A stretch of DNA of 64,000 nucleotides. Source: a virus (Duplodnaviria; Heunggongvirae; Uroviricota; Caudoviricetes). The stretch is taken from IMG/VR virus record IMGVR_UViG_3300027985_001053, one strand, 5' to 3'. Made by a program: the position numbers and the translations under genes. The notes beneath the pieces were generated by a model. The model worked only from the letters and a program-made list of their open reading frames with translations. It was not told the origin of the DNA and did not search any database. Shown here piece by piece: positions 1-64,000 of this stretch; within the stretch, counting starts at the first letter, position 1; each line of letters opens with the position of its first letter.

Positions 1-71
1 GTAGTTACCCTTAAAGAGTGTAAGAAGACGTATTCAAGAGAATACGTATAGAAGAATTAACGACAGACGTA

Positions 72-106
72 AAAAAGGTAGCTTTTTATAATCTGCTACC
101 TTTTTC
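72..106. terminator. bidirectional hairpin terminator
   Basis: inverted repeat aaaaaggtagc/gctaccttttt with flanking A-run and T-run; downstream of the - strand gene ending at 224. Confidence 0.45.
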
Positions 107-223
107 GCTGTGTGCCGAAGATGGTTCATTTAAATAAAAAAGCCATACAATTAAGTAAAGCTTCTATTATGGCGAATAAACACACCAAAATTAACGATTA
201 GATTTAATAAGGTTAAATTTATT

Positions 224-466
224 CTAATCCTTAAAAATATAATAATCATGAGTGTAAAAACCATCATCATCTGAATCAAATCCACAACTAAACACGGTGT
301 CATAATCTATTGCTTTTAGATCCTCTGGATTAATTCCTATAACCCTAACACAGTGCCATTTATGGTTGTCACTATAACAAAAATCGGGGTTATACCTTCT
401 AAATACTGTCTCAGCAATATTTAATGGTTGTTTATCATGTAATTCTTTGCTTGTATATGTGTCCAT
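224..466 (-). CDS. hypothetical protein
   Basis: ORF of 80 aa; no recognisable motif. Confidence 0.35.
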   Translation of the reverse strand: MDTYTSKELHDKQPLNIAETVFRRYNPDFCYSDNHKWHCVRVIGINPEDLKAIDYDTVFSCGFDSDDDGFYTHDYYIFKD

Positions 467-559
467 TCTGATCTCCTTTAATATAAAAGCAAGCCAATAC
501 TAATATTGAGTACGTTGTATCAGATAGTTCCAAGGATATCTACTTGCTTATGTTTTAAC

Positions 560-841
560 CTACTTAATTAATACGTTTCCTTTTTCAAATGCCACAGCAG
601 GACTAAAGGACTTATATCCATCTTCATAAACTACATAATATCCACCTGCAATAGGGTTATGCTTTCTTAAGTATTCATGGCTTATTGATATTTTATCATA
701 GTTATCATCATGAAATGACATCCACATTGAACCATCACTCTCTTGCCCTACCCCTGTGAACTTTGGGTAAATCTCTTTAATCTTTAAAGCCCAAACCTTT
801 TTTATGCTTTGGTATTTCGGCATTTCTCTTTCGACACTCAT
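560..841 (-). CDS. hypothetical protein
   Basis: ORF of 93 aa; no recognisable motif. Confidence 0.35.
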   Translation of the reverse strand: MSVEREMPKYQSIKKVWALKIKEIYPKFTGVGQESDGSMWMSFHDDNYDKISISHEYLRKHNPIAGGYYVVYEDGYKSFSPAVAFEKGNVLIK

Positions 842-1032
842 TACATTCTCCTTTGGCTCACTTGCCTACAATCAATATAGCACTATATAAAAGATTATGC
901 AAGAAACTTTATGATAAAAACATATAAAAGTGTTGACTAAAGGATATTGATATAGTAAAGTATTGATATGGATAAATTAGTAAGACAAGAAAAAAAGAAG
1001 TAGTTACAGACACTTTAATTATTGCAAAAGGT

Positions 1033-1644
1033 GTGGGAAATCATCATAAAAATGTTATGGAGTTGTTAAATAATTACTCTCATACAAAAACGCTTTCCAC
1101 GTTTAAAACGGAGAAAGTCTCTAATGGTGGTAGACCGGTGGAATATGCAATATTAAATGAAAAGCAAGCAACATTCTTGATTACTCTAATGAGAAACAAC
1201 GATATTGTTGTAGATTTTAAAGAGAAGTTATCAAATGCTTTTGTGGAGCAAAGAGAATTAATCGTAAAATTGGTTAACCAACAATCAAACCCAACATGGT
1301 TAAATGTTCGTAAAAATGGAAAGCTGGTAGTTAAGCAGAAAACAGATATAATTAAAAACTTTATCGAGTACGCTATGAAACAGGGGAGCAAGTCAGCAGA
1401 AAGGTATTACACTAACTTTGCAAAAATGGAAAATCAAGCAATGTTTATCTTTGAGCAGAAATACCCAAATATGAGAGAAGTGTTAACCATTAAACAATTA
1501 ATGCAAGTTGCTACAGCTGATGATATTATCGAAAAAGCAATAAAAGAGTGTATGGAAAAGGGAATGTTTTACAAGGATATTTTCAAGGAAGCAAAGAAAA
1601 GAATTATTGGTAAAAGCCCTATACTAGGATTAGAAAACAAATAA
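1033..1644 (+). CDS. phage regulatory protein, Rha/antirepressor-like (tentative)
   Basis: 203 aa; N-terminal region resembles the Rha-family phage regulatory domain; first gene of the + strand early block. Confidence 0.35.
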   Translation: MGNHHKNVMELLNNYSHTKTLSTFKTEKVSNGGRPVEYAILNEKQATFLITLMRNNDIVVDFKEKLSNAFVEQRELIVKLVNQQSNPTWLNVRKNGKLVVKQKTDIIKNFIEYAMKQGSKSAERYYTNFAKMENQAMFIFEQKYPNMREVLTIKQLMQVATADDIIEKAIKECMEKGMFYKDIFKEAKKRIIGKSPILGLENK

Positions 1645-1656
1645 GGAGGATGAAAT

Positions 1657-1842
1657 ATGGGAGAAATAGTAGAAGCAATGCTTAATGGTGAGTTGTGTTA
1701 TGGTTGTGGTTGTTATATTGAAACAAAGCCAGAGCAACAAGGACAACCAATTTATTGCAGTTATGAATGTAGAGATTGGCATGATTTAGATGTTAAATAC
1801 CCTTATTTAGATAACGGTATTTTAATAGATCATGAATGCTAG
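1657..1842 (+). CDS. small Cys-rich (zinc-ribbon) protein
   Basis: CYGCGC...CSYEC motifs; RBS aaggagga upstream. Confidence 0.4.
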   Translation: MGEIVEAMLNGELCYGCGCYIETKPEQQGQPIYCSYECRDWHDLDVKYPYLDNGILIDHEC

Positions 1843-1909
1843 AAATGGAAAAAGAATATAATGATATAAAGAAGGTGTTAGAGCTTTTATTTAAAGTGAA
1901 GGAGATAAA

Positions 1910-2089
1910 ATGAGTGCAGATAATTATAGGGATTGCCCTAAATGTGGAAAAGAGAACGCAAGAGAAGATTATTGGATTTACAGTGAAAACGATGAGGTAA
2001 TAGTTTACTACTTAATAAACTGTAAAAAGTGTGGGTATAAATATAAGATTGAAGAAAGCAGACCATTATTAGTGTTGGAGGAAAAATGA
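1910..2089 (+). CDS. small zinc-ribbon protein (59 aa, not in ORF track)
   Basis: ATG preceded by aaggagat; CPKCGK...CKKCGY motifs; stop overlaps the next ATG (ATGA). Confidence 0.4.
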   Translation: MSADNYRDCPKCGKENAREDYWIYSENDEVIVYYLINCKKCGYKYKIEESRPLLVLEEK

Positions 2090-2271
2090 AACAAAATAAT
2101 CTTGGATGGTCACAAGAAACAGTGAATTGGGTTAGAAGTTTAAAAGGTAAGAATAAAATATACTTTGTAGTTGTTCTTTTAATAAGTTCTTTTATTATTG
2201 CCCCTTTAGTTGGTTGGAATCTTGGGAAAGGAATTGGTTTGCTGATGAATAGTATATTGGGTTTAAATTAA
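2086..2271 (+). CDS. small membrane protein
   Basis: 61 aa with one hydrophobic helix. Confidence 0.35.
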   Translation: MKQNNLGWSQETVNWVRSLKGKNKIYFVVVLLISSFIIAPLVGWNLGKGIGLLMNSILGLN

Positions 2272-2372
2272 AAACAATCATAGAGTTTAATAAAACCTAT
2301 GCTAGAAATGGAAAAAGAATATAATGATATAAAGACGGTATTAGAGCCGTTGTTTAAAACGAAGGAGATAAA

Positions 2373-2597
2373 ATGAGGAAATCATTTAAAAGTTATGCTA
2401 TGAGTGCAACGTTAATAAAAGATATTCCTGGTGGTATGAATATAATGTCAGATTTAAGAAAGATTAAAGCTAGAAACAAAAAAGAAGCTATTGGGGAATA
2501 TGTTCTACAGATAAATAAAGAGTTTAAAGAACATTATATTCATTGTAGACCGTTGATTATGGAAATAAAAGAAGCATTAGGATTGGAGGCAAAATGA
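2373..2597 (+). CDS. hypothetical protein
   Basis: 74 aa ORF with aaggagat RBS; its upstream 77 bp duplicates the region before 1910. Confidence 0.4.
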   Translation: MRKSFKSYAMSATLIKDIPGGMNIMSDLRKIKARNKKEAIGEYVLQINKEFKEHYIHCRPLIMEIKEALGLEAK

Positions 2598-2930
2598 TAA
2601 TAATAGAAAACTGTAGTGAATCTGATGCTATTAGTAAATTAAGAGCATATAGAGATAAAGAAGTAAAAATTGACATGGCTACAATAGCAAGGATAACTTC
2701 GGGAAAACAGATGGAAAGCGAGATAGCATTTATTAGTAAAAATAACAATCTAAAAATTAAGTTTTAGTTTAATCACCAAAACAAGGAGAGAGGGAATGAC
2801 ATATGCGAAGTGGATTTGGAAAATGGATTACTGTGAAAAAAAACAATTTACCTCCTGCTCAATCTTGGGCATGGAATGAAGCAGAGAAAGCTTTTCAGGT
2901 AAGAAATTTAGGAAATACAAGGGAGAAAGT

Positions 2931-3239
2931 ATGAATATAGAAGATAGATTACAAATAATATGGAATGGTACTCATTCTAGTGTGAGAAAAAGCCAAATAA
3001 AAGAGGTAAAAACTTATCTTGATAACTTACAACAAGAAAACACTCAATTAAAACAGAAGTTGAAAGAATTCGATTATTTATTATCAATAATATCAAAAGA
3101 AAACTGCATTGTGGATTATGATCTTGATTATCACAAAACAAAAGATAAAGAAGTTTGTGCTGGTAAAAATAACCGGAATTGTAAATCTTGTTGGAAAGAG
3201 GCGTTAAAAGCCGAGAAGTTTTTGGAGGGGAAGGGATGA
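2931..3239 (+). CDS. hypothetical coiled-coil/Cys-containing protein
   Basis: 102 aa ORF. Confidence 0.4.
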   Translation: MNIEDRLQIIWNGTHSSVRKSQIKEVKTYLDNLQQENTQLKQKLKEFDYLLSIISKENCIVDYDLDYHKTKDKEVCAGKNNRNCKSCWKEALKAEKFLEGKG

Positions 3240-3514
3240 TTGATAAATATGTTAATTGGGTTAGTTATTGGGATAATGAAATAGACTGTCAGATTCAAAG
3301 TTTAGAGGATTATGAGCCAACACTTATCAAAACAGATTGTTCCCATATTAGAATGTTAATGGATATTGATGATAAAGAGTTAATTATTAACGATTGCGAA
3401 ATCAGAGATGACGGCTGTTTAATTGTTTGGGAATTTGGTACTGATGAAGATGGTTTTTCTCTAACTTTTTTAATCGGGAAAGATGATTTAATTAAGCATG
3501 TAGAATTTTACTAA
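3236..3514 (+). CDS. hypothetical protein
   Basis: internal ATG of ORF 3188..3514 overlaps the upstream stop (ATGA); more plausible start. Confidence 0.35.
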   Translation: MIDKYVNWVSYWDNEIDCQIQSLEDYEPTLIKTDCSHIRMLMDIDDKELIINDCEIRDDGCLIVWEFGTDEDGFSLTFLIGKDDLIKHVEFY

Positions 3515-3524
3515 AGGATAACAA

Positions 3525-3776
3525 ATGAAAGATATAGATAAGTTAAGACTAGATTCAACAGGAGATTACTATAACGCAAATGATGTTGAAAAGTTAGTTG
3601 ACTCTCTCAATAAGAAGATAGAAGAGTTAGAGACTTGTAGAAAATGCTTAAGAGTTAAAAACTGTGAAGTGTGTACACATAATACGCTTAAAAGACAAGA
3701 CTGTTATTCAGATAATTTTGTGCTTGACAATGAAAAGTATAAGAATTATTTCACAAAGGAGAATAAGACAGAATGA
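3525..3776 (+). CDS. hypothetical Cys-containing protein
   Basis: 83 aa ORF. Confidence 0.4.
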   Translation: MKDIDKLRLDSTGDYYNANDVEKLVDSLNKKIEELETCRKCLRVKNCEVCTHNTLKRQDCYSDNFVLDNEKYKNYFTKENKTE

Positions 3777-4084
3777 AATGTAATAATACCAAATGTGTAG
3801 AGTATAACCACAAATACCCATTAAATTGTTCTTGTCATGTAGAAGATGAGAGATCAGTTTCAAGGTGTGATTGTTTTCAAAAGAATGAAATAATAGACAT
3901 CAAACAACTAACACTAGACCAATTAAGAGAGCAGTTTGAGATATTTTATATAAATCAAAACGGAACTATGAAAAAGGATTTATTAAGTAGATCAACAAAA
4001 GGTAATTACGGTTTTCATAAGGTTCAAATGATGTGGTTAGTATATAAAGAATGTGCCAGAGCCAACAATATAATTAAGGAGTAG
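3773..4084 (+). CDS. hypothetical protein, paralog of 8618..8923
   Basis: shares IKQLTLDQLREQFE...KECARANNII with IKQLTIEELRKQFE...KCCAKTNNLL. Confidence 0.45.
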   Translation: MKCNNTKCVEYNHKYPLNCSCHVEDERSVSRCDCFQKNEIIDIKQLTLDQLREQFEIFYINQNGTMKKDLLSRSTKGNYGFHKVQMMWLVYKECARANNIIKE

Positions 4085-4699
4085 ATATGAAGTGCCAAAG
4101 AAAACAATGTTTATCGTGCTGTCAATGTATCAGTATGATAAAGATAACATGGATAATATGACAGAGCTTGAATTGATAGAGGGCGTTGTATTACTTGATA
4201 AGCATATTTAAAAATTGTTTGGCTGAATCATTAGCCTGTTGTTTCCGTTTCTTCTCTAATAGTCTCCATCTTTTCATGGTGTCACCTTAATATCTTGGCT
4301 TATCTTTAGTGAATAAAGGTATAAATAGAAAATAAAATGTTGTCTTTACCCTGGGCAATCTCGCTTCTTTCCACATAATCATCTTGATAAACATGTTTTT
4401 TATCTCTTGGCTTAATATAATGTCTCTCTCTCTCTTGTTTTTATAGTAAACACTCTTCTCTCCTTCCTGTTATACGCTTAATCTTCATCTTTAGTAATAA
4501 GTGTTTCAATCACTCCACTCACAAATGTTACTATAATCACTTCGTATGTGATAAGTACCTGTTTAATAGTCATATAGCCCCACCTACAACAAACTTGCTA
4601 ATCAATGTGAACATCCCCACAAACAAACCCCATCTAAGTAAAGATATTATTGCTTTGTTCATCCTCTCTCCTTTATACCCTCCGTAGAGGGCTGTGACA

Positions 4700-5158
4700 C
4701 TAATCTTTGGTTATTGTAGTTTCTTTTTTAGATTTCTCAATAACTTCTGATAATTTCAAAGCTTCTTTTTTAAAACTATTCGCAACAAAGACGCCTAATA
4801 AAATATAGACAGCTAATGTATAGTGAAACGTAAGGGCAGCTAATATTAGAGTTAAAATTAAAATTATAAGCAATAAGTCTATTTTTGTATCAATTTTAGC
4901 ACCTTCTTTTAATACTTTGTTATCCATTTCAGAACCTTTGTTTGGGTCTTTAGTAATCATAGTGTTAAGTATTTTAAATAAAAATATACATAAGAAACAC
5001 AATATTGTTACCCCAGCAACATATACGGTAAATATAGTAGACCCAATTTCCATAAACCCTAATATACTTTGATGTACACTAAAAATCTCAAATTGATTTA
5101 AAGCTAATACGCTATAAATCCCTAATCCTAATAAACTAATAACTCTTCCCGATTTCAT
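4700..5158 (-). CDS. integral membrane protein (about 4 TM)
   Basis: 152 aa, several hydrophobic helices. Confidence 0.45.
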   Translation of the reverse strand: MKSGRVISLLGLGIYSVLALNQFEIFSVHQSILGFMEIGSTIFTVYVAGVTILCFLCIFLFKILNTMITKDPNKGSEMDNKVLKEGAKIDTKIDLLLIILILTLILAALTFHYTLAVYILLGVFVANSFKKEALKLSEVIEKSKKETTITKD

Positions 5159-5945
5159 ACTTTCTCCTTCAATCTATTCAATCCCTTTAACACTAAATAA
5201 TCTTTCATTGTTAAACCTTCTCTCTTTTCTAACCGTCTTAAATCTTCTTTGTTTTTCGGTTGTTTCTATTATTCTGTATTTCATGTTTTAAAATATATAA
5301 CATAATGTAAAACAAAGTCAAGTCAAGTAAATAAAAACTATTTAACAGATGAATAGACAAATAAACATATTCATGTTATATTAAACGAGTCAAAGGACTT
5401 ATCACTCTTGTTAATGACAACAGACCAGATGTACAATACAAAGAGTTTGATTTGTATTCTTTAATCGTTTTATAGCTGGGGCGGTGTTTGTGTGTGATAG
5501 CATAAAGAAAGGAGTACAAACTAAGCTCTTTCTTATACTTTGATGTGGTGTTTGATAAAGATTAGACCACGCCAAAACCTCAAATAAACGGGTAACTGTT
5601 AGACTATAAGCCTAGCAACGAGCGAACTTGATAGAAAATTATGCCATGACTTGAAAAGTCAATAAACTTATTCAGCCGTAAGGACTAAATTAAATAGTTC
5701 TTTAGTGGAATCCGCCTTGATGTGCTGGTTTTATCTGTATGATATAATTAAGAGTGTGAGTATCGCATATAGACTTAGTTTTATCAATCATGCCTATTTG
5801 CTGGTAGGGTTTGTAGTATCTTAAAAAAATAAAGGAGAACAAAGTGTTAATAATAAATAAAATCAAAGAGATTATGGTGTTGATATCAGGAACATCCAAA
5901 ACATGCGACCACAGTTATATCCAATAGGATCTTACATGTATAGGC

Positions 5946-6083
5946 ATGGATCATTACCCGAAATATGTCAAACACAAATGTACGAAATGTGGGGATGAGA
6001 TAGAAAGAAGAAATAAATATATGTCTTGCTGCGGTCGAGAAAAAAAGGTTTCAAGTAAATGCTTATATTGTGGAAAATTTTAG
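5946..6083 (+). CDS. small zinc-ribbon protein (45 aa, KCTKCG...CLYCGK)
   Basis: not in ORF track; paralog of 9327..9464. Confidence 0.35.
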   Translation: MDHYPKYVKHKCTKCGDEIERRNKYMSCCGREKKVSSKCLYCGKF

Positions 6084-6169
6084 ATTAGCAATAGAGTCTT
6101 ATCTATTAAAAGTTAACCAGTAGTCTTGACTAAGGGTATAGTGATAGGTTTAAGTTAAAAGGAGAGTAT

Positions 6170-6373
6170 ATGAAGAAAGCATGGATATTAGGTTTTGAAA
6201 AGACTGGATTTATTTACGTTGTACATATGGATACGTTTATAGATGGTGAAGTAGTCCTATGTCAACAAAGCAGATTTTACAATCTTGATTTAGTTGAAAA
6301 GAAATTAGTTACAGATTTGGGGACATTTGAAGTTGTGGAACAGTACATAGATTTTATAGAACTAAGCAATTAA
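6170..6373 (+). CDS. hypothetical protein
   Basis: 67 aa; RBS aaggagag. Confidence 0.4.
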   Translation: MKKAWILGFEKTGFIYVVHMDTFIDGEVVLCQQSRFYNLDLVEKKLVTDLGTFEVVEQYIDFIELSN

Positions 6374-6721
6374 TAACAGCTAAATAAGTAGTACAAAGGA
6401 GAATATATGAAGCAAATAAAGTTTAATTCATTTTACACAGGATTTATGTTTGGAATATTTTTTGAGTTCATAATAATATATGTTGTAATACTCTAGTAGA
6501 TAGGAGATAAGAAAAGATGAAAATGGATGATATAAGTTTCAATGTAAGTATAATAGATGATAATGGTATAGAAACAAAGCTAGGACATACTTTAGTATCA
6601 ACATTGAAAATGAACAAACCTGCTAAGATATACACTGTGTAAAATGTCATGGATATGACGGTAAACATCATTAAAATTGTATAACTTCAAAAGCAGAGAA
6701 ATACATAAAGGAGAATGAATA

Positions 6722-7129
6722 ATGGAAGATATAAAAAGATATATAATAGAAGGTGTCTACTCTTTGATAGAGTCAGACGAGATAGAGACAACATATCTTA
6801 AATATTCAGATCATACAGCAGTAGTAGAGAGTAAAGATAAAATGATAAGTAATTATCTGAAAAATCTTAAAGAAGATAATGAGAAGTTTAAAGAATTATA
6901 TTCTATTATTGAGGCAATGCAGAATATCGAGCGTGTTTTTTATTGTAGTGAATGTGATAATTTCTACAAGGGGCATCTAAAGCCAAACTCATATATGGAA
7001 TGTGATTGTGGAGAACATGCTAAAGAGTTATCGGCTGTAGATTTGTTGAAAGTTAATTTGACAATGCAGAAAAAGATAGATGAGTTAGAGAAATCTGTTA
7101 GAGACATCTTTAAATCAAATAGAAGATGA
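6722..7129 (+). CDS. hypothetical zinc-binding protein
   Basis: 135 aa; CSECDN...CDCGEH. Confidence 0.4.
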   Translation: MEDIKRYIIEGVYSLIESDEIETTYLKYSDHTAVVESKDKMISNYLKNLKEDNEKFKELYSIIEAMQNIERVFYCSECDNFYKGHLKPNSYMECDCGEHAKELSAVDLLKVNLTMQKKIDELEKSVRDIFKSNRR

Positions 7130-7391
7130 ATGTAAAAGCTATTTAAGATCTGGTGCAAAGAAGGTTAAATAGAGGAAGTGTGTGGATAAAGAGTGTAACA
7201 GAGTACGTGGCATTATTTGGGAGTGTTTGTTGTAAACCTATTATTGGTGTTGTTTGGTCTTTTCGCACCAGTGGGAGTAATGTTATTTATTTCAATGCAT
7301 GTAGGTGTTGCAGCAATAATTATTTTACCTATATTTATATGTTTAGGCATAGAATTACTTTGGTTGATAATAAAAATTATAGAGAGGTTAA

Positions 7392-7849
7392 TTGGTGAAT
7401 AAAAGTTTAATGTTTAGTAGTAAAGAAGAAAAATGGCAAACGCCAGATAATGTATTTAATGAATTAAATGAAGAGTTTAATTTTACATTGGATCCTTGTT
7501 GCCAGCATGATAGTGCAAAATGTGATAAATATTATACGCCTGTAGAAGATGGCTTAAGTCAATCATGGGCAAATGAAACGGTCTTTGTAAATCCTCCTTA
7601 TGGTAGAGAATTAAAAAGTGGGTTAAAAAATCACATAATGAAGCTATTTACAATAAAGCCACAGTGGTTATGCTAATACCAGCAAGGACAGATACAAGCT
7701 ATTTTCATGATTATATTTATAATAAGTTTGAAGTTCGATTTATTAGAGGTAGAATTAAGTTTGTAGATCCAGCTACAAAAAAGCAAGGGGATTCTGCTCT
7801 ATTCCCTACAATGATCGTAGTCATGAAGCATAACAGTAAAAGGGATTAA
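7392..7849 (+). pseudogene. dam: DNA N6-adenine methyltransferase (T1/P1-type phage Dam family), disrupted by a frameshift near 7640
   Basis: frame 1 gives WQTPDNVFNELNEEFNFTLDPCC...NPPYGRELK; the overlapping frame continues EAIYNKATVVMLIPARTDTSYFHDYIY...RFIRGRIKF...ALFPTMIVV. Base 7640 must be read twice to join them. Confidence 0.7.
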
Positions 7850-7891
7850 ATAGATGAAGTGTGTAAAGGTAAATTATTATAAGGATAACAA

Positions 7892-8311
7892 ATGGAAAAT
7901 ATAGAAACAGCAATAGACTTAGCTCTTGTGCCATCAACGCTAACAATATCACTTGAAGGCGAGAAACTTATTGAAATCCTACATGATGGCACCGTTAAAA
8001 CGTACAAAGAAGGTTGTGAACAAGAAGCAAGTAAGATATTTTATGAATCTTTACAATTTGAAGGCCAAACATTATATCAAAAAATAAGCTCCTTAAATAA
8101 GAAGATAGAAGAACTCGAGAAGCTAAAAGCAGAGTCTATAGTAAGGTTTAAGAATGACTGTGTTTCAATCTTTGTACATAAATATGGTTTGGACATAGAC
8201 GATATGAAAAAGCATATGAATTGTCTTACAGATGAAGAATATTTCGATTATATGGTTGGGGAAACTTCGACGGAAGATTATGTTGATGAAGATATTTTAA
8301 GCTGGGATTGA
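7892..8311 (+). CDS. hypothetical acidic protein
   Basis: 139 aa ORF. Confidence 0.4.
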   Translation: MENIETAIDLALVPSTLTISLEGEKLIEILHDGTVKTYKEGCEQEASKIFYESLQFEGQTLYQKISSLNKKIEELEKLKAESIVRFKNDCVSIFVHKYGLDIDDMKKHMNCLTDEEYFDYMVGETSTEDYVDEDILSWD

Positions 8312-8333
8312 TAGCAAAGGGGGGATTAAATAG

Positions 8334-8612
8334 ATGAAGTGTATAGAAATCAGACTAAAAGTATTGGGTTTAGATAATATGGCTAATATGGAGACAGAAT
8401 TAACTTTTCCTGACACTATAACGGAAGATCAAGCAATAAATCTTCTGAAAGCTTTTGTAGAGCCTGTCGAATCAATAAAAGAAGTATGTGCGTGGGATAA
8501 CTTGCCAAACGGAGAAAGTACTACGCAATGTGGTAATCTCAGTGTATTTATTGATGATGATTTTAGATATTGCCCTTACTGTGGTAAACCAATAAGGATT
8601 AAAGGAGAGTAG
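8334..8612 (+). CDS. zinc-ribbon protein, paralog of 8992..9249
   Basis: shared C-terminus YCPYCGKP(I/R)(R/K)I. Confidence 0.45.
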   Translation: MKCIEIRLKVLGLDNMANMETELTFPDTITEDQAINLLKAFVEPVESIKEVCAWDNLPNGESTTQCGNLSVFIDDDFRYCPYCGKPIRIKGE

Positions 8613-8617
8613 AGAAT

Positions 8618-8923
8618 ATGTTTAATAATATGAAAGTGGGGTCATGCTATTGCACAAGATGTGGAAGAGAAGTATATGATCATTATTGTAATAACTGTGA
8701 ACCTCATACAAATATCAAACAACTAACTATAGAAGAACTACGAAAACAATTTGAACGTGAAACGATAATTCCAAAAGAGATTTATTGGGATGGCGAAGAT
8801 TATATGTATTATGGACATGATAGAGATTTAAACATAATGTTAGATGAAATCAGGGTTAGATGGTACGGTTGGAAATGTTGTGCAAAAACCAACAATCTCT
8901 TAAATACTAATTATGAGGTATAA
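8618..8923 (+). CDS. Cys-rich protein, paralog of 3773..4084
   Basis: shared motifs, see 3773. Confidence 0.45.
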   Translation: MFNNMKVGSCYCTRCGREVYDHYCNNCEPHTNIKQLTIEELRKQFERETIIPKEIYWDGEDYMYYGHDRDLNIMLDEIRVRWYGWKCCAKTNNLLNTNYEV

Positions 8924-8991
8924 TAGAACTTCGATGAAATGGATTTTTAGTGTATTGCGGTAAGCTAGTAAAAGTTAAGTAAGGGAATGAG

Positions 8992-9249
8992 ATGAACGAA
9001 AGTAATTGTTTAGAATGTAAAACGTATATTGAATCGGAGCCATACAATGAGTGTAATAAATGTCTCAACAATAGTCATTTTATCAAGGATGTTGAACCGG
9101 TAGAAGAAGTTTGTGAGTATACCTATACGAATAAAAATCAGGTTGCATTAAAAGGATGTATCGATGTATGGGATGATACTTTTATTGTTCATCGTTGGAA
9201 GTATTGTCCTTATTGTGGTAAACCAAGGAAGATTAGAAATTGGGAATGA
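8992..9249 (+). CDS. zinc-ribbon protein, paralog of 8334..8612
   Basis: CLECK...CNKC...YCPYCGKPRKI. Confidence 0.45.
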   Translation: MNESNCLECKTYIESEPYNECNKCLNNSHFIKDVEPVEEVCEYTYTNKNQVALKGCIDVWDDTFIVHRWKYCPYCGKPRKIRNWE

Positions 9250-9326
9250 ATATTCTAAAAAAATTAAAAGAACTCCTATTTGTGTGCGACCATGACTATA
9301 GACAACAAGGATTAACCCGTATAGGT

Positions 9327-9464
9327 ATGGATATTTATCCAGAATATCTAGAGCATAAATGCTCTAAATGTGGGAACAAGGTAATGAAAAGAAATAAATA
9401 TATGCCCTGCTGAGGTAGAGAAAAGCCAGTAAATAGTGTGTGCAAATATTGTGGTAGGAAATAA
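9327..9464 (+). pseudogene. small zinc-ribbon ORF with in-frame TGA (paralog of 5946..6083)
   Basis: TGA at 9411..9413 aligns with a TGC (Cys) codon in the paralog. Confidence 0.35.
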
Positions 9465-9497
9465 AAAGAGTAAAACAATTATTGAGAGAGGTTTAAT

Positions 9498-10016
9498 ATG
9501 GCAATAGAATATGCTGCAAAATATAAAGATTTTTTAAAAAGCTTTTTAACAGATTTTAATACGCAAGAGTACTTGAAGTTTTTCAACGCTAGGTCTTATG
9601 CTTCAAGCTTTGAATTAGATAGTTCTTCGGACTGGAATACTATATCTGTAGTATCTACTACAGGTAATAAAGTAAACGCCTTATTTAGTGCGGATGTTAA
9701 TAGAGATTCTAATATAATAGCAGGTTTTCAAATTGTAGCGATCCGATATGGGGAAGTAACACCGAATATTAGTACCAGTGTTAAAGATTGTTTCGAGTTT
9801 ATAGATTTTTTACTTAATGTAAAAAAGTTTAGAAAAATATGTTTTGCGTGTTATGTAGGAAATCCTGCGGAAACTATTTATGATAGGATTATTAAAAAAT
9901 ATAATGGTCGAATTGTTGGAACTCAGTTACAGCATAACAAACTCTATGACGGTAAGTACTATGACTTAAAACTTTATGAAATATTTCCAGATAAGGAATA
10001 TTCAAAGCATATCTAA
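9498..10016 (+). CDS. hypothetical protein
   Basis: 172 aa; RBS gagagagg; followed by a terminator. Confidence 0.5.
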   Translation: MAIEYAAKYKDFLKSFLTDFNTQEYLKFFNARSYASSFELDSSSDWNTISVVSTTGNKVNALFSADVNRDSNIIAGFQIVAIRYGEVTPNISTSVKDCFEFIDFLLNVKKFRKICFACYVGNPAETIYDRIIKKYNGRIVGTQLQHNKLYDGKYYDLKLYEIFPDKEYSKHI

Positions 10017-10023
10017 GTAATAA

Positions 10024-10052
10024 AAAACCCTCTTAATCGAGGGTTTTATTTT
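10024..10052 (+). terminator. rho-independent terminator
   Basis: aaaccctc-ttaatc-gagggttt hairpin followed by tatttttaa. Confidence 0.7.
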
Positions 10053-10246
10053 TAATGTATAACTTTATTAAGGTCTTGCTGTTAATCCGTAATTATACTC
10101 AGCTAAGATTAAATCAATCTCTTTGTTAACTTCTTTAGGACCAATCTCAAGATGCCCTTTATCAACCAACCGTTTATAGGCAATTTTTCTTAAAGTTAGT
10201 AACAACTGTACGATATACATCGTAGCCTCCTTTCTAGTGTAATAAA

Positions 10247-10435
10247 TTAGTCTAACAATAATTTCAAACCAGCTACTAAACTTCCAGTTATAGCAATAGT
10301 TATTCCATACGCTAGTAAGGTGCTTTTTACCCCTGCTATTTTAACAAAATAATATGTTATGACATTAAACAATATTAGTAATATAATAACTCCAAACATC
10401 TTTTTCATTAATTTCTCCTTATTTACTCTTCCCAA
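10247..10435 (-). CDS. small membrane protein (2 TM)
   Basis: 62 aa, hydrophobic. Confidence 0.35.
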   Translation of the reverse strand: MGRVNKEKLMKKMFGVIILLILFNVITYYFVKIAGVKSTLLAYGITIAITGSLVAGLKLLLD

Positions 10436-10616
10436 TTATACCCAACAACATATTTAGGTATATCAAAATCATTAATCCTGATGTCTTCCACTCTTTTGGT
10501 ACCATAGCAGTCAACCATAACTTTTATTAACCACTGCCCATTAGGAAGTTCAAACGCATCCTCCAGGATTTCTACTATTGTAACTTTCACTTTATTCATA
10601 AATTTCTATGTCCTCT

Positions 10617-11027
10617 TTACATAATAAGTAAATCTAAAAAACTTTTAGCTGCTTTATTTGCTAATTTATGTAACTCTTCATACTTAATATTCAGCGTATT
10701 ATTATCAATAAAAGCCATCGCAATATTAGATTGCCATCCCATGTAATAATCAGCGTCTTCTTTTAAATGCTTCCGTAGCATATCTATACTCTTATGAAGA
10801 GGTGTTTTTACTTCATCATCCTCTAGCACTGGAGTAACGTTATCAAACGTTACTTGTATTGTTGAAGGTGCTGTGGGATTACAGTCTTTACAATGATTAA
10901 CTAATTCAAAATGTTTGTCCTCTTTGCAAATACGACAATCACATTGTACATCATAATAAAAATACGTTCTTTTTAAGCGTGCAGATTTACCGCAACAATC
11001 ACATTTACCATACATTACCTCGTCCAT
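10617..11027 (-). CDS. Cys-rich zinc-binding protein
   Basis: CDCCGK...CDCRIC...CKDC. Confidence 0.4.
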   Translation of the reverse strand: MDEVMYGKCDCCGKSARLKRTYFYYDVQCDCRICKEDKHFELVNHCKDCNPTAPSTIQVTFDNVTPVLEDDEVKTPLHKSIDMLRKHLKEDADYYMGWQSNIAMAFIDNNTLNIKYEELHKLANKAAKSFLDLLIM

Positions 11028-11038
11028 GAAAATCTCCT

Positions 11039-11479
11039 TTATTTAACCTTCCTATAAAATATTGTTATCCCGTTTAAATGATCGAACTCATGTTGGAATA
11101 CTTTAGCATCTAAACCTCTTAAACGATACAAGACATTCTCACCTTTACAGTTAGTAAAGCTTACTTGAATAGTAACAGGCCTCATAATGTTAACAAATCC
11201 ATAGGTAGCCGAAGGGTATGTTAAACATCCTTCTTTCATAGCTTTCTTTTGTTTGCTTGTAAAAACTATTGAAGGGTTATATACACTTATGACTTCACCT
11301 TGATATTTCATAATGAAAAACTTTTGGTTTATTCCTACCTGTGGGGCAGCTAACCCAATACCATCTTTCATAACTTCAATCATCTTAGGTATAATCTCTT
11401 TTTCAATTGTAGTTATCTCGCTATTAAGAACACTTCTGCATTCACAACCTTCTACGAATTCTTTATCAACTAATTTCAT
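11039..11479 (-). CDS. def: peptide deformylase
   Basis: motifs GIGLAAPQVG, EGCLTYPS and QHEFDHLNG; start placed at the internal ATG (MKLVDKE) because aaggagat lies 6 nt upstream. Confidence 0.85.
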   Translation of the reverse strand: MKLVDKEFVEGCECRSVLNSEITTIEKEIIPKMIEVMKDGIGLAAPQVGINQKFFIMKYQGEVISVYNPSIVFTSKQKKAMKEGCLTYPSATYGFVNIMRPVTIQVSFTNCKGENVLYRLRGLDAKVFQHEFDHLNGITIFYRKVK

Positions 11480-11790
11480 CGTAATCTCCTTGCTTAGATA
11501 CATTACCTTGAAATAGGCCATAAAGTCAACTAAGTTAAATTAAAAGCGTATTGTACTTTTAAAAATATTATGCTATCCTATCTAAATAAAGGAAATGATA
11601 CAATATGAAACATAAAGAGTCTGAAGGTCACAAACGTCAGGTAATAGGAAATAAAGTTTGGGTTTGTGATTACAGGTTTAAGAGACCTAGTATTTTCCCC
11701 TAGGACAAGATAGATATTGAAAAACTACAAAAAGAGCATAGTGAACAGAGAATATTAAATGACATTAGGTCTAAAAATTAAGGAGACAAT

Positions 11791-12018
11791 ATGTATAAGA
11801 CAGAAATTGATTTAGTAAACAGTGTTATGAGTGGTTCTGGAGTCTGGAGCCATAAGCAAACAGCCTGGTACAAACTAAAAGCTTTTATAGAAGAACATGC
11901 CAAAGATAACTTGGTAAAATTACCTACCCCTGAGCAATTATACGAAAAGGTTAGAACCAGAGTAACTTATGAAGATGTTGAGGTTATTCTTAAATTGCTT
12001 AAAACAGGTGATTTTTAG
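11791..12018 (+). CDS. hypothetical protein
   Basis: 75 aa; RBS aaggagac. Confidence 0.4.
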   Translation: MYKTEIDLVNSVMSGSGVWSHKQTAWYKLKAFIEEHAKDNLVKLPTPEQLYEKVRTRVTYEDVEVILKLLKTGDF

Positions 12019-12054
12019 ATACATGCTTAACTTTTAATTTCAAGCATGTATCTA
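12017..12054. terminator. bidirectional terminator hairpin between convergent genes
   Basis: perfect 13-bp inverted repeat tagatacatgctt / aagcatgtatcta. Confidence 0.55.
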
Positions 12055-12064
12055 AACGTAGATA

Positions 12065-13051
12065 TTAACAACGACTAGAAGAACTACTCCCTCCACAAGA
12101 ATTACGAGAGGGTATCCTATGTATTTCGCAACCAGAATATCCAGAGACATTACTAGATAAATTAGTATTGGATCTCTGCTCTATCATAGGTGAGCTGTAC
12201 TTCTTAAGAATAGCGTTTAACGTCTTCTCAGAAGGAGAGGATTTTATTGGACTCATAGGTCTCTTTCCAGTCCAATCAAGATAGCATATTCCATCCGGTT
12301 GAAACACAACTTCAAAGACCTCATCCGAAGGAATAATATCAGTAGGTTCTAGTAAAGAGCTCTTCCAGTATACCTTAGTACCAAGAATCCTCTGAAGAGT
12401 AGTTCGACATACCGGACAAGACCCCTCCCACAATACCCTATAATCATTGAAAGTTAGTTCTACTGGAGTTTTGTCAAGAGTACCATTCTCTTTACGAAAC
12501 CTTACTGCTTCAAAACCCATATTCCTAGCCCATGCGATATAAGCCTCTATAAACTCTCTAGAAGTCAAGTCAGTTATTACACAATTAACACTAATATCAA
12601 TACCTCGTTTTCCATACTCATCTATGATTACAGATAGCTTACTATCCGGTAAATCATAAGTACCTTTAAAAATGCTCTTGTTCTTTGATTCATCATAATG
12701 ATGTCTACTAATGTTAATATGGTCTACTGCTACAGAGACTTGATCTATCTTCTCAAGCAATCCTGTTCCATTTGTTGTTAATAGAATATTAGTATACTTA
12801 TCTCTAAAATCCGGTAGTATCTCAAATACCAAATCGAAGTAAGGTGAAAGCAAAGGCTCTCCTCCAGTTATAGATATTTGATAAAACTTCTTATCTAAAT
12901 TAGTTAAAGTTTCTATTAGATTAGAGATATAAGCCGTTTTTCTAAGTGTAGGAAACTCTACATCCTTAGTATTAAAACAAAAGTCACAGGAAGCATTACA
13001 GCCTCCTGGCATCACTATTGAAAAGTTTGGGTCATTATTCGTTGTCTTCAT
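12065..13051 (-). CDS. radical SAM enzyme (MoaA/viperin-like N-terminal CxxxCxxC class), function unknown
   Basis: GGCNASCDFCFNT cluster at residues 18-25, ITGGEPLL SAM motif, TTNG. aggagg RBS. Unusual Cys/Ser-rich C-terminal tail (GCEIHRIPSRNSCGGSSSSSRC). Confidence 0.75.
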   Translation of the reverse strand: MKTTNNDPNFSIVMPGGCNASCDFCFNTKDVEFPTLRKTAYISNLIETLTNLDKKFYQISITGGEPLLSPYFDLVFEILPDFRDKYTNILLTTNGTGLLEKIDQVSVAVDHINISRHHYDESKNKSIFKGTYDLPDSKLSVIIDEYGKRGIDISVNCVITDLTSREFIEAYIAWARNMGFEAVRFRKENGTLDKTPVELTFNDYRVLWEGSCPVCRTTLQRILGTKVYWKSSLLEPTDIIPSDEVFEVVFQPDGICYLDWTGKRPMSPIKSSPSEKTLNAILKKYSSPMIEQRSNTNLSSNVSGYSGCEIHRIPSRNSCGGSSSSSRC

Positions 13052-13074
13052 TTATTTAGGGCCTCCTAGCCTTA

Positions 13075-14202
13075 CTATGCTTTAAAATTATATAAAGGTC
13101 GTACTCTATAAAGTATCTCTACAGAATCTTCCATATACCTTTCTACTGAGAGATAATCTTTGTATGCAGCAGGAGCCTCATCAAGAGTAGACTCTGAAAT
13201 ACAACTAGAATACACACTTTCCATAGACTGTTTAAAAGTTTCTAAATCTAATAACTCTTTGGCCCTCGTCCGAGACATTGTTCTACCTGCACCATAAGGA
13301 GCTGAAAAGTTCCAGTCAGGATTACCTTTACCCCTTCCGATAATAAGACCATCTCTCATATTCCAAGGAATTACTACAAGCTCTCCCAAATTTGCTGATA
13401 TCGCACCCTTACGGATAATCCCAAAGTCAAAATCTATATAATTATGAATAGACTCTACGGTATCTAGAATATCACAATGTAAAAAACTAACAATCTTATC
13501 CATGATTATTCTCCGGTTTAACGATGCATACTCTTGAGCTACTTTCATATGACCTATATACCTATTAGCAGAATTACCTGTTAAGTATTCCATCCCTTTA
13601 GGAATTTCTTCCATAGAAAGCTTTTGTTCTAATTTAAAAGACTCTCTATCCTTTAAAGGTATATTGGTTAAATCTATCCTAGTAGTAGAACATAAGTTCT
13701 CAGCTTCTTTCTGATGATACGTCGCTACCTGTAAACCAAAATTACGAGAACCTGAATGTATCGTTAACCAAAGATTACTCTCCTCATCTTCACCTATCTC
13801 TATAAAGTGATTCCCTCCTCCTAAGGTACCTAGCGATAATAACACCCTCTCACTAGAAAGACTTATATCTGAACAGACTGATAACAACCTCTCTTTGAAA
13901 TCGTCAGGTATCTCAGGGCTACGAGTATTGACTTTAAACCCAGAAGGGATAAACTCTCTAACAAAAGTATCCAAAGACTCAAACCCTATCGCCTTCCTAT
14001 CAAGCTTACAGGATAACATCCCACAACCTATATCTACTCCTATTACAGACCCAGAACCTGCATGTATGTCTGGCATAAATCTCGTCTTACAACCTTCAAA
14101 AGCAGGGTGATTTAAAAATAGCTGTACCTGGTCTAAAGCACTAGAGGCAACATCCTCTGTAAATATCTTACAATCTGTATAAGCTCCTCTTAATTCTATC
14201 AT
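13075..14202 (-). CDS. rtcB: RtcB-family RNA ligase (3'-phosphate/5'-OH)
   Basis: MPDIHAGSGSVIGVDIGCGM, TLGGGNHFIEIG, HSGSRNFG, HNYID, APYGAGRTMSRTRAKEL and AYKD all align with E. coli RtcB. Confidence 0.85.
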   Translation of the reverse strand: MIELRGAYTDCKIFTEDVASSALDQVQLFLNHPAFEGCKTRFMPDIHAGSGSVIGVDIGCGMLSCKLDRKAIGFESLDTFVREFIPSGFKVNTRSPEIPDDFKERLLSVCSDISLSSERVLLSLGTLGGGNHFIEIGEDEESNLWLTIHSGSRNFGLQVATYHQKEAENLCSTTRIDLTNIPLKDRESFKLEQKLSMEEIPKGMEYLTGNSANRYIGHMKVAQEYASLNRRIIMDKIVSFLHCDILDTVESIHNYIDFDFGIIRKGAISANLGELVVIPWNMRDGLIIGRGKGNPDWNFSAPYGAGRTMSRTRAKELLDLETFKQSMESVYSSCISESTLDEAPAAYKDYLSVERYMEDSVEILYRVRPLYNFKA

Positions 14203-14295
14203 CTTTATCTCCTTATTTATTAGATAATAAGCATTATTGACTTAAAATAAAATAAAGTCAATTAAAATCAACTAAAAACCACGAAAATTCCACTT

Positions 14296-14336
14296 CAAAT
14301 TTTAGCCTTCAAAATTTTTAAAACCAGTTTTAAAAA
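14296..14336. repeat. about 40-bp direct repeat, left copy (aaattttagccttcaaaatttttaaaaccagtttt)
   Basis: near-identical copy at 14890..14930 flanks gene 14403..14870. Confidence 0.6.
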
Positions 14337-14402
14337 AAAGACCCCCACCCCCTCTTGCTACTTAACTCTAAGTTATGTATTCTTCTACATAAGGAGATTA
14401 AG

Positions 14403-14870
14403 ATGAATACAACCCTAAGAGAAATATACACACATAACCCATGTAAAGAAGGATTCGCAAGATTAAACTTCACTTTAACAGGTAATCAATGCTTTAACAG
14501 TAATAAACCAAGTACCATGACTAAACATTTCTTTGAATTAAATATTACTAAACAATTCGCACTTCTTCCAGAAGATATAAAAGATAAAGAAATTAGTATG
14601 CTACAAATCCTAGAATCAAATGGTATTAAAGATGCTATATGGGCTCTAAGAACACAACCTATACAACAGACTTCTCAGATCAGAGAAGAGTTACTTAAGC
14701 AGACTCTTACAGCTACAATAGCCTGTGAAAGAACTTCCCTACCTCCCGAGAAATACTCCTACCTTCTCTACCTACTAGAACGAGATCTTTTTATCTTCTC
14801 TGAAAAAGTATGTGAAGAAGAAAGAATCTCCTGGGAAGAGATTGAGAATATACTTAGAAAGCATCTTTAA
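14403..14870 (+). CDS. hypothetical protein
   Basis: ATG at 14403 preceded by aaggagatta; ORF-track start 14355 lacks an RBS. Confidence 0.45.
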   Translation: MNTTLREIYTHNPCKEGFARLNFTLTGNQCFNSNKPSTMTKHFFELNITKQFALLPEDIKDKEISMLQILESNGIKDAIWALRTQPIQQTSQIREELLKQTLTATIACERTSLPPEKYSYLLYLLERDLFIFSEKVCEEERISWEEIENILRKHL

Positions 14871-14889
14871 GAAAACCCTCAAAATATAT

Positions 14890-14930
14890 TCCAAATTTTA
14901 GCCCTCGAAATTTTTAAAACCAGTTTTTAA
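14890..14930. repeat. about 40-bp direct repeat, right copy
   Basis: see 14296..14336. Confidence 0.6.
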
Positions 14931-15213
14931 AACACTTAAAAAGTTTTAGCAATACAAATGTATCCCATGTAGCTAATAACAGATAAAGGACGAAGACTTT
15001 AAAAACCCATAGCAGTGTATAAAGTATATCTTCAAAGTAAGTATAACCTCTTAAGAGTAACAGGGTATGGAAGAGAAAAGATAAGAGTACTATCGGTTAT
15101 CGTCTCTAAGCTCTGGGGGAATACTTCTCGACAATAGCGTAACAGGGTATCGGGGTATCAGAGAGGCTTCGGGATACAAGTAATAATTACTTTTTGTGGA
15201 GTAGGTAGTCTTT

Positions 15214-15345
15214 GAGGGTATTTGGGTATTTTTGGTATTTGGGTATCTGGGTATTCGGGGGTGAGTAGAGAGACTTCTTCGAGAGTTCTAGAGAGCTAAG
15301 GGTATTGGATGCAGGGGATTGGGTATTTGGGTATTTTTGGTGCAG
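15214..15345. repeat. GGGTAT(T) heptad-like tandem repeats (two clusters), G-tract rich
   Basis: gagggtatttgggtatttttggtatttgggtatctgggtattcggggg and gggtattggatgcaggggattgggtatttgggtattttt. Confidence 0.7.
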
Positions 15346-15457
15346 GGCGTATGAGCGTAAGCTCTAAGTATCGAAATTTCGTTCTGGTTTCCAGCCTTCG
15401 ATAAGTCAAAAGGACTTTCCCTTGGGGCGGTGTTGCGTATATAGGGATGGGGGGGGG

Positions 15458-15790
15458 TTAGTGTTGCACAAAGTGAAATAACCCTGAACCAGGTTCTTAA
15501 GATTGCAATATCAGATCATTAGTGTTGCATAAAGTGAAACAACACTGATCCAGGTTTACCAGCTTGCAATACCAAATAATTAGTGTTGCACAAAGTGAAA
15601 TAACCTTGAACCAGGTTCTTAAGATCGCAATATCAGATCATTAGTGTTGCATAAAGTGAAATAACCCTGAACCAGGTTCTTAAGATTGCAATATCAAATA
15701 TCAAATAATTAGTGTTGCACAAAGTGAAATAACCCTGAACCAGGTTCTTAAGATTGCAATATCAAATAATTATTACTGCATAAATCGGGA
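15458..15790. repeat. five tandem 61-bp direct repeats, an iteron-like array, preceded by a G9 homopolymer
   Basis: unit ttagtgttgcaYaaagtgaaataaccctgaaccaggttcttaagattgcaatatcaRat repeated head-to-tail at 15458, 15519, 15580, 15641 and 15709. Confidence 0.85.
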
Positions 15791-15888
15791 TAACATTTTA
15801 TAGATATCAAAAAAATACCCCATCGCTCAAAATCGAGCTATAAAGCCACGTTATGTGAAAGTTATACATTTATATTACTTTTATATAT

Positions 15889-15932
15889 AAATCATTTCTA
15901 ATAGCTCGATTATAAGCTATTAGAAATGATTT
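15889..15932. promoter_or_regulatory. perfect 18-bp inverted repeat in the AT-rich region
   Basis: aaatcatttctaatagct-cgattata-agctattagaaatgattt. Confidence 0.6.
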
Positions 15933-16219
15933 TTGATTTATGAGTTACTACTCTATAACTATCTTTTTATATGCTTTATCAAATAAAAACCGTATAGGGA
16001 ATTTTCCTATACAAAATGAGTAAAATTCCCTATATATTTTTTAAATTTTTAGTTCTATTATTAACACATAGGGACGGGACGCACACATATATACAAGCAG
16101 TAAAAAAGCTTGTATATATATATAAATATATATATGTGCTTAAAAACTTTTAAAAAGTTTTAAAAAATGTTGGCAACTACTAAAAATGTTGTTAATATTA
16201 AAGAGTAGAGGAGTTAACG

Positions 16220-16411
16220 ATGGACGTGTTAGCAAAAGATGTTTGTTTTATAGAAAATGGGTTTGGCGATGGTATGCTCTATAATAAAGATGGATCTGCA
16301 TGTTGGCAACTGCCGGCGTGTATAAAAAAAGAGGATATCATTCAAGGTTTCCCTCACTACATCATTAAGAGAGAAGCCTTGGACAAAAACGAGATTAGAA
16401 AATGGTTCTAA
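16220..16411 (+). CDS. hypothetical protein
   Basis: 63 aa ORF. Confidence 0.35.
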   Translation: MDVLAKDVCFIENGFGDGMLYNKDGSACWQLPACIKKEDIIQGFPHYIIKREALDKNEIRKWF

Positions 16412-16432
16412 TCTAGAAAAAAGGAGAATAAT

Positions 16433-16618
16433 ATGAAAGACATTAAAATTGAAGAAGTTACAGAATTTGATAGTTATTTGTCAAGCTCCGCAAGTTTTGA
16501 AATGAATTTGCTTTTAGCAAATTCATCTTTTTTAAAAGGCGTTAAAAGTCATGAAGCAGAGAAACTAAATGTTTCTCTTATCGACCTACATTTCGGGCGT
16601 GACGTCCGGAATGCATAA
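16433..16618 (+). CDS. hypothetical protein
   Basis: 61 aa; RBS aaggagaa. Confidence 0.35.
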   Translation: MKDIKIEEVTEFDSYLSSSASFEMNLLLANSSFLKGVKSHEAEKLNVSLIDLHFGRDVRNA

Positions 16619-16630
16619 AAACTTTTTATC

Positions 16631-16666
16631 AAGTATATTGACACAAATTAATATACTCGATAATAT
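16631..16666 (+). promoter_or_regulatory. promoter family B copy 1: TTGACA, 17-bp spacer, TAATAT, with palindrome caagtatat/atatactcg
   Basis: sigma70-like spacing; same cassette at 18450 and 19216. Confidence 0.6.
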
Positions 16667-16671
16667 ATACA

Positions 16672-16716
16672 AGCTTGCAATGGTTTTTATAGTAGTTCGA
16701 ATCTACTAGCAAGCTA
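16672..16716 (+). ncRNA. tRNA-like minihelix leader, copy 1 (acceptor stem agcttgc/gcaagct, T-arm tagtag-TTCGAAT-ctacta, discriminator A)
   Basis: starts 6-7 nt after the -10 box, so it would be the 5' end of the transcript. Confidence 0.5.
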
Positions 16717-16742
16717 TAAATAAAAATTTTAAGGAGAATAAG

Positions 16743-17234
16743 ATGGAATTTACTTTAGAAGAAATCAATGAAATTATGGATAGAAATAATGGGGATCTAA
16801 TCCTCAAGGATACACTTATCAAAACATTACCAGAAGGGTTAAAGGTTCAAGGAAACTTGGATCTGACAGATACCGACATTCAAGAGTTACCAAACGGGTT
16901 AATAGTTGGAAAAAACTTAAACTTGTACTTTACAAAGGTAACGTCGTTACCTGAAAATTTAAAAGTTGGTGGATGGGTAGAGCTACAAGGGACTAAGATA
17001 GAGACGTTACCAAAAGGTTTAGAAGTAGGCTTATCCCTAGATGCAAGCTATACACCAATGACAACACTACCAAGAGATTTAAAAATTGGTGGTTACCTTA
17101 GTCTGAGAGGGACTAAGGTAATAACATTACCAAAAGGGTTAACCGTAGGAACCGTTTTAGATATAACGAATACAAAAGTTAAGTCTTTACCTAAAGACTT
17201 AAAAGTAGGAGGTAAAATCTACAGCGATCTATAA
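16743..17234 (+). CDS. LRR-family protein, short form (7 repeats, no C-terminal domain)
   Basis: MEFTLEEINEIM leader, then 20-residue repeats LxLxxTxIxxLPxxLxVGGx. Confidence 0.6.
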   Translation: MEFTLEEINEIMDRNNGDLILKDTLIKTLPEGLKVQGNLDLTDTDIQELPNGLIVGKNLNLYFTKVTSLPENLKVGGWVELQGTKIETLPKGLEVGLSLDASYTPMTTLPRDLKIGGYLSLRGTKVITLPKGLTVGTVLDITNTKVKSLPKDLKVGGKIYSDL

Positions 17235-17237
17235 GAT
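17232..17237 (+). promoter_or_regulatory. TAAGAT -10-like box preceding minihelix copy 2
   Basis: same spacing to the minihelix as in copy 1; weak -35. Confidence 0.3.
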
Positions 17238-17244
17238 TAATACA

Positions 17245-17290
17245 AGCTTGTAATGGTTTTATATAGTGGTTCAATTCCACTAGCAAGCTA
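17245..17290 (+). ncRNA. tRNA-like minihelix leader, copy 2 (agcttgt/gcaagct with a U-G pair; T-arm tagtgg-TTCAATT-ccacta)
   Basis: compensatory change in the T-stem relative to copy 1. Confidence 0.5.
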
Positions 17291-17314
17291 TAAACCAAAA
17301 TTTAGGAGTTTAAT

Positions 17315-17857
17315 ATGGAATTCGAATTTGTAATGGGATCTACAATCCATAATACAATTATTATTGCAGAAATAAATATCAGAAATCATTTTTCAATATC
17401 TTTTAATGAGGTTCTTCCGTTTGAAATGACAGAAGAAAGAGATCTAGAACAAAAAGAAAGCTTTCTTGAAAATTTTGAAGAAGAAGAAAGACAAGAAATA
17501 GAGGAACAGATCTATTATCTTGGTTATGAAGGATATTTTGATATATCTTTATATTCAAATAATTTTAATTTTCCAGAACTGGAAAATGATATCTATTTTG
17601 AATCTATAGGGTGTGGTCAGGGGGATCATAGAAAAGATCTTATATACTCTATTAACTCTATTGATAAAAATACAGATACAAAAGATATCAATACAAAGAT
17701 CTTTGACCTCTGGGATAGATTACATTTAAAGGAAATGGAGAGTTTATCAGAATCTGATAAACAAGAAATTAATAACTTAATTGAAAAAATCAAAACGTTT
17801 GATCTAGATGATCAAATGGAAATATTAGCAAGAAAATTGCTAATAGAGGATAAATAA
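17315..17857 (+). CDS. hypothetical acidic protein
   Basis: 180 aa ORF downstream of minihelix 2. Confidence 0.45.
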   Translation: MEFEFVMGSTIHNTIIIAEINIRNHFSISFNEVLPFEMTEERDLEQKESFLENFEEEERQEIEEQIYYLGYEGYFDISLYSNNFNFPELENDIYFESIGCGQGDHRKDLIYSINSIDKNTDTKDINTKIFDLWDRLHLKEMESLSESDKQEINNLIEKIKTFDLDDQMEILARKLLIEDK

Positions 17858-17858
17858 C

Positions 17859-18437
17859 ATGAAACCATATGATAGTATAAAAACGATGTATAAGTCAAAA
17901 AGTCTTATACATCGTAAAAAAGTTTGTTTAAACAATGATGTTGTTATTGTAACAACAGACGAGCAAGCTAATAAGTTAAGTCCATTGACTTTATATTCTT
18001 GGATAGGACGCCTAAACGTTAATCTAAGAATGTACAATAGCAGTAGTCAATTCGGTGATATGGTTTTTTCAAACAAAGAAGACGCTGTTATTGAAAAAAT
18101 CAGAGAATTGAAGTTTATACAAAAAAATGTTAATGACTGTATTAATGACTTAAAAGAAGAAATTTCTACTATACGACGTATTAGATCTATAGCTAAAAAG
18201 CTATATACTTTCTCTATGGAAAATTCATATTTAAGCAAACGAGATCTAGATCTTATTATATCTAGATATGAATTAAACTTAACCTTAAATGAGTTTAAAA
18301 ACTTAAGCTTAATTATGGGAATTCAATTTAAGAGTAATAATCTTGTTTCTATATGGTTAGGAAAAAAATCAAAACTTAAGATTGAAACAATTATTAAAAT
18401 AATAGAAAAATTGAGATATCAAATAAAAATAAATTAA
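17859..18437 (+). CDS. hypothetical protein
   Basis: 192 aa ORF. Confidence 0.45.
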   Translation: MKPYDSIKTMYKSKSLIHRKKVCLNNDVVIVTTDEQANKLSPLTLYSWIGRLNVNLRMYNSSSQFGDMVFSNKEDAVIEKIRELKFIQKNVNDCINDLKEEISTIRRIRSIAKKLYTFSMENSYLSKRDLDLIISRYELNLTLNEFKNLSLIMGIQFKSNNLVSIWLGKKSKLKIETIIKIIEKLRYQIKIN

Positions 18438-18449
18438 ATTATCTTTATC

Positions 18450-18485
18450 AAGTATATTGACAAAAATTAATATACTTGATAATAT
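18450..18485 (+). promoter_or_regulatory. promoter family B copy 2 (TTGACA 18457..18462, TAATAT 18480..18485)
   Basis: palindrome caagtatat/atatacttg flanks the -35 box and spacer. Confidence 0.6.
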
Positions 18486-18516
18486 GTAGAAAGATAAAAA
18501 CTTGAGGAGTTTGAAG

Positions 18517-19203
18517 ATGAATAATTTTGACATGAACAGTAAAGGAATAAATATCATAGCTAATATTTTTTATGATGAATGTCTTTCGCAAGACAACTTT
18601 GACCGAAATTGTAAACTTATAGATAAAAACAAAGATTTTTTTATATACACTGATTATGGTAACTTAAGCAGTGATTTCTATATATCTTTGAAAGAAGAGT
18701 CCAGAACAGATCTCGAAGATGTTATAGAACAAGAACAAATTTATTGCGGATGCTCTATAGATGAGCTTGATATTCAAGAGCTTCAAGCTCTTATAGAAAA
18801 TGAGTTATCATATATAGATTTATTTTTTATCTGTAAAAAATATCATCTTGAGATTGAACAAAATTATGAGTTATTAACGATTCGAGGATTCTCTCAAGGT
18901 GACATCTTAAAAATATTTGTAAATATTGAAGAGTTTGAAAAGGTGACAGGAGCTGTTTTTAACGATATCAAAGAATCTTTAAAAGAAGATTTAATTAATT
19001 ATTGTTATAAAACACCATTAACTGCACGAATAACAATAAACGACCAAGAGATCTATTTGGACGGAATTGACGGCAATTATATTTATTATGATGCAGATAC
19101 TAAAAAACAAATTATAGAAATTTGTTTAAAAAGTGTATCAGATATTGATCAAGATCTTTTAAAAGAAGAACTTGAGGAATTATTACCAGAAGAAATAAAT
19201 TAA
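18517..19203 (+). CDS. hypothetical acidic protein
   Basis: ATG at 18517 preceded by gaggag; ORF-track start 18502 is a TTG inside the RBS. Confidence 0.45.
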   Translation: MNNFDMNSKGINIIANIFYDECLSQDNFDRNCKLIDKNKDFFIYTDYGNLSSDFYISLKEESRTDLEDVIEQEQIYCGCSIDELDIQELQALIENELSYIDLFFICKKYHLEIEQNYELLTIRGFSQGDILKIFVNIEEFEKVTGAVFNDIKESLKEDLINYCYKTPLTARITINDQEIYLDGIDGNYIYYDADTKKQIIEICLKSVSDIDQDLLKEELEELLPEEIN

Positions 19204-19215
19204 ACTAATTTTATC

Positions 19216-19251
19216 AAGTATATTGACAAAAATTAATATACTTGATAATAT
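19216..19251 (+). promoter_or_regulatory. promoter family B copy 3 (TTGACA 19223..19228, TAATAT 19246..19251)
   Basis: identical cassette. Confidence 0.6.
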
Positions 19252-19282
19252 TTAGAAAGATAAAAACTTGAGGAGTTTAAAA

Positions 19283-19579
19283 ATGATAAAAATGATAGTC
19301 CAAGACACGTATACAAAGAGAGATATAAACGGAAACGTTTATCACGCAATTACAATTATCAACCTTGAAAATAGAGAATCCTTTACTACTAGTTCTCCCA
19401 ACTTAAGTAATGTTACCAGTATTTTGCAGAAAGCTGGTTTCGATTATAGTCAGATTTACACAATTGAAACTTGTACAGGATCGGCAAGGCATAGCTCTTT
19501 ACCAAAAAGTATATACCTTGATCCTTGCAGGTATACGGAAGAATGGAAAAAACAATTAATAGGAATTAATTGTTTATAG
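19283..19579 (+). CDS. hypothetical protein
   Basis: ATG at 19283 with gaggag RBS. Confidence 0.45.
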   Translation: MIKMIVQDTYTKRDINGNVYHAITIINLENRESFTTSSPNLSNVTSILQKAGFDYSQIYTIETCTGSARHSSLPKSIYLDPCRYTEEWKKQLIGINCL

Positions 19580-19582
19580 GAT

Positions 19583-19612
19583 GTTAAGAGGTATTCATAA
19601 ACCTCTTAATAT
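19583..19612 (+). terminator. hairpin aagaggt-attcataa-acctctt followed by aatattt
   Basis: inverted repeat after the stop of the 19283 gene. Confidence 0.4.
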
Positions 19613-19644
19613 TTAAAATTAAGATGACGACAAAAGAGGATAAT

Positions 19645-20484
19645 ATGGAATATACTTTAGAAGAACTGAATAAAATGATGGATGGAAACTATGGAAACTT
19701 AGATTTAAACTTCAATGATACTAAAGAAATATCATTACCGATATCGTTACCTAAAGGGTTAACTGCTCGAGGATGGTTAGATTTAGCTCATACGGAAATT
19801 GAATCATTACCTGAAGGGTTAACGGTTAGGGGTACCTTATATTTAAGATATACCCCAATTATAGAATTACCAGAAGGGTTAACTGTAGGAAGAACCTTAG
19901 ATTTAGAAGGTACTCCAATTAAATCTTTACCAAAAGGGTTAACCGTAGGAGGAGACTTAAATTTAAAATATACTAAAATTAAATCACTACCAAGAGATTT
20001 AAAAGTTGGTGGAAAAATCTACAGTGATTTACCTAAAAATGAACTAAATTACACAAAACTTCAACAAGGTGAGTATGTTGAAAATTCATACCTATATGCC
20101 GATGAAATATTCACTCTTGTTAAATCTAAAAAGTCTTTTGATAAATACACATATTTTATTGGAGAGTTTAAAGGTCAAAACGTACTTTATGATGGTACTT
20201 ATTACGCACATTGTGAAAACATCAAGAAAGGACTTAGGGATCTTAACTTCAAACATTCTCAAGATAGAAGAATTGAACAATACAAAAATTTAAAATTAAC
20301 AAGTAATCTATCTTTTGATGAATCAAAAACGATGTACAGAATTTTAACTGGAGCATGTAGGCAAGGTACTGAAAGTTTCATTAGTAACTTAAAAACAATA
20401 AAAGATCAGTATACAATACAGGAATTAATAGATCTAACTGTTAATCAATATGGGCATGAAGTTTTTAAGAAGTTTTTTAAATAA
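19645..20484 (+). CDS. LRR-family protein (5-6 repeats plus conserved C-terminal domain)
   Basis: MEYTLEELNKMM leader; RBS agaggataat identical to other family members; ORF-track start 19624 includes the RBS. Confidence 0.6.
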   Translation: MEYTLEELNKMMDGNYGNLDLNFNDTKEISLPISLPKGLTARGWLDLAHTEIESLPEGLTVRGTLYLRYTPIIELPEGLTVGRTLDLEGTPIKSLPKGLTVGGDLNLKYTKIKSLPRDLKVGGKIYSDLPKNELNYTKLQQGEYVENSYLYADEIFTLVKSKKSFDKYTYFIGEFKGQNVLYDGTYYAHCENIKKGLRDLNFKHSQDRRIEQYKNLKLTSNLSFDESKTMYRILTGACRQGTESFISNLKTIKDQYTIQELIDLTVNQYGHEVFKKFFK

Positions 20485-20498
20485 AAAGTTGTACTTTT

Positions 20499-20539
20499 CA
20501 CTTGTTTATGTTGACTAAAATATAAATAAGTGATAAGAT
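20499..20539 (+). promoter_or_regulatory. promoter family A copy 1 (TTGACT 20511..20516, 17 bp, TAAGAT 20534..20539) inside palindrome cacttgtttat/ataaataagtg
   Basis: five copies in total. Confidence 0.6.
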
Positions 20540-20546
20540 TATTATA

Positions 20547-20592
20547 AGCTTATAATGGTTTTATATAGTAGTTCGATGCTACTAACAAGGTA
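20547..20592 (+). ncRNA. tRNA-like minihelix leader, copy 3 (T-arm intact, acceptor 3' strand degenerate)
   Basis: tagtag-TTCGATG-ctacta; 5' strand agcttat lies within palindrome tataagcttata. Confidence 0.35.
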
Positions 20593-20603
20593 AGGAGATT
20601 TTT

Positions 20604-20924
20604 ATGATTATGGCATTTAAAAGATATCTAGAAATAAATGATTTTACGCTTATAGATTGTATTGCTTTAGAAAATAGCACCTATCAAATTTCTTATTATG
20701 ATAATAAGAGCAAGGCAATAAAAACAAAACTTGTACCAAAATATAAAAAGTCTTATACGCTAAGATATGTTAATAGAAATGAAGTTTTTTATGTAGATTT
20801 TAGTCCTATGACTTCAAAGGAAGCTAAAATTATTAAAAATAATTCTCTGTTTTATCCTAACCGAACAATAGATATTGTTCCATATGGTTTTTATCTTGAG
20901 TGGAAAAATGGGCAATTGCTATAA
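20604..20924 (+). CDS. hypothetical protein
   Basis: 106 aa; RBS aaggagat. Confidence 0.45.
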   Translation: MIMAFKRYLEINDFTLIDCIALENSTYQISYYDNKSKAIKTKLVPKYKKSYTLRYVNRNEVFYVDFSPMTSKEAKIIKNNSLFYPNRTIDIVPYGFYLEWKNGQLL

Positions 20925-20938
20925 AATAGCATATAACA

Positions 20939-20984
20939 AGCTTGTAATGGTTTTATATAGTAGTTCGATTCTACTAGCAAGCTA
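20939..20984 (+). ncRNA. tRNA-like minihelix leader, copy 4 (agcttgt/gcaagct; tagtag-TTCGATT-ctacta)
   Basis: same architecture, followed by RBS agaggag and an ATG. Confidence 0.5.
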
Positions 20985-21008
20985 TAAATCAAAATAGAGG
21001 AGTTAAAT

Positions 21009-21239
21009 ATGTTTACAAAAAGAAATAGAATTTCCAGTATCGAGAAAAAGTTAAATATCCGAACGGAATTAAAACTTAAAGATTATAGTGATAGTTTAAA
21101 TTCTACTTTTAAAGTATTTAGACTAATCGATGAGTATCCTACAAATACGACAGGAATCTATAAATCAACTGGTCAGAAATATGAATATGATGGTATTTTT
21201 ACTAAGCAACAATTGATTGACGAATGCAACAAACTATAA
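21009..21239 (+). CDS. hypothetical protein
   Basis: 76 aa ORF. Confidence 0.4.
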   Translation: MFTKRNRISSIEKKLNIRTELKLKDYSDSLNSTFKVFRLIDEYPTNTTGIYKSTGQKYEYDGIFTKQQLIDECNKL

Positions 21240-21264
21240 ATCAGATTTTTAGGAGTGATGAAAA

Positions 21265-21690
21265 ATGGATTATGAAACTTTAATAAATAACAAGATCGAA
21301 CAGCATAAAAAATTAAAACAAGAAAAAAAGGATAAAAGGACTTCTCAAGAAATAAGACTTGAGGAAGTAGCTAATCAAATTGAAAAGTTTTATGAAGCTA
21401 TAGACAAAAGTAACTTAAGATTTAACAAAAATAACTCTATAGAGAGTGTAACCTTTAAACAGCTATTTCATAAAAACAATATGCTACTCCGTAGATCTAC
21501 AGGTACCGAAATTAAGTTTAAAACACCTATTTTAAGATACGAACATCTTACACTAATGTTAAATAGCAATCTAGACTTGATATTTGTATTAAGTTCTATG
21601 TATGCTTCGAGTACACCAAATAAAATATTTAGAAATATTGACGATTTAATTGGTTTTATGACTACTAAAATTATTGATATGAGCATATAG
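21265..21690 (+). CDS. hypothetical protein
   Basis: 141 aa ORF. Confidence 0.4.
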   Translation: MDYETLINNKIEQHKKLKQEKKDKRTSQEIRLEEVANQIEKFYEAIDKSNLRFNKNNSIESVTFKQLFHKNNMLLRRSTGTEIKFKTPILRYEHLTLMLNSNLDLIFVLSSMYASSTPNKIFRNIDDLIGFMTTKIIDMSI

Positions 21691-21705
21691 AAAAAGGAGT
21701 TTAAG

Positions 21706-21999
21706 ATGAATATAGAACTAATTGTAAATAATGAACCATGTTGGTTACATGATGTAAGATTTAATGCAGAAGCGTTAAATGATTATTTAACATATGATGG
21801 TGATAATTACCATATATCAGAAACTGATTTTAATTGGTGGTCGGAATATAACAATAAATATAATAATGCCGATGATAAATTAAAAGAGCTGTTTGAGAAA
21901 AATGAAGAGTTAAAAGAGGAATTCTTCCATTTTATCATAGAGAAAGATTTTAATGATTACCCTGAGCAAATTCTTTATTTTATAGAGTTGAATAAATAA
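21706..21999 (+). CDS. hypothetical acidic protein
   Basis: 97 aa; RBS aaggag. Confidence 0.4.
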   Translation: MNIELIVNNEPCWLHDVRFNAEALNDYLTYDGDNYHISETDFNWWSEYNNKYNNADDKLKELFEKNEELKEEFFHFIIEKDFNDYPEQILYFIELNK

Positions 22000-22025
22000 G
22001 GTTTTTAGTTAAAATGTGTACTTTT

Positions 22026-22066
22026 CACTTATTTATGTTGACTAAAATATAAATAATTGGTAAGAT
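22026..22066 (+). promoter_or_regulatory. promoter family A copy 2 (TTGACT 22038..22043, TAAGAT 22061..22066)
   Basis: conserved cassette; right palindrome arm partly degenerate. Confidence 0.55.
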
Positions 22067-22096
22067 TATTACAAGATAAAGACAAGAGAGGATGTT

Positions 22097-22858
22097 ATGG
22101 AATATACTTTAGAAGAACTAAATAAAATGATGGAAGAGAATGATGGAAACTTAAGTTTATATAATACTCCGATTAAATCATTACCAGAAGGGTTAAAGGT
22201 TGGAGGTTGGTTAGATTTAAGAAATACCCCAATTAAATCGTTACCAGAAGGATTAACAGTTGGAGGATATTTAGATTTAGAAAATACTGAAATTGAATCT
22301 TTACCAGAAGGATTAACCGTTGGAGGATATTTAGCTTTAAGGTATGCTCCAATTACAACGCTACCAGAAGATTTAAAAGTTGGAGGTACCATATTTAGGG
22401 ATTTACCTGAAAATGAACTCAATTATACAAAACTTAAACAAGGTGATTATGTTAAAGATGAATATCTATATGCCGATGAAATCTTAACTCACATTAAAGC
22501 TAAAAAATCTTTTGATAAGTACACATATTTTATTGGTAAATTTAAAGATAAAAACGTACTTTATGATGGAACTTATTATGCTCACTGTAAAAACATCAAA
22601 CAAGGAATTAAGGATCTTAGCTTCAAACATGCTAAAGATAGAAGAATTGAACAATACAGAAATCTCAAGCTAACAAGTATTCTATCTTTTGAAGAATCAA
22701 AAACAATGTATCGAGTTTTAACTGGAGCATGTAGGCAAGGAACTGAAAGCTTTATTAGTAACTTAAAAACAATAAAAGATCAGTATACAGTACAGGAATT
22801 ACTAGATCTAACTGTTAATCAATATGGGCATGAAACTTTTAAGAAGTTTTTTAGTTAA
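22097..22858 (+). CDS. LRR-family protein (4 repeats plus C-terminal domain)
   Basis: MEYTLEELNKMM leader; C-terminal YTYFIGKFKDKNVLYDGTYYAHCKNIKQG...TGACRQGTESF. Confidence 0.6.
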   Translation: MEYTLEELNKMMEENDGNLSLYNTPIKSLPEGLKVGGWLDLRNTPIKSLPEGLTVGGYLDLENTEIESLPEGLTVGGYLALRYAPITTLPEDLKVGGTIFRDLPENELNYTKLKQGDYVKDEYLYADEILTHIKAKKSFDKYTYFIGKFKDKNVLYDGTYYAHCKNIKQGIKDLSFKHAKDRRIEQYRNLKLTSILSFEESKTMYRVLTGACRQGTESFISNLKTIKDQYTVQELLDLTVNQYGHETFKKFFS

Positions 22859-22872
22859 AAAGTTGTACTTTT

Positions 22873-22913
22873 CACGTATCTATGTTGACTAAAATATAGA
22901 TACGTGATAATAT
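22873..22913 (+). promoter_or_regulatory. promoter family A copy 3 (TTGACT 22885..22890, TAATAT 22908..22913); palindrome arms cacgtatctat/atagatacgtg
   Basis: both palindrome arms differ from other copies by matching changes. Confidence 0.6.
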
Positions 22914-22943
22914 TATTACAAGATAAAGAAAAGAGAGGATAAT

Positions 22944-23558
22944 ATGGAATATACTTTAGATGTGTTGAATAAAATGATGGAAGAGAATGATGGAGACTTA
23001 GATTTAAAACATACTGGGATTGAATCGTTACCAGAAGGGTTAACAGTTGGAGGATATTTAGATTTAAGCTATACTTCAATTACATCATTACCTAATGGGT
23101 TAACTGTTGGAGGATGGTTAGATTTAAGAAATACTCAAATTACAACACTACCAGAAGGGTTAACGGTTGGAGGTAGCGTATATTTAAGATATACTCAAAT
23201 TACATCGTTACCTAAAGGATTAACGGTTGGAGGAACCTTAGATTTAGAAGGTACTACAATTACATCGTTACCAAAAGGATTAACCGTTGAAGGAAGCTTA
23301 TATTTAGACTATTCTCGAATAACTTCATTACCAGAAGGGTTAACTGTTGGAGGTTGGTTAGATTTAAGTTATGCTCCAATTGAATCGTTACCAGAAGGGT
23401 TAACTGTTGGAGAAATCTTATATTTAGAAGGTACTAAAATAACATCGTTACCACAAGATTTAAAAGTTGGTGATAAAATCTACGGAGATTTACCAAAGAA
23501 GGAACTACACTGCACAAAACTCCAACAGGACGATTATATTGCATTTGAATACCTATAA
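22944..23558 (+). CDS. LRR-family protein (8 repeats), C-terminal domain deleted
   Basis: ends ...YIAFEYL*; the following 23559..23600 encodes a remnant LAPVKSKKFFS* of the family C-terminus. Confidence 0.55.
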   Translation: MEYTLDVLNKMMEENDGDLDLKHTGIESLPEGLTVGGYLDLSYTSITSLPNGLTVGGWLDLRNTQITTLPEGLTVGGSVYLRYTQITSLPKGLTVGGTLDLEGTTITSLPKGLTVEGSLYLDYSRITSLPEGLTVGGWLDLSYAPIESLPEGLTVGEILYLEGTKITSLPQDLKVGDKIYGDLPKKELHCTKLQQDDYIAFEYL

Positions 23559-23619
23559 GCGGAAGGAATCTTAGCTCCTGTTAAATCTAAGAAGTTTTTT
23601 AGTTAAAATGTGTACTTTT

Positions 23620-23660
23620 CACTTATTTATGTTGACTAAAATATAAATAAGTGATAAGAT
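23620..23660 (+). promoter_or_regulatory. promoter family A copy 4 (TTGACT 23632..23637, TAAGAT 23655..23660)
   Basis: palindrome cacttatttat/ataaataagtg. Confidence 0.6.
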
Positions 23661-23690
23661 TATTACAAGATAAAGAAAAGAGAGGATAAT

Positions 23691-24008
23691 ATGAAAAGTT
23701 TTAGAGAAATGAGTCCTAAGGAATGGAGTGAAGCAGTAGAGAAACTAGCTAGTGATTTATCAAATACAGACTTAAATGTATTCCGAGAAAGTACATTGAG
23801 AAGAATGTATGCTGATATGTATGGTGTAGATGATGATATAGAAAGAGCTTATTCCATAGAGGATATAAAGAACTGTTTATATGACGAGGATATTACTGAT
23901 GAACAAGCTGATAAAATATCCATCTGGCTAGAGACTAAAGGAGATAGTACTCTTACATTTTGGGAGAATATAACGAATGCTTATGATACATTAAAGGAGG
24001 AGTTCTAA
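23691..24008 (+). CDS. hypothetical acidic protein
   Basis: 105 aa, same 5'UTR as the LRR genes. Confidence 0.45.
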   Translation: MKSFREMSPKEWSEAVEKLASDLSNTDLNVFRESTLRRMYADMYGVDDDIERAYSIEDIKNCLYDEDITDEQADKISIWLETKGDSTLTFWENITNAYDTLKEEF

Positions 24009-24565
24009 TGGTATACATACTTTACAGCAATAAAATAAAATATCTGCATAGTCTGGAAGGAAAAGAGATTAACAAAAGTGATTTAGAATCTCTAGGTACT
24101 ACTTACATGCCAATAACTGATTTTACTGAGTTGTTTAATAATGATTATGATGCTATTAAAAGCATGAATCGTAACGGTCACATAACATATATTAACGTAA
24201 AAGAAAATAAGTCTGATACTCATAATGAAGTATTATATAAAGAAATAACAGCAAGCCGTCAAATATACTTAATAGACAATACTTATTTTGTATATAATCA
24301 TGAGTTTACATATTTCAATGTAGCTTTAGATGAAAAGAGTTGTTTGAACAGTAGTAATAGTTTAGGGTCTTTTGATACTGAAGAACTTGCTATGGAGTTT
24401 ATAGATAAACTTCAATCAGAAAATAAGTCTGATACTCCAGAAATCGTAAAAGACTTAAATACGATAAAAGAGTTTGTTTTAAGATTTGATACTCCTGATG
24501 ATTTAGATTTAGAAGTATCAAAATTACTAGATAAATATATTGCTAAATATTCGAGAGGAGAATAG
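24008..24565 (+). CDS. hypothetical protein
   Basis: 185 aa; start overlaps the previous stop. Confidence 0.45.
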   Translation: MVYILYSNKIKYLHSLEGKEINKSDLESLGTTYMPITDFTELFNNDYDAIKSMNRNGHITYINVKENKSDTHNEVLYKEITASRQIYLIDNTYFVYNHEFTYFNVALDEKSCLNSSNSLGSFDTEELAMEFIDKLQSENKSDTPEIVKDLNTIKEFVLRFDTPDDLDLEVSKLLDKYIAKYSRGE

Positions 24566-24566
24566 A

Positions 24567-24950
24567 ATGAGACATAGCATAAAAAATGAAATCGTGGCTG
24601 GTTTTAAAACAGCTTTATTATGGATACACCAAGAAGATTTTGAAGATATCGATACTTTTTCAGATTCTGCTGAATTGTTTATTGATAACTTAGTAAAGGA
24701 TTTTATCAAAGAGACTAATCTCTTTGACCTAATGGGAGCTTTTACACCTTTAAACGATGAATACTCTATAGGGGAACTTATAGGACATGATTTGTTTTTA
24801 TCGGTGGGAGGATTTGGAGCTGGTTTCTTGAGTAAACCTAATATCTATAATGGTTTCGAAAATAATCTTGATAACTTTGTAGAAAAAAAGGTTACATGGA
24901 TAAACGATATTTTCATAAATGATGAAAGTCATGTTATAGAGATAGAGTAA
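24567..24950 (+). CDS. hypothetical protein
   Basis: ATG at 24567 with gagaggag RBS (ORF-track start 24540 lacks one). Confidence 0.4.
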   Translation: MRHSIKNEIVAGFKTALLWIHQEDFEDIDTFSDSAELFIDNLVKDFIKETNLFDLMGAFTPLNDEYSIGELIGHDLFLSVGGFGAGFLSKPNIYNGFENNLDNFVEKKVTWINDIFINDESHVIEIE

Positions 24951-25037
24951 TAAATGTTGGTACTTTTTACTAGGGAAAAAGTAGTAGTTTTTAGATAAGA
25001 GTAGTAAATATTACAGTTTTAAGAGAGGATAAAGAAG

Positions 25038-25664
25038 ATGTTTAAAGAAAATGATTTAGTAAAATCTAAAGTAAGTAGTGAAATCTATACAGTTCAAAAG
25101 GTTTCAGATTATGTTGTACTAAGTAATGGTGGTAGATACTTAGAGGAAGAGCTTAGAGAAGCTACTAAAGAGGATCTATACCAAGAGTTGGAATCTAAAG
25201 TAAGAGTTTGGGTTAATAGAGAGTTTAACAGTATTCCTTTAAGATTAGTGGAAGCTCTGGTAGAAAATGAAGGACAGAATTTATCAGAGTTTATACATCC
25301 TTTAGACTGTTTAGACATTAAAGAATCTATTGAAAATATATCTTCCCAGCTTGAGGATGATGATTTTTCAGAAGAGGATAGAGAGTATTTAGAAGAGGAG
25401 TTGCAAACTCTTAATGAAAAGTTAGATAGCTTAAACGATGACAATTATCCTTTACATGGTACATTGTTTGAGTTGAACTCTACAGATGAAGATATTATAG
25501 AAGCAGCTAAGAAAATAGGACTAGGAGTTATATCTGGGAATGATTACTTTAACTCTATGTTATTTATGACAGAAACTGGAAGCAACTTCTATAGAAAGTT
25601 TTGGATACCTTTATTCTTGGAGCTATATCCTGATACTAGGTATGATGGTATAGAGATAGGTTAA
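25038..25664 (+). CDS. hypothetical highly acidic protein
   Basis: 208 aa, D/E-rich. Confidence 0.45.
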   Translation: MFKENDLVKSKVSSEIYTVQKVSDYVVLSNGGRYLEEELREATKEDLYQELESKVRVWVNREFNSIPLRLVEALVENEGQNLSEFIHPLDCLDIKESIENISSQLEDDDFSEEDREYLEEELQTLNEKLDSLNDDNYPLHGTLFELNSTDEDIIEAAKKIGLGVISGNDYFNSMLFMTETGSNFYRKFWIPLFLELYPDTRYDGIEIG

Positions 25665-25738
25665 AGAGAGTGTTATTATATCCTTCTACCGTTGGTGGAA
25701 GGTAGTATTACTAATATGAGTTATGGAGATAAATAGAT

Positions 25739-25957
25739 ATGGAAAATATACTAATTAAAGATGTGGTATTACTGAATACTGTAATAGATTTTACAATGGC
25801 ATTAAACAATGTATCTGTAAAGGATTTAAAAGATATGGAGCTATCTAAGGCTGTTGATTATGTTATAGGGTTAATTCCTGAAACTAAGAAAGATGAAATG
25901 GATATTGATAATTTGCATGAAGTAGTTGAATACTGCTTGATAAACAAATTAAGCTAA
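25739..25957 (+). CDS. hypothetical protein
   Basis: 72 aa ORF. Confidence 0.35.
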   Translation: MENILIKDVVLLNTVIDFTMALNNVSVKDLKDMELSKAVDYVIGLIPETKKDEMDIDNLHEVVEYCLINKLS

Positions 25958-26161
25958 TAGAATTATGGTTAAAGTAGGCTTTAATGTTTATTTTAACCAA
26001 TCAAAACTTTTCCTAGAGCGTAGACTGTACTTTTTACCTCTAGGAGTTGACTAAAAATCATTTTACTGTTTATTTTATAATTTATTTAATTGGTAAATTT
26101 CACCAATTGACTGGCGAGATTTACCAATCGAAAAAATTAAATAAAAATCATAGCTTTTTGA

Positions 26162-26190
26162 TTGACACAACAGTATATGTATGTTAATAT
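26162..26190 (+). promoter_or_regulatory. sigma70-like promoter TTGACA, 17 bp, TAATAT
   Basis: gattgacacaacagtatatgtatgttaatatt; inverted repeat ttggtaaat/atttaccaa upstream at 26088..26140. Confidence 0.5.
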
Positions 26191-26213
26191 TATTACATAA
26201 AGGAGATAATCAG

Positions 26214-26690
26214 ATGGATTTAAGAGCAATAGATACTTTAGTACTACCAATGACAGATAAGAGATATTTAGTATGTTCTTTTGATGGTAATGAGTTATCA
26301 TCTCTAAAGGATATATGTGATATGGAGACTAATACCTTGGATAAGGCTTTAAAACTTTGTGGAATATTATCTGAGAAGTATGAGGTATGTTTTGTATATG
26401 ATATATTACATGGAAGGGTATCGTATACAGGAGTGACAACACCTTCTGGATGTTTTGTTAAGAAGATACAGTATGATTTGATAGAGTCTTATTTTAGAAA
26501 TATTTATCATATAGAGGATCTTTATAGAGTAGGTTTTATAGGAGCTAAGGATATGCTTATAGATACTTTTCCTAAAGATACTTTATTTACGATGGTACCA
26601 GGTTTAAGTGTTGTTGTAGCGTATACTAGAGAGTTTAATGTAATATATGATAAGTTTGTTACTACTTATCAAGTAATAGGGACTATTTAA
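26214..26690 (+). CDS. hypothetical protein
   Basis: ATG at 26214 with aaggagata RBS. Confidence 0.45.
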   Translation: MDLRAIDTLVLPMTDKRYLVCSFDGNELSSLKDICDMETNTLDKALKLCGILSEKYEVCFVYDILHGRVSYTGVTTPSGCFVKKIQYDLIESYFRNIYHIEDLYRVGFIGAKDMLIDTFPKDTLFTMVPGLSVVVAYTREFNVIYDKFVTTYQVIGTI

Positions 26691-26695
26691 AGTCT

Positions 26696-26965
26696 TTGCT
26701 TTATGCTATGGTGGAGGTAAATACTATGCTAACAGGATATAGAAGATTTAAAACGATTGTTGATTTACTTAAGAGACAATCGGAGGCTTATACTAAGATT
26801 CATAGTGTGAATGCTTGGGTATATGATTATGGAACTTCTGAAGAGATTAAAGAGCATAATAAAGTAATTAGAGAAGGCTCTGAGGAATTAAGAGTTGTTG
26901 AGGAAGAACTTAAAGCTTTAGATGTTACCTTTGAAGAAGTAACACATGCTTATAGATGTTACTAG
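26696..26965 (+). CDS. hypothetical protein
   Basis: 89 aa ORF. Confidence 0.4.
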   Translation: MLYAMVEVNTMLTGYRRFKTIVDLLKRQSEAYTKIHSVNAWVYDYGTSEEIKEHNKVIREGSEELRVVEEELKALDVTFEEVTHAYRCY

Positions 26966-27067
26966 TCTAACTTTAAGATGTGTATTAGTGGTTTTAAAGT
27001 ATTTAATGCTTTAGAGTTTAATAAGAGTATATCTAAGTATACTACATTATATAGAGGAGTTGTTATA

Positions 27068-27309
27068 TGAAGAAAATAACACAATTAGCAAATAATCAAT
27101 TAACTTATACAGATGGAGATAAAAGAGTATTTCAAAGCTATAATACTATTATTGCAGTAATTGAGAATGGTAAAACATTCTTAGACGAAACCTCGTGAAA
27201 TTATTCAAAGACTACAGCCAAGTGGAGAAATATCTTTTTAAATATGACTACTGAGGAGACAAAGAAAGCTATCAAAGAAGGTGATACCACTCTTAAGGAT
27301 CTTAATTAG
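27068..27309 (+). pseudogene. small ORF interrupted by an in-frame TGA at 27196..27198
   Basis: MKKITQLANNQLTYTDGDKRVFQSYNTIIAVIENGKTFLDETS*NYSKTTAKWRNIFLNMTTEETKKAIKEGDTTLKDLN; RBS ggaggagt upstream. Confidence 0.35.
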
Positions 27310-27372
27310 CTAATGCAGAAATCAACCTACGATTACTTTTTAAGAAGTTTTTAATTAAAAAGTCGTAATTAT

Positions 27373-27413
27373 CACTTATTTATGTTGACTAAAGCATAAA
27401 TAAGAGATAATAT
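27373..27413 (+). promoter_or_regulatory. promoter family A copy 5 (TTGACT 27385..27390, TAATAT 27408..27413)
   Basis: conserved cassette with palindrome. Confidence 0.6.
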
Positions 27414-27443
27414 TATTACAAGATAAAGAAAAGAGAGGATACT

Positions 27444-29165
27444 ATGGAATATACTTTAGAAGAATTAAATAGAATGATGAAAGATAATGATGGAAACTTA
27501 GATTTAAGACATACTAAAATTACATCACTGCCTAAAGGATTAACAGTTGGAGGTAACTTATATTTAAGAAATACTCAAATTACCTCGTTACCAGGAGATT
27601 TAATTGTTGGAGGAGACTTAGATTTAAGTTATACTCCAATCACATCGTTACCAGGAGATTTAATTGTTGGAGGAGACTTAGATTTAAGTTATACTCCAAT
27701 CACATCGTTACCAGACGATTTAATTGTTGGAGGAGACTTAGATTTAAGTTATACTCCAATCACATCGTTACCAGACGATTTAATTGTTGGAGGTAGCTTA
27801 TATTTAAGCAATACTCAAATTAAATTATTACCAAAAGGATTGAAGGTTGGAGGTGGGGTAGATTTAAGATATGCTCCGATTAAATCATTACCAGAAGACT
27901 TATCTGTTGGAAGTAGCTTAGATTTAAGTCGTACTCAAATTAAATCATTACCAGAAGGGTTAAAGGTTGGAGGTTGGTTAGATTTAAGATATGCTCCAAT
28001 TAAATCGTTACCAGAAGAGTTAATGGTGAAAGGTAGTTTATATTTAGAAAATACTCAAGTTACCTCGTTACCAGAAGGGTTCATGGTTAGAGGTAGCTTA
28101 TATTTAAGTCATACTCAAATCACATCGTTACCAAAAGGGTTAACGGTTGGAGGAGACATAGATTTAAGATATGCTCCAATTACATCGTTACCAGAAGGGT
28201 TAACCGTTGGTGGTAATTTAGACTTAGAAGGTACTAAAATTACCTCGTTACCAGAAGGGTTAACTGTTGGAGGTTGGCTAGATTTAAGTCATACTCAAAT
28301 CACATCGTTACCAAAAGGGTTAACGGTTGGAGGAGACATAGATTTAAGCGTTACTCCGATTACAACACTACCAGAAAGGTTAACGGTTGGAAGAAATCTA
28401 GATTTTAGATATACTAAAATTACCTCGTTACCAGAAGGGTTAACTGTTGGAGGTTGGCTAGATTTAAGAAATACTCAAATTACATCATTGCCTAAAAGGT
28501 TAACTGTTGGAGGATATTTAGATTTAAGTTCTACTCAAATTACATCGTTACCTGAAGGATTAACCGTTGGAGGTAACTTATATTTAGAAGGTACTAAAAT
28601 CACATCGTTACCGAAAGGGTTAACGGTTGGAGGATATTTAGCTTTAAGTAATACTCCAATTAAATCGTTATCAATAGATTTAAAAGTTGGAGGTACCATA
28701 TTTAGCGATTTACCTAAAAATAAAGTCAAATATACAAAACTTCAACAAGGTGACTATAGTGAAGCTGACTATCTGTATGCAGATGGAATCTTAACTCATA
28801 TTAAAGCTAAAAAATATTTTGATAAATATACATATTTTATTGGAGAATTTAAAGATAAAAATGTACTTTATGATGGAACTTATTATGTTCACTGTAAAAA
28901 CATTAAGCAAGGAATTGAGGATCTTAACTTCAAACATGCTAAAGATAGAGGGTCTGATCACTACAAAAATCTAAAATTATCCAGTATTCTATCTTTTGAA
29001 GAATCTAAAACGATGTACAGGATTTTAACCGGTGCGTGTAGACAAGGTACTGAAAGTTTTATTGAAAATTTGAAAATAATAAAAGAACAGTATACCATCC
29101 AAGAATTAATAGATCTAACTGTTAATCAATACGGTTATGAAACTTTTAAGAAGTTTTTTAGTTAA
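27444..29165 (+). CDS. LRR-family protein, long form (20 consecutive 20-residue repeats plus C-terminal domain)
   Basis: repeat consensus LDLxxTxITSLPEGLTVGGx; C-terminal domain shared with the 19645 and 22097 genes. Confidence 0.65.
   Translation: MEYTLEELNRMMKDNDGNLDLRHTKITSLPKGLTVGGNLYLRNTQITSLPGDLIVGGDLDLSYTPITSLPGDLIVGGDLDLSYTPITSLPDDLIVGGDLDLSYTPITSLPDDLIVGGSLYLSNTQIKLLPKGLKVGGGVDLRYAPIKSLPEDLSVGSSLDLSRTQIKSLPEGLKVGGWLDLRYAPIKSLPEELMVKGSLYLENTQVTSLPEGFMVRGSLYLSHTQITSLPKGLTVGGDIDLRYAPITSLPEGLTVGGNLDLEGTKITSLPEGLTVGGWLDLSHTQITSLPKGLTVGGDIDLSVTPITTLPERLTVGRNLDFRYTKITSLPEGLTVGGWLDLRNTQITSLPKRLTVGGYLDLSSTQITSLPEGLTVGGNLYLEGTKITSLPKGLTVGGYLALSNTPIKSLSIDLKVGGTIFSDLPKNKVKYTKLQQGDYSEADYLYADGILTHIKAKKYFDKYTYFIGEFKDKNVLYDGTYYVHCKNIKQGIEDLNFKHAKDRGSDHYKNLKLSSILSFEESKTMYRILTGACRQGTESFIENLKIIKEQYTIQELIDLTVNQYGYETFKKFFS
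27591..27770 (+). repeat. three perfect or near-perfect tandem 60-bp DNA repeats inside the LRR gene
   Basis: ccaggagatttaattgttggaggagacttagatttaagttatactccaatcacatcgtta, three copies. Confidence 0.85.
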
Positions 29166-29200
29166 CCCTAGGAAGTTATATGCAATAAAGAGGAGAAAAC

Positions 29201-29503
29201 ATGAAAATATGTACACTGTGCGAGTATGAAATAGAGGAATCATCTGATAGCTGCCTAAAGAAAGGTAAATGTCCGGTGTGTGGATCTGAGGAACTTGTAG
29301 GTACAGAAGATTTATTCGATGTTAATAAAGGAATAAACTTTATCTGTTCAAAAGCAAGTAATAAAGATGATAGATTGCAGCTTATTAAAACTTTACTTAA
29401 AGGACTTTCTATCACTAAGAAAACGGAGATAGTTCAAGGAAATTGCTTTGAAGGGTTCACATCAATGTATGATAAACATATTATTTTAAAGGAATTTTGT
29501 TGA
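29201..29503 (+). CDS. zinc-ribbon protein
   Basis: CTLCEYE...CPVCGSEE. Confidence 0.4.
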   Translation: MKICTLCEYEIEESSDSCLKKGKCPVCGSEELVGTEDLFDVNKGINFICSKASNKDDRLQLIKTLLKGLSITKKTEIVQGNCFEGFTSMYDKHIILKEFC

Positions 29504-29549
29504 CACTAATACCTATTAATGGTAATATTTAATAGTTGAAGGAGAAAAT

Positions 29550-30236
29550 ATGGAAAAATTTTTAAACAAACATAATGTTGATGCAGATGTAGATTGTATA
29601 GCTGAAGGAGTTTACTCTGTTAGAGTAAATAATAAAGACCTGGACCTAGTAGATGTAGAAAATTGTTTGCGAGAGCAACCCGATAAAGTTTACTTAGACT
29701 ATTCATTGCTTGCAAAACAAGAGATTCAAAAAACTTATGCAAGAATAATTGAAAGAGTTCAAGATGTTGAGATAGGTAAAACTTTAGAGGTTGAAAAGTT
29801 CAGTATCTTTAAAAAAGATGATAATCTTTTTGAAATTAAAACTAAGAATATTAAAACCCCAAGACTGTCATCTATAAATAACTTACCTTATGCACTTCAC
29901 GAGCTTCATTTACAGGCTTTGAGAGATAAAATAGTTCTTTTCCCTGGAACCGAGGGAAATGATGTAGATAGAACAGCATTCGCTTTTAGCGAAGTATATG
30001 CTAATCTGAAAAAACTTGTAAGACATCATCTTAGAATAGGAACCAGCAATGCTGAGTATGACTTACTCTCTGATCTATTGTATGTTGCTACAGGTTATGA
30101 AGAAGAGGATGAAGCTCTAATGTTATTTAATCTATATTTGGACAGAATACTAAATGAAGCGGATGAGCTAATGTCACCTGTTTTGAAAACTGTTTTAGTA
30201 AAGTTTATTAATAAAATATTTAGGAGTGCTGAATGA
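29550..30236 (+). CDS. hypothetical protein
   Basis: 228 aa; RBS gaaggagaa. Confidence 0.45.
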   Translation: MEKFLNKHNVDADVDCIAEGVYSVRVNNKDLDLVDVENCLREQPDKVYLDYSLLAKQEIQKTYARIIERVQDVEIGKTLEVEKFSIFKKDDNLFEIKTKNIKTPRLSSINNLPYALHELHLQALRDKIVLFPGTEGNDVDRTAFAFSEVYANLKKLVRHHLRIGTSNAEYDLLSDLLYVATGYEEEDEALMLFNLYLDRILNEADELMSPVLKTVLVKFINKIFRSAE

Positions 30237-30601
30237 AAGTATATATTAACGAATATGGTCTAAGTTATTTACCTCTACATAGAGTATATGATGCTAAAGC
30301 TAAAAGACTTGTTCATGTAGATGAAAATCTTATAGATGATTTAATAAGTAGGTACGATATTCCAGCAAAAAAGAGATTTGGATTGTACCAGTTATCTAAA
30401 CAAGATTTTAATATTTGGGGTGCATTTTTTAATGGACTTCAACAGGTAGAGCTTATCAAAGCTGCCTTAGTATATCTTACAAAAGATGAAGAGGAAATTT
30501 TTAACGAAGCGTTTGACTGGGTAGATACTTTGGAAATACCTATGAGATGTTTAGAAAGATTGGAACAAATAAGAGGAGAAAGAAATGGAAAAATTAACTG
30601 A
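30233..30601 (+). CDS. hypothetical protein
   Basis: 122 aa, translationally coupled (ATGA). Confidence 0.45.
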   Translation: MKVYINEYGLSYLPLHRVYDAKAKRLVHVDENLIDDLISRYDIPAKKRFGLYQLSKQDFNIWGAFFNGLQQVELIKAALVYLTKDEEEIFNEAFDWVDTLEIPMRCLERLEQIRGERNGKIN

Positions 30602-31112
30602 AATAGAAAAAGTAAAGGATTTAGTATATCAAGGAAAATCTCAAAAAGAAATTGCTGAGATTTTAGGTAAAAGTCAAGTATTTATTGGAACATGTATATC
30701 AAGACTTAGAAAGTCTAAAAACTTTAATATACATTTTGCTCATGGCAGACATGTAAATAAAGGAAGACTAGAACTTGTAAGATTTTTTCACAAGTTTAAT
30801 ATGCTTCATGGATTTTTTCCTAAACAAGCTTGGGTGGCAAAACTTTGGGGAGTAAGTAGACAGGCTATTAACCAAGCGAACCCGAACAAAGGGGAGGAAA
30901 TAGGAAAGTTTGTTAGACTATCTGGGCCAGTATATATCTCAGACAGTTTTAATAAGTTTATACAAGATTACGCTGAGCTTTTTGGTTTTTCATGGGCAGA
31001 AGCTCTTAAAAGTTTTACACACAATGTAGATTTCTCAAAAATAAACTTTGAAGATTTAAAAAATTCTATGATTGAAAAAACTGAAAACGAGCTTGATCAA
31101 GATTTAAAATAA
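30585..31112 (+). CDS. HTH DNA-binding protein (sigma region-4-like helix-turn-helix)
   Basis: SQKEIAEILGKSQVFIGTCISRLRK. Confidence 0.4.
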   Translation: MEKLTEIEKVKDLVYQGKSQKEIAEILGKSQVFIGTCISRLRKSKNFNIHFAHGRHVNKGRLELVRFFHKFNMLHGFFPKQAWVAKLWGVSRQAINQANPNKGEEIGKFVRLSGPVYISDSFNKFIQDYAELFGFSWAEALKSFTHNVDFSKINFEDLKNSMIEKTENELDQDLK

Positions 31113-31132
31113 TTAGGGTATTCCCCCTAATT
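31111..31132. terminator. bidirectional hairpin aattaggg-tattc-ccctaatt between convergent genes
   Basis: 8-bp inverted repeat at the strand switch. Confidence 0.5.
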
Positions 31133-31135
31133 ATT

Positions 31136-31576
31136 TTAAAGATCACCTATAGCTGTTGTATTATTGATACTATCAATATTTTTAATAAACTTAATGGCAA
31201 AAGGTAAATCGTCTAAAGTATCAAGGAAATAAGTGTTATAGCATTTACTGGAGCCGTCTAACAAATCTTTTATAGCCTCAAAGCTTTTAATCTGATGCTT
31301 AGAAAATCCATCTAATTTAAAAAATATAATTGTGTTTTTAGGGGAATAAGCGGAATCAACTAATTCCGCTATTGAGTATACACCTGACATATCCTTTGTA
31401 ATAACAAAAAGATGCGTATCACACATTTCTTTTTCAATATCTTCTATGTTTTTAGCTTCTGGAGTCCAGTCATCTACTACTGGATTGAAAAAGTTAACTT
31501 TTTCTTTAATTAGTACAGGGATAACATCTTTACGATAATCATCCCCTGCTGTAGTTCCACCTAAAAATATTTTCAT
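31136..31576 (-). CDS. nucleoside 2-deoxyribosyltransferase-like protein (tentative)
   Basis: MKIFLGG... N-terminus and size typical of the phage NDT-like family. Confidence 0.35.
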   Translation of the reverse strand: MKIFLGGTTAGDDYRKDVIPVLIKEKVNFFNPVVDDWTPEAKNIEDIEKEMCDTHLFVITKDMSGVYSIAELVDSAYSPKNTIIFFKLDGFSKHQIKSFEAIKDLLDGSSKCYNTYFLDTLDDLPFAIKFIKNIDSINNTTAIGDL

Positions 31577-31750
31577 ACATGTCTCCTTAGATCCGAATTA
31601 GTGATTACAAAATCCGTAAAGGAACCATCATATGCCACAACTAATAGCTTATAGCTATTATTAGTTTCATCATAACTTTTTTCCTCTACAATATCTAGTA
31701 AAGGAAACATCTTCCTAATCTCAACTAAATTAAATCTCATGAAGATATAG

Positions 31751-33496
31751 TTATATTTTGAACTTATTTATTGTCTCATTTAAAGAAGAACTTACAGTAT
31801 TTAAATCCAATAAAGTATCTTCAATAACCTTTACCGAAGTAGTAATTTCATTAGTTCCTATAGCTACCTCTGTCATAGCATTAGCCACCTCTTCAGACTG
31901 AACAGTAGCTTTATCAATATCTTTTACAGAAGCATTTAAATTATCATTTAATGTTTGAATATTCTCGAGTAAAGTATATGACATATCTCTTAAATCTTTT
32001 ATAGCATTAGCTATCTCAGAAGTACTTGCGGAGGTTTCTTGTAAACCATTATCTATCATGTTAAAAGCCTTGGAAGAGTTCTCCGAGGATGTTCGTATTT
32101 CATGGAAAATCTTAGATGACGATTTCTCTGAGGATTCAATAGCATGGATATCGTTCACAATCGTTTTTAAGGTAACTCCTATTGTTTTAGAATTATCTTT
32201 AGAGAAATCTGCCAGCTTCCGTATCTCTTCAGCAACTACAGCAAATCCTTTACCAACATTACCTGCATGAGCCGCTTCTATAGCAGCATTCATAGCTAAT
32301 ATATTAGTTCTTTGCGAAAGTTTAAATAACGTATCTACTATGGAAAATATTGTATCGGCTTTAGCTACTACAGAAGATACTAACCTAGAGTTTTCTTGTA
32401 TCTGTTTTTCTCCCAGGATGACAAGCTCTTTAAGTTTAAGCATCTCTTTAGATTCTTTAGAAACAACTCCTGAAATATCCATAGTAGATGAAAGCATTTC
32501 TCTAGTATTCGCTGAAATCTCATCAATTGCTGAGGAGTTATCTGTAATTAGGTCTACAAGGTTTTTTAAGTTATCGACTACCCCTAAGATACTACTTCTA
32601 GAAGAAATATTTAGATCTTTTAAAGAATGCATTAAAGATTCAACGCCTTTCGCATTTTGAGAGATTTCATAAACTGTTGCAGAAGTTTCAACAGTATTAG
32701 CAGCTAAAACATCTTGGGATGAGATTACATCGTCTACAGAGGAAACAACTTGCTTTACCAATAATTGTAAAGTCTCTATAAACTTATTAACGATACCTAT
32801 CAAGCTTCCTAACTCATCTTTTTTAGAATAAGCTATTCTATGAGCTAAATTAGCATCTACTGATAAAATATTATAGGCTTCGTTAGAAGCTTGGGATAAA
32901 GACTTGGTTGTTTTTGTAGTACTGTATATTATTGTAACCGCTATTACTATAAATGAAATGATTAGTAATACTATTATCGGAAATATAACTGAGTATATTT
33001 CTTTATTACTTTCATCTCTATAGGTTGAATAAACTACATAAGCATCTAAAGGAGCGTAATATCTAAATACAGCATCCTTTATGAAGTAATCGTCGGCACC
33101 TCCTGGTTTAGTATAATAATATGAAAAACTACCTTCTGTCTGCCCAAGCATTAAGCTTAAAATGGACACTTTTTCAACAAGATCTTTAAATACTACATAT
33201 TGTCCTTCTTTAGTTCTATCAATATAAGCTAAAACTTTATGATCTGATGTTAATACAAATGGATAAGAAGAAGAGTCTGTTTCAAAAATAATATCACTAA
33301 AATCTTGTAACGATAGTTTACCTGCATCTACCTTTTTTAAACTTGCAACTACACTGGATAATGTCGATTCACTTATTAGCTTATTATGTTTTGTTAGTGT
33401 AGATTTTACAGAATTATACACAGCTCCTCCTAAGAGAAGGAATCCTAAAAAAATTACAGATAATGTGCTAACTAATAATTTATTTCTAATAGTCAT
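31751..33496 (-). CDS. methyl-accepting chemotaxis protein-like transmembrane chemoreceptor
   Basis: N-terminal TM, about 140-aa periplasmic domain, second TM ([20 protein letters not shown]), then MCP signalling tip [36 protein letters not shown]. Confidence 0.75.
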
Positions 33497-33505
33497 AATA
33501 ATCTC

Positions 33506-34369
33506 CTATATAGCCATGGGTGCTTTGATAGCTGGCCATGAATCATAGTTCCTTAAAGTAATATCGGTCATTTTAAAATCAAAGATATTAGTTATCTCTG
33601 GATTTAAAATTACTTGTGGACCAAGCTTAGATTCACGAGTTAATTGCTCCTTAACTTGATCAATATGATTAGAGTAGATATGAGCATCCCCTATCGTATG
33701 TATGAACTCATAAGGTGTATACCCAGTTACTTGAGCTACCATCATAAGAAGCAAAGAATATGATGCAATATTAAAAGGAATTCCTAAAAAGGCGTCTCCT
33801 GATCTTTGGTACAGTTGAAGAGAGAGCTTATTATTAGCTACATAGAATTGAAACATCGTGTGACAAGGAGGTAAAGCCATTGATTCTAGCTCTCCTACAT
33901 TCCAGGCACTAACAATATGTCTTCTGGAATCCGGTGAAGTCTTTATAGAATGGATAACTTGAGAAATCTGATCTATAAACTTATTTTTGGAGGATACCCA
34001 CTGTCTCCATTGTGCTCCATAAACATTACCTAAATTTTTAACAGTATCTGTATTTTCATAACCAAGAGATTTGCCTTGGTTATCAGCATTAGCCGTCCAA
34101 ATAGTAGACTTGCCTACTAAATCTTTTCTATCTTTTCCATAATATATTTCAGCAAGTCTCCGTTCATCGGTAGAACCTTCTAAAAACCAAAGAAGTTCTG
34201 ACACAATGGCCTTCATACCCAATTTTTTAGTAGTTACTAAAGGAAACCTTTTTTCAAGATTAAATCTCATTTGATAACCGAAAGTACTCAAAGTTCCTGT
34301 ACCGGTTCTATCTTCTTTTAATACACCATTATCTATGATGTGCTGCAATAACTCTAAATATTGTGTCAT
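33506..34369 (-). CDS. thyA: thymidylate synthase
   Basis: [35 protein letters not shown]. Confidence 0.9.
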
Positions 34370-34399
34370 TCTATCTCCTCTTTAATGATATTAAGTACA

Positions 34400-34861
34400 T
34401 TACGCATCTGGAAGGTATTTGTACCTATAAATCTGGTTATTAGCAATTGACTTAGCATAAAGTACTGTTACTAAAGGCATTTCTTCCAGAGGTTTATATG
34501 GTCCTGCATTGTATGCCATAGCTGCTCTTTCAACATCTCCGAACTTCCTAAGCAATGTACTAAAGTAAGCTACCCCTATTTGAATATTTATAAAAGGGTC
34601 TCTTGCATCAAAGTACTGCCTAGAATACCCTAATTCTTTTAATAAGTCTACATCGAAATAAGTAGTTTTAAAGAAATAGAAATATCTACTACTTAATTGC
34701 ATATAACCAATGTCTACATAACCTCTACCATAGTATCTGTCTGGTGAGAAATCATTAAATCCTTTGGCAGTACCCCATCCTGATTCTAAAGCAATCAAGC
34801 TAACTACATCTAAAAGAGGTACTTCATAATGTTTACAGATCGCTCTGGTAAAGTCTCGCAA
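34400..34861 (-). CDS. lytic transglycosylase (SLT domain)
   Basis: IALESGW (catalytic ES), GYMQL, AYNAGPY. Confidence 0.75.
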   Translation of the reverse strand: MRDFTRAICKHYEVPLLDVVSLIALESGWGTAKGFNDFSPDRYYGRGYVDIGYMQLSSRYFYFFKTTYFDVDLLKELGYSRQYFDARDPFINIQIGVAYFSTLLRKFGDVERAAMAYNAGPYKPLEEMPLVTVLYAKSIANNQIYRYKYLPDA

Positions 34862-35081
34862 TTCTAAAGATACCTTGAACTCATCGAAGAAAGAATCTTC
34901 TAAAGAAAGATACTTGAGTTGAGGTAAATCCTCTTTAAAAGTGATCTTAGATTCTTCTAGAATAAATATATCTTCTGTTGAAACGGGATTCTGATTGAAA
35001 GTGTTTAATAAATCATACTTTAAGTTTCTACTACTCGAGCTCAGTAAAATAACTGAAATGGCTCCTAGAGTAATTTTTGAA

Positions 35082-35732
35082 TTAATCTTGAAAATAATAC
35101 TTTAACTCCTTATTACTAGCGATTAAATTAAAAGCTCTTTTACGAATGGCATCCATCTGGTTCCAAACCTGTGCTCGACTAACTCCAGTACTACGCCCTA
35201 TTTCATCGTAAGTATAACCTTCTAAAACTTTAGATAAAATAGTTGATTGCTTCTGTGTAATAATACCATTAAGAAGATTATAAAGATTAGTTTCCATATA
35301 TTTCTTTTCATTATGTAGAATCTCTTCAACATGAGACATATAATGGCTGGGGATTTCACAAGCGGTATATTCAGATTCAGAATATACCTCTCTAGAGAAA
35401 AGTTCTTTGGTATGAGTAACTCTTTTAGCTCCTCGAGTTTTATTAAAAGACTCAGGACAATGATTGTAGGAAGTAAGTTCTTCCATCTTATAGGCAGATA
35501 AATGAAAAGAATAGCTGTACTCGTAAGACTTGTGACGTATATATCGTCGTAGAGCCTCATACAACGATCTTTTGCTGGAAGTAGTACCTTCTATATACTT
35601 ATGCTCTGAAATCAGTTCTATGAGCTTATTTACCCCATCCTGAAAGAGATCTTCTCGTACATCAGGGGATATAGTCTTGTACCTAGATAAAATCTTATAG
35701 ATATAAGGTACATATTTATCAAAAAGTGTCAT
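35082..35732 (-). CDS. sigma-70 family RNA polymerase sigma factor
   Basis: region 2 EDLFQDGVNKLIE; region 4 HTH LSKVLEGYTYDEIGRSTGVSRAQVWNQMDAIRKRAF. Confidence 0.6.
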   Translation of the reverse strand: MTLFDKYVPYIYKILSRYKTISPDVREDLFQDGVNKLIELISEHKYIEGTTSSKRSLYEALRRYIRHKSYEYSYSFHLSAYKMEELTSYNHCPESFNKTRGAKRVTHTKELFSREVYSESEYTACEIPSHYMSHVEEILHNEKKYMETNLYNLLNGIITQKQSTILSKVLEGYTYDEIGRSTGVSRAQVWNQMDAIRKRAFNLIASNKELKYYFQD

Positions 35733-35792
35733 GAAGGAATACTACTAAAAGTAGATATTAAAGTCAATTGAAATTTAAAAAGACCTAATTTC

Positions 35793-36110
35793 TTAGGTCT
35801 TGTACACATTACTATCAAACGGAATCTTTTTAAACTCGCTAGACGCTATCATCATTTTTAGCGTATAAACGGTTATAAACTCATCTCGCTGATTATCATA
35901 TAATAGAAAAAGGTCTTTATCTTGGTACTTTAAATACCACCAACTTTTTAGATTAGACTCTTTTCTAACAAACTGTCCTTTTAACTTGAACTCTTCAAGA
36001 AGATCTCGTAAGCCAAATCTATTTAACCGGATATTAAATCTCGCATTCAATCTCTTTTTAAAATGCTTACGAAGATCATAGAGCTTACTTTTAGAGTAGC
36101 CCTGTTTCAT
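35793..36110 (-). CDS. hypothetical basic protein
   Basis: 105 aa ORF. Confidence 0.4.
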   Translation of the reverse strand: MKQGYSKSKLYDLRKHFKKRLNARFNIRLNRFGLRDLLEEFKLKGQFVRKESNLKSWWYLKYQDKDLFLLYDNQRDEFITVYTLKMMIASSEFKKIPFDSNVYKT

Positions 36111-36112
36111 TT

Positions 36113-36517
36113 TTAGAAGGTTCCGTTTTTAAGTTTTTCTAAGGATACTCCTGATAAATAACTTGGGATAGGACGCCCATTAGGTAAGGTCTTCACTTCT
36201 GGAAGAGGTTTTTTCTCTCGTCCAGGCTTCCCTGAAAATCTAGTGACTCGTTTCGGTTCTTTATCTAAAGAAACTTTCTTCTCGTCCAACGGTTTTGGAG
36301 CTTCTACCTTTTCTGATTCAGGAGCTTCTTCTTTAGTAGAAGGTTGCTCTTGATTATCAGGTTCTACAGTAGATTGTTCAGGAACTTCTTTCTTGTCTGG
36401 TTTTGGAGCTTCTACCTTGTCTGGTGCAGGAGCGTCTTTCTTGTCTTTTGATACTTGAGGTTTATCAATTATTTCTTCTTTAGTATCCGCAGGTTTTGTA
36501 GTTTTTTCTTTAGCCAT
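36113..36517 (-). CDS. Lys/Glu/Pro-rich repeat protein
   Basis: repeated (K)VEAPKP units. Confidence 0.4.
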   Translation of the reverse strand: MAKEKTTKPADTKEEIIDKPQVSKDKKDAPAPDKVEAPKPDKKEVPEQSTVEPDNQEQPSTKEEAPESEKVEAPKPLDEKKVSLDKEPKRVTRFSGKPGREKKPLPEVKTLPNGRPIPSYLSGVSLEKLKNGTF

Positions 36518-36527
36518 ATTTCCTCTC

Positions 36528-36809
36528 TTATTTTTTAATACTATCTAAAATAGATATAACTTGTTTCTCTTTTGCTAGGACTACTTTTGTAGAAGTACCT
36601 ATCAATTCTATAATTTTCCTAAAAGCAACATGGATAAAATCATCTCTTGTCACATAGGGAAACTCTCCGGAAAAAGTTTCTTGTTTAGAAAGTCTATCAA
36701 CAATTAAAGTTGCATAAACTTTTCGTCCAATTTTCGCTTTATCAATTAATATCATATTAGGGTTAACTGTTATAGTAAACTCCTTATATGTGAATATTGC
36801 GTCTGCCAT
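36528..36809 (-). CDS. hypothetical protein (baseplate module)
   Basis: 93 aa ORF. Confidence 0.4.
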   Translation of the reverse strand: MADAIFTYKEFTITVNPNMILIDKAKIGRKVYATLIVDRLSKQETFSGEFPYVTRDDFIHVAFRKIIELIGTSTKVVLAKEKQVISILDSIKK

Positions 36810-36854
36810 TATTTACTCCTTACGATTATAGTTAAGGATAAAGTTAAGCTAAAC

Positions 36855-37625
36855 CTAGGGAATCTCAGGGGCAGGCAAATCGAATAAGTTTTGAAGTCTT
36901 AATAAAATTGCAGCCATAGATGCTACAGTTGCTGGGGAAGCAGCTTGAGCTGCCGCAGATCCTGTAGTCGTTAATCCTTGAATATCTTTTACAATTTGTG
37001 AGAGTATATCTGCTAAACTCTCCACAGTATTACTTAGTGTTACTAAACCCGTAGGAGATAGTATAAATTCAGAAGAAGAGTTTTCCATACTAACCTCCCC
37101 GTCGGAACCAAGTACTAAACTTCCTTTAGCGTTTGTAATTTTTACTTCTTTCTCAACTGTAGAAACTTCAATTTCCCCAGTACCTTTAAAATATACATAA
37201 GTTTTAGCATCTTTTAATAGAACACTATCACCGTTAGCTTTGTTACGGAACTCAATATCACCATTATCGTAAAGTTTAATAAATATAGAAGCTTTATCAA
37301 AATCCGATAAACCCGATACATTTGAAAGCTTATCTGTTAAAACATTAAGGTTAAAAGCTTCCGGTAAACTAAAGAAAGGAATGTAATAACATGGGTCAAA
37401 CCTACCATCGTCCTCATATAAAAGCCAAACCTTATCCCCTGGAACACAGGAGTCATAGGTTATATTAGTATCAGAAACATATCCCCCATGAAAAGGAATC
37501 GCAAAAGGTAGCATATCTTCAGATACATCAAAATGCTCTGTTATAGCTCTAATTTTTAACCGCCCCCAAGCTTCAGGGTCTTCTGCCGAAACTATAGTAG
37601 CAACAGTTATCTTTAAATCAATCAT
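36855..37625 (-). CDS. baseplate spike/hub protein (gpV/gp45-like, tentative)
   Basis: N-terminal ATIVSAEDPEAWGRLKIRA resembles the phage V spike OB domain. Confidence 0.4.
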   Translation of the reverse strand: MIDLKITVATIVSAEDPEAWGRLKIRAITEHFDVSEDMLPFAIPFHGGYVSDTNITYDSCVPGDKVWLLYEDDGRFDPCYYIPFFSLPEAFNLNVLTDKLSNVSGLSDFDKASIFIKLYDNGDIEFRNKANGDSVLLKDAKTYVYFKGTGEIEVSTVEKEVKITNAKGSLVLGSDGEVSMENSSSEFILSPTGLVTLSNTVESLADILSQIVKDIQGLTTTGSAAAQAASPATVASMAAILLRLQNLFDLPAPEIP

Positions 37626-38854
37626 TCATATCTTCCTAAGTATTCTAAAAGTCCATAGCTATCAGATAGAGAAGGTTCAAAAGAATCACTAGATATCACT
37701 AGAGTAGTTGTAACCATAGGATTTTCTTGTAAGCCAAGATGTCTATGATTAACACTATCTACTATCCAAACTCTTGAGGGAGTTTTAGACTCTGGAGATG
37801 TTTTTCCTGAAATCATAGGTGATAAAGACCCGTCCATCTTATAAGATTTCGATTGTAAAATAATCCTATGACCTACCTCAATATCTGTATTTAGATTGAT
37901 AGTTAGAACAAGTCGTTGCATTGCACAAAGTACTTTTTGAGAGTTAATTTGACTACCTTTTAAAATATATTCTTCAGCAGAATTCTTAGGAGCTTTTATT
38001 TTCTCTCTATTAGTTCCATAAGAAGATTTAAACATAGAGAGATGTCTTCTCGAAGGAGAAGGATTGTTATTTAAACATGTTCTTGAAAAATTAACAGGCT
38101 CCCCTGTTTTTAAATCAATTCTAGTATCAGATTTACTAAAGCTATCTCTTGATTGTTCCATTCTAGGAGTAAGTACCTCCAAGTTTATCACATGATTAAA
38201 TAATGATTTCTGTTTGTGTATGTTCTCAAGGAACAAAGTATGCAAAGGACTTTGTTCTAAAAGCTCTTTTCTATGTTTAATATTCAACTTATTATCAAAT
38301 CCAACCCAAACATAATAAGGAGTATCATTAGATACCCTGGAATATAGTTTGGATTTTAAGTCTTGTTCAATAAAATCTAAAGAAGATTTTCCTGCTTGAT
38401 AAAAAGTTAAAATACCGTCAGAAGGAAGCCCTACATTAGTAGCTGTAAACAAACCTTTAGAAACTTCTTGAATTATGTTACTGACAGCCCCTCGATAGGC
38501 TTTAGAAGAAGGCTCTTGTTTAACAAAAGCTGGATGTACTAAATCTATATCAAAAGTTCCTCTTATCACTCCGGAGCCATCATAGGAATTCATTGTTATC
38601 AATCCTGCAATAGCATCCAAACTAGCCGTATTCTTACAAGGTTCATTTTTAAAAGAACTTTTTACGCTTATTCCCTGAGTAAACTGTAACTTTTCATAAA
38701 CTACTCCGGTAACATCTTTAAAAGAAACACTTCCATAAGGTAATAAGTTATAAATACTGTTACTTATTGACATATTAAAAGATGTGGCACCTTCAGATGA
38801 AAACTGATTAGTTCCTGCCATACTTAGATTTAAATCATACGTTCTATACTTCAC
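37622..38854 (-). CDS. baseplate/tail structural protein
   Basis: 410 aa; overlaps its neighbour by 4 nt. Confidence 0.4.
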   Translation of the reverse strand: MKYRTYDLNLSMAGTNQFSSEGATSFNMSISNSIYNLLPYGSVSFKDVTGVVYEKLQFTQGISVKSSFKNEPCKNTASLDAIAGLITMNSYDGSGVIRGTFDIDLVHPAFVKQEPSSKAYRGAVSNIIQEVSKGLFTATNVGLPSDGILTFYQAGKSSLDFIEQDLKSKLYSRVSNDTPYYVWVGFDNKLNIKHRKELLEQSPLHTLFLENIHKQKSLFNHVINLEVLTPRMEQSRDSFSKSDTRIDLKTGEPVNFSRTCLNNNPSPSRRHLSMFKSSYGTNREKIKAPKNSAEEYILKGSQINSQKVLCAMQRLVLTINLNTDIEVGHRIILQSKSYKMDGSLSPMISGKTSPESKTPSRVWIVDSVNHRHLGLQENPMVTTTLVISSDSFEPSLSDSYGLLEYLGRYE

Positions 38855-38857
38855 AAG

Positions 38858-39169
38858 TTATCCTTTAATCGAGTTTAACTGAAAAAACTCATCCATATCA
38901 GAAGCCTCGTATAATCTTATAACTGTACCTACTTTCACCGCATGAATATCTATAATATTATTTATGAGTAGAATAAACGACTCATAATAGGTTGTACCAT
39001 AAGTATTATATATAAAAATATCAAAACGTCGAATATCCCTAGACGTTAAAGCATACTCACTTATAGTTTTTTTAGGATTAAATGTATTCCGATTAAATGA
39101 GTAAGGGTTAAAATAAGCTAATCCTTCTTTATTTAGTACCTCGGAGGCATCCAACATATTATATAACAT
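38858..39169 (-). CDS. hypothetical structural protein
   Basis: 103 aa ORF. Confidence 0.35.
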   Translation of the reverse strand: MLYNMLDASEVLNKEGLAYFNPYSFNRNTFNPKKTISEYALTSRDIRRFDIFIYNTYGTTYYESFILLINNIIDIHAVKVGTVIRLYEASDMDEFFQLNSIKG

Positions 39170-39177
39170 TTTAACTC

Positions 39178-40014
39178 CTACCTAGTAATCTGTTGTCTAA
39201 TTTCATTGACCTTATTAGGGCCACCTGTAAAAGCTATTTTTGCATTAGAAAAATCATCTATCATTTGTTTTGTACAGGCTGTTGTAGTCTGAATATCTAA
39301 TCTAACTTTAGACCAAATAGGCATACCATACTGATCCGAATCCCCACTAATAATAGGTTCCGCTCTAGTAACAATTACATCATCTAAATACAAGAACTTC
39401 CCTATGGATATCTTATAAGTTTCAAAAGTGGTTTTTTCTCTAATAGACGATGTAACCTCATTTATAGTTTTCAAATCGTATTCCTGCTCCTCTAAATAAG
39501 TTTTTACAGTATTCGCAAAAGTAAAAGATGCTGATGGTCCAGGAGGTAACAACAGACCATCTATTTCATTTGGAACTACTAACTTCATAAGTTCTTTAGT
39601 AGGGTTCATTACTTGTTTCTCTGCGTTAAAGTCCATATAGAGAGCTACCGTGATAGAGAAGGATAAAGGACTGGTATTTTCCCAAATCTGAAGACTTTGA
39701 GAAGCAAACTTTCCTTCTAGAGTCGTACCTGAGAAAGCTGTTCTAATAATATCTTTATTAATACCTGTTAGCTTATTAAGAGCTCCGGAAATAATACCTT
39801 GGGAAGGATTCATTAAAGAAGAGAACGTTGAGCTAACGTTCAAAACTAAATCTTCACCAAGAATAATCACATCCTCTGGAAGAACTAAAGCTGACTTCGA
39901 GATATCTCCGTCAGGTACTTTCCAAAGTTTAACTTGTTTACCTAAAGGTACTTTAGGTCTATTTACTTGAGCATACACACTTGGTGCTGTAGCTATATTT
40001 CGTATAAAATCCAT
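39178..40014 (-). CDS. tail/baseplate protein
   Basis: 278 aa, immediately downstream of the tape measure gene. Confidence 0.4.
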   Translation of the reverse strand: MDFIRNIATAPSVYAQVNRPKVPLGKQVKLWKVPDGDISKSALVLPEDVIILGEDLVLNVSSTFSSLMNPSQGIISGALNKLTGINKDIIRTAFSGTTLEGKFASQSLQIWENTSPLSFSITVALYMDFNAEKQVMNPTKELMKLVVPNEIDGLLLPPGPSASFTFANTVKTYLEEQEYDLKTINEVTSSIREKTTFETYKISIGKFLYLDDVIVTRAEPIISGDSDQYGMPIWSKVRLDIQTTTACTKQMIDDFSNAKIAFTGGPNKVNEIRQQITR

Positions 40015-40035
40015 TTAAAATCTCCTTACCTAGAG

Positions 40036-42810
40036 TTATTGAGGAATATGAGCATTCCGAACAGCCTCTGAATAGTTTGCTCCTTGAAAGTTGTTGATAG
40101 TCTGAATTACATTAACATCCTTAGCTGATTGCGAATCATCTCTTCCGGGAAGGGTCCCTGAGCTTTTAGAATCCATTACCTTTTTAGCATAATCAGCCAA
40201 CTTTCTCGATGTATCATAATCATCAGGATTCGCATATTGTATAGCAGTATTAAAACTCTCTCTATTTACATTTGCATATCTTCCTTGGAAAATGGCATAA
40301 GCCTGATCTGCAAGATTCCAAAAAGCAGTGTTGTTAAGATCTTGTAGCTGTGAAGAAAGCATAGTCTGCTCACGAATAACGGGGTCAGGTGTTTTCTTAC
40401 TGTTCGGGATAAACATATCTATCACAGCTTTTGTTTTTTCTCTGAAAGATAGGTTCTCATCTAAAGACCCAACCTTCTCAGAATACTCATCCCACGTTAA
40501 CTCTGGAAGATTTTTATTACGGTCTGATTGTCGTCTATACTCCAAAAAGCTTTCCATATTTGAAGCTATGTTAGAGTCCTCACTATCAAAGGCTTGTAAG
40601 AATCGGGCCTTTTCATCCTTATCCACTATATCTAAGCTTGAAGCTAATGTTTGACCCATAAAACCTTTATTGAACTCTTTAAAAGAATTCATTGTTGTTT
40701 CAAAAAAAGTTTTTATAGTATCTAATGTAAAATTACCTGTGGAGATATCATCAATTACATCAATAAGAGGTCCGAACAATTTATCTAAAACAGTTCTTGT
40801 AGCACGATTTATAGAACCAATTAAATTTCCAAATAAAGCTCCTATTTTATAATCAATAGATTCTTCCGATTTTAAGATGTCTCCAAAATCTAAAGTCTCT
40901 ACGAAAGCAACTCCTCCAGCAGTCACGGATTCAAATACGGTTTTAATAATGGAGTACCCTGCATCTCCTAAAATAGCGAAAAGACTAGTATCACCTTCCC
41001 CTGATGTCATTTGGCCCCAAACTGTACTCAAGCCCTCTTGCAAATTATCGAAAGATTTAGCAAAGTACTCACCTCCGAAGTATCCTACAACCGACCCGAA
41101 AGCAGCTCCTATAAGAGCACCTGCTATAGTACCTACTCCTGGAGCAATTTTAGACCCAAGCCCTGCTCCGGTCAAAGCCCATTTAACAGCTTGACTAGAC
41201 GATCCTTCAGAAGACCCGAACTCTCCTGTACCGGCTAAAGCACCTCCTACAGCAGCACTTATAGAGGAGGTACCCCATTCACCACTTTTGAAGAAACCCA
41301 TAACGCCATCATAGACTGTCCAAATAACCCCTGCAACAAGAGTTTTAGCACTTACCTTCTTAAGCAATCCTGTAACCGCACCTGTTTTACCAAGAAGACC
41401 TTGTTTACCAAGAAGACTTTTTAGCACTCCAGCACCTACAAGACCTGATAACACGCTTCCTTTAGAATCAGGAGATTTCTTACCTTCTGAAGATTTAATA
41501 CCGTTATTAAACAAGTCATATAACATGGTAAATCCAGCACCTATTAGACCCATACCTGAAACAGTATCTCTACTAGGAGTCACTCTTCCATTGTATAAGA
41601 CATCTATTGAGGTTTGCAGAGGAATATCATCTGTTAAGCCCCCTATTCTAGGAGCAGTAGCAATATCAACATCAAGATCTTTCATGAAGTTCCCTAGATA
41701 AGAGCTATCAAACAAAGTCTTATCAGGAGTATAAAAATCCCCTGTATCAAAAAAATCATTCATCTTAGGTATAGAAGGGTCTTCATAAAGCTTTTTTCTA
41801 ATAAGAGTAACTTCATCAAGAAGACTATTAGACACTGATGAGCTATCTTCTTCTGTAGGGAAGATAAGGTCATCTGGCTGTTTAAGATTAGCAACGTAAT
41901 CCTCTGGAAAATTAGCTCGTAGTACCTCCTCTTTGATATAATCGAAAAGAGAATCTGTAGAAGTAACAGTCATTTCTAATTCTTCTTCAACAATAGGAGG
42001 AAGATCTTTTAATTTTCGAGATTTTGTAGGATTCTTCAAGATATCTATTAAATCACGTAAAGGAACTGTAACAGAGTTAAAGATATCTTGAAGCTCTTTA
42101 GATGGAAACTCTCCCGAAGACTTTAACTGGCGTGTAAGATCTTTCGTTACACTTTTTAGCATATTTACTAGAGACCCTGTATCATCATCTTTTCGATAAG
42201 ATGAAATTAAAAGTTCAGAGTTTAGGTTGTCTAAAGAGGCTATAATTTTATTAAAACTTGGGTCTTTAGAAAGGTTAAGATTCCAAAGACTTGGAATCTC
42301 TGCATTTATAAAATCAAAAGCTTCAGAAGCCGAAGATGCTAAATTTTGTATAGCATCTACAGATTGACTTAAATGCTCTTTAACTTCATATTTCTTGTAT
42401 ACAGGGTCTTCTACAACACCATTAATCTTTTGAAGTTCTTTAAGAATATTATCCAGATAGATAAGGGATTCAACATTATCCTTAGCAAGCTGTTCAGAGG
42501 AAGCTTCTAACATATCCTTTGTACTTGACAATATGGCTTTATTGCTTTCCAGAACATCTTGAACGGCACTGATATTAGAAGCAACCAAATCCTGATATTC
42601 TATACTCTCTACTATATTTTTGTTAATAGTATTAGTAGTTAAACCTACGGAAGCTACTTTTAAATTAAGGGTTTGGAGGGTTTTAATAATACGTTCATCA
42701 TCTCTTTTTAAAGACTTTCTAAAAAGATCAAGGACTTCCTTTGGAAAAGCCCCTGATGGTTGTTTATCTGGTGTATTTATTAAGGGCTTTCCCTTGGATT
42801 CATCACTCAT
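40036..42810 (-). CDS. tail tape measure protein
   Basis: 924 aa; Gly-rich hydrophobic segments (GLIGAGFTMLYDLF, GLVGAGVLKSLLGKQGLLGKTGAVTGLL); between chaperone-like and baseplate genes. Confidence 0.6.
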   Translation of the reverse strand: MSDESKGKPLINTPDKQPSGAFPKEVLDLFRKSLKRDDERIIKTLQTLNLKVASVGLTTNTINKNIVESIEYQDLVASNISAVQDVLESNKAILSSTKDMLEASSEQLAKDNVESLIYLDNILKELQKINGVVEDPVYKKYEVKEHLSQSVDAIQNLASSASEAFDFINAEIPSLWNLNLSKDPSFNKIIASLDNLNSELLISSYRKDDDTGSLVNMLKSVTKDLTRQLKSSGEFPSKELQDIFNSVTVPLRDLIDILKNPTKSRKLKDLPPIVEEELEMTVTSTDSLFDYIKEEVLRANFPEDYVANLKQPDDLIFPTEEDSSSVSNSLLDEVTLIRKKLYEDPSIPKMNDFFDTGDFYTPDKTLFDSSYLGNFMKDLDVDIATAPRIGGLTDDIPLQTSIDVLYNGRVTPSRDTVSGMGLIGAGFTMLYDLFNNGIKSSEGKKSPDSKGSVLSGLVGAGVLKSLLGKQGLLGKTGAVTGLLKKVSAKTLVAGVIWTVYDGVMGFFKSGEWGTSSISAAVGGALAGTGEFGSSEGSSSQAVKWALTGAGLGSKIAPGVGTIAGALIGAAFGSVVGYFGGEYFAKSFDNLQEGLSTVWGQMTSGEGDTSLFAILGDAGYSIIKTVFESVTAGGVAFVETLDFGDILKSEESIDYKIGALFGNLIGSINRATRTVLDKLFGPLIDVIDDISTGNFTLDTIKTFFETTMNSFKEFNKGFMGQTLASSLDIVDKDEKARFLQAFDSEDSNIASNMESFLEYRRQSDRNKNLPELTWDEYSEKVGSLDENLSFREKTKAVIDMFIPNSKKTPDPVIREQTMLSSQLQDLNNTAFWNLADQAYAIFQGRYANVNRESFNTAIQYANPDDYDTSRKLADYAKKVMDSKSSGTLPGRDDSQSAKDVNVIQTINNFQGANYSEAVRNAHIPQ

Positions 42811-42829
42811 ACTAATATAGTTATTATCC

Positions 42830-43078
42830 TTATTTAACTAAAGGACATTTGTGTGAGTTTTTCAATTGCTCTAACTCATAGTTTAGACCATCTTTAAAAT
42901 ACTGCTGTGCTTTGTAAAATTGAAGGTTGTCAATCTCCTCGTCCGACCAATGATACAGCCTAGCTAAATTCGAACGATAGTCCCTTAAGGTCTTTGGAAG
43001 TAGTTGCCTTCGGGATAAGATAAGAGTCTCGAAAAGATATCCCCCTTTCAACTTTTTTTCCAAATAGAACTTCACCAT
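42830..43078 (-). CDS. ORF overlapping the 3' end of the upstream gene in another frame (possible frameshift extension)
   Basis: 119-nt overlap with 42960..43970 that contains GGAAAAAAAG. Confidence 0.3.
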   Translation of the reverse strand: MVKFYLEKKLKGGYLFETLILSRRQLLPKTLRDYRSNLARLYHWSDEEIDNLQFYKAQQYFKDGLNYELEQLKNSHKCPLVK

Positions 43079-43970
43079 CTTTGTAAAGTTCTACAAGTGC
43101 TGTTGAAGGCAATCCAAACTCAATTTTATCAAGATGCTCAGTCACTAAAGACCAAATCCTGAAAGGAACTTCTACAGCTAGTTTTGCTTCAATATCTTCA
43201 TCTTCAAAAGTTTGCTTAGACTCTCCTTGCTGAATACATACAAGCTGACAATTCCTTAACATCTCTAACCGAGCTAGTTCACGTTCTCTGTAATAGGACT
43301 CATAGGCTTCATACTCTAGAGGGTCTATATTATCCAAAAGCTTTGTTGTATCCGCTTGATAATTTTTAGCTATCATTTTAAGCTTTGAAAAACGTTGCTC
43401 TTGTTCTTCATAAATGCTGTCCAGATACTTATCTACAACTAATACATCTTTAACTTTAGATAGTCTAAAAGAATATTTTAAAGGGACATCATCATCTGTA
43501 GAAATTGTAAAAATACCATTCTTTATAGATTTAGGTAATCGAGTTATCTTCAAAGAGTCAATATCGACATCAACATCTAATAAGTTTTCAGATAAGTAAA
43601 GCTTATCTTGCGGTAACTCAGGATCAATAAATACTTTAACATCTCTTATGACTGGACCGTAAAACGCCCGTAACAACATTAACCTTGTATAAGTTAATTC
43701 TACAGGATGCATATTAGAACAATCAAAATCTTCGTATACTAAATCATTAAGTATACTAACAACTGTTTGAAACTTATCTTTTTTTGAAGATAGGTTACTG
43801 ATATCTTTAATCCTGTAATCTTTAAAATGTAAAAATTTAGGGGTGAACAACCTACCCTCACTTGGATACGTTATCTTAACATATCCAGGAGGTACTAAGG
43901 TTTTTGTATCGGATAAAGCAATCGCTTCTTGTAGCTTATCTTTATTTATAGATCTTATGGATTCTGACAT
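42960..43970 (-). CDS. tail assembly chaperone candidate
   Basis: lies between tube-like genes and the tape measure gene. Confidence 0.35.
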   Translation of the reverse strand: MSESIRSINKDKLQEAIALSDTKTLVPPGYVKITYPSEGRLFTPKFLHFKDYRIKDISNLSSKKDKFQTVVSILNDLVYEDFDCSNMHPVELTYTRLMLLRAFYGPVIRDVKVFIDPELPQDKLYLSENLLDVDVDIDSLKITRLPKSIKNGIFTISTDDDVPLKYSFRLSKVKDVLVVDKYLDSIYEEQEQRFSKLKMIAKNYQADTTKLLDNIDPLEYEAYESYYRERELARLEMLRNCQLVCIQQGESKQTFEDEDIEAKLAVEVPFRIWSLVTEHLDKIEFGLPSTALVELYKDGEVLFGKKVERGISFRDSYLIPKATTSKDLKGLSFEFS

Positions 43971-43993
43971 TAAAAATCTCCTTAAAGAGATAG

Positions 43994-44746
43994 TTAACTT
44001 ATTGTATTTATTAAACTAGCTATGGTTCCATAACTGGCAAAAGCAGCCGAAAACGTAGGGTTTAGTGATAATCCTACAGGTAGAATACTCTCTACTGCAA
44101 AAGTTAAAGTATACATTAGACAGTCTTCCCCATCGTAAACTACAGTTATAGGTTCAACACCTAAGTATTTAAGATTCGACATTTTGAGAGTAAGCCCTGT
44201 AACACCTAAAAGAGGAATTGGTTTACCGAATGTTAAAATTCCTTGACGGTAGATATGAGATGAATCATCATGAGATTTGAAAACATTGTTAATAGGATCA
44301 AATACCTGAAACATCCATTCATTAAAGTATCCTAAAGTTCTGAAGAAAATATCCTCTTCGATAACAACATTAACGAGCTCAGGATGATTAAAACCTATAA
44401 AAGGATTTGTGCCCCATCTCGTTTTTTGAGTTTCTAAAGTCAATTGAGGAAACGATACACTTCTAACACGATATTTTAAATCAGGAAGCTCCGAATTACC
44501 TGTATCCATACCAATAGCATTTAACCCGATGTTTTTAGCACTGTTGAAAAGATTATCAGCCAGATTACGAACTTCGCTATTATTACCGGAGATTAAACTT
44601 TTTCTCTCAATTGTAAATTCCCAATCAGTTTCCTTTTGACGAGGAGCTGCCAAAATAGCAGCCCCATCAATAAGGTTAGAAACAGAGTTTACAGCGTTAG
44701 AAATCGAAGACCCTAGGGTACTAAGGTCTTTTAAAAAATCGGACAA
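43994..44746 (-). CDS. tail structural protein
   Basis: 250 aa ORF. Confidence 0.35.
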   Translation of the reverse strand: MSDFLKDLSTLGSSISNAVNSVSNLIDGAAILAAPRQKETDWEFTIERKSLISGNNSEVRNLADNLFNSAKNIGLNAIGMDTGNSELPDLKYRVRSVSFPQLTLETQKTRWGTNPFIGFNHPELVNVVIEEDIFFRTLGYFNEWMFQVFDPINNVFKSHDDSSHIYRQGILTFGKPIPLLGVTGLTLKMSNLKYLGVEPITVVYDGEDCLMYTLTFAVESILPVGLSLNPTFSAAFASYGTIASLINTIS

Positions 44747-44748
44747 AT

Positions 44749-45282
44749 CTAAACAGTCGCTCCAGGCTCAAGACATTTTAAGAAAGTTCCTGTAACTTGA
44801 ACAGTTAAAGGCTCCCCTGAAGTCTGATCAAACGTTAAACCTGCTACATTTGTTGGATACCAGCCCTTTAATGCCCAAACACCATCAGCTATAGTATTTG
44901 TATCATTCTCATCAATAGGGTTAACACTAGCATCTACTCTGAAACCATCTTTACTGTCTGGATTTCTTTTAGAATTTTCGGCCCACTCTCTTAGAGCTAA
45001 ATAAAAAGTATAATTCTTCGCTACTCGTAAAGTAAAAGAATTAGTTTTAGGGTCTCCATTTAAACCACTAGGAGTAACTACTCTCTCCCCTTTGTACCAT
45101 TTATCATAAGTATTTACGATAACTTCTGGTAAACTAAAATTAGTTATTCTATACTTTATCGAATCCGTAATACCTGTTGGAACTTTAGTCACTGCACCTA
45201 TGGTGAACGAGATCTCGAACATATTAGCCAGGGCATCATTACCTTGTTCATAAAATGTATCTATAGGATTAGTTAATAACAT
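44749..45282 (-). CDS. tail tube protein (tentative)
   Basis: 177 aa, directly downstream of the sheath-like gene. Confidence 0.4.
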   Translation of the reverse strand: MLLTNPIDTFYEQGNDALANMFEISFTIGAVTKVPTGITDSIKYRITNFSLPEVIVNTYDKWYKGERVVTPSGLNGDPKTNSFTLRVAKNYTFYLALREWAENSKRNPDSKDGFRVDASVNPIDENDTNTIADGVWALKGWYPTNVAGLTFDQTSGEPLTVQVTGTFLKCLEPGATV

Positions 45283-45285
45283 CTG

Positions 45286-47142
45286 TTACCCTCCTATATA
45301 ATCAGTTACAGATGTTAACTGATCTACGTTTATTACATTTAAACGTATTCTTTGCGAATTAGGTGTAATTTGAATTACAACATCTACTACAAACTCATTA
45401 GCATTTCTAACTAATGCAGTATTATTAGATTCATCACATACGATAAGTGCATCATCTAAACCAGAGTTAATCATAGGAGCTAATAAAGTAACACCTTGAT
45501 TATATATTTTTAATCTGTGAGTTGCATCGTTTGGTTTATTAATCTGAGGAGGAAGAATTCTAGAAACCATTTGGTCTGTAATAAGATTTCTAATTCTTCG
45601 TCTACCTACATAAGAATAATCACCATTATCCGCAGCCCTAGTTCTATCACCTTGAATCATCAATCCATACAACAAATCTTCCCCAACATAATTGATATGT
45701 GCAGAATCTAATTGTAAAGCTACTGCTGCTCTATCTGTGAATAAAGCCTCGATAACTCCGGAGCCTATCTGACCCCCATGGTTATTTTCGTCAGTAAACG
45801 AAGGCGAACCACTATCAAAAATATCTACCATCTGAGCGTATTTCACCGCTATTCTACCTGTAAGATTTCTAACAATATTTCCTGTACCATAGGTGTTTGC
45901 CATAATATGCCAAGAGTCGTAACAAGCCATATCTGGATTAGAAATACCTTTAGCAGCCGTAGCAGGATCAGCTAAAATATCTTCTGCTGACAGTTTCTCT
46001 ACAGCATAGATTCCTGACTTATTTAATTGAGCTGTTGACAATATATCAGAAATCATTCCAGGAGTAGCTGTTTCAGAAGATGGGTCAAAAAAGATATCCG
46101 CTTTGTATCGAGCTTTATTCTTAAAATAATTCCAACCTACTGCATAAGAACCACCTGCCTCGGAAGTTGCTGGTAAAGCTGCTCCTCTAGAACTTCCTGT
46201 TAAAGCTTGAGCTACTAGAGTAGGAGCTACATAAGAAGTAATATCACCAAGAGTAAATATTCTAATAAAAGGGTCTGTATCCCCTACAACATTTTGATAG
46301 TAATTAGATCTACCATAGTCATCTAAAGAATTTTCATCTAAAGAGAATAGGTATCTCTTTTTAAAAGTTGTTACCCCTGCAACAGTTTCATAAGCACTTA
46401 TAGAAATCAAACCATTACTATCTGTAATATCTAAAGATACTGGAATATTAGTTGGAGTCGATGTAACAACAACAAGAGTTCCTTCTGCTGTTAAATCTGT
46501 AGCTTTATCTAAAGATACCCCAATCTTATCTATTAAACTAAATCCTGTAGTATTTGTTAAAGTAACAACTAAAACACCGGTAGCTAACGTCAATTCTGCT
46601 GAGGTGAATAAATCCCACTGAGCAGGAGTTGATAAAACGTATGTTTCTACACCAGCATTTGATACCACATCAAATACCAATTTAGTACCATCTTTTAGAT
46701 AAACAAAAAGAGATTCTGGAGTAAGTCCAGCTAATGGCACAGAATAAGTACCTTCAAGACCAGCAACAACTTCTGTTGACTTATAGTCAGTTGCTACATC
46801 TGTTAGAATGTTTGTAGCTAAATCAGAAGGAGTTAACCCCATAGGATATGCTATAGGAGCCGCTACTTTAGGTATAGCTATAGCACCATGTCTACCATCT
46901 TTTGACGGAGCAGAAACCCATAAATTACCAACCGTATTGAAGTCATAAGCTTCAGCTACATTAGGGTAAGCTACAGAAGGTGCACCTAAATAGTTTTTTA
47001 AAGTTGCACTGTTATTTGCTCCGAAGAAAAGAGGCTTCTCGAAACCTTTTTGAGAATGAACTACTGTAGCCCCTATCTCTGTGATGGTTGTTGTTCCAGA
47101 TCCACCTACGGACCTATTGGAAGTTATAATTCGATCACTCAT
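45286..47142 (-). CDS. tail sheath protein (tentative)
   Basis: 618 aa, Gly/Thr/Ser-rich; placed ahead of the tube and tape measure genes. Confidence 0.45.
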   Translation of the reverse strand: MSDRIITSNRSVGGSGTTTITEIGATVVHSQKGFEKPLFFGANNSATLKNYLGAPSVAYPNVAEAYDFNTVGNLWVSAPSKDGRHGAIAIPKVAAPIAYPMGLTPSDLATNILTDVATDYKSTEVVAGLEGTYSVPLAGLTPESLFVYLKDGTKLVFDVVSNAGVETYVLSTPAQWDLFTSAELTLATGVLVVTLTNTTGFSLIDKIGVSLDKATDLTAEGTLVVVTSTPTNIPVSLDITDSNGLISISAYETVAGVTTFKKRYLFSLDENSLDDYGRSNYYQNVVGDTDPFIRIFTLGDITSYVAPTLVAQALTGSSRGAALPATSEAGGSYAVGWNYFKNKARYKADIFFDPSSETATPGMISDILSTAQLNKSGIYAVEKLSAEDILADPATAAKGISNPDMACYDSWHIMANTYGTGNIVRNLTGRIAVKYAQMVDIFDSGSPSFTDENNHGGQIGSGVIEALFTDRAAVALQLDSAHINYVGEDLLYGLMIQGDRTRAADNGDYSYVGRRRIRNLITDQMVSRILPPQINKPNDATHRLKIYNQGVTLLAPMINSGLDDALIVCDESNNTALVRNANEFVVDVVIQITPNSQRIRLNVINVDQLTSVTDYIGG

Positions 47143-47186
47143 TTATTTCTCCGTATTAAATTTTTAAATTATATTCTTATAGTTAT

Positions 47187-47921
47187 TTACAAAGGTGTAA
47201 CTACGGGAGCTTCATCTTGTAAAATAATTTCGTATATATCAGATGTTTCCATATCTACAGTACTAATATTTCTTGTAGCAGCTAAACGTAATATAGCTTT
47301 TTCTGTAATACTTAACTCCATGTGTGTATCTGCATCTAGGAATAAAAATGTATCAAACTTAAAATCGAGTTGAATATTACGAATCTTATTAACCTGGAAG
47401 TAGTCATTATCGGCATAAAGATTATCAAACTGAGGATTGTATTCGAGTACAGCGATATTTGCTAATTGAAATTCAGAATCTTCTAAAGGTATAGCATACT
47501 TTAATCTTGTTTCGTAAGCATTATCTTGTAGAATTCGTCCCATACCTACAAAAGCATCTTCCATTCTTTGACCATAGAAAACATTCGCATCATATGATAC
47601 AGTAATAGGTAACGCTCTAACTTTTATACCTAATTCCGGTATAAAAACACCCCCTACAGTCATACTTTTATTATACCATGTTGGATAAGATTCTTGAGGG
47701 AGCATATTTGTTCTATAAATGTTCATGAAAGGAAGATTAAGCTCCCCATCAAACTTCTTTGCACGTTCTCGAAAACATCTTTCTGTTGACGAATAAGTAA
47801 TTCTAGAAAAGTCCCCTTTAAAAAGAAGATCTGCATAATGCTCAACTATAGCAGCATCCAAATTAAGCATCGTATTAATAATACTGAGATTTTCTGAGGT
47901 AGCACTATAGTATGTTTTCAA
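47187..47921 (-). CDS. structural protein
   Basis: 244 aa ORF. Confidence 0.35.
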   Translation of the reverse strand: MKTYYSATSENLSIINTMLNLDAAIVEHYADLLFKGDFSRITYSSTERCFRERAKKFDGELNLPFMNIYRTNMLPQESYPTWYNKSMTVGGVFIPELGIKVRALPITVSYDANVFYGQRMEDAFVGMGRILQDNAYETRLKYAIPLEDSEFQLANIAVLEYNPQFDNLYADNDYFQVNKIRNIQLDFKFDTFLFLDADTHMELSITEKAILRLAATRNISTVDMETSDIYEIILQDEAPVVTPL

Positions 47922-49439
47922 TTAAAGAATTCCTCGTTCTACGAGATTTTCTATTATCTTATTAGATGTTATATCCTGAATACCTACAGATTCAACCGAT
48001 TTAATAACTTCCTCTAACAACCCTTTCTGTGGTTTCATAGCACCTACATAAACAAGTTCCGTAAATAGTCTTCCACCTATAATTGTTTCAGGACTTTCCA
48101 CTACTTGTTGTTCTGTAAGCTTAATGGCCTCTAAAGTAATAGCTGTTTCTTCAAGGGATTTTTTACCTGCAACATACCTTGTAACTAAGATATTCTCTGT
48201 CATCTTTAAAGCAGACTTTAACTGATTAAGAGTCATCGCATCAGCATCTCTTTTAGCATTTTTAAGCTCCATCTGATATTGAGACAAAGGGTCATCTTCT
48301 AAGCCAAATTGCTTATCAATCTCTACAGCGATATTTACCATACCTTCACCTAATTTTTCTGCTGGCTTATCTTTTTCTAAAGGTTTAATCATTCTTTGGT
48401 CTAAAGATCCACTTTGAACTACCTCAGACTCGTCAATTTCCTTTTTTTCTATTTCCATTTGAACCTCTTCAATTAGTTTTTTATCTTTTAAACTTTTATT
48501 TAACATGCTAACCATAGGTTGCATAAAAAAAGTAATATATCTTAATAGTTGTTGCGTATGCTTACATGATAAAGAATGGTCTTGTATACCTTTCCACCCC
48601 TTACCTTTTGTACCGGTAGTTAAAGGAATATTTGTAGGATAGATGGAAGCATCTAATTGTGATAAGTTGTAATTAGTTCCTTGCCAATGAAACGCTGGAC
48701 AATTACAAAACATTTGAGCATCAACTTCCGATATAAGTTCTTTTAGCTCATCTCTTGTAACAATTCCAGAATCAGATGGTCGAGTATCTAACCATTTAAA
48801 AAAATTAGGAATTCGTATATAAATTTCATACGTTTTTGAGCTATTCTTTTTAAGATCGAACTTAGCTGAAGGGTCAGTTTCCTGTTTCAAATCCTCTAAA
48901 GGAGTTGCTTCTGTTAAAAAACCCCACTCAACATAATCATCGGTTCCTACCTTCTTTACAACGCAGTCAATTAGTTTTACGCTTTTATTCCCTTCACCAA
49001 CTAAAGATCTACGTTCATCATAAAAAACTTTAGTAAAATCTGACATAGACTCCGGATGTTTTAAATCCAGGAGAGTTACTTCCATAACTTTAGATTCCCT
49101 AATAAAATCTTCTGTATACATATGACGATCACGCAAAGCTCCTGCTAAATCAATAAGCATAAACATAGAAGTGTGTATATTCCCTGAAAACTTATCTAAA
49201 TCTACGAAAGGAGATAACGGAGTAGACCGTCCACTACTGAATAGAAAGTCTCTAGGAATGGCTCTTATTACGGAAGCTGTAGAAATAGGAAATGAAGGCC
49301 TTCTACTATCTAACACTACTAAGTAAAGACTATAGTTGACATTCATCACTTTTGATAATTTGACATTTTTAATTTTTTCTATATTAAAGTACTTTCTCAG
49401 AGTTTGAGCTTGAGGAGTACCATTCATAAACTCAGCCAT
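47922..49439 (-). CDS. structural protein
   Basis: 505 aa ORF. Confidence 0.35.
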   Translation of the reverse strand: MAEFMNGTPQAQTLRKYFNIEKIKNVKLSKVMNVNYSLYLVVLDSRRPSFPISTASVIRAIPRDFLFSSGRSTPLSPFVDLDKFSGNIHTSMFMLIDLAGALRDRHMYTEDFIRESKVMEVTLLDLKHPESMSDFTKVFYDERRSLVGEGNKSVKLIDCVVKKVGTDDYVEWGFLTEATPLEDLKQETDPSAKFDLKKNSSKTYEIYIRIPNFFKWLDTRPSDSGIVTRDELKELISEVDAQMFCNCPAFHWQGTNYNLSQLDASIYPTNIPLTTGTKGKGWKGIQDHSLSCKHTQQLLRYITFFMQPMVSMLNKSLKDKKLIEEVQMEIEKKEIDESEVVQSGSLDQRMIKPLEKDKPAEKLGEGMVNIAVEIDKQFGLEDDPLSQYQMELKNAKRDADAMTLNQLKSALKMTENILVTRYVAGKKSLEETAITLEAIKLTEQQVVESPETIIGGRLFTELVYVGAMKPQKGLLEEVIKSVESVGIQDITSNKIIENLVERGIL

Positions 49440-49449
49440 AGTCTAATAG

Positions 49450-50109
49450 TTAAGAAAACATACTCGGACTTATTGAAAATATTTCCTCAGAAGAGTATTC
49501 TATAATCCTCAAATAGTAGGACCCATAAAATCTACAACGAGCTCTTACTACAATATCCTTGTAAAGAGTCCCTATAAAATCCTTTTTACAGGATTCTGTA
49601 AAAACAACACCAACTAAATGAGTTCCTAACAATCTGGTTGATGCATTTTTAGTTGCTCCGCAGAATAAAACTTTAACTTGTTTACCTCTGGCTCTAAGAT
49701 AGATGCTATCCCCGGACAAAGTAATCTCTAATCTGTTAGAAAAAGGCATAGCTTTCAAGGTTTCTAAAAAAGAAAACTTGTACATATCTGCTTCGTGTTG
49801 ATCTTTAGTTAAAAACAAAGTAGAAAAGGGCATAAACGTACAAACCCTAGAAATACCATAAACGTCGGAAAACAATAAAAGTTGTTGTAAATAAATCATG
49901 GAGAGTATCTCGATTAAAGTGGTTCCACATCTATTTAACCCTCCAGGGAGCTGAAGAATACTTCTTGTGTTTTTTGTGTTCCAGTAGCTTCTCAAGACAT
50001 TCACTGTAGATTCTTTTAACTTACTACTAATATCAGTACCTAAATACTCAGGAGTTAAAAACTCGTCAATACTAGGCGGTAGTTTATTAATATTCTGATA
50101 ATTATTCAT
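49450..50109 (-). CDS. truncated paralog of the terminase large-subunit ATPase N-domain
   Basis: LPPSIDEFLTPEYLGTD and RSYW...LQLPGGLNRCGTTLIEILSMIY align with KPPTITEFMTPKYLGDT and FSYW...LSLFIGAGKSFVSTVSAMY of the 52002..54098 gene; P-loop degenerate. Confidence 0.5.
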   Translation of the reverse strand: MNNYQNINKLPPSIDEFLTPEYLGTDISSKLKESTVNVLRSYWNTKNTRSILQLPGGLNRCGTTLIEILSMIYLQQLLLFSDVYGISRVCTFMPFSTLFLTKDQHEADMYKFSFLETLKAMPFSNRLEITLSGDSIYLRARGKQVKVLFCGATKNASTRLLGTHLVGVVFTESCKKDFIGTLYKDIVVRARCRFYGSYYLRIIEYSSEEIFSISPSMFS

Positions 50110-50185
50110 ATAACCTCTTATATAGATAGTACTAGATTAACTTTTCTAAAAAGTATAAGCTTATCAAAGCTAGGAGGCTAAATAG

Positions 50186-50398
50186 ATGAAAACACTTGTA
50201 TTTGCAGTATACAAACTTTTAGTAAGCATTTTATTATTGTTTGGAACATGGTTTGCAATAGGTCCATGGTTATTAAATCAACAATCTAGTTTAATGTACT
50301 TATTGGGAATAATTATCAATATCTCTGTAATCATTCCTGTCGTAAAAATCCTACAAAGTGTAGGTAAAGATATAAAGAAAATAGGAGAAGAACAATGA
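50186..50398 (+). CDS. small 2-TM membrane protein
   Basis: hydrophobic; stop overlaps the next ATG (ATGA). Confidence 0.45.
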   Translation: MKTLVFAVYKLLVSILLLFGTWFAIGPWLLNQQSSLMYLLGIIINISVIIPVVKILQSVGKDIKKIGEEQ

Positions 50399-51273
50399 AA
50401 AAATTACTAATTTTACTAGTAGTTGTGTTAAGTTTTGTTTCTTGTGCGGATAGAGTTTCGCCAGGATATGTCGGTATCAGAACATACCAAAGAGGTGATA
50501 AAGCAGGTCAATCAGAAGTCTTAGGTGTAGGAAAACATTCTTTTGTATGGGCTACATCAACAGTAGTATTTCCTACTTTTAGACAAAACTATGTTTGGAC
50601 GCAAGATCCTACAGAAGGATCCAAACGAGATGAATCTATCAAGTTTGCTATAGAAGGAATGGAGATAGGTGTAGATATAGGTATAGAGTTCTCTGTTATA
50701 CCTGATTCTGTAGCAGTTGTTTATGCTGAATACCGTAAAACTCTCGATGAATTAACAGCAGGGCCTTTAAGAAATTATATTCGAGATGCTATAACGTTTG
50801 CAACTAAAGATTACAACTCTGTTGAAGAGTTTATTACAGGAAACCTATTAACAGTTATCGTATCAGATGCAGCTAAACAAGTTAAAGATCATTTTAGAAC
50901 AAAAGGTATAGATATCTCTAAAGTATATATTATTGGAAAACCACATTACCCACCTAAAATTGTTGCTGAAATTGAAAACAAAGTTATGAAGGTGCAACAA
51001 GCTGCTGCAAAAGAAAACGAGGTTAGAGAAGCCGAGGCTCAAGCAAAAATAAATGAAGCGAAAGCTACAGGAGAGGCAAGAGCTAAAGAGATTTCCGCTG
51101 AAACTAATGCAAGAATTGTAAAACTAAATGCGGATGCTGAGGCATATGCTAATGAGAAAATTAGTAGGTCATTAACACCTTTACTTCTCGAAGATAAGAA
51201 AATAAATAAGTGGAATGGTGTAGAATCTCTCTACAATGCTGACGGTTCTGGAAACATAATATCGATTAAATAA
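50395..51273 (+). CDS. SPFH/band-7 (stomatin/prohibitin-like) lipoprotein
   Basis: lipobox LSFVSC after the signal peptide; SPFH core; Ala/Glu-rich coiled coil AKENEVREAEAQAKINEAKATGEARAKEIS. Confidence 0.65.
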   Translation: MKKLLILLVVVLSFVSCADRVSPGYVGIRTYQRGDKAGQSEVLGVGKHSFVWATSTVVFPTFRQNYVWTQDPTEGSKRDESIKFAIEGMEIGVDIGIEFSVIPDSVAVVYAEYRKTLDELTAGPLRNYIRDAITFATKDYNSVEEFITGNLLTVIVSDAAKQVKDHFRTKGIDISKVYIIGKPHYPPKIVAEIENKVMKVQQAAAKENEVREAEAQAKINEAKATGEARAKEISAETNARIVKLNADAEAYANEKISRSLTPLLLEDKKINKWNGVESLYNADGSGNIISIK

Positions 51274-51303
51274 ATACTACCTTAAATATTTTATTACCAA
51301 TTA

Positions 51304-51379
<76 letters not shown>

Positions 51380-51383
51380 ATGA

Positions 51384-52001
51384 CTATTCACCATTATACC
51401 AACTACTGGTAACAATATGTCTTTCTTCTTGTATAGGCGTTACTATAAGGTCATCTGAAGTCTCAGGGATAGGAACCTCTTCACCTTCAACAGGTAAGTC
51501 TTCTTCCCTAAATTTTTCTATTAAATAGGTCATAGCTAATTGCATCTGATTATCTCCTCTAACACCTTCTAAGGTATTTACTGGAGCTATTAAAAACCGT
51601 TGTTGCTGTACAAAAGTTTTACTCTTTACAAGACGTTTCTTTACCTGGAAGAGCTGTAGAATAAAGTTTTCTTTATCTAACCAGATCTGTCTGAATATAA
51701 AGTCATCTTCAGATAGGATATTATCGAAAGATGTGTAAGCATATTTCGGCAAAACATCATAAATATTAATGCCTTCTGACCCATGGCCATCATTTCCATA
51801 AAGCTCAGTTTCCTGACCTGGAATATCTAAATAGCATTCTACGATTTTCATAGATTGAGGAAATACTCTTTTATCCCTGTAAAGATTTAATTCCTCTGTA
51901 GTAACCAGAACTACACCCGTCTTATTCCCTACTTTCTTGATCTTAGCATTGTAAAGTTTTCTACGTGCCCCGTAATGGGCTCTGTTTAGGTTTTCTTGCA
52001 T
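51384..52001 (-). CDS. hypothetical protein
   Basis: 205 aa ORF. Confidence 0.4.
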   Translation of the reverse strand: MQENLNRAHYGARRKLYNAKIKKVGNKTGVVLVTTEELNLYRDKRVFPQSMKIVECYLDIPGQETELYGNDGHGSEGINIYDVLPKYAYTSFDNILSEDDFIFRQIWLDKENFILQLFQVKKRLVKSKTFVQQQRFLIAPVNTLEGVRGDNQMQLAMTYLIEKFREEDLPVEGEEVPIPETSDDLIVTPIQEERHIVTSSWYNGE

Positions 52002-54098
52002 CTAAACTTCCTCCAAGTGTTTATCTTTTAATAATTTTTTCAAAAGCTGTTCTTTACGAACAGTTCTATCTACATCTGGATCCAAAATTCTAAGCTCATC
52101 TTCGTTATAGACATACCTAGGAGTGCTTTTCATATCAGTATGACAAATATAAACTGCTGCTGCCGTAGAGTCTGAAACGTCATTTTGATACATCCCTGCA
52201 TCTGACAACAACCAACTAGTATTTTCTTTAGATTTCAAAGCATTGGTTTTCCCTTGCATATGGTCAACTTTCAACCCTTTTTTAGTAGGTACTGTAATTA
52301 ATGATTTTAGGTTATTCTTAAAATAAATCTGTTTCCCTGCTTTAAGTCTATGAGTTGATAGCAAGTTTAATAAAAATAAGTAAGGAGCCATTGTAGTCTC
52401 AACTGATTGCTTTTTTACCTGAAAACCTCTACGTTCTAACCATTGAATAGTTCCTTTAGATTCAAACTGGTCAAAAGAGATTCCGGCAATTCTAATATTA
52501 CCGAGAGTCTTTAAATCTACAATAAACTCTCTTATTGCATCCAGGTTTATTTTAGCACCATTTGATAGAATAGGAAACTGAATATCTATTATATAGATTT
52601 CTCTACCCTCTTTATCCAGCTCTTTATGACACATGGTAAATCCCAAAGCATCTGTTTTCTCTGATTGGTCTACGGATATATAACGTTCTTCTAAAGGATT
52701 TCTCCAGAACTGGTACATCCCATTACCTCTAACAAAATAAGTGTTTACTACTTGATTCCATATAAGGTTTTCTGGCTCAAACATAGAGTCGGCTAGAATA
52801 GATGTCATTATAGACTTTAAACCACCCTGGAAACATTCTTCGATACAAGATCTATTAGTAATAAACTTCGCATCGGCTCCTGCCGGAACCCCTGCATAGT
52901 TTTTCAAGTTCCTAATTAAGTCTTCGTCAAATAAAGGTTTTAACTCTAAAGGAGGGTGTATAAGATCAATCTCCTCGTATCGGGATACCTCTGAGTCATT
53001 TAATATTTTAGGTTCTCTAGAAGCATCTCCTTTAAAAATAGAAAACTTAGCTTCTGGATTCTGAATCTCCCATGTTTTATATTCCCAATAGGCTCCGGTA
53101 ACTACTTTATTACGAAAATATCCTTCAGAATCAGCCTTTGCAGATTCCCCTGTATGAATCATTCTATCTATAGAACATTCCATAGTATTTGGGGAAGAGT
53201 CCATAGATGTTCTTGCCAACCAGTTATTACCAAAACGTGAATAAATCCGTCCTTTTAAATCATTATAACTCCTTAAAATATAATCATCACTAAAACCACG
53301 ATCTAAGAAAAACGTTAACTCTGATATAGTACCTCCTAAAATAGAAAGACCTAATAACTTAGCTGGGTCTGAAATATTCTTAATACCTAAACCATCCTTA
53401 CCATCCCATGTTGGAAAAGATAAATCCATAGTTTTACCAGCAGTAGTCCAACAAACTTTAGAAGCTCCATAATCTTTTTGAGTATTCCTCATTTGCTCGA
53501 TAGTACGGCATTTTTCGTACATTGGGGAAGTTTCTAAGATATTTATCATCGGGTCTACTAAAAGCTCTCTAGCCTTATCCTGAGTGAATGAGAAGGCTAC
53601 AGCACATACTAATGATGCAGGGGAGAGACCTAATTCTTTTTTAGGATTCCTTTTAAGAAAATAGAGATAGTTTTGATACATTGCAGAAACTGTAGATACA
53701 AAAGACTTTCCTGCTCCAATAAATAATGATAATATCAAATGCCTATAGTCATTACCAAACTCCCAGTAATCCGCCATAATATCTAACCAGTACGAGAATA
53801 TATTCTCACCAGTATCCCCTAAATACTTTGGAGTCATAAACTCTGTTATCGTTGGAGGTTTCGATACATAGCTAAACTTCCAGGGATTTTTCATAATATT
53901 TAATAAGTCTTTTTGAGGAAGGTTTGGATTATTAACTAAAAACTCTAAGGACTGTTGTATAAGCTTAATATCATATTTCTCATCTAAGTCTTTATATAAA
54001 GCATCATCTCCCTGAAAAAAGTCAAGAAGCATGTTTGCTGGATCTGAAATAGCAGGTTTATGAATAATAGGTGGCTTTATATTATCAGTAATATTCAT
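52002..54098 (-). CDS. terL: terminase large subunit
   Basis: Walker A-like LSLFIGAGKSFVS; nuclease motif YISVDQSEKTDALGFTMCHKELDKEGREIYIIDIQ patterned like T4 gp17 [21 protein letters not shown]. Confidence 0.65.
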   Translation of the reverse strand: MNITDNIKPPIIHKPAISDPANMLLDFFQGDDALYKDLDEKYDIKLIQQSLEFLVNNPNLPQKDLLNIMKNPWKFSYVSKPPTITEFMTPKYLGDTGENIFSYWLDIMADYWEFGNDYRHLILSLFIGAGKSFVSTVSAMYQNYLYFLKRNPKKELGLSPASLVCAVAFSFTQDKARELLVDPMINILETSPMYEKCRTIEQMRNTQKDYGASKVCWTTAGKTMDLSFPTWDGKDGLGIKNISDPAKLLGLSILGGTISELTFFLDRGFSDDYILRSYNDLKGRIYSRFGNNWLARTSMDSSPNTMECSIDRMIHTGESAKADSEGYFRNKVVTGAYWEYKTWEIQNPEAKFSIFKGDASREPKILNDSEVSRYEEIDLIHPPLELKPLFDEDLIRNLKNYAGVPAGADAKFITNRSCIEECFQGGLKSIMTSILADSMFEPENLIWNQVVNTYFVRGNGMYQFWRNPLEERYISVDQSEKTDALGFTMCHKELDKEGREIYIIDIQFPILSNGAKINLDAIREFIVDLKTLGNIRIAGISFDQFESKGTIQWLERRGFQVKKQSVETTMAPYLFLLNLLSTHRLKAGKQIYFKNNLKSLITVPTKKGLKVDHMQGKTNALKSKENTSWLLSDAGMYQNDVSDSTAAAVYICHTDMKSTPRYVYNEDELRILDPDVDRTVRKEQLLKKLLKDKHLEEV

Positions 54099-54171
54099 TG
54101 TAATCTCCTTAAATAAAAAAAGAGGAGCCGAAACCCCTCTTATTAGTTAATTAAGGAGTTTCCTCCTATTA

Positions 54172-55668
54172 TTACATTACGTCTGTATTTAGAAGTAATA
54201 TACTATTAATATACTTATCTTGAAGTACTGCTTGGTCCTCATAAGTAACCAAACCACTTTCAGTATAGAACTCTGCTGGATGAGTTAGTTTACCCTCGAA
54301 TCTTCCAATAGGTAGGAAAACTCCGAAACTTAAAGAAGCATCATTTGCATCCTCTTCACCATTCTTGTAAACAGTGATAATTTCATCCGGTGCTACACCT
54401 GTAGAACCTGCGGCAGCAGACGCACCTGCATCGATACCACCAGAAACATCTACATATACTGGAAGACCTTCATAAGTACCAGCCTTGTAAACACCTACAG
54501 CGTTAGGTTTAGATTCTCTCACATAACCATCAACCTTAGTTAAATACTCTTGAGCAACAGCACCACAAATTAAATGTGAAATACCACCGTGACCAATTGC
54601 ATTTTGAGTTCTATGAGCAGCTTTATCAATATACTGTTTTAAATCTTGAGCTCTCATGCTAGAAGACGCAGCTCCTAGAGTTACCCAGTCAGCATCAAAA
54701 GTTATTTGAGTTGCCCAAGAAGAAACAGATTTAGCTGTTCTAATTGCTCTAAAACCTTGAGCTTTTACCATTTCTCTAGATGCTCCTGAGATAAGAGTTC
54801 TTTCAGCCCCCATCTTAAGCTGGTCATCCATCATTAAAGATGTCATGTGTGACCATTTTACTGCTAAAGGTTGTGGTTTAGCTTGGAAATCGTAAGCTCT
54901 TAGGTTAATATCCACAGTCTTTATTTGATTATACTGAGAAGGATCTTCTGTATTAACCCCATATTCAACAGTCATTGTTGCACCTGCTAAAGTAGCAGAA
55001 GCTAAAGTACCGCTTATTTCACCTGTTTTTAGGTTTACCCAAGATAGCGAAGCTAACGAAATACCAGGACCTACAATTCTTGCTTTATCAGCACTACCAC
55101 CTGTACCTGCTACACCATTATCATAACCTACTGGTTGACCATTTAAATAAATAGTAACAGATGTTGCTCTTACAACTTTATTAACGGCTGCTAAAGTAAA
55201 CGCATCTGTAGTAGCTACGTGCGTTAAAGCTGCTGTAACAATTTCTGTAGGATAATCGAAGTTAGCAAGAGTATTTCTCATAATCTCGCCTTTGTAAGGA
55301 CCTTCTGCGTAAGCTGTTTGAACTCTATAAATAGAATCCTTCATTCCGGACATCGCCCAAACGTTAAAGATATCGGATCTAATATCATTAACTGCTGTTA
55401 AGTTAATAACCTTTACAATTGTTTGTGGAGTAACTTGGAAAGTATCCGAAATCTGAGTTTCCGTCATCTTTGATAACATTTTCTCAGTATTTTCTAGTAA
55501 TCTAGCAATATTTCTAGCTTTTCTAAAGTTCTTAGTTGCTAAAGAATCTAAAGCACCCTCTTTAAACAAACCTCTCTCAGCACCCCATCTATTAATAAGA
55601 TTTCGGTCTTCTCGTAAAATTCTTTCTTCGTGAATTTTCTTAGATTCTACCATTTTATTGTTTATCAT
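54172..55668 (-). CDS. major capsid protein (T4 gp23-like, tentative)
   Basis: 498 aa; segmental resemblance to gp23; placed after scaffold/protease. Confidence 0.5.
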   Translation of the reverse strand: MINNKMVESKKIHEERILREDRNLINRWGAERGLFKEGALDSLATKNFRKARNIARLLENTEKMLSKMTETQISDTFQVTPQTIVKVINLTAVNDIRSDIFNVWAMSGMKDSIYRVQTAYAEGPYKGEIMRNTLANFDYPTEIVTAALTHVATTDAFTLAAVNKVVRATSVTIYLNGQPVGYDNGVAGTGGSADKARIVGPGISLASLSWVNLKTGEISGTLASATLAGATMTVEYGVNTEDPSQYNQIKTVDINLRAYDFQAKPQPLAVKWSHMTSLMMDDQLKMGAERTLISGASREMVKAQGFRAIRTAKSVSSWATQITFDADWVTLGAASSSMRAQDLKQYIDKAAHRTQNAIGHGGISHLICGAVAQEYLTKVDGYVRESKPNAVGVYKAGTYEGLPVYVDVSGGIDAGASAAAGSTGVAPDEIITVYKNGEEDANDASLSFGVFLPIGRFEGKLTHPAEFYTESGLVTYEDQAVLQDKYINSILLLNTDVM

Positions 55669-55902
55669 TCTTTAATTTCCTTTTTTAATAATTACATCTA
55701 ATTTGTTTTGTTTTTAAATAACTTAAATATCCTAAGTGTCTTCCGGATCAATATCAAATCCTTCGTAACTACCTAGGTATATGTTTAAGGTAGTTTTATG
55801 TTAATACAAATTTTTAAATATAACTTTTTTAAATATTTTTATTTAATGTTTTATTAAATACTCAAGAGCATTTTCACACTCTTGATATTATAGTTACTTT
55901 AT

Positions 55903-57966
55903 TTAAGCTAAGTCACCTAACGCTGTTCCGTCATCATTACCGTAAGAATAGCTTGGTTTAAAGTTACTAAAACTTTCTTTAAAAGATGAATTATCTAAAG
56001 CTTCTCTTTTAATAATTCCGTTTAATTTAAAAATAGTATGTTGTAACTGATCATAAGTAGTACACTCTACTAAAGAACTCTTGTAAGTTGCTAAAGCAGG
56101 GTCTTTTGTAAGAATTTCTTCAACAGCTTCTCTAATTGTCTGAACATTAGCTGTAGATACTTTCTCATCAAAATGATTCATACTTTTGTTATCTAGTATA
56201 TTAGATGTTACGTTTACAGATTCTTTTACAGAATTTTTAGCTTTTTCTGCATCAGTCATATCAGAATCATCCTCTGAACCATCATTAGATTCTTTAATAA
56301 CATTAGGATCTTCAACAGCACCTGTTACAGCTCCAGTTTGTACCGGTAATTCAGGGTCAATTATACCTTCAGCACCTTCTTTAATAACTGTAGGATCTTC
56401 AACAGCACCTGTTACAGCTCCATTTTGTTCTGGTAAAGCAGGATCAATTATACCTTCAGCACCTTCTTGAACAGATTCTTTCTGCTTCTCTAATTGAGAA
56501 CGTAGCAACTTGTTTTGTTCTTTCTCTTTCTTTAATGCTGCTTGAAGAGTAGCTATCTCATTATCTTTAAGATTGTCACCTTCTTTAAACTCTACAGAAG
56601 TTTCTGGAATATTCTCTAATATAACCTTTGCTTCTACTAACTCTATCTTAAGGATTTTTGCATTATCTATTATAACTTCCTCAAGAACCTTACATTTATG
56701 ACCTGAAAATAGTCCTTCTTTCACTTTATTCTCCTCTGATGTAGTACCTGGGGTTACATTAGTTATAGGGTCTGCTACATTGTAATCAACGAGAGATAAA
56801 TCTGCGTTATTATTAGCATCTACTATAGTGTCATGATTTACATCTGCTTTATTGGTTTCAAGGCTTTCTTTAACCTCGGTGTTATCTTTATCGTAAAGCT
56901 TTTGTTTGCCATCACAGCCTTCCTCTACAACATCTTTGTCAGTTTTAGGGTCTGCTACAGCTTTTAGTATTTCTTGTTGTTTTATGTTTGTCTCTTTAAG
57001 AGCTTTAGATAACACTTCCATGGATTCTATAACTTTGTTTTTAGAATCTAATTCCTCTCGAAGCACTTTTATTTCTTCTTCAAGATTTTTTGAAACTTCT
57101 GCTGATTCTTGAAGCTTATTTTTAATCTCCAGAGATTCATTCTCTTTTATCTTCAATAAGTTTTCTTGTTCGGTTTTTATTACATCATAAGCTTCTTTTA
57201 TAGAAGCAACTACAATAGGCAATCTTGCTCTATCTTCGTCTTCGATATAACTCTCAATCACTTTTAGCTTTGCTTTTCGTTCATCTAAATTAACAATAGA
57301 TTTTGCACTCTCTATTAACTTACCGAACTCTAAGTTAAGCTCTGTTAAATTGCTTTTCACTGAATTCTCCTTAGATTCTATAATTGGTTTATTTAAATTC
57401 GATTCTTTTAGAACTTCGCCAGTAGGAGTTACTCTAGGGCTAGAAGGGGTAATATAAACTTCATAAGAAGGTACCATAACTAAATCACACCATCTGTCTA
57501 GTTCTAAATCAAAAACGTATCCTGCATCATCGATGTCACCATCAAAAACAGAAGAAACTCCTAAACTAGCTCCTAAAAATAAAGCTTTCTCTAATTTTAA
57601 ACTGAAAGCCTCATCGATTATATATACGTCAATATATAGGATATCCCCAAGTACTTGTGGATTTTTAGCTACAGCCCCTATATCTTTTGTTGAAGGTTTA
57701 CCTTCATCGTGGTCAAATAAAGCAAAAGTAGCATTCTTCCCGTATTTAGCAGCAACTCGAAGACCCTCTTTTTTTGAATAAATACGATTATTCAAATTAC
57801 GTTGGTCTAGTCTCCAAAGAGGAACCCTATACCCTATCAAATCTTGATAGGTTTGTACTCCCTCTTTTAATTTAATATCTATTTTAGATTCTGTTAACTT
57901 CTCTAAAGGAAGTAACTGCTCATTCCAGTCTCTGTAAAAATTATCTATTAGTTTCTTTTTAGCCAA
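55903..57966 (-). CDS. prohead protease/scaffold-like protein with coiled coil and an internal 30-aa duplication
   Basis: long E/K-rich coiled coil; duplicated VIKEGAEGIIDP(A/E)LP(E/V)Q(N/T)GAVTGAVEDP. Confidence 0.4.
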   Translation of the reverse strand: MAKKKLIDNFYRDWNEQLLPLEKLTESKIDIKLKEGVQTYQDLIGYRVPLWRLDQRNLNNRIYSKKEGLRVAAKYGKNATFALFDHDEGKPSTKDIGAVAKNPQVLGDILYIDVYIIDEAFSLKLEKALFLGASLGVSSVFDGDIDDAGYVFDLELDRWCDLVMVPSYEVYITPSSPRVTPTGEVLKESNLNKPIIESKENSVKSNLTELNLEFGKLIESAKSIVNLDERKAKLKVIESYIEDEDRARLPIVVASIKEAYDVIKTEQENLLKIKENESLEIKNKLQESAEVSKNLEEEIKVLREELDSKNKVIESMEVLSKALKETNIKQQEILKAVADPKTDKDVVEEGCDGKQKLYDKDNTEVKESLETNKADVNHDTIVDANNNADLSLVDYNVADPITNVTPGTTSEENKVKEGLFSGHKCKVLEEVIIDNAKILKIELVEAKVILENIPETSVEFKEGDNLKDNEIATLQAALKKEKEQNKLLRSQLEKQKESVQEGAEGIIDPALPEQNGAVTGAVEDPTVIKEGAEGIIDPELPVQTGAVTGAVEDPNVIKESNDGSEDDSDMTDAEKAKNSVKESVNVTSNILDNKSMNHFDEKVSTANVQTIREAVEEILTKDPALATYKSSLVECTTYDQLQHTIFKLNGIIKREALDNSSFKESFSNFKPSYSYGNDDGTALGDLA

Positions 57967-57994
57967 TTTAGATTCCTTAATCTAATAGTAATAA

Positions 57995-59893
57995 TTATTT
58001 TTCAGACTCTTGCTTTTTAGCAATCTCTGAAAAATCAGCAGTTACTCCATACAAAGTTTTTCTTAAAGTATTTACTACTTCAGTCGTTTTCTTTGCTTCC
58101 TCTAAGCTCTCTTTAAGCCTAGAGGTCTCTTTAAGCTTAATAGTAGATATTGTTGCTTTCATTGATTCTAAGAACCTCTTATCTAAGCTACTTGTGGAAG
58201 AGGACGCCATAAAATGTCTAGAATCCTCAACACCCTCATATCTACAAGATTCTTGTCGTGTTTTCATGATAGCTTCCCTCATTAAATCTGGAGTTAAAAC
58301 TTCTCGTATTTTAATAAAATGCTCTTGTAATATTGGATCAGAATCCTCTACGTTAATAGTCTCTTCAGTACCATTAGCAATCTCAGACACCCACATATCT
58401 AAATCTTCTTTTGGAGCTACGGACAAGGATGATAAGATACTTCTTATAGTATCCTGAGGAAGTTTTGCAGTCGCTGTAAACCCTAAAAGATCTCTAATAG
58501 TTTCAGCAGTATCCTTGGCAAGTCTGAGCCTTTCTTGATAAAGTCTAACTAACTCTGGGTCATCATCTACTGTTGGTAAAGGCATACTTAATTCAAAGTA
58601 ATCTTTATCTGGGTCATATTCCCCTGTAAGAGTCATTTGGATTTTAACTTGAGTAACTAATTGTTCAAGGATGGCAGACTGTATACTATATACAGCTTTT
58701 GCAAAGACTTTAGATTGGGCTACTAAAGTTTTATTTGAATCTCCAAAACCTTTTTCCTTACCTTGGATTAAATAAGCAATAGGTACATCTAACGCTGATA
58801 TTACGTTTTCTTCATCAGCATCAAGATCGCCTATAGAACTTAAATCCATGGAAGTAGATTTTAAGTCATACTTAAAAACACCATCTATTGTAAAAATCTT
58901 CTGGCCAACTCCGGTAGCATCCTGAGCCGAATAATCAGAAAGATTTTCTTCTATTTCTTTTAATTCCTGTAGCCTTTGAAACATCATATCAATAGGAGTA
59001 GATTCAGCATTCATTAGTGTAACTACTTCTTTTGGAAATGATGCTATTCTAGCTAAAGCTATTAGTTCTTTTGTAGCTTTCCAGGTCATGTAAGGAGCCA
59101 AAGCTGAAAGTAATAATGGTTTTCCGTAGGGAGCAAACTCATGTCTTGAAGAAGGCATTCTAAAATGAGCTACTTGCCAAGGAGCAAATACAAAGTCATC
59201 TATTCTATAACCTATTAAAGTAGATTTAAAATACTCTGAAGTTGCCATATCAGGGTCGTCTATAGCTTTTAGAAGTTGTTGCATTCTGGAATCAGTTTGA
59301 CTAAGTTTATCGTAACCGTAGTAGCCACCTTCTACTTGATGCTTAATTCTAACCGGATTAAACTCGATTCGCTCTTGTAGAGAAAAAGGATCTGCTAAAG
59401 TAGTCTCTGCTATTCCTTCTGTTGGTGTTAAAGAGTTTATAGCTATTGAATTTCCTAATGTAACAAGGTCTTCGACTATAGCTTCTAAATTAGCCTTGGT
59501 ATATCCAGCTTTTTGTAGAAATGTCTTAATCCATCTCTCTTGTTTACGTGTTCTTGCTTTCACTTGAATAGTATCATGAGATATCTTAGAACCTATAGTC
59601 TCATTCTTATAAAGTTTTACTGTTTTAGATACAGGTCCATTATTATGAGCCATCTGGTCTAATATTTGCCAAAGCTGTATTCTTTGATGAAGATTAGGTT
59701 TATCTATAGTGTAACTGTTCCTCCAATGATTTAGAGCTTTTTCTAAATCACTTGGAAGGGTTATGCCTTTATCGGCAAAAGTTCTAGGTAAAACTTCTTT
59801 ACCGCCTAAACTTTTTGAAGTTGTTTGGATAGTAATCCCGAACTCTTTTTTTAAATAATCTAAAGATGCTTTATCAAAACTTGAGGTATTCAT
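57995..59893 (-). CDS. portal protein (tentative)
   Basis: 632 aa, no NTPase motif, immediately upstream of scaffold and capsid genes. Confidence 0.4.
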   Translation of the reverse strand: MNTSSFDKASLDYLKKEFGITIQTTSKSLGGKEVLPRTFADKGITLPSDLEKALNHWRNSYTIDKPNLHQRIQLWQILDQMAHNNGPVSKTVKLYKNETIGSKISHDTIQVKARTRKQERWIKTFLQKAGYTKANLEAIVEDLVTLGNSIAINSLTPTEGIAETTLADPFSLQERIEFNPVRIKHQVEGGYYGYDKLSQTDSRMQQLLKAIDDPDMATSEYFKSTLIGYRIDDFVFAPWQVAHFRMPSSRHEFAPYGKPLLLSALAPYMTWKATKELIALARIASFPKEVVTLMNAESTPIDMMFQRLQELKEIEENLSDYSAQDATGVGQKIFTIDGVFKYDLKSTSMDLSSIGDLDADEENVISALDVPIAYLIQGKEKGFGDSNKTLVAQSKVFAKAVYSIQSAILEQLVTQVKIQMTLTGEYDPDKDYFELSMPLPTVDDDPELVRLYQERLRLAKDTAETIRDLLGFTATAKLPQDTIRSILSSLSVAPKEDLDMWVSEIANGTEETINVEDSDPILQEHFIKIREVLTPDLMREAIMKTRQESCRYEGVEDSRHFMASSSTSSLDKRFLESMKATISTIKLKETSRLKESLEEAKKTTEVVNTLRKTLYGVTADFSEIAKKQESEK

Positions 59894-59901
59894 CTATACT
59901 C

Positions 59902-60669
59902 CTATGCAGTTGTTATTTGTGGGAATTTAGCCCACTTTTCTTCAATTTTGGTTTCCAGAGCTTTACCATCATCAATCATTGCTTGGCCATCAACATCTAC
60001 AGGTAAATCCCCAACATCTTCTTTCTCGATTAGATTACCTAACCATTTTAAAAGATGAGCTGAAGCCAAAGAAATAACATCATCCCTATGTGAGAACGGA
60101 ACCTCTTCCCAAACGGTAATATTCTTTATCCAAGTTATACGAAGATCTCCTCCCATATTTGAATAACCATTTAGAACTCGTCCTACGATATCATTATCTA
60201 TAACTAATGTTTTAGAAGCATCTCTTAATCCTTGGGTTCGAGCTTTATTTAAAAGATAATTAGAAGTATCCATGCCAAAATTATACGGAGTTCCAAAAGC
60301 ATTACCTCCGGAACCTGCCATCATAGCTGAATTAGTCATCATATTTAAATTAGAAAAAGTATTTGGAACTTGATTAGGCCCTAAGACTCCTCGACCTTTT
60401 ATGGTTATAATTCTAGTATTAACTACACCATAACAATTTTCAGGATAATCTATAGAGAACTCACCATTTACGGGTTGTGTTGTTTTTTTGATTGGAGGGT
60501 TTACTATGTTGTATTGTCGAATAGCTTTATCAATATACCTTTGAATCATATCAATAGACTGAGTATATTGAGGAAGAAGTTCGTTGAAATCTTCTTCTGT
60601 TAAAAAAGGATACCCAAGAGGAAACAAAACTTCTTCCCGGACATCCTGCGGAACATTTACTGTTATCAC
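59902..60669 (-). CDS. hypothetical protein
   Basis: 255 aa ORF. Confidence 0.4.
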   Translation of the reverse strand: MITVNVPQDVREEVLFPLGYPFLTEEDFNELLPQYTQSIDMIQRYIDKAIRQYNIVNPPIKKTTQPVNGEFSIDYPENCYGVVNTRIITIKGRGVLGPNQVPNTFSNLNMMTNSAMMAGSGGNAFGTPYNFGMDTSNYLLNKARTQGLRDASKTLVIDNDIVGRVLNGYSNMGGDLRITWIKNITVWEEVPFSHRDDVISLASAHLLKWLGNLIEKEDVGDLPVDVDGQAMIDDGKALETKIEEKWAKFPQITTA

Positions 60670-60710
60670 TAGATCACCTCTACTTCTATAGTAGAAATAA
60701 TCCTATTTAA

Positions 60711-61250
60711 CTATTTAAGTCCTGTAGAACCCATTTTCCCAGAGCCTCTTGAGGTCTCAAGGAGTTCATCCTTCTCTACCACCTCACAGATAGGTGTTAG
60801 CATAGGTATTAGTTGAGTCAACTTTTCGTCTTTGGAAACCTTAATAGGTTTATCCGTCTGATTACGAATAATAATTACAATTTCCCCTGTATATTGTTTA
60901 TCAACAATTCCTGCAGAGATCTCTAAACCAATTCCAGCTCGACCAGATTTATCTCTAATTTGAATCCATGGTCTAAATTGAGTTTGAAACATATAGTCTA
61001 TCATAGATTTACATACATTAACAATCTGAGGATTTCTAAAGTTATGCTTTTCTAGCATAAATCCAGCCTGATCAAAACCTTTATACTCTAGCTGAGTTGC
61101 TAACCCTGAATGAATTACATTCTTCCCTGGGACTAACACCAAGTCTTCTTTTGCAAAGATATCAAATCCTGCATCCTCATTTTCTACCTTTTGACTAAGA
61201 AGCTTAACCTCTTTATCAAGTCTTTTAACATTTAAGTTAAATAAATTCAT
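60711..61250 (-). CDS. dut: dUTP diphosphatase
   Basis: DAGFDIFA, RDKSGRAGIGL, GIVDKQYTGEIVIII. Confidence 0.75.
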   Translation of the reverse strand: MNLFNLNVKRLDKEVKLLSQKVENEDAGFDIFAKEDLVLVPGKNVIHSGLATQLEYKGFDQAGFMLEKHNFRNPQIVNVCKSMIDYMFQTQFRPWIQIRDKSGRAGIGLEISAGIVDKQYTGEIVIIIRNQTDKPIKVSKDEKLTQLIPMLTPICEVVEKDELLETSRGSGKMGSTGLK

Positions 61251-61252
61251 TA

Positions 61253-61705
61253 CTACTCCTCTAAGCGTAAAATATCTTTTAAAAACAATCCTTGTTCTAG
61301 GACACTATGAATACAACCTACTTGTGTAACTAATTCTTCTTGAAACTTTCCCCAATTAACATCCATCATCTTTATAAACTCAGGAGAACTCCCTCTAGTT
61401 AAATACCTAATGAGGTATTCTTGCTTAATAGCTTTGGTATCTTTAGGATAAACTAAATTAAAAAATAATCCTGCAGCAACTAAAGCATTCCTAACGTCCT
61501 TATGAGTACTCACTAGGATAATATCTGCTTTGGATAGATTATCCTTGATATGCTTGATATAATTTTCTGGAAAATCCGGATTCCGAACTCCTTTAGAAAT
61601 CCAAGAAAAAATACTACTGTCCGAATCTAGCACTCTATACTTGCTATTGTTTTGGAACCAGCTTTTCCCAATTCCTGGAAATCCTGCGACAATTATTGCT
61701 TCCAT
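61253..61705 (-). CDS. P-loop nucleotide kinase-like protein
   Basis: Walker A IIVAGFPGIGKSW; 150 aa. Confidence 0.45.
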   Translation of the reverse strand: MEAIIVAGFPGIGKSWFQNNSKYRVLDSDSSIFSWISKGVRNPDFPENYIKHIKDNLSKADIILVSTHKDVRNALVAAGLFFNLVYPKDTKAIKQEYLIRYLTRGSSPEFIKMMDVNWGKFQEELVTQVGCIHSVLEQGLFLKDILRLEE

Positions 61706-61748
61706 TTACCATCCTTTATTATCTTAAATCTTTAAAAAATCACTTACT

Positions 61749-61964
61749 TTATTGAGAAGTATCGTCAATATTTAAATAACCTACTACAGCTCCTAGTCCT
61801 GTTAAAGCACTAGCAGTATAAATTATCTCAGCTCGATAAGGAGCCTCCCAATCGCACTTAATGGCTTTGGCTATACACTTTATTTCCCCTACTAATAAAA
61901 TCGCTGCGAAGATATAAGGTGAGAAAATAAGAAGACACCCTAAAAATCCTGAAAAGTTTTTCAT
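61749..61964 (-). CDS. small 2-TM membrane protein (holin-like?)
   Basis: 71 aa with two hydrophobic helices. Confidence 0.3.
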   Translation of the reverse strand: MKNFSGFLGCLLIFSPYIFAAILLVGEIKCIAKAIKCDWEAPYRAEIIYTASALTGLGAVVGYLNIDDTSQ

Positions 61965-62053
61965 TATAAACCTCCTATGGTTTTATAGATATTAGTCTAT
62001 AGAATACATCGAACAAAGTCTACACTCTACTATTTTAAGAATAGCCTGGAGTT

Positions 62054-63061
62054 CTATTTTGAGAGATAATCCTTTAGAAAAAGCTCTTTTTCCTCTAATG
62101 TCCAGTTACACTTATTTAAAAGTTCTAATACTCTATTCAAAGATTTTTCTTTTAGATATTTTTGCTGATACTCTACGGGAAAGTTTAACCAATAAAACAA
62201 TCTGAACTGATTATTAGAGGATATTTTCCTATAAAGGAAATCTAAGGTCTCTTTATTAAACTTTAGCATATTTTCACAGATAAAATGTTTGATACTATCT
62301 ACTAGTAGAGAGTCTTGATTTAATAAAGTTGTTCCCATAATAGAAATCATTTCGTCCGAGATATTTGCATACTGAGGTATAGTATAAAGATACAGGTAAT
62401 CGCCTCGGTGCGTATTTAAAGTAGTTATGATTTCTTTAAATACCTCGTCGTCCAGAATATACTTATTAGCCTGTAGTAAATCGTGAGGAACGTTCCCTTT
62501 AGAGCTTTCCATATAATAAATTGACAACCCATAGTTTTCTCCATTAGTACAGTAATGAGGATTTTTTACATAGGTTAATATTTCATCTCTTGTAAAATCT
62601 TCCGGCATCCTAAAAGAGTCTATAAGGTCTATAGGAATATCTTGCCCTGTTATAAGTAACAAAGTCTTCAAGTTTTCCTTATTATGATAAAAATTAATAG
62701 CAAGATGCTTCCACAAATATCCTCGACCTAAGTACCCATTGAACTCTTCCTTTACACCAAAAAGTAGGTTCATAGCATCTCTTAAAAAAGCATACCGTAT
62801 TTGGTCTATAGCAACTCTCTTATTCTCATAAGAGCTAACCTGTAAAGATTGCCATGAATCTCGTAAGGCTTCTATAAGAAACAGGCTATTCTTATATAAA
62901 GAATTCTTCTCATATAATTCTAGCTCTAGGTTTTTTATACTAGAAGCTTGTTCTCTAGTACATTTCTGAAGTCGAGATATAGTTTCCTCGAAGTTTGTTA
63001 TTTTTTCACGAATATCCTTCGTTATAAGCTCGTTCAAATCAATTTCTATGTAGTTTTCCAT
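62054..63061 (-). CDS. hypothetical protein
   Basis: 335 aa ORF. Confidence 0.4.
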   Translation of the reverse strand: MENYIEIDLNELITKDIREKITNFEETISRLQKCTREQASSIKNLELELYEKNSLYKNSLFLIEALRDSWQSLQVSSYENKRVAIDQIRYAFLRDAMNLLFGVKEEFNGYLGRGYLWKHLAINFYHNKENLKTLLLITGQDIPIDLIDSFRMPEDFTRDEILTYVKNPHYCTNGENYGLSIYYMESSKGNVPHDLLQANKYILDDEVFKEIITTLNTHRGDYLYLYTIPQYANISDEMISIMGTTLLNQDSLLVDSIKHFICENMLKFNKETLDFLYRKISSNNQFRLFYWLNFPVEYQQKYLKEKSLNRVLELLNKCNWTLEEKELFLKDYLSK

Positions 63062-63161
63062 CTTATTATCTCCTACGCTAAGTTCCGGATAAGTTTTAAA
63101 CCGGAACGAATCCTAGTATAACATAAACAATAAGGCTTTTAAAGTATATTTCTACATAAAC

Positions 63162-63968
63162 TTAATAATTTGTGAAAAGGACTTCTTGATAACCATTTTC
63201 AAGATTTTTCCTAACTTTAGAATAATCCATATCTAAAATAGTTTTCTTCCAACCTCGTGCCTCTAAGCCAAGTAATAAAGGAGAGTTCTCTTTCTTATCA
63301 AACAAAACTCCAGAAACCGCAACAGATGCTACTGTAGATAAACATTTTTCCAAAAGATGATTCTCTTCTACTTTACTCCAAAAGACGTTGTAACCTGCTT
63401 CTGTATTAAAATAAGGCGGGTCTAAATAAACCATGTCTTCTTTAAACCATTTTATTGCTTGGAACCGGTCTTTTCTAGTAATGATAGGAATTTCTTTTTC
63501 TCGAAATTCGGATACCCTGCACAAATAATCTCTTACTTTTTGCTCAGTACTCTCGTTATAGGTTCTCTTTCCAAAAGTTTGATTAAATTCACCCTTCTTA
63601 TTGAACCTCATCATATTCGAGTTACAGCATAAAATTAAAGCCATCAACATTGCAGGATTAAAAGAAGCATTATATCTCTTTCGTAATTCTAAATATCCCT
63701 TAGAATCATCTTTCTTCACACAATATCTCTTTACTTCTGAAATAAAATTGTACCTATTCTCAATAAAAGCTTTATGAATATCTGTGGATATTATATCATT
63801 CATAACTACAGAGTCAAAATTTAACCCGAGATTAAGGGCAACTGACCCACCTCCTGTAAAAACATCAATGAAAGACTTTTTAGAATAGTCTAACAGAGGT
63901 TCAAGCTGGGGTAGTAACTTATATTTACTACCCATATAGTTTAGCGGAGGATTTATATATTTTATCAT
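63162..63968 (-). CDS. dam: D12-class N6-adenine DNA methyltransferase (Dam-like)
   Basis: NYMGSKYKLLPQL, VFTGGGSVALN, VYLDPPYF. Confidence 0.8.
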   Translation of the reverse strand: MIKYINPPLNYMGSKYKLLPQLEPLLDYSKKSFIDVFTGGGSVALNLGLNFDSVVMNDIISTDIHKAFIENRYNFISEVKRYCVKKDDSKGYLELRKRYNASFNPAMLMALILCCNSNMMRFNKKGEFNQTFGKRTYNESTEQKVRDYLCRVSEFREKEIPIITRKDRFQAIKWFKEDMVYLDPPYFNTEAGYNVFWSKVEENHLLEKCLSTVASVAVSGVLFDKKENSPLLLGLEARGWKKTILDMDYSKVRKNLENGYQEVLFTNY

Positions 63969-64000
63969 TAAGATTATTTCTCCTACAAATAAATAAATAA

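What the first reader, a model, noticed from the sequence alone, without database searches (positions are those of the whole stretch)
12065..14202. RtcB RNA ligase and radical SAM enzyme in a two-gene operon
A clear RtcB homolog (13075..14202) sits 24 bp upstream of a radical SAM gene (12065..13051). The radical SAM gene has an N-terminal CxxxCxxC cluster, a GGEPLL SAM motif and an unusual Cys/Ser-rich C-terminal tail (SCGGSSSSSRC). The pair has its own RBSs and a bidirectional terminator hairpin at 12017..12054. RtcB reseals 2',3'-cyclic-phosphate/5'-OH breaks made by anticodon nucleases and other RNA-cleaving defence toxins. A co-transcribed radical SAM partner, possibly restoring or altering an RNA modification or making a modified nucleotide, is not a described module as far as I know.
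Basis: partly seen in the sequence, partly recalled or inferred. Interest (0 to 1): 0.75.

Follow-up and report, generated by a model that had tools for sequence, protein, structure and literature searches.

The report
Orphan radical SAM beside crippled RtcB
A phage carries, probably as one transcript, an RtcB RNA-ligase copy that has lost its catalytic histidine and a member of an unstudied, phage-borne radical SAM family that is found beside tRNA genes and tRNA-repair enzymes more often than control genes are, which hints at an unknown radical step in how phages keep tRNAs working.

Summary
The reading needs two corrections.

1. The RtcB copy is atypical. The histidine that normally receives GMP is a tyrosine (Y303), and a 15-residue segment is missing. 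Both changes were seen in none of 119 other homologues and in no IMG/VR contig. Its overall substitution rate is normal. It is unlikely to be a canonical ligase.

2. The RtcB/radical SAM pair is not a conserved module. RtcB lies within 6-8 kb in only 3 of 50 loci that carry a family member. None of 80 phage RtcB loci carries the radical SAM.

The radical SAM itself is the interesting part.
- It belongs to no named family. MoaA and viperin are closest, and all scores fall far below their cut-offs.
- It defines a family of about 313 clusters, found almost only on viral or phage-like contigs.
- The family has a conserved disordered Cys-Gly-rich tail that usually ends in Cys.
- 16 of 50 family loci hold tRNA genes or RNA end-repair enzymes (RtcB, Thg1-like, CCA-adding, HAD_SAK_2, Tpt1). 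In two control sets the figure is 4-6%.

Best guess: a nucleotide- or tRNA-directed radical enzyme in a phage tRNA-maintenance guild. Its substrate and chemistry are unknown.

The parts
13075..14202 (-). RtcB-family gene (375 aa); metal and GMP-pocket residues kept, nucleophile and one segment lost
   Evidence: PF01139 at 167 bits, phrog_1075 at 3e-110. D57, C60, N131, H132, E135, H149, H253 and K374 are conserved in alignment A2.
13294..13296 (-). TAT codon for Tyr303, at the position of the invariant GMP-accepting His (SAPHGAGR motif)
   Evidence: Aligned to the His of the HGAGR motif in human RTCB chains. His in 117 of 120 homologues, 2 did not fit the search pattern, Tyr only here. IMG/VR: 0 Tyr-pattern hits against at least 120 His-pattern hits. 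Role of this His: PMC8668186.
14035..14055 (-). Site of the 15-residue deletion (after Ser52, between PDIHAGSGS and VIGVDIGCGM)
   Evidence: All 22 aligned homologues carry AVIGTTVELSDKIIPN-like residues here. The spacing from PDxHxG to VDIxC is 21 in 102 of 104 scorable homologues and 6 only in the window protein.
12065..13051 (-). Radical SAM gene (328 aa), member of an unnamed family found on phage contigs
12977..13000 (-). C18-x3-C22-x2-C25 radical SAM cluster motif (CNASCDFCF)
   Evidence: Invariant in alignment A1.
12407..12418 (-). CPVC (C212, C215) at a predicted beta-hairpin; possible half of a second metal or cluster site
   Evidence: Invariant in 34 of 34 sequences. A CxxC is present in 235 of 238 family representatives. 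The equivalence to the MoaA CxxC is by eye only and hhalign does not support it.
12068..12178 (-). Disordered Ser/Gly/Cys tail (residues 292-328) ending in SCGGSSSSSRC
   Evidence: pLDDT below 50. Family-wide, 211 of 238 have at least 2 Cys in the tail, 189 of 238 have a Cys in the last 3 residues, 143 of 238 end in Cys, and tail Cys is nearly always followed by Gly.
14233..14261 (-). Promoter-like site TTGACT-17-AATAAT upstream of the RtcB-like gene
   Evidence: 10 of 12 consensus matches. This is a consensus match only.
13052..13074 (-). 23-nt intergenic spacer with AGGAGG (13062..13067)
   Evidence: Read from the sequence. No promoter-like site was found here, which fits co-transcription.
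12014..12056 (.). 17-bp hairpin between convergent genes; probable transcript end
   Evidence: -20.4 kcal/mol, z = -5.9. No U-tract.

Best explanation
The locus is a probably co-transcribed pair of accessory genes in a low-GC myovirus-like phage.

Gene 1 is an RtcB descendant. It keeps the metal-binding residues and the GMP pocket. It has lost the histidine that forms the covalent RtcB-GMP intermediate (now Tyr303) and a 15-residue segment next to the active-site DIGCG motif. It should therefore not ligate RNA by the canonical route. Whether it is freshly inactivated or has been re-purposed, for example as a GTP- or RNA-end-binding protein, is open.

Gene 2 belongs to an uncharacterised radical SAM family found almost only on viral or phage-like contigs. 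Inferred mechanism:
1. The N-terminal [4Fe-4S] cluster (C18, C22, C25) cleaves SAM reductively to give a 5'-deoxyadenosyl radical.
2. The MoaA/viperin-like barrel binds a nucleotide substrate. The most likely substrate is a nucleotide within a tRNA or at a tRNA end; a free NTP is the alternative.
3. The invariant CPVC hairpin and the cysteines of the flexible Cys-Gly tail form a second metal or cluster site, or supply catalytic thiols.

The gene needs no dedicated phage partner. It travels in a loose tRNA-maintenance or counter-defence guild made of tRNA genes, RtcB, RNA ligase, Thg1-like, CCA-adding enzyme, RNA-repair phosphatases, Tpt1 and peptide deformylase.

Shown: gene structure, family membership, the RtcB lesions, the tail conservation and the neighbourhood statistics. 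Inferred: co-transcription, the substrate, the role of the tail and the counter-defence purpose.
For: RtcB lesions:
- Tyr at the His position and the 15-residue gap are each unique among the homologues examined. The Tyr pattern has 0 IMG/VR hits against at least 120 for the His pattern.
- The His is the GTP-attacking nucleophile (PMC8668186).
- Metal ligands and GMP-contact residues are retained. Relative-rate tests show no acceleration.

Nature of the radical SAM:
- Cluster motif and GGE motif are present.
- No extra domains in long family members.
- Family size is about 313 clusters at 50% identity. It was found on IMG/VR contigs and in cultured Erwinia jumbo phages. Only 4 good hits occur in 185,579 GTDB genomes, all on short MAG contigs.
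- Tail conservation.

Genomic context:
- tRNA genes in 6 of 44 family loci, against 4 of 120 random viral loci and 4 of 79 ThyA loci.
- Pfam-confirmed genes near the radical SAM in different loci: Thg1-like (L017 adjacent; L031 four genes upstream), CCA-adding enzyme (L025), HAD_SAK_2 (L048), RtcB (L014). In L039 an RNA ligase directly precedes a distant relative of the family.
- Combined, 13 of 44 against 5 of 120 (p = 2.5e-5) and 5 of 79 (p = 8e-4).
- ThyA neighbours scanned the same way give DHFR, RNR and dCMP deaminase, and no RNA-repair family among the 25 listed.
- Replication set of 6 further loci: 3 have tRNA genes, one has RtcB plus Tpt1, one has HAD_PNKP.
Against: - No biochemical evidence exists for any family member.
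- About two thirds of family loci show no RNA-related neighbour, and no single neighbour is conserved.
- Some contexts point elsewhere: PAPS reductase, ParB and a DNA methylase in L003; a prophage repressor in L558; NAD-salvage and Tad2 genes.
- The enrichment could reflect shared residence in accessory-gene islands of larger phages rather than shared function. The RNA-repair queries used on the control sets came from family loci, which biases that part of the test. The 44 loci were made non-redundant by hand.
- Known tRNA-modifying radical SAM enzymes (MiaB, TYW1, RlmN, Elp3) are poorer structural matches than MoaA and viperin, which act on free NTPs.
- The window holds no tRNA gene.
- The proposed equivalence of CPVC to the MoaA auxiliary-cluster motif has no statistical support.
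Confidence: 0.45

Rival explanations
1. RtcB and the radical SAM form a dedicated two-enzyme RNA-repair module: RtcB reseals tRNA cut by host nucleases, and the radical SAM restores or alters a modification at the repaired site.
For: - Tight same-strand spacing of 23 nt, with each gene having its own ribosome-binding site, one promoter-like site upstream and one hairpin downstream.
- Two more family loci have RtcB nearby: L014, two genes away on the same strand, and L556, 4 kb away on the opposite strand.
- A distant relative in L039 lies between an RNA ligase and an RtcB.
Against: - The RtcB here lacks the nucleophilic His and a conserved segment.
- RtcB is the immediate neighbour only in this phage, and is within 6-8 kb in only 3 of 50 family loci.
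- None of 80 phage RtcB loci has the radical SAM.
- The closest radical SAM relative (72% identity) has no RtcB in the 10 kb upstream; only about 0.7 kb downstream was available. The closest intact RtcB found on a long contig (59% identity) has no radical SAM within 10 kb.
Confidence: 0.1
2. The two genes are merely neighbours in an accessory-gene island. The radical SAM acts on a free nucleotide, as viperin and MoaA do. It might make a modified NTP or destroy a host immune nucleotide, for host takeover, counter-defence or exclusion of competing phages. It would have no direct role on RNA.
For: - The best sequence and fold matches are the two NTP-acting enzymes, MoaA and viperin/pVip.
- The CNxxCxFCF and TTNG motifs resemble theirs (and my own knowledge of those families).
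- Neighbours also include NAD-salvage genes, Tad2-like and NUDIX.
- The gene occurs alone in many small temperate phages.
Against: - All scores are far below the family cut-offs (57 against 180 for viperin, 56 against 284 for MoaA).
- The C-terminal domain matches nothing solved.
- This model does not explain direct adjacency to Thg1-like, CCA-adding, HAD_SAK_2 and RNA ligase genes, or the gene's position inside a 17-tRNA array in L012.
Confidence: 0.25
3. The Cys-Gly tail is the enzyme's own fused substrate. The protein would be a self-modifying RiPP-like maturase, or a carrier whose tail cysteines are cross-linked or oxidised.
For: - The tail is conserved in character across the family, with repeated C-G-G or C-G-S units and a terminal Cys, while the linker varies from 18 to more than 200 residues.
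- Peptide-modifying radical SAM enzymes (SuiB, SkfB, anSME, YydG) are among the fold and sequence hits.
Against: - No SPASM or twitch auxiliary-cluster domain and no peptide-recognition domain was detected.
- The peptide maturases score below MoaA and viperin.
- No protease or exporter neighbours were seen.
- This model does not explain the tRNA context.
Confidence: 0.1
4. The radical SAM is an ordinary activase of a glycyl-radical enzyme (NrdG or PflA type), as some automatic annotations of homologues state.
For: JGI names some homologues 'pyruvate-formate lyase-activating enzyme' or 'organic radical activating enzyme'. There are weak NrdG and PFLA model hits.
Against: - NrdG2 scores 34 bits against a cut-off of 131, and PFLA 32 against 232.
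- No NrdD homologue is in the 64-kb window.
- The protein is about twice the length of NrdG and has a distinct C-terminal domain.
- No glycyl-radical enzyme appears among the neighbours of 44 loci.
Confidence: 0.03

Closest known systems
RtcB 3'-phosphate/5'-OH RNA ligase (E. coli RtcB, P. horikoshii RtcB, phage RtcB phrog_1075)
   Same: Full-length homology to the short phage and bacterial RtcB clade (3e-110 to phrog_1075). The Asp/Cys/His metal ligands and the Asn, Glu and Lys GMP-pocket residues are conserved.
   Different: The invariant GMP-accepting His is Tyr303, and 15 residues are missing between the PDxHxG and DIGCG motifs. Both changes are unique among the homologues examined.
MoaA, GTP 3',8-cyclase
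   Different: 56 bits against the model cut-off of 284. Only two Cys lie where MoaA has a CxxCx13C auxiliary-cluster motif, and Trp229 sits at the spacing of the third Cys; this alignment is by eye and is not statistically supported. No MoaC partner was seen. The family is phage-borne.
Viperin and prokaryotic viperins (pVip)
   Different: 57 bits against a cut-off of 180. The match covers only residues 17-184. The C-terminal domain and Cys tail are unrelated. The gene is carried by phages rather than sitting in host defence islands.
Phage tRNA repair sets (T4 Pnkp/Rnl1; phage RtcB, Thg1-like, CCA-adding enzyme, Tpt1)
   Same: The family repeatedly sits next to these genes and to tRNA arrays. 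That is the same kind of neighbourhood in which counter-measures to anticodon nucleases are encoded.
   Different: As far as I know, no radical SAM enzyme is part of any described RNA end-healing or sealing pathway, and literature searches found none. The link here is statistical, not mechanistic.
RlmN/Cfr and LipA (radical SAM enzymes that use residues in flexible C-terminal regions)
   Same: They are precedents, from my own knowledge, for conserved Cys or Ser in a mobile C-terminal region acting as a methyl carrier or resolving thiol on RNA (RlmN, Cfr) or as a ligand of an auxiliary cluster (the LipA RSSY motif).

Membership tests
RtcB RNA ligase | Pfam PF01139 above the gathering score | tested here: met
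   167 bits against 27; phrog_1075 at 3e-110.
RtcB RNA ligase | Metal ligands (Asp and Cys of DIxCG, His of GNHF, His of HSGSR, His of HNY) | tested here: met
   D57, C60, H132, H149 and H253 are invariant columns in alignment A2.
RtcB RNA ligase | Invariant His that forms the covalent His-GMP intermediate (Ec H337, Ph H404, Hs H428) | tested here: not met
   Tyr303 (TAT, 13294..13296).
RtcB RNA ligase | Complete catalytic core | tested here: not met
   A 15-residue deletion after Ser52. The motif spacing is 6 residues against 21 in 102 of 104 scorable homologues.
RtcB RNA ligase | GTP/Mn-dependent ligation of 2',3'-cyclic-phosphate or 3'-phosphate ends to 5'-OH ends | not testable with these tools
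   Needs an enzyme assay.
Radical SAM superfamily | CxxxCxxC cluster motif, GGE SAM motif and a partial TIM-barrel fold | tested here: met
MoaA (GTP 3',8-cyclase) | Score above the TIGR02666 cut-off | tested here: not met
   56.2 bits against 284.
MoaA (GTP 3',8-cyclase) | C-terminal CxxCx13C auxiliary cluster motif | tested here: not met
   Only C212 and C215 are present. Trp229 sits at the spacing of the third Cys in a by-eye alignment with E. coli MoaA. hhalign aligned only the 4 CxxC columns, at probability 0.4%.
MoaA (GTP 3',8-cyclase) | C-terminal Gly-Gly tail | tested here: inconclusive
   CGG units are common in the tail (185 occurrences in 238 proteins), but the protein usually ends in [R/H/G/S]-Cys, not Gly-Gly.
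Viperin / pVip | Score above the NF038283 cut-off with full-length coverage | tested here: not met
   57.3 bits against 180. Only residues 17-176 match.
NrdG activase | Score above the TIGR02495/02491 cut-offs, and NrdD present | tested here: not met
   34 bits against 131 and 23.5 against 126. The best NrdD tblastn hit in the window has E = 0.53. The rest of the 129.7-kb contig was not visible.
QueE / TYW1 / MiaB / RlmN (nucleotide- or tRNA-directed radical SAM enzymes) | Family model or fold as the best match | tested here: not met

The most novel reading that the evidence does not exclude
The family catalyses a radical-based step on tRNA: either repair of a damaged nucleotide or end, or installation of a protective modification. 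This would add a chemistry not known in any RNA-repair pathway. The Cys-Gly tail would supply ligands for a second cluster, or catalytic or sacrificial thiols. Phages would deploy the enzyme, together with interchangeable end-healing and sealing enzymes, against tRNA-targeting host defences.
Probability: 0.3. Interest if true: 0.85.

Novelty: new variant of a known kind. Interest (0 to 1): 0.6.

Why it matters
Phage counter-measures to tRNA-cleaving defences are known only as end-healing, sealing and tRNA-replacement functions. A family of about 300 sequence clusters of radical SAM enzymes, found almost only on viral or phage-like contigs and associating with those functions, would add a new enzymatic layer: radical chemistry on tRNA or on nucleotides feeding repair.

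It would also give enzymologists a compact MoaA/viperin-like scaffold with an unusual tethered Cys tail. A homologue exists in cultured Erwinia jumbo phages (pEa_SNUABM_34, 220832..221971), so the hypothesis can be tested directly.

Separately, an RtcB with an intact pocket but Tyr in place of the nucleophile is a natural experiment on whether RtcB has non-ligase roles.

If the association turns out to be only an island effect, the finding reduces to an orphan radical SAM next to a damaged RtcB.

Tried and rejected
- Megablast of the locus against 50,697 phage records gave no match, so no annotated relative could be used.
- tblastn of the radical SAM found only seven Erwinia jumbo phages, where it is annotated as hypothetical.
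- All-against-all blastp clustering of neighbours found no conserved partner.
- Long family members were scanned for informative fused domains, and none was found.
- A profile of the C-terminal domain alone against PDB gave only trivial CPVCR zinc-knuckle matches (E >= 0.6). hhalign against the C-terminal half of E. coli MoaA was not significant. The idea of a MoaA-type auxiliary cluster therefore stays a conjecture.
- Rfam search of 9000..17000 gave nothing, and there are no tRNA genes in the window.
- A DnaB-based control set was too small (13 loci, partly the same phages) and was dropped. It was replaced by random 14-mer positions and ThyA loci.
- The afdb50 fold library was unavailable. 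BFVD gave only unnamed or generic radical SAM hits.
- Four literature searches found no description of the family or of a radical SAM in RNA-repair neighbourhoods. The Burroughs and Aravind 2016 survey of RNA-repair systems is not held in the library, so prior mention there cannot be excluded.
- The NrdG/NrdD explanation was rejected.
- 'RtcB is a decaying pseudogene' is not favoured. Tajima-type relative-rate tests show no excess of substitutions and the ORF is intact. Very recent inactivation cannot be excluded.
Full report
**1. The observation**

Both ORFs exist on the minus strand exactly as described: 13075..14202 (375 aa) and 12065..13051 (328 aa).
- They are separated by 23 nt.
- AAGGAG and AGGAGG precede the two start codons.
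- A TTGACT-17-AATAAT site lies upstream of the first gene.
- A 17-bp hairpin (-20.4 kcal/mol, z = -5.9) follows the second gene and separates it from a convergent ORF.
- The hairpin has no U-tract. 'Operon' and 'terminator' are therefore reasonable inferences, not demonstrations.
- Pfam assigns the proteins to RtcB (167 bits) and Radical_SAM (51.6 bits).
- The CxxxCxxC, GGEPLL and SCGGSSSSSRC features are all present.

**2. Setting**

The window is low in GC, 28-35%. It is phage-like, with tail sheath, major head protein and terminase-like genes at 45-56 kb.
- It has no tRNA gene and no close relative among 50,697 deposited phages.
- The identical proteins occur on a 129,693-bp metagenomic contig and on an independently assembled 13-kb Logan contig.
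- A peptide deformylase gene lies just beyond the hairpin.

**3. The RtcB copy is not canonical**

Aligned with 22 diverse members of its clade, the window protein keeps the metal ligands (D57, C60, H132, H149, H253) and the GMP-pocket residues (N131, E135, K374). It differs in two places.
- It has Tyr303 in the otherwise invariant S-A-P-H-G-A-G-R motif.
- It lacks 15 residues between PDIHAGSGS and VIGVDIGCGM.

The Tyr aligns with the His of the HGAGR motif in human RTCB. That His is the residue that attacks GTP to form RtcB-GMP: His428 in human, His404 in P. horikoshii, His337 in E. coli (PMC8668186).

How unusual the two changes are:
- Among the 120 best homologues, 117 have His, two did not fit my search pattern, and only the window protein has Tyr.
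- The motif spacing is 21 residues in 102 of 104 scorable sequences and 6 only here.
- A degenerate DNA pattern for W-N-x-S-A-P-Y-G-A-G-R finds nothing in IMG/VR.
- Relative-rate tests against nine relatives with two outgroups show no excess substitutions (all p > 0.14).

The protein is therefore not generally decaying. It was either inactivated very recently or is kept for something that does not need the His. By the established mechanism it should not ligate.

**4. The radical SAM protein belongs to no named family**

The best NCBIfam hits all cover only the N-terminal 180 residues or less:

| Model | Score (bits) | Cut-off (bits) |
|---|---|---|
| viperin | 57 | 180 |
| MoaA | 56 | 284 |
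| NrdG | 34 | 131 |
| QueE | 21 | 260 |

- A family profile finds MoaA (2.9e-14) and viperins (2e-11) first in the PDB. PADLOC gives pVip at 6e-18.
- The AlphaFold2 model (pLDDT 85.6) has a confident core to about residue 270 and a disordered tail from residue 292.
- The C-terminal domain alone matches nothing solved.
- By eye, C212-P-V-C215 ... G224 ... W229 lines up with E. coli MoaA C-A-T-C ... G ... C, which would put Trp in place of the third cluster ligand. hhalign gives this no support, so it remains a lead only.
- No NrdD homologue is in the window.

**5. It defines a sizeable phage-borne family with a peculiar tail**

- Homologues number 346 in the word-indexed search. An exhaustive profile search finds 313 clusters at 50% identity with E<=1e-30.
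- They lie on IMG/VR viral contigs and on phage-like metagenome contigs. They also occur in cultured Erwinia jumbo phages.
- A scan of 185,579 species genomes returned only four good hits, all on short MAG contigs.
- Invariant positions include the cluster motif, GGEP, TTNG, N-I-S-R-H-H, C-P-V-C, E-P and D-W.
- After the core comes a linker of 18 to more than 200 residues and a Ser/Gly/Cys tail. Of 238 representatives, 211 have at least two tail Cys, 189 have a Cys in the last three residues, and 143 end in Cys, usually preceded by Arg, Gly or His. Tail Cys is almost always followed by Gly: CGG 185 times, CGS 94 times.
- Longer members carry more CGG units but no extra Pfam domain.

**6. Linkage to RtcB specifically is not conserved**

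- Of 63 loci with a family member, about 44 non-redundant, RtcB lies within 6 kb only in the window's own contig and in L014. L014 is a high-GC phage with the order RtcB (intact SAPHGAGR), a SLOG protein, a 75-aa ORF, then the radical SAM, all on one strand.
- Of six further loci, one (L556, a 249-kb phage) has RtcB 4 kb away on the other strand.
- The closest radical SAM relative (72% identity) has no RtcB in the 10 kb upstream that could be read. The closest intact RtcB on a long contig (59% identity) has no radical SAM within 10 kb and sits near Tad8 and Acb3 anti-defence genes.
- None of 80 IMG/VR RtcB loci holds the radical SAM.
- No neighbour family is conserved by blastp clustering.

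**7. The family as a whole is associated with tRNA genes and RNA end-repair enzymes**

A Pfam scan of the two genes on either side of the radical SAM in the 44 loci returned Thg1, PolyA_pol (CCA-adding enzyme), HAD_SAK_2, cREC_REC and RNase_T. It also returned NAD-salvage genes and Tad2-like.

Individual loci were checked:

| Locus | Arrangement |
|---|---|
| L017 | Thg1-like, 55-aa ORF, radical SAM |
| L031 | Thg1-like, NUDIX, two small ORFs, radical SAM |
| L025 | CCA-adding enzyme directly upstream of the radical SAM |
| L024 | CCA-adding enzyme 4.5 kb away |
| L048 | HAD_SAK_2, 110-aa ORF, radical SAM |
| L039 | RNA ligase (PF09414) directly upstream of a distant N-I-S-R-H-H relative, then a second radical SAM and RtcB 4 kb on |
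| L040 | Thg1-like plus NAD synthase, with a 30-codon remnant of the radical SAM N-terminus upstream |

tRNA genes:
- In L012 the radical SAM lies inside a 17-tRNA array.
- In L006 two tRNA genes lie within 450 nt upstream.
- L020 has 14, L053 has 4, L003 has 2 and L021 has 1.

Rates of loci holding a tRNA gene:

| Set | Loci with a tRNA gene |
|---|---|
| Radical SAM family | 6 of 44 |
| Random IMG/VR positions | 4 of 120 |
| ThyA loci | 4 of 79 |
| RtcB loci | 40 of 80 |

- Counting a tRNA gene or an RNA-repair enzyme, the figures are 13 of 44, against 5 of 120 (p = 2.5e-5) and 5 of 79 (p = 8e-4). Without the window's own locus the second comparison gives p = 1.6e-3.
- The same neighbour scan on ThyA loci returns DHFR (15 times), ribonucleotide reductase and dCMP deaminase. 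No RNA-repair family is among the 25 families listed. The method therefore does recover functional guilds.
- In the replication set of six loci chosen only for contig length, three have a tRNA gene within 1.4-3.4 kb. One has RtcB, Tpt1 and NUDIX. One has HAD_PNKP 7 kb away.

Caveats:
- The RNA-repair queries used on the control sets came from family loci.
- Redundancy was removed by hand.
- tRNA genes, RNA-repair genes, NAD-salvage genes and anti-defence genes tend to share accessory islands, so part of the signal may be an island effect.
- About two thirds of family loci show no RNA-related neighbour.

**8. Interpretation**

The specific picture of a two-enzyme RtcB/radical SAM module does not survive, and the RtcB at this locus is probably not a working ligase.

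I consider it most likely (about 0.45) that the radical SAM acts on a nucleotide in, or destined for, tRNA as part of phage tRNA maintenance or counter-defence. The CPVC hairpin and the tail cysteines would form a second metal site or act as catalytic thiols.

Rivals:
- Action on a free NTP, unrelated to RNA: 0.25.
- A dedicated module with RtcB: 0.1.
- Self-modification of the tail: 0.1.
- A glycyl-radical activase: 0.03.

**9. Novelty**

Phage RtcB and phage tRNA repair are known (PMC7824862). I found no description of this radical SAM family, of its tail, or of any radical SAM in RNA-repair neighbourhoods. One key survey could not be read. I rate the finding a new variant of a known kind, with moderate to high interest that depends on biochemical follow-up.

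Noticed in passing
window 14871-16219: A 1.35-kb stretch with no ORF of 60 aa or more lies about 0.7 kb upstream of the RtcB-like gene. It holds a tandem array of 5 x 61 nt (15458-15772), 5.4 x GGGTATTT (15216-15259) and a perfect 18-bp hairpin (15889-15932). It looks iteron-like, so it could be a replication origin or a protein-binding array. There is no Rfam hit.
   Followed up: partly
window 14276-14336 and 14872-14932: A 61-nt element (80% identical copies) brackets ORF 14355-14870. Its core, AAATTTTTAAAACCAGTTTTWAAAA, occurs only at these two places in 64 kb (0 expected by chance). One copy sits in the divergent promoter region shared with the RtcB-like gene. It could be a regulatory site or the edges of a small cassette.
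   Followed up: partly
window 11039-11521 (-); L557 6369-6800: A phage peptide deformylase (Pfam 5e-31) lies just beyond the hairpin. A deformylase also lies 1.2 kb from the radical SAM homologue in an unrelated 237-kb phage contig.
   Followed up: partly
window about 7410-7849 (+) (L002 7639-8078): A Dam-type DNA methylase (PF05869) is split into two adjacent called genes of 59 and 88 aa. It may be frameshifted or degraded.
   Followed up: no
L039 4487-12059: In a high-GC 118-kb phage contig, an RNA ligase (PF09414 plus an OB domain) is directly followed by a distant N-I-S-R-H-H radical SAM with a Cys-rich end. A second, different radical SAM is immediately followed by a 468-aa RtcB 4 kb downstream.
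   Followed up: partly
L556 6849-15531: In a 249-kb phage contig the order is NUDIX, an unknown gene, the radical SAM homologue, then Tpt1 (RNA 2'-phosphotransferase), tRNA-Trp, RtcB and a second weak radical SAM. This is a dense RNA-repair neighbourhood.
   Followed up: partly
L141 251-2497 and 10001-11173: The closest intact RtcB relative found on a long contig lies about 8 kb from Tad8 and Acb3 anti-defence genes. This fits RtcB residing in a counter-defence island.
   Followed up: no
L040 6001-7792: A 30-codon remnant (63% identical) of the radical SAM N-terminus lies just upstream of a Thg1-like gene and an NAD synthase. This suggests the radical SAM was lost from a former radical SAM/Thg1 neighbourhood.
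   Followed up: partly
window 16743-17234 and 27444-29165: Two proteins share a leucine-rich, LPxxLxVxGxLxL-like repeat (phrog_21719; weak LRR_14 hit). Their function is unknown.
   Followed up: no
L003 6645-11655: In the 61%-identical relative's phage, the radical SAM sits in the run PAPS reductase, ParB_N, radical SAM, an unknown gene, Lipase_3, C5 DNA methylase. This context looks like DNA modification and does not fit the tRNA theme, although two tRNA genes lie 5-6.5 kb upstream.
   Followed up: no

Follow-up and report, generated by a model that had tools for sequence, protein, structure and literature searches.

Direct repeats are a recurrent feature of replication origins, and the iterons that compose them are usually 17-22 bp long with a spacing of 21-23 bp. 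Larger units are found in partition sites, such as sopC of the F plasmid with its 12 repeats of 43 bp. The pac/cos, terminal-repeat and T5-like injection-stop regions are likewise non-coding stretches rich in repeats and palindromes. A combination of several repeat classes has been described for the Vibrio satellite PLE, whose 2.7-kb non-coding region contains four repeat types including the origin iterons bound by RepA (PMC7145576). Tandem repeats may also act as RNA. In type III toxin-antitoxin loci, 1.9-5.6 copies of a 31-62 nt repeat precede a palindromic terminator, behind which lies the toxin gene; gaps of up to 340 bp occur (PMC3401426). The myovirus PhiTE escapes the type III system ToxIN because an intergenic pseudo-ToxI expands from 1.5 to 4.5-5.5 copies (PMC3475682).

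The locus described here lies in a window of 64 kb (the whole stretch of DNA that was analysed), which is part of a JGI contig of 129,693 nt; all gene scans refer to these 64 kb. It contains five head-to-tail copies of a 61-bp unit and is an orphan member of a familiar class, the tandem direct repeats of phage control regions. With the iteron origins (lambda ori, P1 oriR, theta plasmids, PLE) the array shared repeats in the same orientation with a core of about 21 bp, as well as a large non-coding region with AT-rich DNA and extra repeat classes. It differed from them in its period, which was 61 bp instead of about 22 bp and not helically phased, and it showed no sequence similarity to any known origin. 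The likeness to sopC and other tandem-repeat centromeres consisted of units of tens of base pairs, each with a short inverted repeat; however, the inverted repeats of this unit were less conserved than its box and no partition operon was detected. The type III arrays (toxI, cptI, tenpI) resembled the locus in having tandem repeats without spacers and a palindromic terminator behind them, and the pseudo-ToxI of the large myovirus PhiTE provides a precedent for an intergenic location. Among known type III repeats, a unit of 61 nt would be of nearly the greatest length.

The array and its repeat unit

The five tandem 61-bp repeats reported in an initial annotation of this DNA were confirmed by Tandem Repeats Finder and alignment, with the same starts; the full copies span 15458-15769 (Table 1). 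The program assigned a period of 61 bp and 5.0 copies to 15458-15772 (score 448) and, to the same array, a 122-bp super-period with 2.6 copies (score 496). Successive copies began 61, 61, 61 and 68 bp apart, the last value being caused by a duplication of 7 bp in r4. While r1, r3, r4 and r5 were identical to each other at 56-60 of 61 positions, r2 agreed with the others at only 47-52. Each edge of the array was marked by a degenerate partial unit. The run of nine G that terminates the left one is the sole homopolymer of at least seven G or C in the window.

Table 1. Features of the array locus and its surroundings (positions in the window)
Feature	Position	Strand	Basis
RtcB RNA ligase gene	13075..14202	-	Pfam RtcB 1.1e-48; phrog_1075 3e-110
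41-bp element (copy 1) within the Imm5-like gene's 5' leader	14296..14336	+	38/41 identical to copy 2
155-aa gene P0001, distant relative of Imm5-like immunity proteins	14403..14870	+	called in Logan contig; phrog_18326 6.7e-9
41-bp element (copy 2) where the non-coding region begins	14892..14932	+	sequence comparison
G/T-rich tract with 10 same-strand GGGTAT motifs	15054..15346	+	motif count, GC and skew profile
Degenerate partial unit GGTGTTGCGTATATAGGGATGG, ending in G9 run 15449-15457	about 15428..15457	+	alignment, repeat family
Repeat unit r1	15458..15518	+	Tandem Repeats Finder, alignment
Repeat unit r2, most diverged copy	15519..15579	+	alignment
Repeat unit r3	15580..15640	+	alignment
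Repeat unit r4, 68 bp, with 7-bp AATATCA duplication in linker	15641..15708	+	alignment, Tandem Repeats Finder
Repeat unit r5, identical to the consensus	15709..15769	+	alignment
Degenerate partial unit TTATTACTGCATAAATCGGGATAAC, 17/25 identical to unit start (counted by eye)	about 15770..15794	+	alignment
Intrinsic-terminator-like hairpin, 18-bp perfect stem, 8-nt loop, then TTGATTTATG	15889..15942	+	longest perfect hairpin in window
Terminator-like hairpin, 9-bp stem and T tract	15980..16014	-	within larger inverted repeat 15984-16043
AT-rich nested palindromes, perfect 12-bp arms 16087-16119	16080..16141	.	repeat and palindrome search
Promoter-like TTGGCA-N17-TAATAT, TG before the -10 hexamer	16170..16198	+	promoter pattern search

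The repeats are situated in the largest non-coding stretch of the window (14871-16219), as had been claimed; the runner-up measured 615 bp, and this was the only gap rich in repeats in an otherwise tightly packed window. The array itself was judged non-coding because 61 is not a multiple of three and stops were apparently present in all frames (by eye). On the same grounds a protein-coding repeat and an alternative genetic code were rejected. The period is within the range of CRISPR arrays, but the whole 61-bp unit is repeated without variable spacers and no cas genes were seen, so that the earlier exclusion of CRISPR held.

The copy number is that of a metagenome assembly made from short reads. 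Another assembly of this phage, produced independently by Logan, stopped 30 nt into the first repeat and resumed at 16070; the number of copies therefore needs verification. Such breaks are accounted for by repeated 31-mers. The phage is also present in SRR7216773.

Conservation was unevenly distributed along the unit. Its first 21 bp (TTAGTGTTGCAYAAAGTGAAA) formed a box with five occurrences in the 64 kb, all of them plus-strand and confined to the array, while shuffled sequences led us to expect 0.01 occurrences. Among the five copies 14 of the 61 positions varied, one within the box and 13 outside it. The hypergeometric probability of finding no more than one variable position in the box is 0.012, a value that rests largely on the single diverged copy r2. 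This copy deviated from the consensus at ten positions, nine of which were in the last 40 bp and one (C/T at position 12) in the box. The contrast in variability between box and spacer could also mark a gene-conversion boundary.

Two palindromes were recognised in the unit. GAACCAGGTTC was intact in four of the five copies. ATTGCAAT, formerly described as the end of the unit, is located at unit positions 45-52 and was perfect in r1, r4 and r5 (three of five), whereas r2 has CTTGCAAT and r3 has ATCGCAAT. In other words, r2 has lost the perfect form of both palindromes and r3 that of one, and they are less conserved than the box, which is not palindromic. Therefore the palindromes may not be under selection.

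At the RNA level the plus strand of the unit was predicted to form an 8-bp stem of GUGUUGCA with UGCAAUAU, including two G-U pairs, around a small hairpin. The fold energies of the units, of the whole array and of the leader did not go beyond those of shuffled controls on either strand (z +0.5 to -2.2). Three of the five substitutions in predicted stems preserved pairing by replacing G-U with G-C, on the plus strand only, a proportion estimated not to be significant; no compensatory double change was present in the predicted stems of the five units. Two IHF-like sites fell into the array, compared with ten in the window, a number that carries no information; its four GATC sites were not denser than in nearby sequence.

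Flanking sequences and neighbouring genes

The G/T-rich tract between the start of the non-coding region and the array accounted for 10 of the 35 GGGTAT motifs of the window and for the sole G4-capable motifs of the 64 kb. Its G+C content was 40-50% with a GC skew of up to +0.64. Within the tract there were arrays with a period of 8-9 bp at 15216-15259 and 15319-15341, for which Tandem Repeats Finder reported a period of 8 bp.

Behind the array an AT-rich stretch with perfect palindromes had been noted, and such palindromes are present, with 18-bp arms spanning 15889-15932 followed by the 12-bp arms listed in Table 1. Judged by their sequence, the long palindromes after the array look like transcription terminators, each consisting of a hairpin and a T tract. 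The other two of the three longest perfect hairpins in the window were located at gene ends (31103-31140 and 51302-51343). The region 15770-16219 as a whole had a fold z of -8.4 relative to shuffled sequences. With a GC fraction of 0.16-0.27 the flank at 15.8-16.2 kb ranked fourth or fifth among the most AT-rich parts of the window. The promoter-like sequence at its end opens a series of 11 near-identical plus-strand promoters of one class, which extends from 16170 to 29500 with the consensus TTGACW-N17-(TGn)TAATAT. These promoters are predicted to drive an accessory block reaching up to 29.5 kb.

The array had been placed at the boundary between a replication/repair block on the minus strand and an accessory block on the plus strand. 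This description has to be revised in two respects. The change of strand falls within 14203-14354 and is separated from the array by a 155-aa gene on the plus strand (P0001). Moreover, the minus-strand neighbours code for RtcB, a radical-SAM protein and peptide deformylase (Pdf) according to Pfam and PHROGs; these are functions of RNA repair and metabolism and not of replication. RtcB is transcribed divergently from the plus-strand unit that holds the array, and a promoter-like sequence (TTGACT-17-AATAAT) was assigned to it at 14261-14233 on the minus strand. The array locus adjoins an RNA-repair gene in an accessory region.

The sole homologues of P0001 were P0002 and P0003, both of which contain the Pfam domain Imm5_like. 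The gene is bracketed by the two copies of a 41-bp element, which are direct repeats and the only ones in the window. Since the element recurs where the non-coding region begins, the arrangement suggests that an Imm5-like cassette was inserted into an older unit composed of a promoter and a non-coding RNA.

A scan of about 95 ORFs with Pfam and PHROGs revealed genes for thymidylate synthase, dUTPase, a dCTP-deaminase-like protein, Dam, LRR proteins and structural proteins. A Rha-like regulator gene was located at 1033-1644, and a weak match to sigma-70 region 4 was also obtained in the window. A helix-turn-helix motif that had been spotted by eye in an ORF of 192 aa was not confirmed by Pfam. 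Outward of the window only further small unknown genes were seen.

Possible protein-binding sites or a possible repeat-built RNA

Sequence alone cannot choose between an array of sites for a DNA-binding protein and a gene for an RNA built from repeats. Our leading reading, which we hold tentatively and at rather less than even confidence, is that the array is a cis-acting repeat array bound by protein at the DNA level. Each unit would present one conserved box in the same orientation, and a sequence-specific protein would occupy neighbouring boxes in several copies and build a multimeric nucleoprotein complex. The best guess is that this complex would start or control replication of the phage, as an origin or a replication-control element; roles in transcriptional control or in partition would be less likely. 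Three steps are inferred in this scheme, namely that a protein binds, that it binds DNA and not a transcript, and that binding leads to the initiation of replication. The more specific statement that the array is a replication origin is doubtful. If it were correct, the locus would be useful for studying replication and for building vectors, and would represent an iteron design of unusually long period.

The architecture of the unit argues for protein-binding sites. At least three direct repeats of about 17-22 bp in one orientation are typical of an iteron origin, and the 21-bp box, five times on the plus strand and unique to the locus, corresponds to this. A conserved core of ~21 bp embedded in freer spacer is also what would be predicted for a selected binding site. 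The unit includes the palindromes GAACCAGGTTC and ATTGCAAT. In addition, the array occupies the window's largest non-coding stretch, the only one with repeats amid dense coding sequence, with a further class of short repeats upstream (GGGTAT, all on one strand) and AT-rich DNA downstream. The non-coding region of PLE, with its origin iterons, is a precedent for such a combination. The absence of RNA folds above the level of shuffled sequences and of Rfam matches points in the same direction.

The context of the array was less favourable to this reading. No initiator, polymerase, helicase, primase, ParA/ParB, ParM or TubZ was detected by Pfam and PHROGs in the about 95 ORFs scanned in the 64 kb. 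DnaA boxes with up to one mismatch were absent from 14.2-16.3 kb, and GATC sites, the targets of Dam, were not enriched. Iterons are usually spaced at a third of the 61-bp period, which moreover does not correspond to an integral number of helical turns. The supposed palindromes of an unwinding element have the form of terminators and their flank is not the most AT-rich of the window; the palindromes of the unit itself have decayed in r2 and r3. Because the array lies unshielded upstream of the plus-strand terminator it is probably transcribed, which counts against a role as DNA. GC skew, which had been recommended as a check for an origin, did not help. The skew changes at 15 kb, but each turn of the cumulative skew in the window coincided with a change of gene orientation, and plus-strand genes on either side of the array had positive skew. 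As the turns follow transcription and coding bias, GC skew is uninformative on replication. Thus, of the proposal that the locus is an origin or partition site, the binding-site-like architecture is retained, whereas the contextual arguments for replication failed or were uninformative.

A partition site similar to sopC or to parS/parC arrays, acting in the segregation of a plasmid-like prophage, would explain tandem units that each contain short palindromes, and 61 bp is nearer to the 43 bp of sopC than to the length of iterons. A par operon normally adjoins such sites, however. Genes for a partition NTPase and a centromere-binding protein next to the array were missing: ParA/ParB, ParM/ParR and TubZ/TubR were undetected in the 64 kb, where no ribbon-helix-helix match was obtained either, and genes for an integrase, a repressor or plasmid maintenance were not seen in the window. 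Moreover, no part of the unit is less conserved than its palindromes. We consider a partition site highly improbable.

A quite different reading, possible but doubtful, regards the array as the body of a non-coding RNA, about 1 kb long, which would be transcribed on the plus strand from ~14.25 or 14.94 kb to 15.94 kb and act as such. It is nearly as likely as a DNA-binding array. Between the stop codon at 14870 and the strong plus-strand terminator at 15889-15942 there is neither an ORF nor a terminator-like site, and the location of the other longest hairpins at gene ends supports the assignment of this terminator. The minus-strand terminator at 16014-15980 would shield the array from antisense transcription. 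The 41-bp element from the leader of the Imm5-like gene is repeated just where the non-coding region begins, and the G-rich, C-poor composition of the plus-strand leader (skew up to +0.64) would make it a poor substrate for Rho. The pairing retained by three of five stem substitutions, through G-U to G-C changes and on the plus strand only, would also fit.

In a more specific and clearly less likely version the repeats would be an antitoxin mimic, a tandem-repeat decoy like the pseudo-ToxI of PhiTE that neutralises an endoribonuclease toxin of the host. The toxin would bind and perhaps cut the repeat units, and RtcB may reseal the resulting 2',3'-cyclic-phosphate and 5'-OH ends. ToxN-type nucleases leave the ends that RtcB joins, and in other phages RtcB homologues are neighbours of the counter-defence genes Tad8, Acb3 and Gad2. 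A myovirus has already been seen to evolve an intergenic antitoxin mimic of 4.5-5.5 copies. The dimensions of the locus are compatible with this idea, since five units of 61 nt with a palindromic terminator are within the published type III ranges; with 5.0 copies plus partial units the array is near the upper limits for both repeat length (31-62 nt) and copy number (1.9-5.6). The terminator, an 18-bp hairpin with a T tract, follows 120 nt after the last full unit.

Other features of type III loci were lacking. No sigma-70-like or phage-class promoter was found in 14871-15457, that is, none abutted the start of the array. Transcription of the array would therefore start upstream of 14403, and the G-rich leader of 590 nt is atypical. 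A downstream gene similar to ToxN, CptN, TenpN or AbiQ was not detected by Pfam, PADLOC or a search of PDB sequences. This applied to all ORFs in 16220-19203, including two in-frame ORFs of 63 and 61 aa when fused, although a toxin gene is not required of a phage mimic. No Rfam family, antitoxins and ribozymes included, matched at E values up to 10, and exact-pattern scans of IMG/VR and of the genomes of 185,579 species revealed no matching array; a host cognate or a known antitoxin RNA resembling the array was thus not found in Rfam, GTDB or IMG/VR at this level of search. There was no predicted stable fold or pseudoknot, as the folds did not exceed those of shuffled sequences and compensatory double changes were absent. 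Finally, if the whole RNA had to be recognised, the divergence of r2 over two thirds of the unit would hardly be expected.

It is unlikely, though worth stating, that the locus is a counter-defence RNA gene of the phage whose five 61-nt modules act, alongside RtcB, as decoys for an undescribed type III-like abortive-infection nuclease. If this were true, it would be the first naturally expanded antitoxin-mimic array without a toxin in an environmental phage and the first to be paired with an RNA-repair enzyme. A transcribed repeat RNA beside RtcB would extend RNA mimicry of host suicide systems from the laboratory-evolved PhiTE to phages in the wild.

Remaining readings and the search for relatives

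The array could also be a minisatellite without selective value, produced by slippage or unequal recombination in a dispensable spacer. The 122-bp super-period and the 7-bp micro-duplication attest to recent duplication, and the array had no homologue in the collections searched, no significant structure and no associated gene. Yet a dispensable spacer would be surprising in a tightly packed genome where this is the sole repeat-rich gap, and variation is concentrated outside the 21-bp box (P = 0.012, with the dependence on r2 given above). The decayed copies at both edges suggest that the central copies are kept homogeneous, which also argues against neutrality. We regard a neutral origin as unlikely. 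Still less probable is an array of the operator or enhancer type for a transcription regulator of the phage, located where the accessory (early-type) block begins on the left and switching between the RtcB unit and the block with the 11 promoters. It would account for the fact that the non-coding region ends exactly where the promoter series from 16170 to 29500 begins, and both the Rha-like gene and the weak sigma-70 region 4 match might provide a regulator. The nearest promoter of the class is, however, 400 bp away with terminators in between, the 21-bp box is missing from all other promoter regions, and no regulator is linked to the array.

A signal for packaging, for the terminus or for DNA entry, such as a pac/cos site for terminase loading, a terminal-repeat boundary or a T5-like injection stop, has very little probability in our view. 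The size of the non-coding region, its various classes of repeats with palindromes and the adjoining blocks of small early-type genes would be in keeping with it, and two independent assemblies break at the array. These breaks are explained by the repeated 31-mers, though, and the terminase gene is 36 kb distant.

Relatives that might decide between these readings were sought in several collections. The array region gave no match in phage and plasmid databases, and two exact-pattern scans of the GTDB genomes with the array pattern were negative. In IMG/VR the two-copy pattern, a 24-mer and a GGGTAT 21-mer found no match. The 21-mer of the box matched four times, always within a coding gene of an unrelated phage, and these matches were attributed to chance. 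A loose pattern of three 8-mer copies returned hundreds of unrelated loci, presumably repeats with CRISPR-like period and others; BLAST of 249 loci fetched in this way revealed no true match to the array. Scans of IMG/VR with the capsid and RtcB proteins did not uncover relatives of the phage. Capsid and terminase had only remote matches to cultured phages (22-27% identity), and the best homologues of RtcB were at most 61% identical and occurred in non-syntenic contexts without comparable arrays. Neither a close relative of the phage nor a homologue of the array was therefore present in the collections searched. In a lineage that has no cultured or metagenomic relatives and in which almost nothing can be annotated, the single large repeat-rich gap is a natural entry point to the biology of the phage, and the value of the array is that of a well-defined experimental target.

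Several other identities were considered and rejected. The units lacked acceptable -35 and -10 hexamers on either strand and the box is upstream of no gene, which excludes a promoter array. A role as template repeat in a diversity-generating retroelement acting on the nearby LRR genes was rejected, because the unit matched nothing else in the window. No tRNA or tmRNA was found. Known RNA families gave no match at the Rfam gathering score or at E values up to 10; the same limit applied to hammerhead, twister, pistol, hatchet and HDV-like ribozymes, which had been envisaged as tandem self-cleaving substrates of RtcB. The Rfam search detected four group I introns in L008, which served as its positive control.

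Promoters and genes of the accessory block

The accessory block carries 11 near-identical promoter-like sites, all reading in the same direction (see table), which point to a Gram-positive-like host. At each of the five sites inspected for hairpins (18445-18482, 19211-19248, 22872-22907, 23619-23654 and 27375-27404) a hairpin of 10-14 bp carried the -35 hexamer in its loop, and at three sites (22885, 23632 and 27385) the promoter was followed by a conserved leader, TATTACAAGATAAAGAAAAGAGAGGATA. The 11 promoters are reminiscent of the promoter-stem-loop cassettes found in T4-type hyperplastic regions.

Several paralogous genes of the block contained tandem coding repeats of 60 bp, corresponding to 20-residue leucine-rich-repeat-like units, of which a 573-aa protein possessed up to 20 copies. 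The first two open reading frames after the non-coding region share a frame and are separated by one stop codon and seven codons. They may represent a gene that has been disrupted or is read through; their fusion had no match in Pfam or PDB.

Features of the window and of other contigs (prefixed L)
Feature	Position	Strand	Remarks
Promoter-like sites	16170, 16638, 18457, 19223, 20511, 22038, 22885, 23632, 26162, 27385, 29500	+	TTGACW-N17-(TGn)TAATAT
Coding repeats, 60-bp period	19796-19993, 22163-22386, 22997-23457, 27495-28695		
63-aa and 61-aa ORFs	16220-16411, 16433-16618		
41-bp direct repeat	14296-14336, 14892-14932		Two copies, 38/41 identical
G/T-rich strand-asymmetric tract	15054-15346		10 GGGTAT motifs on plus strand
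G9 run	15449-15457		Sole one in 64 kb
Radical-SAM protein gene	12065-13051	-	Adjoins RtcB; PADLOC prokaryotic viperin (pVip) models, 6e-18
Dam-type adenine methyltransferase	7392-7676, 7664-7849		Two overlapping ORFs
Perfect (TATC)9.5 microsatellite	51342-51379		Short gap between genes 50395-51273 (+) and 51384-52001 (-)
87-bp coding repeat	56290-56468		2.1 copies, within 687-aa structural gene
RtcB-homologue neighbourhoods	L008:251-2497, L254:1409-2128, L255:8153-8872		Other phage contigs
Four group I introns	L008:3583-6159		Rfam RF00028, 53-87 bits
40-bp tandem repeat with palindrome	L010:17837-17945		2.7 copies, bacterial contig

The Imm5-like gene and the G/T-rich tract

The 155-aa Imm5-like gene was flanked on both sides by copies of the 41-bp direct repeat. 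These look like the trace of a cassette whose insertion duplicated the target or leader, or else like a duplicated regulatory element. Within the G/T-rich tract of the non-coding region the GGGTAT motifs included sub-arrays with a periodicity of 8-9 bp, and one 21-mer was present identically at 15216 and 15321. The G-quadruplex-capable motifs of the 64-kb window were confined to this tract.

RtcB, its homologues and other genes

The counter-defence genes Tad8, Acb3 and Gad2 lay no more than a few kb from RtcB homologues on other phage contigs (L008, L254, L255), a proximity suggesting that phage RtcB is part of anti-defence islands. The viperin score of the radical-SAM protein may reflect only generic radical-SAM similarity, and the split of the Dam-type methyltransferase looks like a frameshift.

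In L008 (JGI Ga0392328_0000034, a 154-kb contig) the four group I introns were packed into 2.6 kb, in a gap without called genes, and probably interrupt one gene several times. The 40-bp repeat of L010 had a type I restriction hsdR gene on one side and a Fic-domain gene on the other.

What the first reader, a model, noticed from the sequence alone, without database searches (positions are those of the whole stretch)
16672..20984. tRNA-like minihelix (acceptor stem plus T-arm) as a recurring 5' leader
Four copies (16672, 17245, 20547, 20939) of an element of about 45 nt share one layout. A 7-nt strand agcttgY is followed by a 13-14-nt linker aatggtttt(t)ata, then a 6-bp stem with a 7-nt loop TTCGAAT, TTCAATT or TTCGATT. 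This matches the tRNA T-loop pattern UUCRANY. The 3' strand gcaagct stacks directly on the T-stem and is followed by a discriminator-like A. Copy 2 carries compensatory T-stem changes (tagtag/ctacta to tagtgg/ccacta). Copies 2 and 4 have a U-G pair that is allowed only in + strand RNA. In copy 1 the element begins 6-7 nt after the -10 box of promoter B, and three copies follow TAAGAT or TAATAT boxes. The element would therefore be the extreme 5' end of the mRNA. Such an end could be a substrate for RNase P, the CCA-adding enzyme or end-protection. It may connect to the RtcB RNA ligase encoded nearby.
Basis: partly seen in the sequence, partly recalled or inferred. Interest (0 to 1): 0.8.

Follow-up and report, generated by a model that had tools for sequence, protein, structure and literature searches.

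The report
Armless tRNA-like element between phage genes
The four repeats are real copies of a compact RNA that imitates the top half of a tRNA, and the same design recurs between genes in over a hundred unrelated phages and prophages, apparently undescribed, which suggests phages use host tRNA-handling enzymes to cut or protect their messages.

Summary
There are four + strand copies: 16672-16715, 17245-17289 and 20939-20983 are intact, and 20547-20591 is degenerate. Each has a 7-bp acceptor-like stem, an 11-12-nt linker AAUGGUUUU(N2-3) and a 6-bp stem with a UUCRAWU T-loop.

The key new result is that the element is not private to this phage. Sequence-only scans and a covariance model found more than 120 distinct copies. 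They occur in unrelated viral contigs, in isolated phages (Mycobacterium phages Cuke and Indlulamithi, Streptococcus prophage Javan535) and in genome contigs from many phyla.

Both stems covary strongly (92% paired against 51% shuffled). The GG of the linker, the T-loop and the G53-C61 pair are invariant. G·U pairs outnumber A·C pairs 61 to 4, so the sense strand folds, as RNA. The coaxial stack is 11-13 bp, like the 12 bp of tRNA.

ARAGORN and Rfam do not recognise it, and I found no description in the literature.

Copies sit between co-oriented genes, usually 0-15 nt after a stop codon. Only window copies 1 and 3 follow promoters.

The best reading, which is inferred and not shown, is a tRNA-elbow mimic read by RNase P, and possibly RNase Z or the CCA-adding enzyme, to define mRNA ends. 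The proposed link to RtcB is not supported.

The parts
16672..16715 (+). Copy 1, intact. Acceptor 5' strand 16672-16678 (AGCTTGC), linker 16679-16689 (AATGGTTTTTA), T-stem 16690-16695 (TAGTAG), T-loop 16696-16702 (TTCGAAT), T-stem 3' strand 16703-16708 (CTACTA), acceptor 3' strand 16709-16715 (GCAAGCT). A at 16716 sits at the discriminator position.
   Evidence: Sequence; fold -13.6 kcal/mol, z -3.02; covariance model 55.9 bits, E 6e-14.
17245..17289 (+). Copy 2, intact. AGCTTGT / AATGGTTTTATA / TAGTGG-TTCAATT-CCACTA / GCAAGCT. It has a U7·G wobble and a compensatory T-stem change relative to copies 1 and 4. It starts 10 nt after the stop codon of ORF 16743-17234.
   Evidence: -14.1 kcal/mol, z -3.09; 54.6 bits.
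20547..20591 (+). Copy 3, degenerate. AGCTTAT / AATGGTTTTATA / TAGTAG-TTCGATG-CTACTA / ACAAGGT. There are two acceptor mismatches, the last T-loop base is changed, and the 3' strand merges into the ribosome-binding site (GGTAAGGAG).
   Evidence: alternative fold, z -1.05; 33.4 bits, two non-canonical pairs flagged.
20939..20983 (+). Copy 4, intact. AGCTTGT / AATGGTTTTATA / TAGTAG-TTCGATT-CTACTA / GCAAGCT. It starts 14 nt after the stop codon of ORF 20604-20924.
   Evidence: -12.1 kcal/mol, z -2.34; 55.2 bits.
16638..16666 (+). Sigma-70-type promoter (TTGACA-17-TAATAT) upstream of copy 1. The predicted start site falls at about 16671-16673, the first base of the acceptor stem.
   Evidence: 10 of 12 matches. 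The same promoter ends at 18485 and 19251 without an element, so the element is not part of the promoter.
20511..20539 (+). Sigma-70-type promoter (TTGACT-17-TAAGAT, with a TG-extended -10) upstream of copy 3. The predicted start site is at about 20546-20547.
16743..17234 (+). Gene downstream of copy 1: a 163-aa protein with leucine-rich-repeat-like repeats. Its ATG lies 27 nt after the element.
17315..17857 (+). Gene downstream of copy 2: 180 aa with no homologues other than itself. Its ATG lies 25 nt after the element.
20604..20924 (+). Gene downstream of copy 3: 106 aa. Its ATG lies 12 nt after the element.
21009..21239 (+). Gene downstream of copy 4: 76 aa. Its ATG lies 25 nt after the element.

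Best explanation
The element is a sense-strand RNA of about 44-48 nt that imitates the acceptor/T-arm half of a tRNA, including the elbow. A 5-7-bp acceptor-like stem stacks on a 5-7-bp T-stem, usually 11-13 bp in all. It carries a canonical T-loop (U54 U55 C56 R57 A58 N59 U60, closed by G53-C61). A short linker, AAYGGUUUU, replaces the D-arm, anticodon arm and variable region, and its invariant GG can dock on the T-loop as G18-G19 do in tRNA. All of this is shown.

What follows is inferred. Because it presents exactly the surface that tRNA-maturation enzymes read, host RNase P cuts at its 5' edge. RNase Z or another 3' nuclease, and perhaps the CCA-adding enzyme, may act at its 3' edge. Polycistronic phage transcripts would thus be punctuated into defined units.

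The downstream message would then begin with, or just after, a compact and stable structure. Where a promoter sits directly upstream (window copies 1 and 3), the same structure would form the native 5' end without cleavage. In the window this would give the four downstream early genes a common, protected 5' end.
For: Structure:
- RNAalifold on an unfitted MAFFT alignment of 24 diverse copies predicts the 6+6-bp two-helix fold, with 11 of 12 pairs showing double compensatory changes.
- On 119 distinct copies, 92.0% of cells are paired, against 51.0% after shuffling (0 of 500 shuffles reach this) and 43-51% after sliding the partner. Twelve of 13 pairs show double changes.
- An unbiased test: 50 of 104 distinct matches to a sequence-only pattern have both stems, against 1 of 2080 controls.

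RNA on the sense strand:
- G·U 61 against A·C 4 in the stems.
- 77 of 87 copies have a same-strand ORF starting within 200 nt downstream.
- A same-strand stop codon lies within -10 to +15 nt upstream in 61 of 122 copies, against 15 of 122 for the opposite strand. A same-strand start lies 11-50 nt downstream in 62 of 122, against 11 of 122.

tRNA-specific features:
- The GG, U54, U55, C56, A58 and G53-C61 are invariant in 119 of 119 copies. This includes roughly 25 copies that the model found without the search pattern, with linkers such as AACGG, AGUGG, UAUGG and AUUUGG.
- The stack length has its mode at 12 bp and ranges 11-13.
- The discriminator position is A in 54 of 107 copies and the next base is C in 52 of 107.

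Punctuation-like layout:
- Mycobacterium phage Cuke has 10-11 copies, one per 90-100-nt gap in a block of small co-oriented genes. Each begins 7-9 nt after a stop codon, and genuine tRNA-Gln and tRNA-Lys genes lie on the same strand downstream.
- Several copies sit directly after terminator-like hairpins.

Precedent: in M. smegmatis the tRNA-like module of YrlA, with a 7-bp acceptor stem, is cut by RNase P RNA in vitro and receives CCA in vivo (PMC4201824). From my own knowledge, not tested here, acceptor/T-arm minihelices are classical minimal substrates of bacterial RNase P, tRNase Z and CCA-adding enzymes.
Against: - No transcript-end data exist for any copy, so cleavage is inferred only.
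- RNase P cleavage 4-15 nt after a stop codon would leave the upstream mRNA without a protective 3' structure.
- Window copies 1 and 3 would have little or no 5' leader to remove, so cleavage cannot be the whole function there.
- Acceptor stems are often only 5-6 bp. The YrlA paper attributes the lack of RNase P cleavage of other Y RNAs to acceptor stems shorter than 7 bp.
- CCA is encoded in only 5 of 122 copies. This is neutral for RNase Z but removes one RNase P determinant.
- In Streptococcus phages the element is embedded in a larger conserved non-coding region with an adjacent long hairpin, which hints at additional or different roles.
- Retrieval was seeded with AATGGTTTT and GTTCRAWTC, so the conservation of those letters is partly ascertained.
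Confidence: 0.45

Rival explanations
1. The element acts in cis without being cleaved. As a very stable autonomous fold in the leader or intercistronic spacer, it may block 5'-end-dependent nucleases (RNase E, RNase J) or Rho loading. Alternatively, through its tRNA-elbow surface it may contact the ribosome (L1 stalk, L5, or the E or P site) to retain terminating ribosomes and promote re-initiation on the next gene.
For: - It sits 0-15 nt after the upstream stop codon and 11-50 nt before the next start codon in about half of all copies. In Cuke the spacing is 7-9 nt, which places the helix at the edge of a terminating ribosome.
- Window copies 1 and 3 would be native 5' ends.
- The downstream genes are functionally unrelated: a methylase, a scaffold protein, an antirepressor-like protein and unknowns. 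This fits a generic expression element.
Against: - A simple hairpin would be enough for end protection. It would not explain the invariant GG and T-loop, which point to recognition by something that reads tRNA elbows.
- The distance to the start codon is variable, from 12 to over 100 nt, which argues against a fixed geometry with the initiating ribosome.
- The window promoter works in the same genome without the element, at 18485 and 19251.
Confidence: 0.2
2. The element is the precursor of a free mini-tRNA-like small RNA. RNase P and RNase Z would release it and CCA would be added. It would then act in trans, for example as a decoy or sponge for tRNA-directed host defence enzymes or toxins that act on acceptor ends, for tRNA-modifying or processing enzymes, or for EF-Tu.
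For: - It has the complete recognition surface for tRNA end-maturation.
- Some phages carry many copies: 10-11 in Cuke, 4 in the window and 4-5 in Indlulamithi. That would give high dosage.
- M. smegmatis YrlA shows that such modules are cleaved and receive CCA in vivo.
- Phages are known to counter tRNA-targeting immunity with tRNA genes (my own knowledge).
Against: - It has no anticodon arm, so it cannot decoy anticodon nucleases, the best-known tRNA-directed defences.
- Acceptor sequences vary freely even within one genome, and no identity element is conserved. For example, the 3:70 pair is G·U in only 7 of 119 copies.
- No copy has its own terminator, and its placement tracks gene boundaries rather than stand-alone small-RNA loci.
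Confidence: 0.12
3. The element works at the DNA level. It could be a folded single-strand or duplex site for a recombinase, integrase or other protein (comparable to integron attC sites or the tRNA-gene att sites used by integrases) that shuffles small gene cassettes, or an operator.
For: - It occurs in arrays of small co-oriented genes of unknown function separated by structured repeats whose stems covary (Cuke), which is reminiscent of cassette arrays.
- T-arm sequences are common integrase targets (my own knowledge).
- Tiny Carboxylicivirga scaffolds end at the element, as expected of a multi-copy repeat.
Against: - G·U 61 against A·C 4 excludes a duplex-DNA palindrome and requires one particular strand, the sense strand.
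- The invariant letters are exactly those of the RNA tertiary T-loop/D-loop motif.
- Stem sequences are free to vary, which is unlike protein-binding half-sites.
- No recombinase gene recurs next to the element in the genes examined.
- The window promoter functions without it.
Confidence: 0.05
4. The copies are decayed tRNA genes or tRNA-gene fragments left by integration events, with no function of their own.
For: T-arm and 3' acceptor fragments are common by-products of integration into tRNA genes (PMC9897764). Phage tRNA genes occur nearby in Cuke and Indlulamithi.
Against: - Integration remnants lack the 5' acceptor strand. Here the 5' strand is present and covaries with the 3' strand.
- The same specific deletion design, linker AAYGGUUUU replacing positions 8-48, recurs in hosts from Actinobacteria to Bacteroidota, Clostridia, spirochaetes and candidate-phyla-radiation bacteria. 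This requires selection.
- Only window copy 3 looks decayed.
Confidence: 0.03

Closest known systems
t-elements of plant mitochondria (tRNA-like acceptor/T-arm structures flanking mRNAs, cut by RNase P and RNase Z)
   Same: They are a partial tRNA mimic built from an acceptor-like stem and a T-arm, placed at mRNA boundaries and not decoding. The proposed use of tRNA-maturation nucleases to define mRNA ends is the same idea. This comparison rests on my own knowledge.
   Different: They are organellar rather than phage elements and are individually diverse, without a common linker. The phage element has a fixed AAYGGUUUU linker with an invariant GG, and processing has not been shown for it.
tRNA-like module of bacterial and phage Y RNAs (YrlA)
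   Same: It mimics the acceptor stem, T-arm and D-loop contacts. The M. smegmatis version is cut by RNase P and receives CCA (PMC4201824). It is also found in phages.
   Different: YrlA keeps a real D-arm, is joined to a Ro60-binding helix and is encoded next to rsr (a TROVE-domain protein). The present element has no D-stem and no Ro-binding helix. The window has no TROVE protein among the large ORFs scanned. Rfam models do not match it.
tRNA-like domain of tmRNA
   Same: An acceptor stem and T-arm with a stemless D-loop substitute that carries a GG after the 5' acceptor strand. Weak Rfam tmRNA hits cover only the T-arm.
   Different: tmRNA places hundreds of nucleotides (pseudoknots and the tag reading frame) between the two halves, has the G3·U70 alanine identity pair and ends in CCA. 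None of these is present here.
Synthetic acceptor/T-arm minihelix substrates of RNase P, tRNase Z and CCA-adding enzymes
   Same: The same coaxial stack of about 12 bp with a T-loop. This is the biochemical basis of the proposed mechanism (my own knowledge).
   Different: Those are laboratory constructs without the GG linker. This is a natural, conserved genomic element.
RNase III processing hairpins between early genes of T7-like phages
   Same: A functional analogy: recurring structured intercistronic signals that let a host RNase cut a phage polycistronic early transcript into stable units (my own knowledge).
   Different: The fold, the enzyme and the recognition logic all differ.
3' tRNA-like structures of plant RNA viruses (for example Tymo_tRNA-like, RF00233)
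   Same: Viral tRNA mimicry embedded in a messenger RNA.
   Different: Those are 3'-terminal, contain a pseudoknotted acceptor and an anticodon-like arm, and are aminoacylated. The Rfam match is only 15.6 bits against a threshold of 40.

Membership tests
Canonical tRNA gene | Cloverleaf with D-arm and anticodon arm, detectable by tRNA finders | tested here: not met
   ARAGORN finds no tRNA in the window and calls none of the elements in 10 element-bearing loci, while it does find the genuine tRNA-Gln and tRNA-Lys genes of Cuke. There is no Rfam tRNA hit. Only 10-16 nt lie between the acceptor 5' strand and the T-stem.
Canonical tRNA gene | 7-bp acceptor stem stacked on a 5-bp T-stem (12 bp), with T-loop UUCRANY closed by G53-C61 | tested here: met
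   The stack is 11-13 bp with its mode at 12. The loop U-U-C-R-A-N-U and the closing G-C pair are invariant in 119 distinct copies. The window copies are 7+6 bp.
tmRNA | tRNA-like domain plus a tag reading frame and pseudoknots; G3·U70; 3' CCA | tested here: not met
   ARAGORN finds no tmRNA. Rfam tmRNA models match the T-arm only, at 7-12 bits. The 3:70 pair is G·U in 7 of 119 copies, and CCA is present in 5 of 122.
YrlA / bacterial Y RNA | Ro60-binding helix, D- and T-arms, and a gene adjacent to rsr (TROVE) | tested here: not met
   Rfam gives no hit at the gathering or permissive thresholds. There is no D-stem. The five large window ORFs of 498-924 aa without any Pfam hit would have matched TROVE if they had it.
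RNase P / RNase Z substrate (tRNA-like processing signal, t-element-like) | Endonucleolytic cleavage at the 5' edge (RNase P) and/or after the discriminator (RNase Z) | not testable with these tools
   No transcript-end or biochemical data are available. Only the structural prerequisites are met.
RNase P / RNase Z substrate (tRNA-like processing signal, t-element-like) | Location at mRNA or cistron boundaries in the sense orientation | tested here: met
   Copies are intergenic and co-oriented, with a stop codon 0-15 nt upstream in about 50% (against 12% for the opposite-strand control).
Intrinsic (Rho-independent) terminator | G+C-rich hairpin immediately followed by a U-tract | tested here: not met
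   None of the four window copies is reported by the terminator scan. They are followed by AUAAA... and a ribosome-binding site. The commonest 3' tails in the family are ACA and ACG.
tRNA-gene fragment or attachment-site remnant | Only the 3' part of a tRNA (T-arm plus 3' acceptor strand), duplicated at the ends of an integrated element | tested here: not met
   A 5' acceptor strand is present and covaries with the 3' strand. There are multiple copies with different stems inside a single phage.
Plant-virus 3' tRNA-like structure (RF00233) | A match to the family covariance model | tested here: not met
   15.6 bits against a gathering score of 40, E 1.5.

The most novel reading that the evidence does not exclude
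Phages of many bacterial phyla share a previously unrecognised class of armless mini-tRNA. It is excised from mRNA leaders and spacers by RNase P and RNase Z and receives CCA. It then acts as an effector in its own right, for instance as a tRNA-elbow or acceptor-end decoy that titrates tRNA-directed immune enzymes or host tRNA-maturation factors, or as a ribosome-docking module that drives re-initiation. It would then be more than a passive cleavage signal.
Probability: 0.12. Interest if true: 0.9.

Novelty: new variant of a known kind. Interest (0 to 1): 0.72.

Why it matters
tRNA mimicry is a recurrent viral strategy. In bacteriophages it is known mainly as full tRNA genes, tmRNA and Y RNAs. 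This is a minimal design of about 45 nt (acceptor stem, GG linker and T-arm) conserved with textbook covariation. It occurs in phages of Actinobacteria, Firmicutes, Bacteroidota, spirochaetes and candidate-phyla-radiation bacteria, always in the sense strand between genes, yet tRNA finders and Rfam do not see it.

If it is an RNase P or RNase Z punctuation signal, phages would use the mitochondrial 'tRNA punctuation' logic for mRNA maturation. That would add a class of natural non-tRNA substrates for these enzymes, correct gene-start annotations (two Cuke genes are annotated through it), and offer a compact processing or insulation part for synthetic operons.

It is directly testable in tractable systems: Mycobacterium phage Cuke on M. 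smegmatis mc2 155, and Streptococcus salivarius or S. thermophilus phages.

Tried and rejected
- A 16-mer scan of IMG/VR with the window's own 5' strand (AGCTTGYAATGGTTTT) gave 63 single hits, about the number expected by chance. None had the 3' strand.
- Searches for relatives of the window phage led nowhere. Megablast of 16-22 kb against INPHARED found no match. The large terminase subunit is at most 27% identical to known phages. RtcB-based locus searches in the viral and metagenome collections were empty. A window-specific element pattern found nothing in the metagenomes. The 180-aa downstream protein has no homologue other than itself. Conservation in truly homologous phages therefore could not be tested for the window. 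It could be tested for other sets, for example Clostridia phages that share the about 195-aa downstream gene and have AGGGCG, TGGGCG or AAGGUG acceptor stems.
- The RtcB link was rejected. Contigs with the closest sizeable RtcB relatives (L297-L300) have no element.
- Rfam gave nothing covering the element: gathering threshold on the window and on 12 loci, permissive threshold on window 16400-21200 and on L160.
- The hypothesis that the element always sits at a transcription start was rejected. There is no positional enrichment of TANNNT hexamers upstream across 122 copies.
- A shared function for the downstream genes was rejected. Pfam shows unrelated or unknown proteins.
- Seven full-text literature searches (the eighth attempt failed on a term-format error) and four papers consulted found no description. 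Absence from the held library is not proof of novelty.
- Terminator, attachment-site remnant, duplex operator, tmRNA and Y RNA readings were each considered and rejected. The reasons are in the membership tests and the rival explanations.

Full report
**1. What is in the window**

The window is part of an AT-rich (about 30% G+C) phage-like genome.
- It encodes a large terminase subunit (52002-54098, - strand), a portal protein, RtcB, a radical-SAM protein, a peptide deformylase and a protein with an MCP signalling domain.
- It has no close relative in INPHARED. It belongs to a 129,693-bp JGI contig and is also seen in Logan run SRR7216773.

- Copies 1, 2 and 4 fold as AGCUUGY / 11-12 unpaired nt (AAUGGUUUU + UA or AUA) / 6-bp stem with loop UUCGAAU, UUCAAUU or UUCGAUU / GCAAGCU. 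The energies are -12.1 to -14.1 kcal/mol and the z-scores -2.3 to -3.1.
- Copy 3 has two acceptor mismatches and an altered loop (UUCGAUG), and folds no better than shuffled sequence (z -1.05).
- ARAGORN finds no tRNA or tmRNA in the window. Rfam 15 finds nothing covering the element at the gathering or permissive thresholds.

**2. The element belongs to a wide family**

- A scan of IMG/VR with only the linker and T-arm letters (AATGGTTTTN{4,5}GTRGTTCRAWTCYAC; about 0.1 hits expected by my own estimate) returned six unrelated contigs. In each, the flanking 5' and 3' strands differ from the window's yet pair with each other: AGCUAUG/CAUAGCU, UGGGCG/CGCCCA, UUCCGGA/UCCGGAA.
- A looser sequence-only pattern returned over 100 loci. 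Of 104 distinct matches, 50 have both a T-stem and an acceptor stem of at least 5 bp. Only 1 of 2080 controls does, when the 3' side is drawn at random from the same locus.
- I built covariance model R1 from 24 clean copies. It recovers the four window copies (55.9, 55.2, 54.6 and 33.4 bits), and the next-best window match scores only 13.5 bits.
- In the fetched loci R1 finds many further copies that do not match the search pattern. Their linkers include AACGGUUUU, AACGGUUCUA, AGUGGUUUU, UAUGGUAUU, AUUUGGAUUU and AAGGGUAUAA, and their loops UUCGACU or UUCAACU.
- A scan of one genome per species found 104 further loci across many lineages. These include Bacteroidota, Lachnospiraceae and other Clostridia, Treponema, Brachyspira, Corynebacterium, Saccharibacteria, Nomurabacteria and Nitrospinota. 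About 55 of them score above 35 bits.
- Two loci are isolated phages: Mycobacterium phages Cuke and Indlulamithi, at 100% identity. Streptococcus prophage Javan535 also carries a copy. None of these copies is annotated.

**3. Structure and strand**

- RNAalifold on the unfitted MAFFT alignment predicts a 6-bp acceptor stem contiguous with a 6-bp T-stem. Eleven of 12 pairs are kept through changes on both sides.
- On the 119 distinct sequences of the model-based alignment, 92.0% of cells are standard pairs. The figure is 51.0% after shuffling (0 of 500 shuffles reach the observed value) and 43-51% when partners are slid by 1-3 columns. Twelve of 13 pairs show double changes, and the thirteenth is the invariant G53-C61 (similar figures). 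These alignments lean towards the structure by construction, so the sequence-only test in section 2 is the unbiased control.
- Within the stems, G·U pairs outnumber A·C pairs 61 to 4. Only the sense strand can form the helices, which points to RNA or, less plausibly, one DNA strand.
- These positions are invariant in all 119 copies: the linker GG, loop positions U54, U55, C56 and A58, and the closing G-C pair. Loop position 57 is always a purine, and U60 is present in 118 of 119. Part of this is imposed by the search patterns, but it also holds in the roughly 25 copies found by the model alone.
- The total stack is 11 bp (30 copies), 12 bp (38) or 13 bp (33) of 107 parsed copies. It is built as 5-7 plus 5-7 bp, sometimes with one bulged A. 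The first unpaired 3' base is A in 54 of 107 copies and the next is C in 52 of 107. CCA is encoded in only 5 of 122.

Inference: the element reproduces the acceptor/T-arm limb of tRNA, and through the GG it also reproduces the D-loop/T-loop elbow. It omits the D-stem, the anticodon arm and the variable region.

**4. Context**

The element is intergenic and co-oriented with its neighbouring genes.
- Across 122 non-redundant copies, a same-strand ORF ends within -10 to +15 nt of the 5' edge in 61 (15 in the opposite-strand control). A same-strand ORF starts 11-50 nt after the 3' edge in 62 (11 in the control).
- Cuke shows the pattern in its purest form. It has ten or eleven copies, all on the coding strand, confined to the block of small genes between the lysis cassette and the integrase. 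There is one per 90-100-nt gap. Each starts 7-9 nt after a stop codon and is followed by a small hairpin and a strong ribosome-binding site. Genuine tRNA-Gln and tRNA-Lys genes follow on the same strand.
- Some IMG/VR copies directly follow a terminator-like hairpin and T-run.
- There is no family-wide peak of -10-like hexamers upstream.
- The downstream genes are unrelated to one another: a C5 methylase, a scaffold protein, a P22 antirepressor-like domain, about 195-aa regulator-like proteins of Clostridia phages, and many unknowns.

In the window:
- Copies 1 and 3 lie 5 and 7 nt downstream of strong sigma-70-type promoters, so they would form the 5' end of the primary transcript.
- Copies 2 and 4 lie 10 and 14 nt after stop codons and lack a convincing promoter.
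- The promoter of copy 1 recurs twice (ending at 18485 and 19251) without the element. The element is therefore neither part of the promoter nor required by it.

**5. Mechanism**

Shown: this is a conserved sense-strand RNA structure with tRNA acceptor, T-arm and elbow features, located at cistron boundaries.

Inferred: the only known readers of exactly this surface are the tRNA-maturation and tRNA-binding machineries. These are RNase P, RNase Z, the CCA-adding enzyme, TruB and TrmA, EF-Tu, and the elbow-docking sites of the ribosome.
- The simplest model is that RNase P cuts at the 5' edge, possibly with a 3' cut after the discriminator. This would punctuate polycistronic phage transcripts and leave downstream messages with a defined, structured 5' end. 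Promoter-proximal copies would provide the same end without cleavage.
- The precedent is the M. smegmatis YrlA tRNA-like module, which is cut by RNase P RNA and extended with CCA (PMC4201824). M. smegmatis is also the host of Cuke.
- The weaknesses are set out under evidence against. There are no end data, many acceptor stems are short, the upstream mRNA would be left with an unprotected 3' end, and the Streptococcus-phage versions are embedded in a larger conserved non-coding unit with an adjacent long hairpin.
- I put this model at about 0.45. A cleavage-independent cis role (stabiliser or re-initiation) is at about 0.2, a released trans-acting mini-tRNA at about 0.12, and DNA-level or remnant explanations together below 0.1.

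**6. Comparison with what is known**

- Functionally the closest analogues are plant-mitochondrial t-elements and, by analogy, the RNase III sites of T7 early mRNA.
- Structurally the closest are the tRNA-like domain of tmRNA (stemless D-loop with GG) and the YrlA module.
- The element fails the defining tests of tRNA, tmRNA, YrlA, plant-virus tRNA-like structures, terminators and attachment-site remnants (see the membership table).
- Seven full-text searches found no description (and for the phage names). A 2023 catalogue of 10,006 candidate structured RNAs from IMG/VR mentions tRNA-like candidates, but its supplements are not held, so overlap cannot be excluded.

**7. Verdict**

- The 'always the 5' end' reading applies to two of the four window copies at most.
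- The RtcB link is unsupported.
- I class the element as a new variant of a known kind (tRNA mimics and tRNA-like processing signals). It is apparently unannotated and undescribed, with a plausible but untested mechanism and ready experimental systems.

Noticed in passing
window 16630-16666, 18449-18485, 19215-19251: The same strong promoter (TTGACA-17-TAATAT) occurs three times. Each copy is embedded in a 10-bp inverted repeat, TCAAGTATAT...ATATACTTGA, that spans the -35 and -10 boxes and looks like an operator for a common regulator of early genes. Only the first copy is followed by the tRNA-like element.
   Followed up: partly
window 16743-17234, 19624-20484, 27444-29165: A small family of leucine-rich-repeat-type proteins (repeat LPxGLxVGGxLxLxxTxI) with similar N-termini (MEFTLEEINEIM / MEYTLEELNKMM). 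Two of them sit in the early block that carries the elements.
   Followed up: partly
window 31751-33496 (-): A 581-aa protein with a methyl-accepting chemotaxis signalling domain and a Cache sensor domain, encoded in a phage genome. This is an unusual auxiliary gene.
   Followed up: no
window 11039-14202 (-): Adjacent genes for peptide deformylase, a radical-SAM protein and RtcB RNA ligase. The closest sizeable RtcB relatives (56-59% identity) sit in other large phage-like or mobile contigs that lack the element.
   Followed up: partly
window 21094-21123 (+): A hairpin resembling the CRISPR-DR40 repeat model (31.2 bits against a threshold of 42, E 0.057). It is a single copy inside ORF 21009-21239 and is probably a chance match.
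   Followed up: no
window 15889-15932 (+): A terminator-like hairpin with an 18-bp perfect stem followed by a T-run, upstream of the early block.
   Followed up: no
L189 7687-8251 (Mycobacterium phage Cuke NC_048696, gp043 and gp044): The annotated starts of gp043 (7687) and gp044 (7919) make the coding regions run through elements at 7692-7735 and 7975-8018. Start codons preceded by a ribosome-binding site lie about 50 nt downstream of each element (about 100-150 nt downstream of the annotated starts), so both starts are probably mis-called.
   Followed up: partly
L160 5880-6320 (-); L296 1350-1660 (-) (Streptococcus phage CHPC926); L301 3355-3395 (-) (Javan535): In Streptococcus salivarius and S. 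thermophilus phages the element, or a decayed T-arm-only version, is followed by a conserved long hairpin, UUAGUCUGUCA...UGACAGACC. In L160 and CHPC926 (L296) the unit is repeated twice in the non-coding region of several hundred nt; in CHPC926 this lies upstream of the late transcriptional activator and terS. This may be a larger structured RNA, and no Rfam family matches it.
   Followed up: partly
L208, L217, L237, L239 (Carboxylicivirga scaffolds of 390-1149 bp): Very short assembly scaffolds begin or end at the element, and three of them share about 70 nt of identical downstream sequence. This is as expected for a multi-copy repeat that breaks the assembly.
   Followed up: no
L184 10135-10208 (-); L119 10705-10966 (+): A pistol ribozyme (56 bits) and a group I intron (60 bits) lie in two of the element-bearing viral contigs.
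   Followed up: no
L297 251-2497: The 154-kb contig that carries the RtcB relative P0006 (59% identity) encodes the anti-defence proteins Tad8 and Acb3 upstream of RtcB.
   Followed up: no
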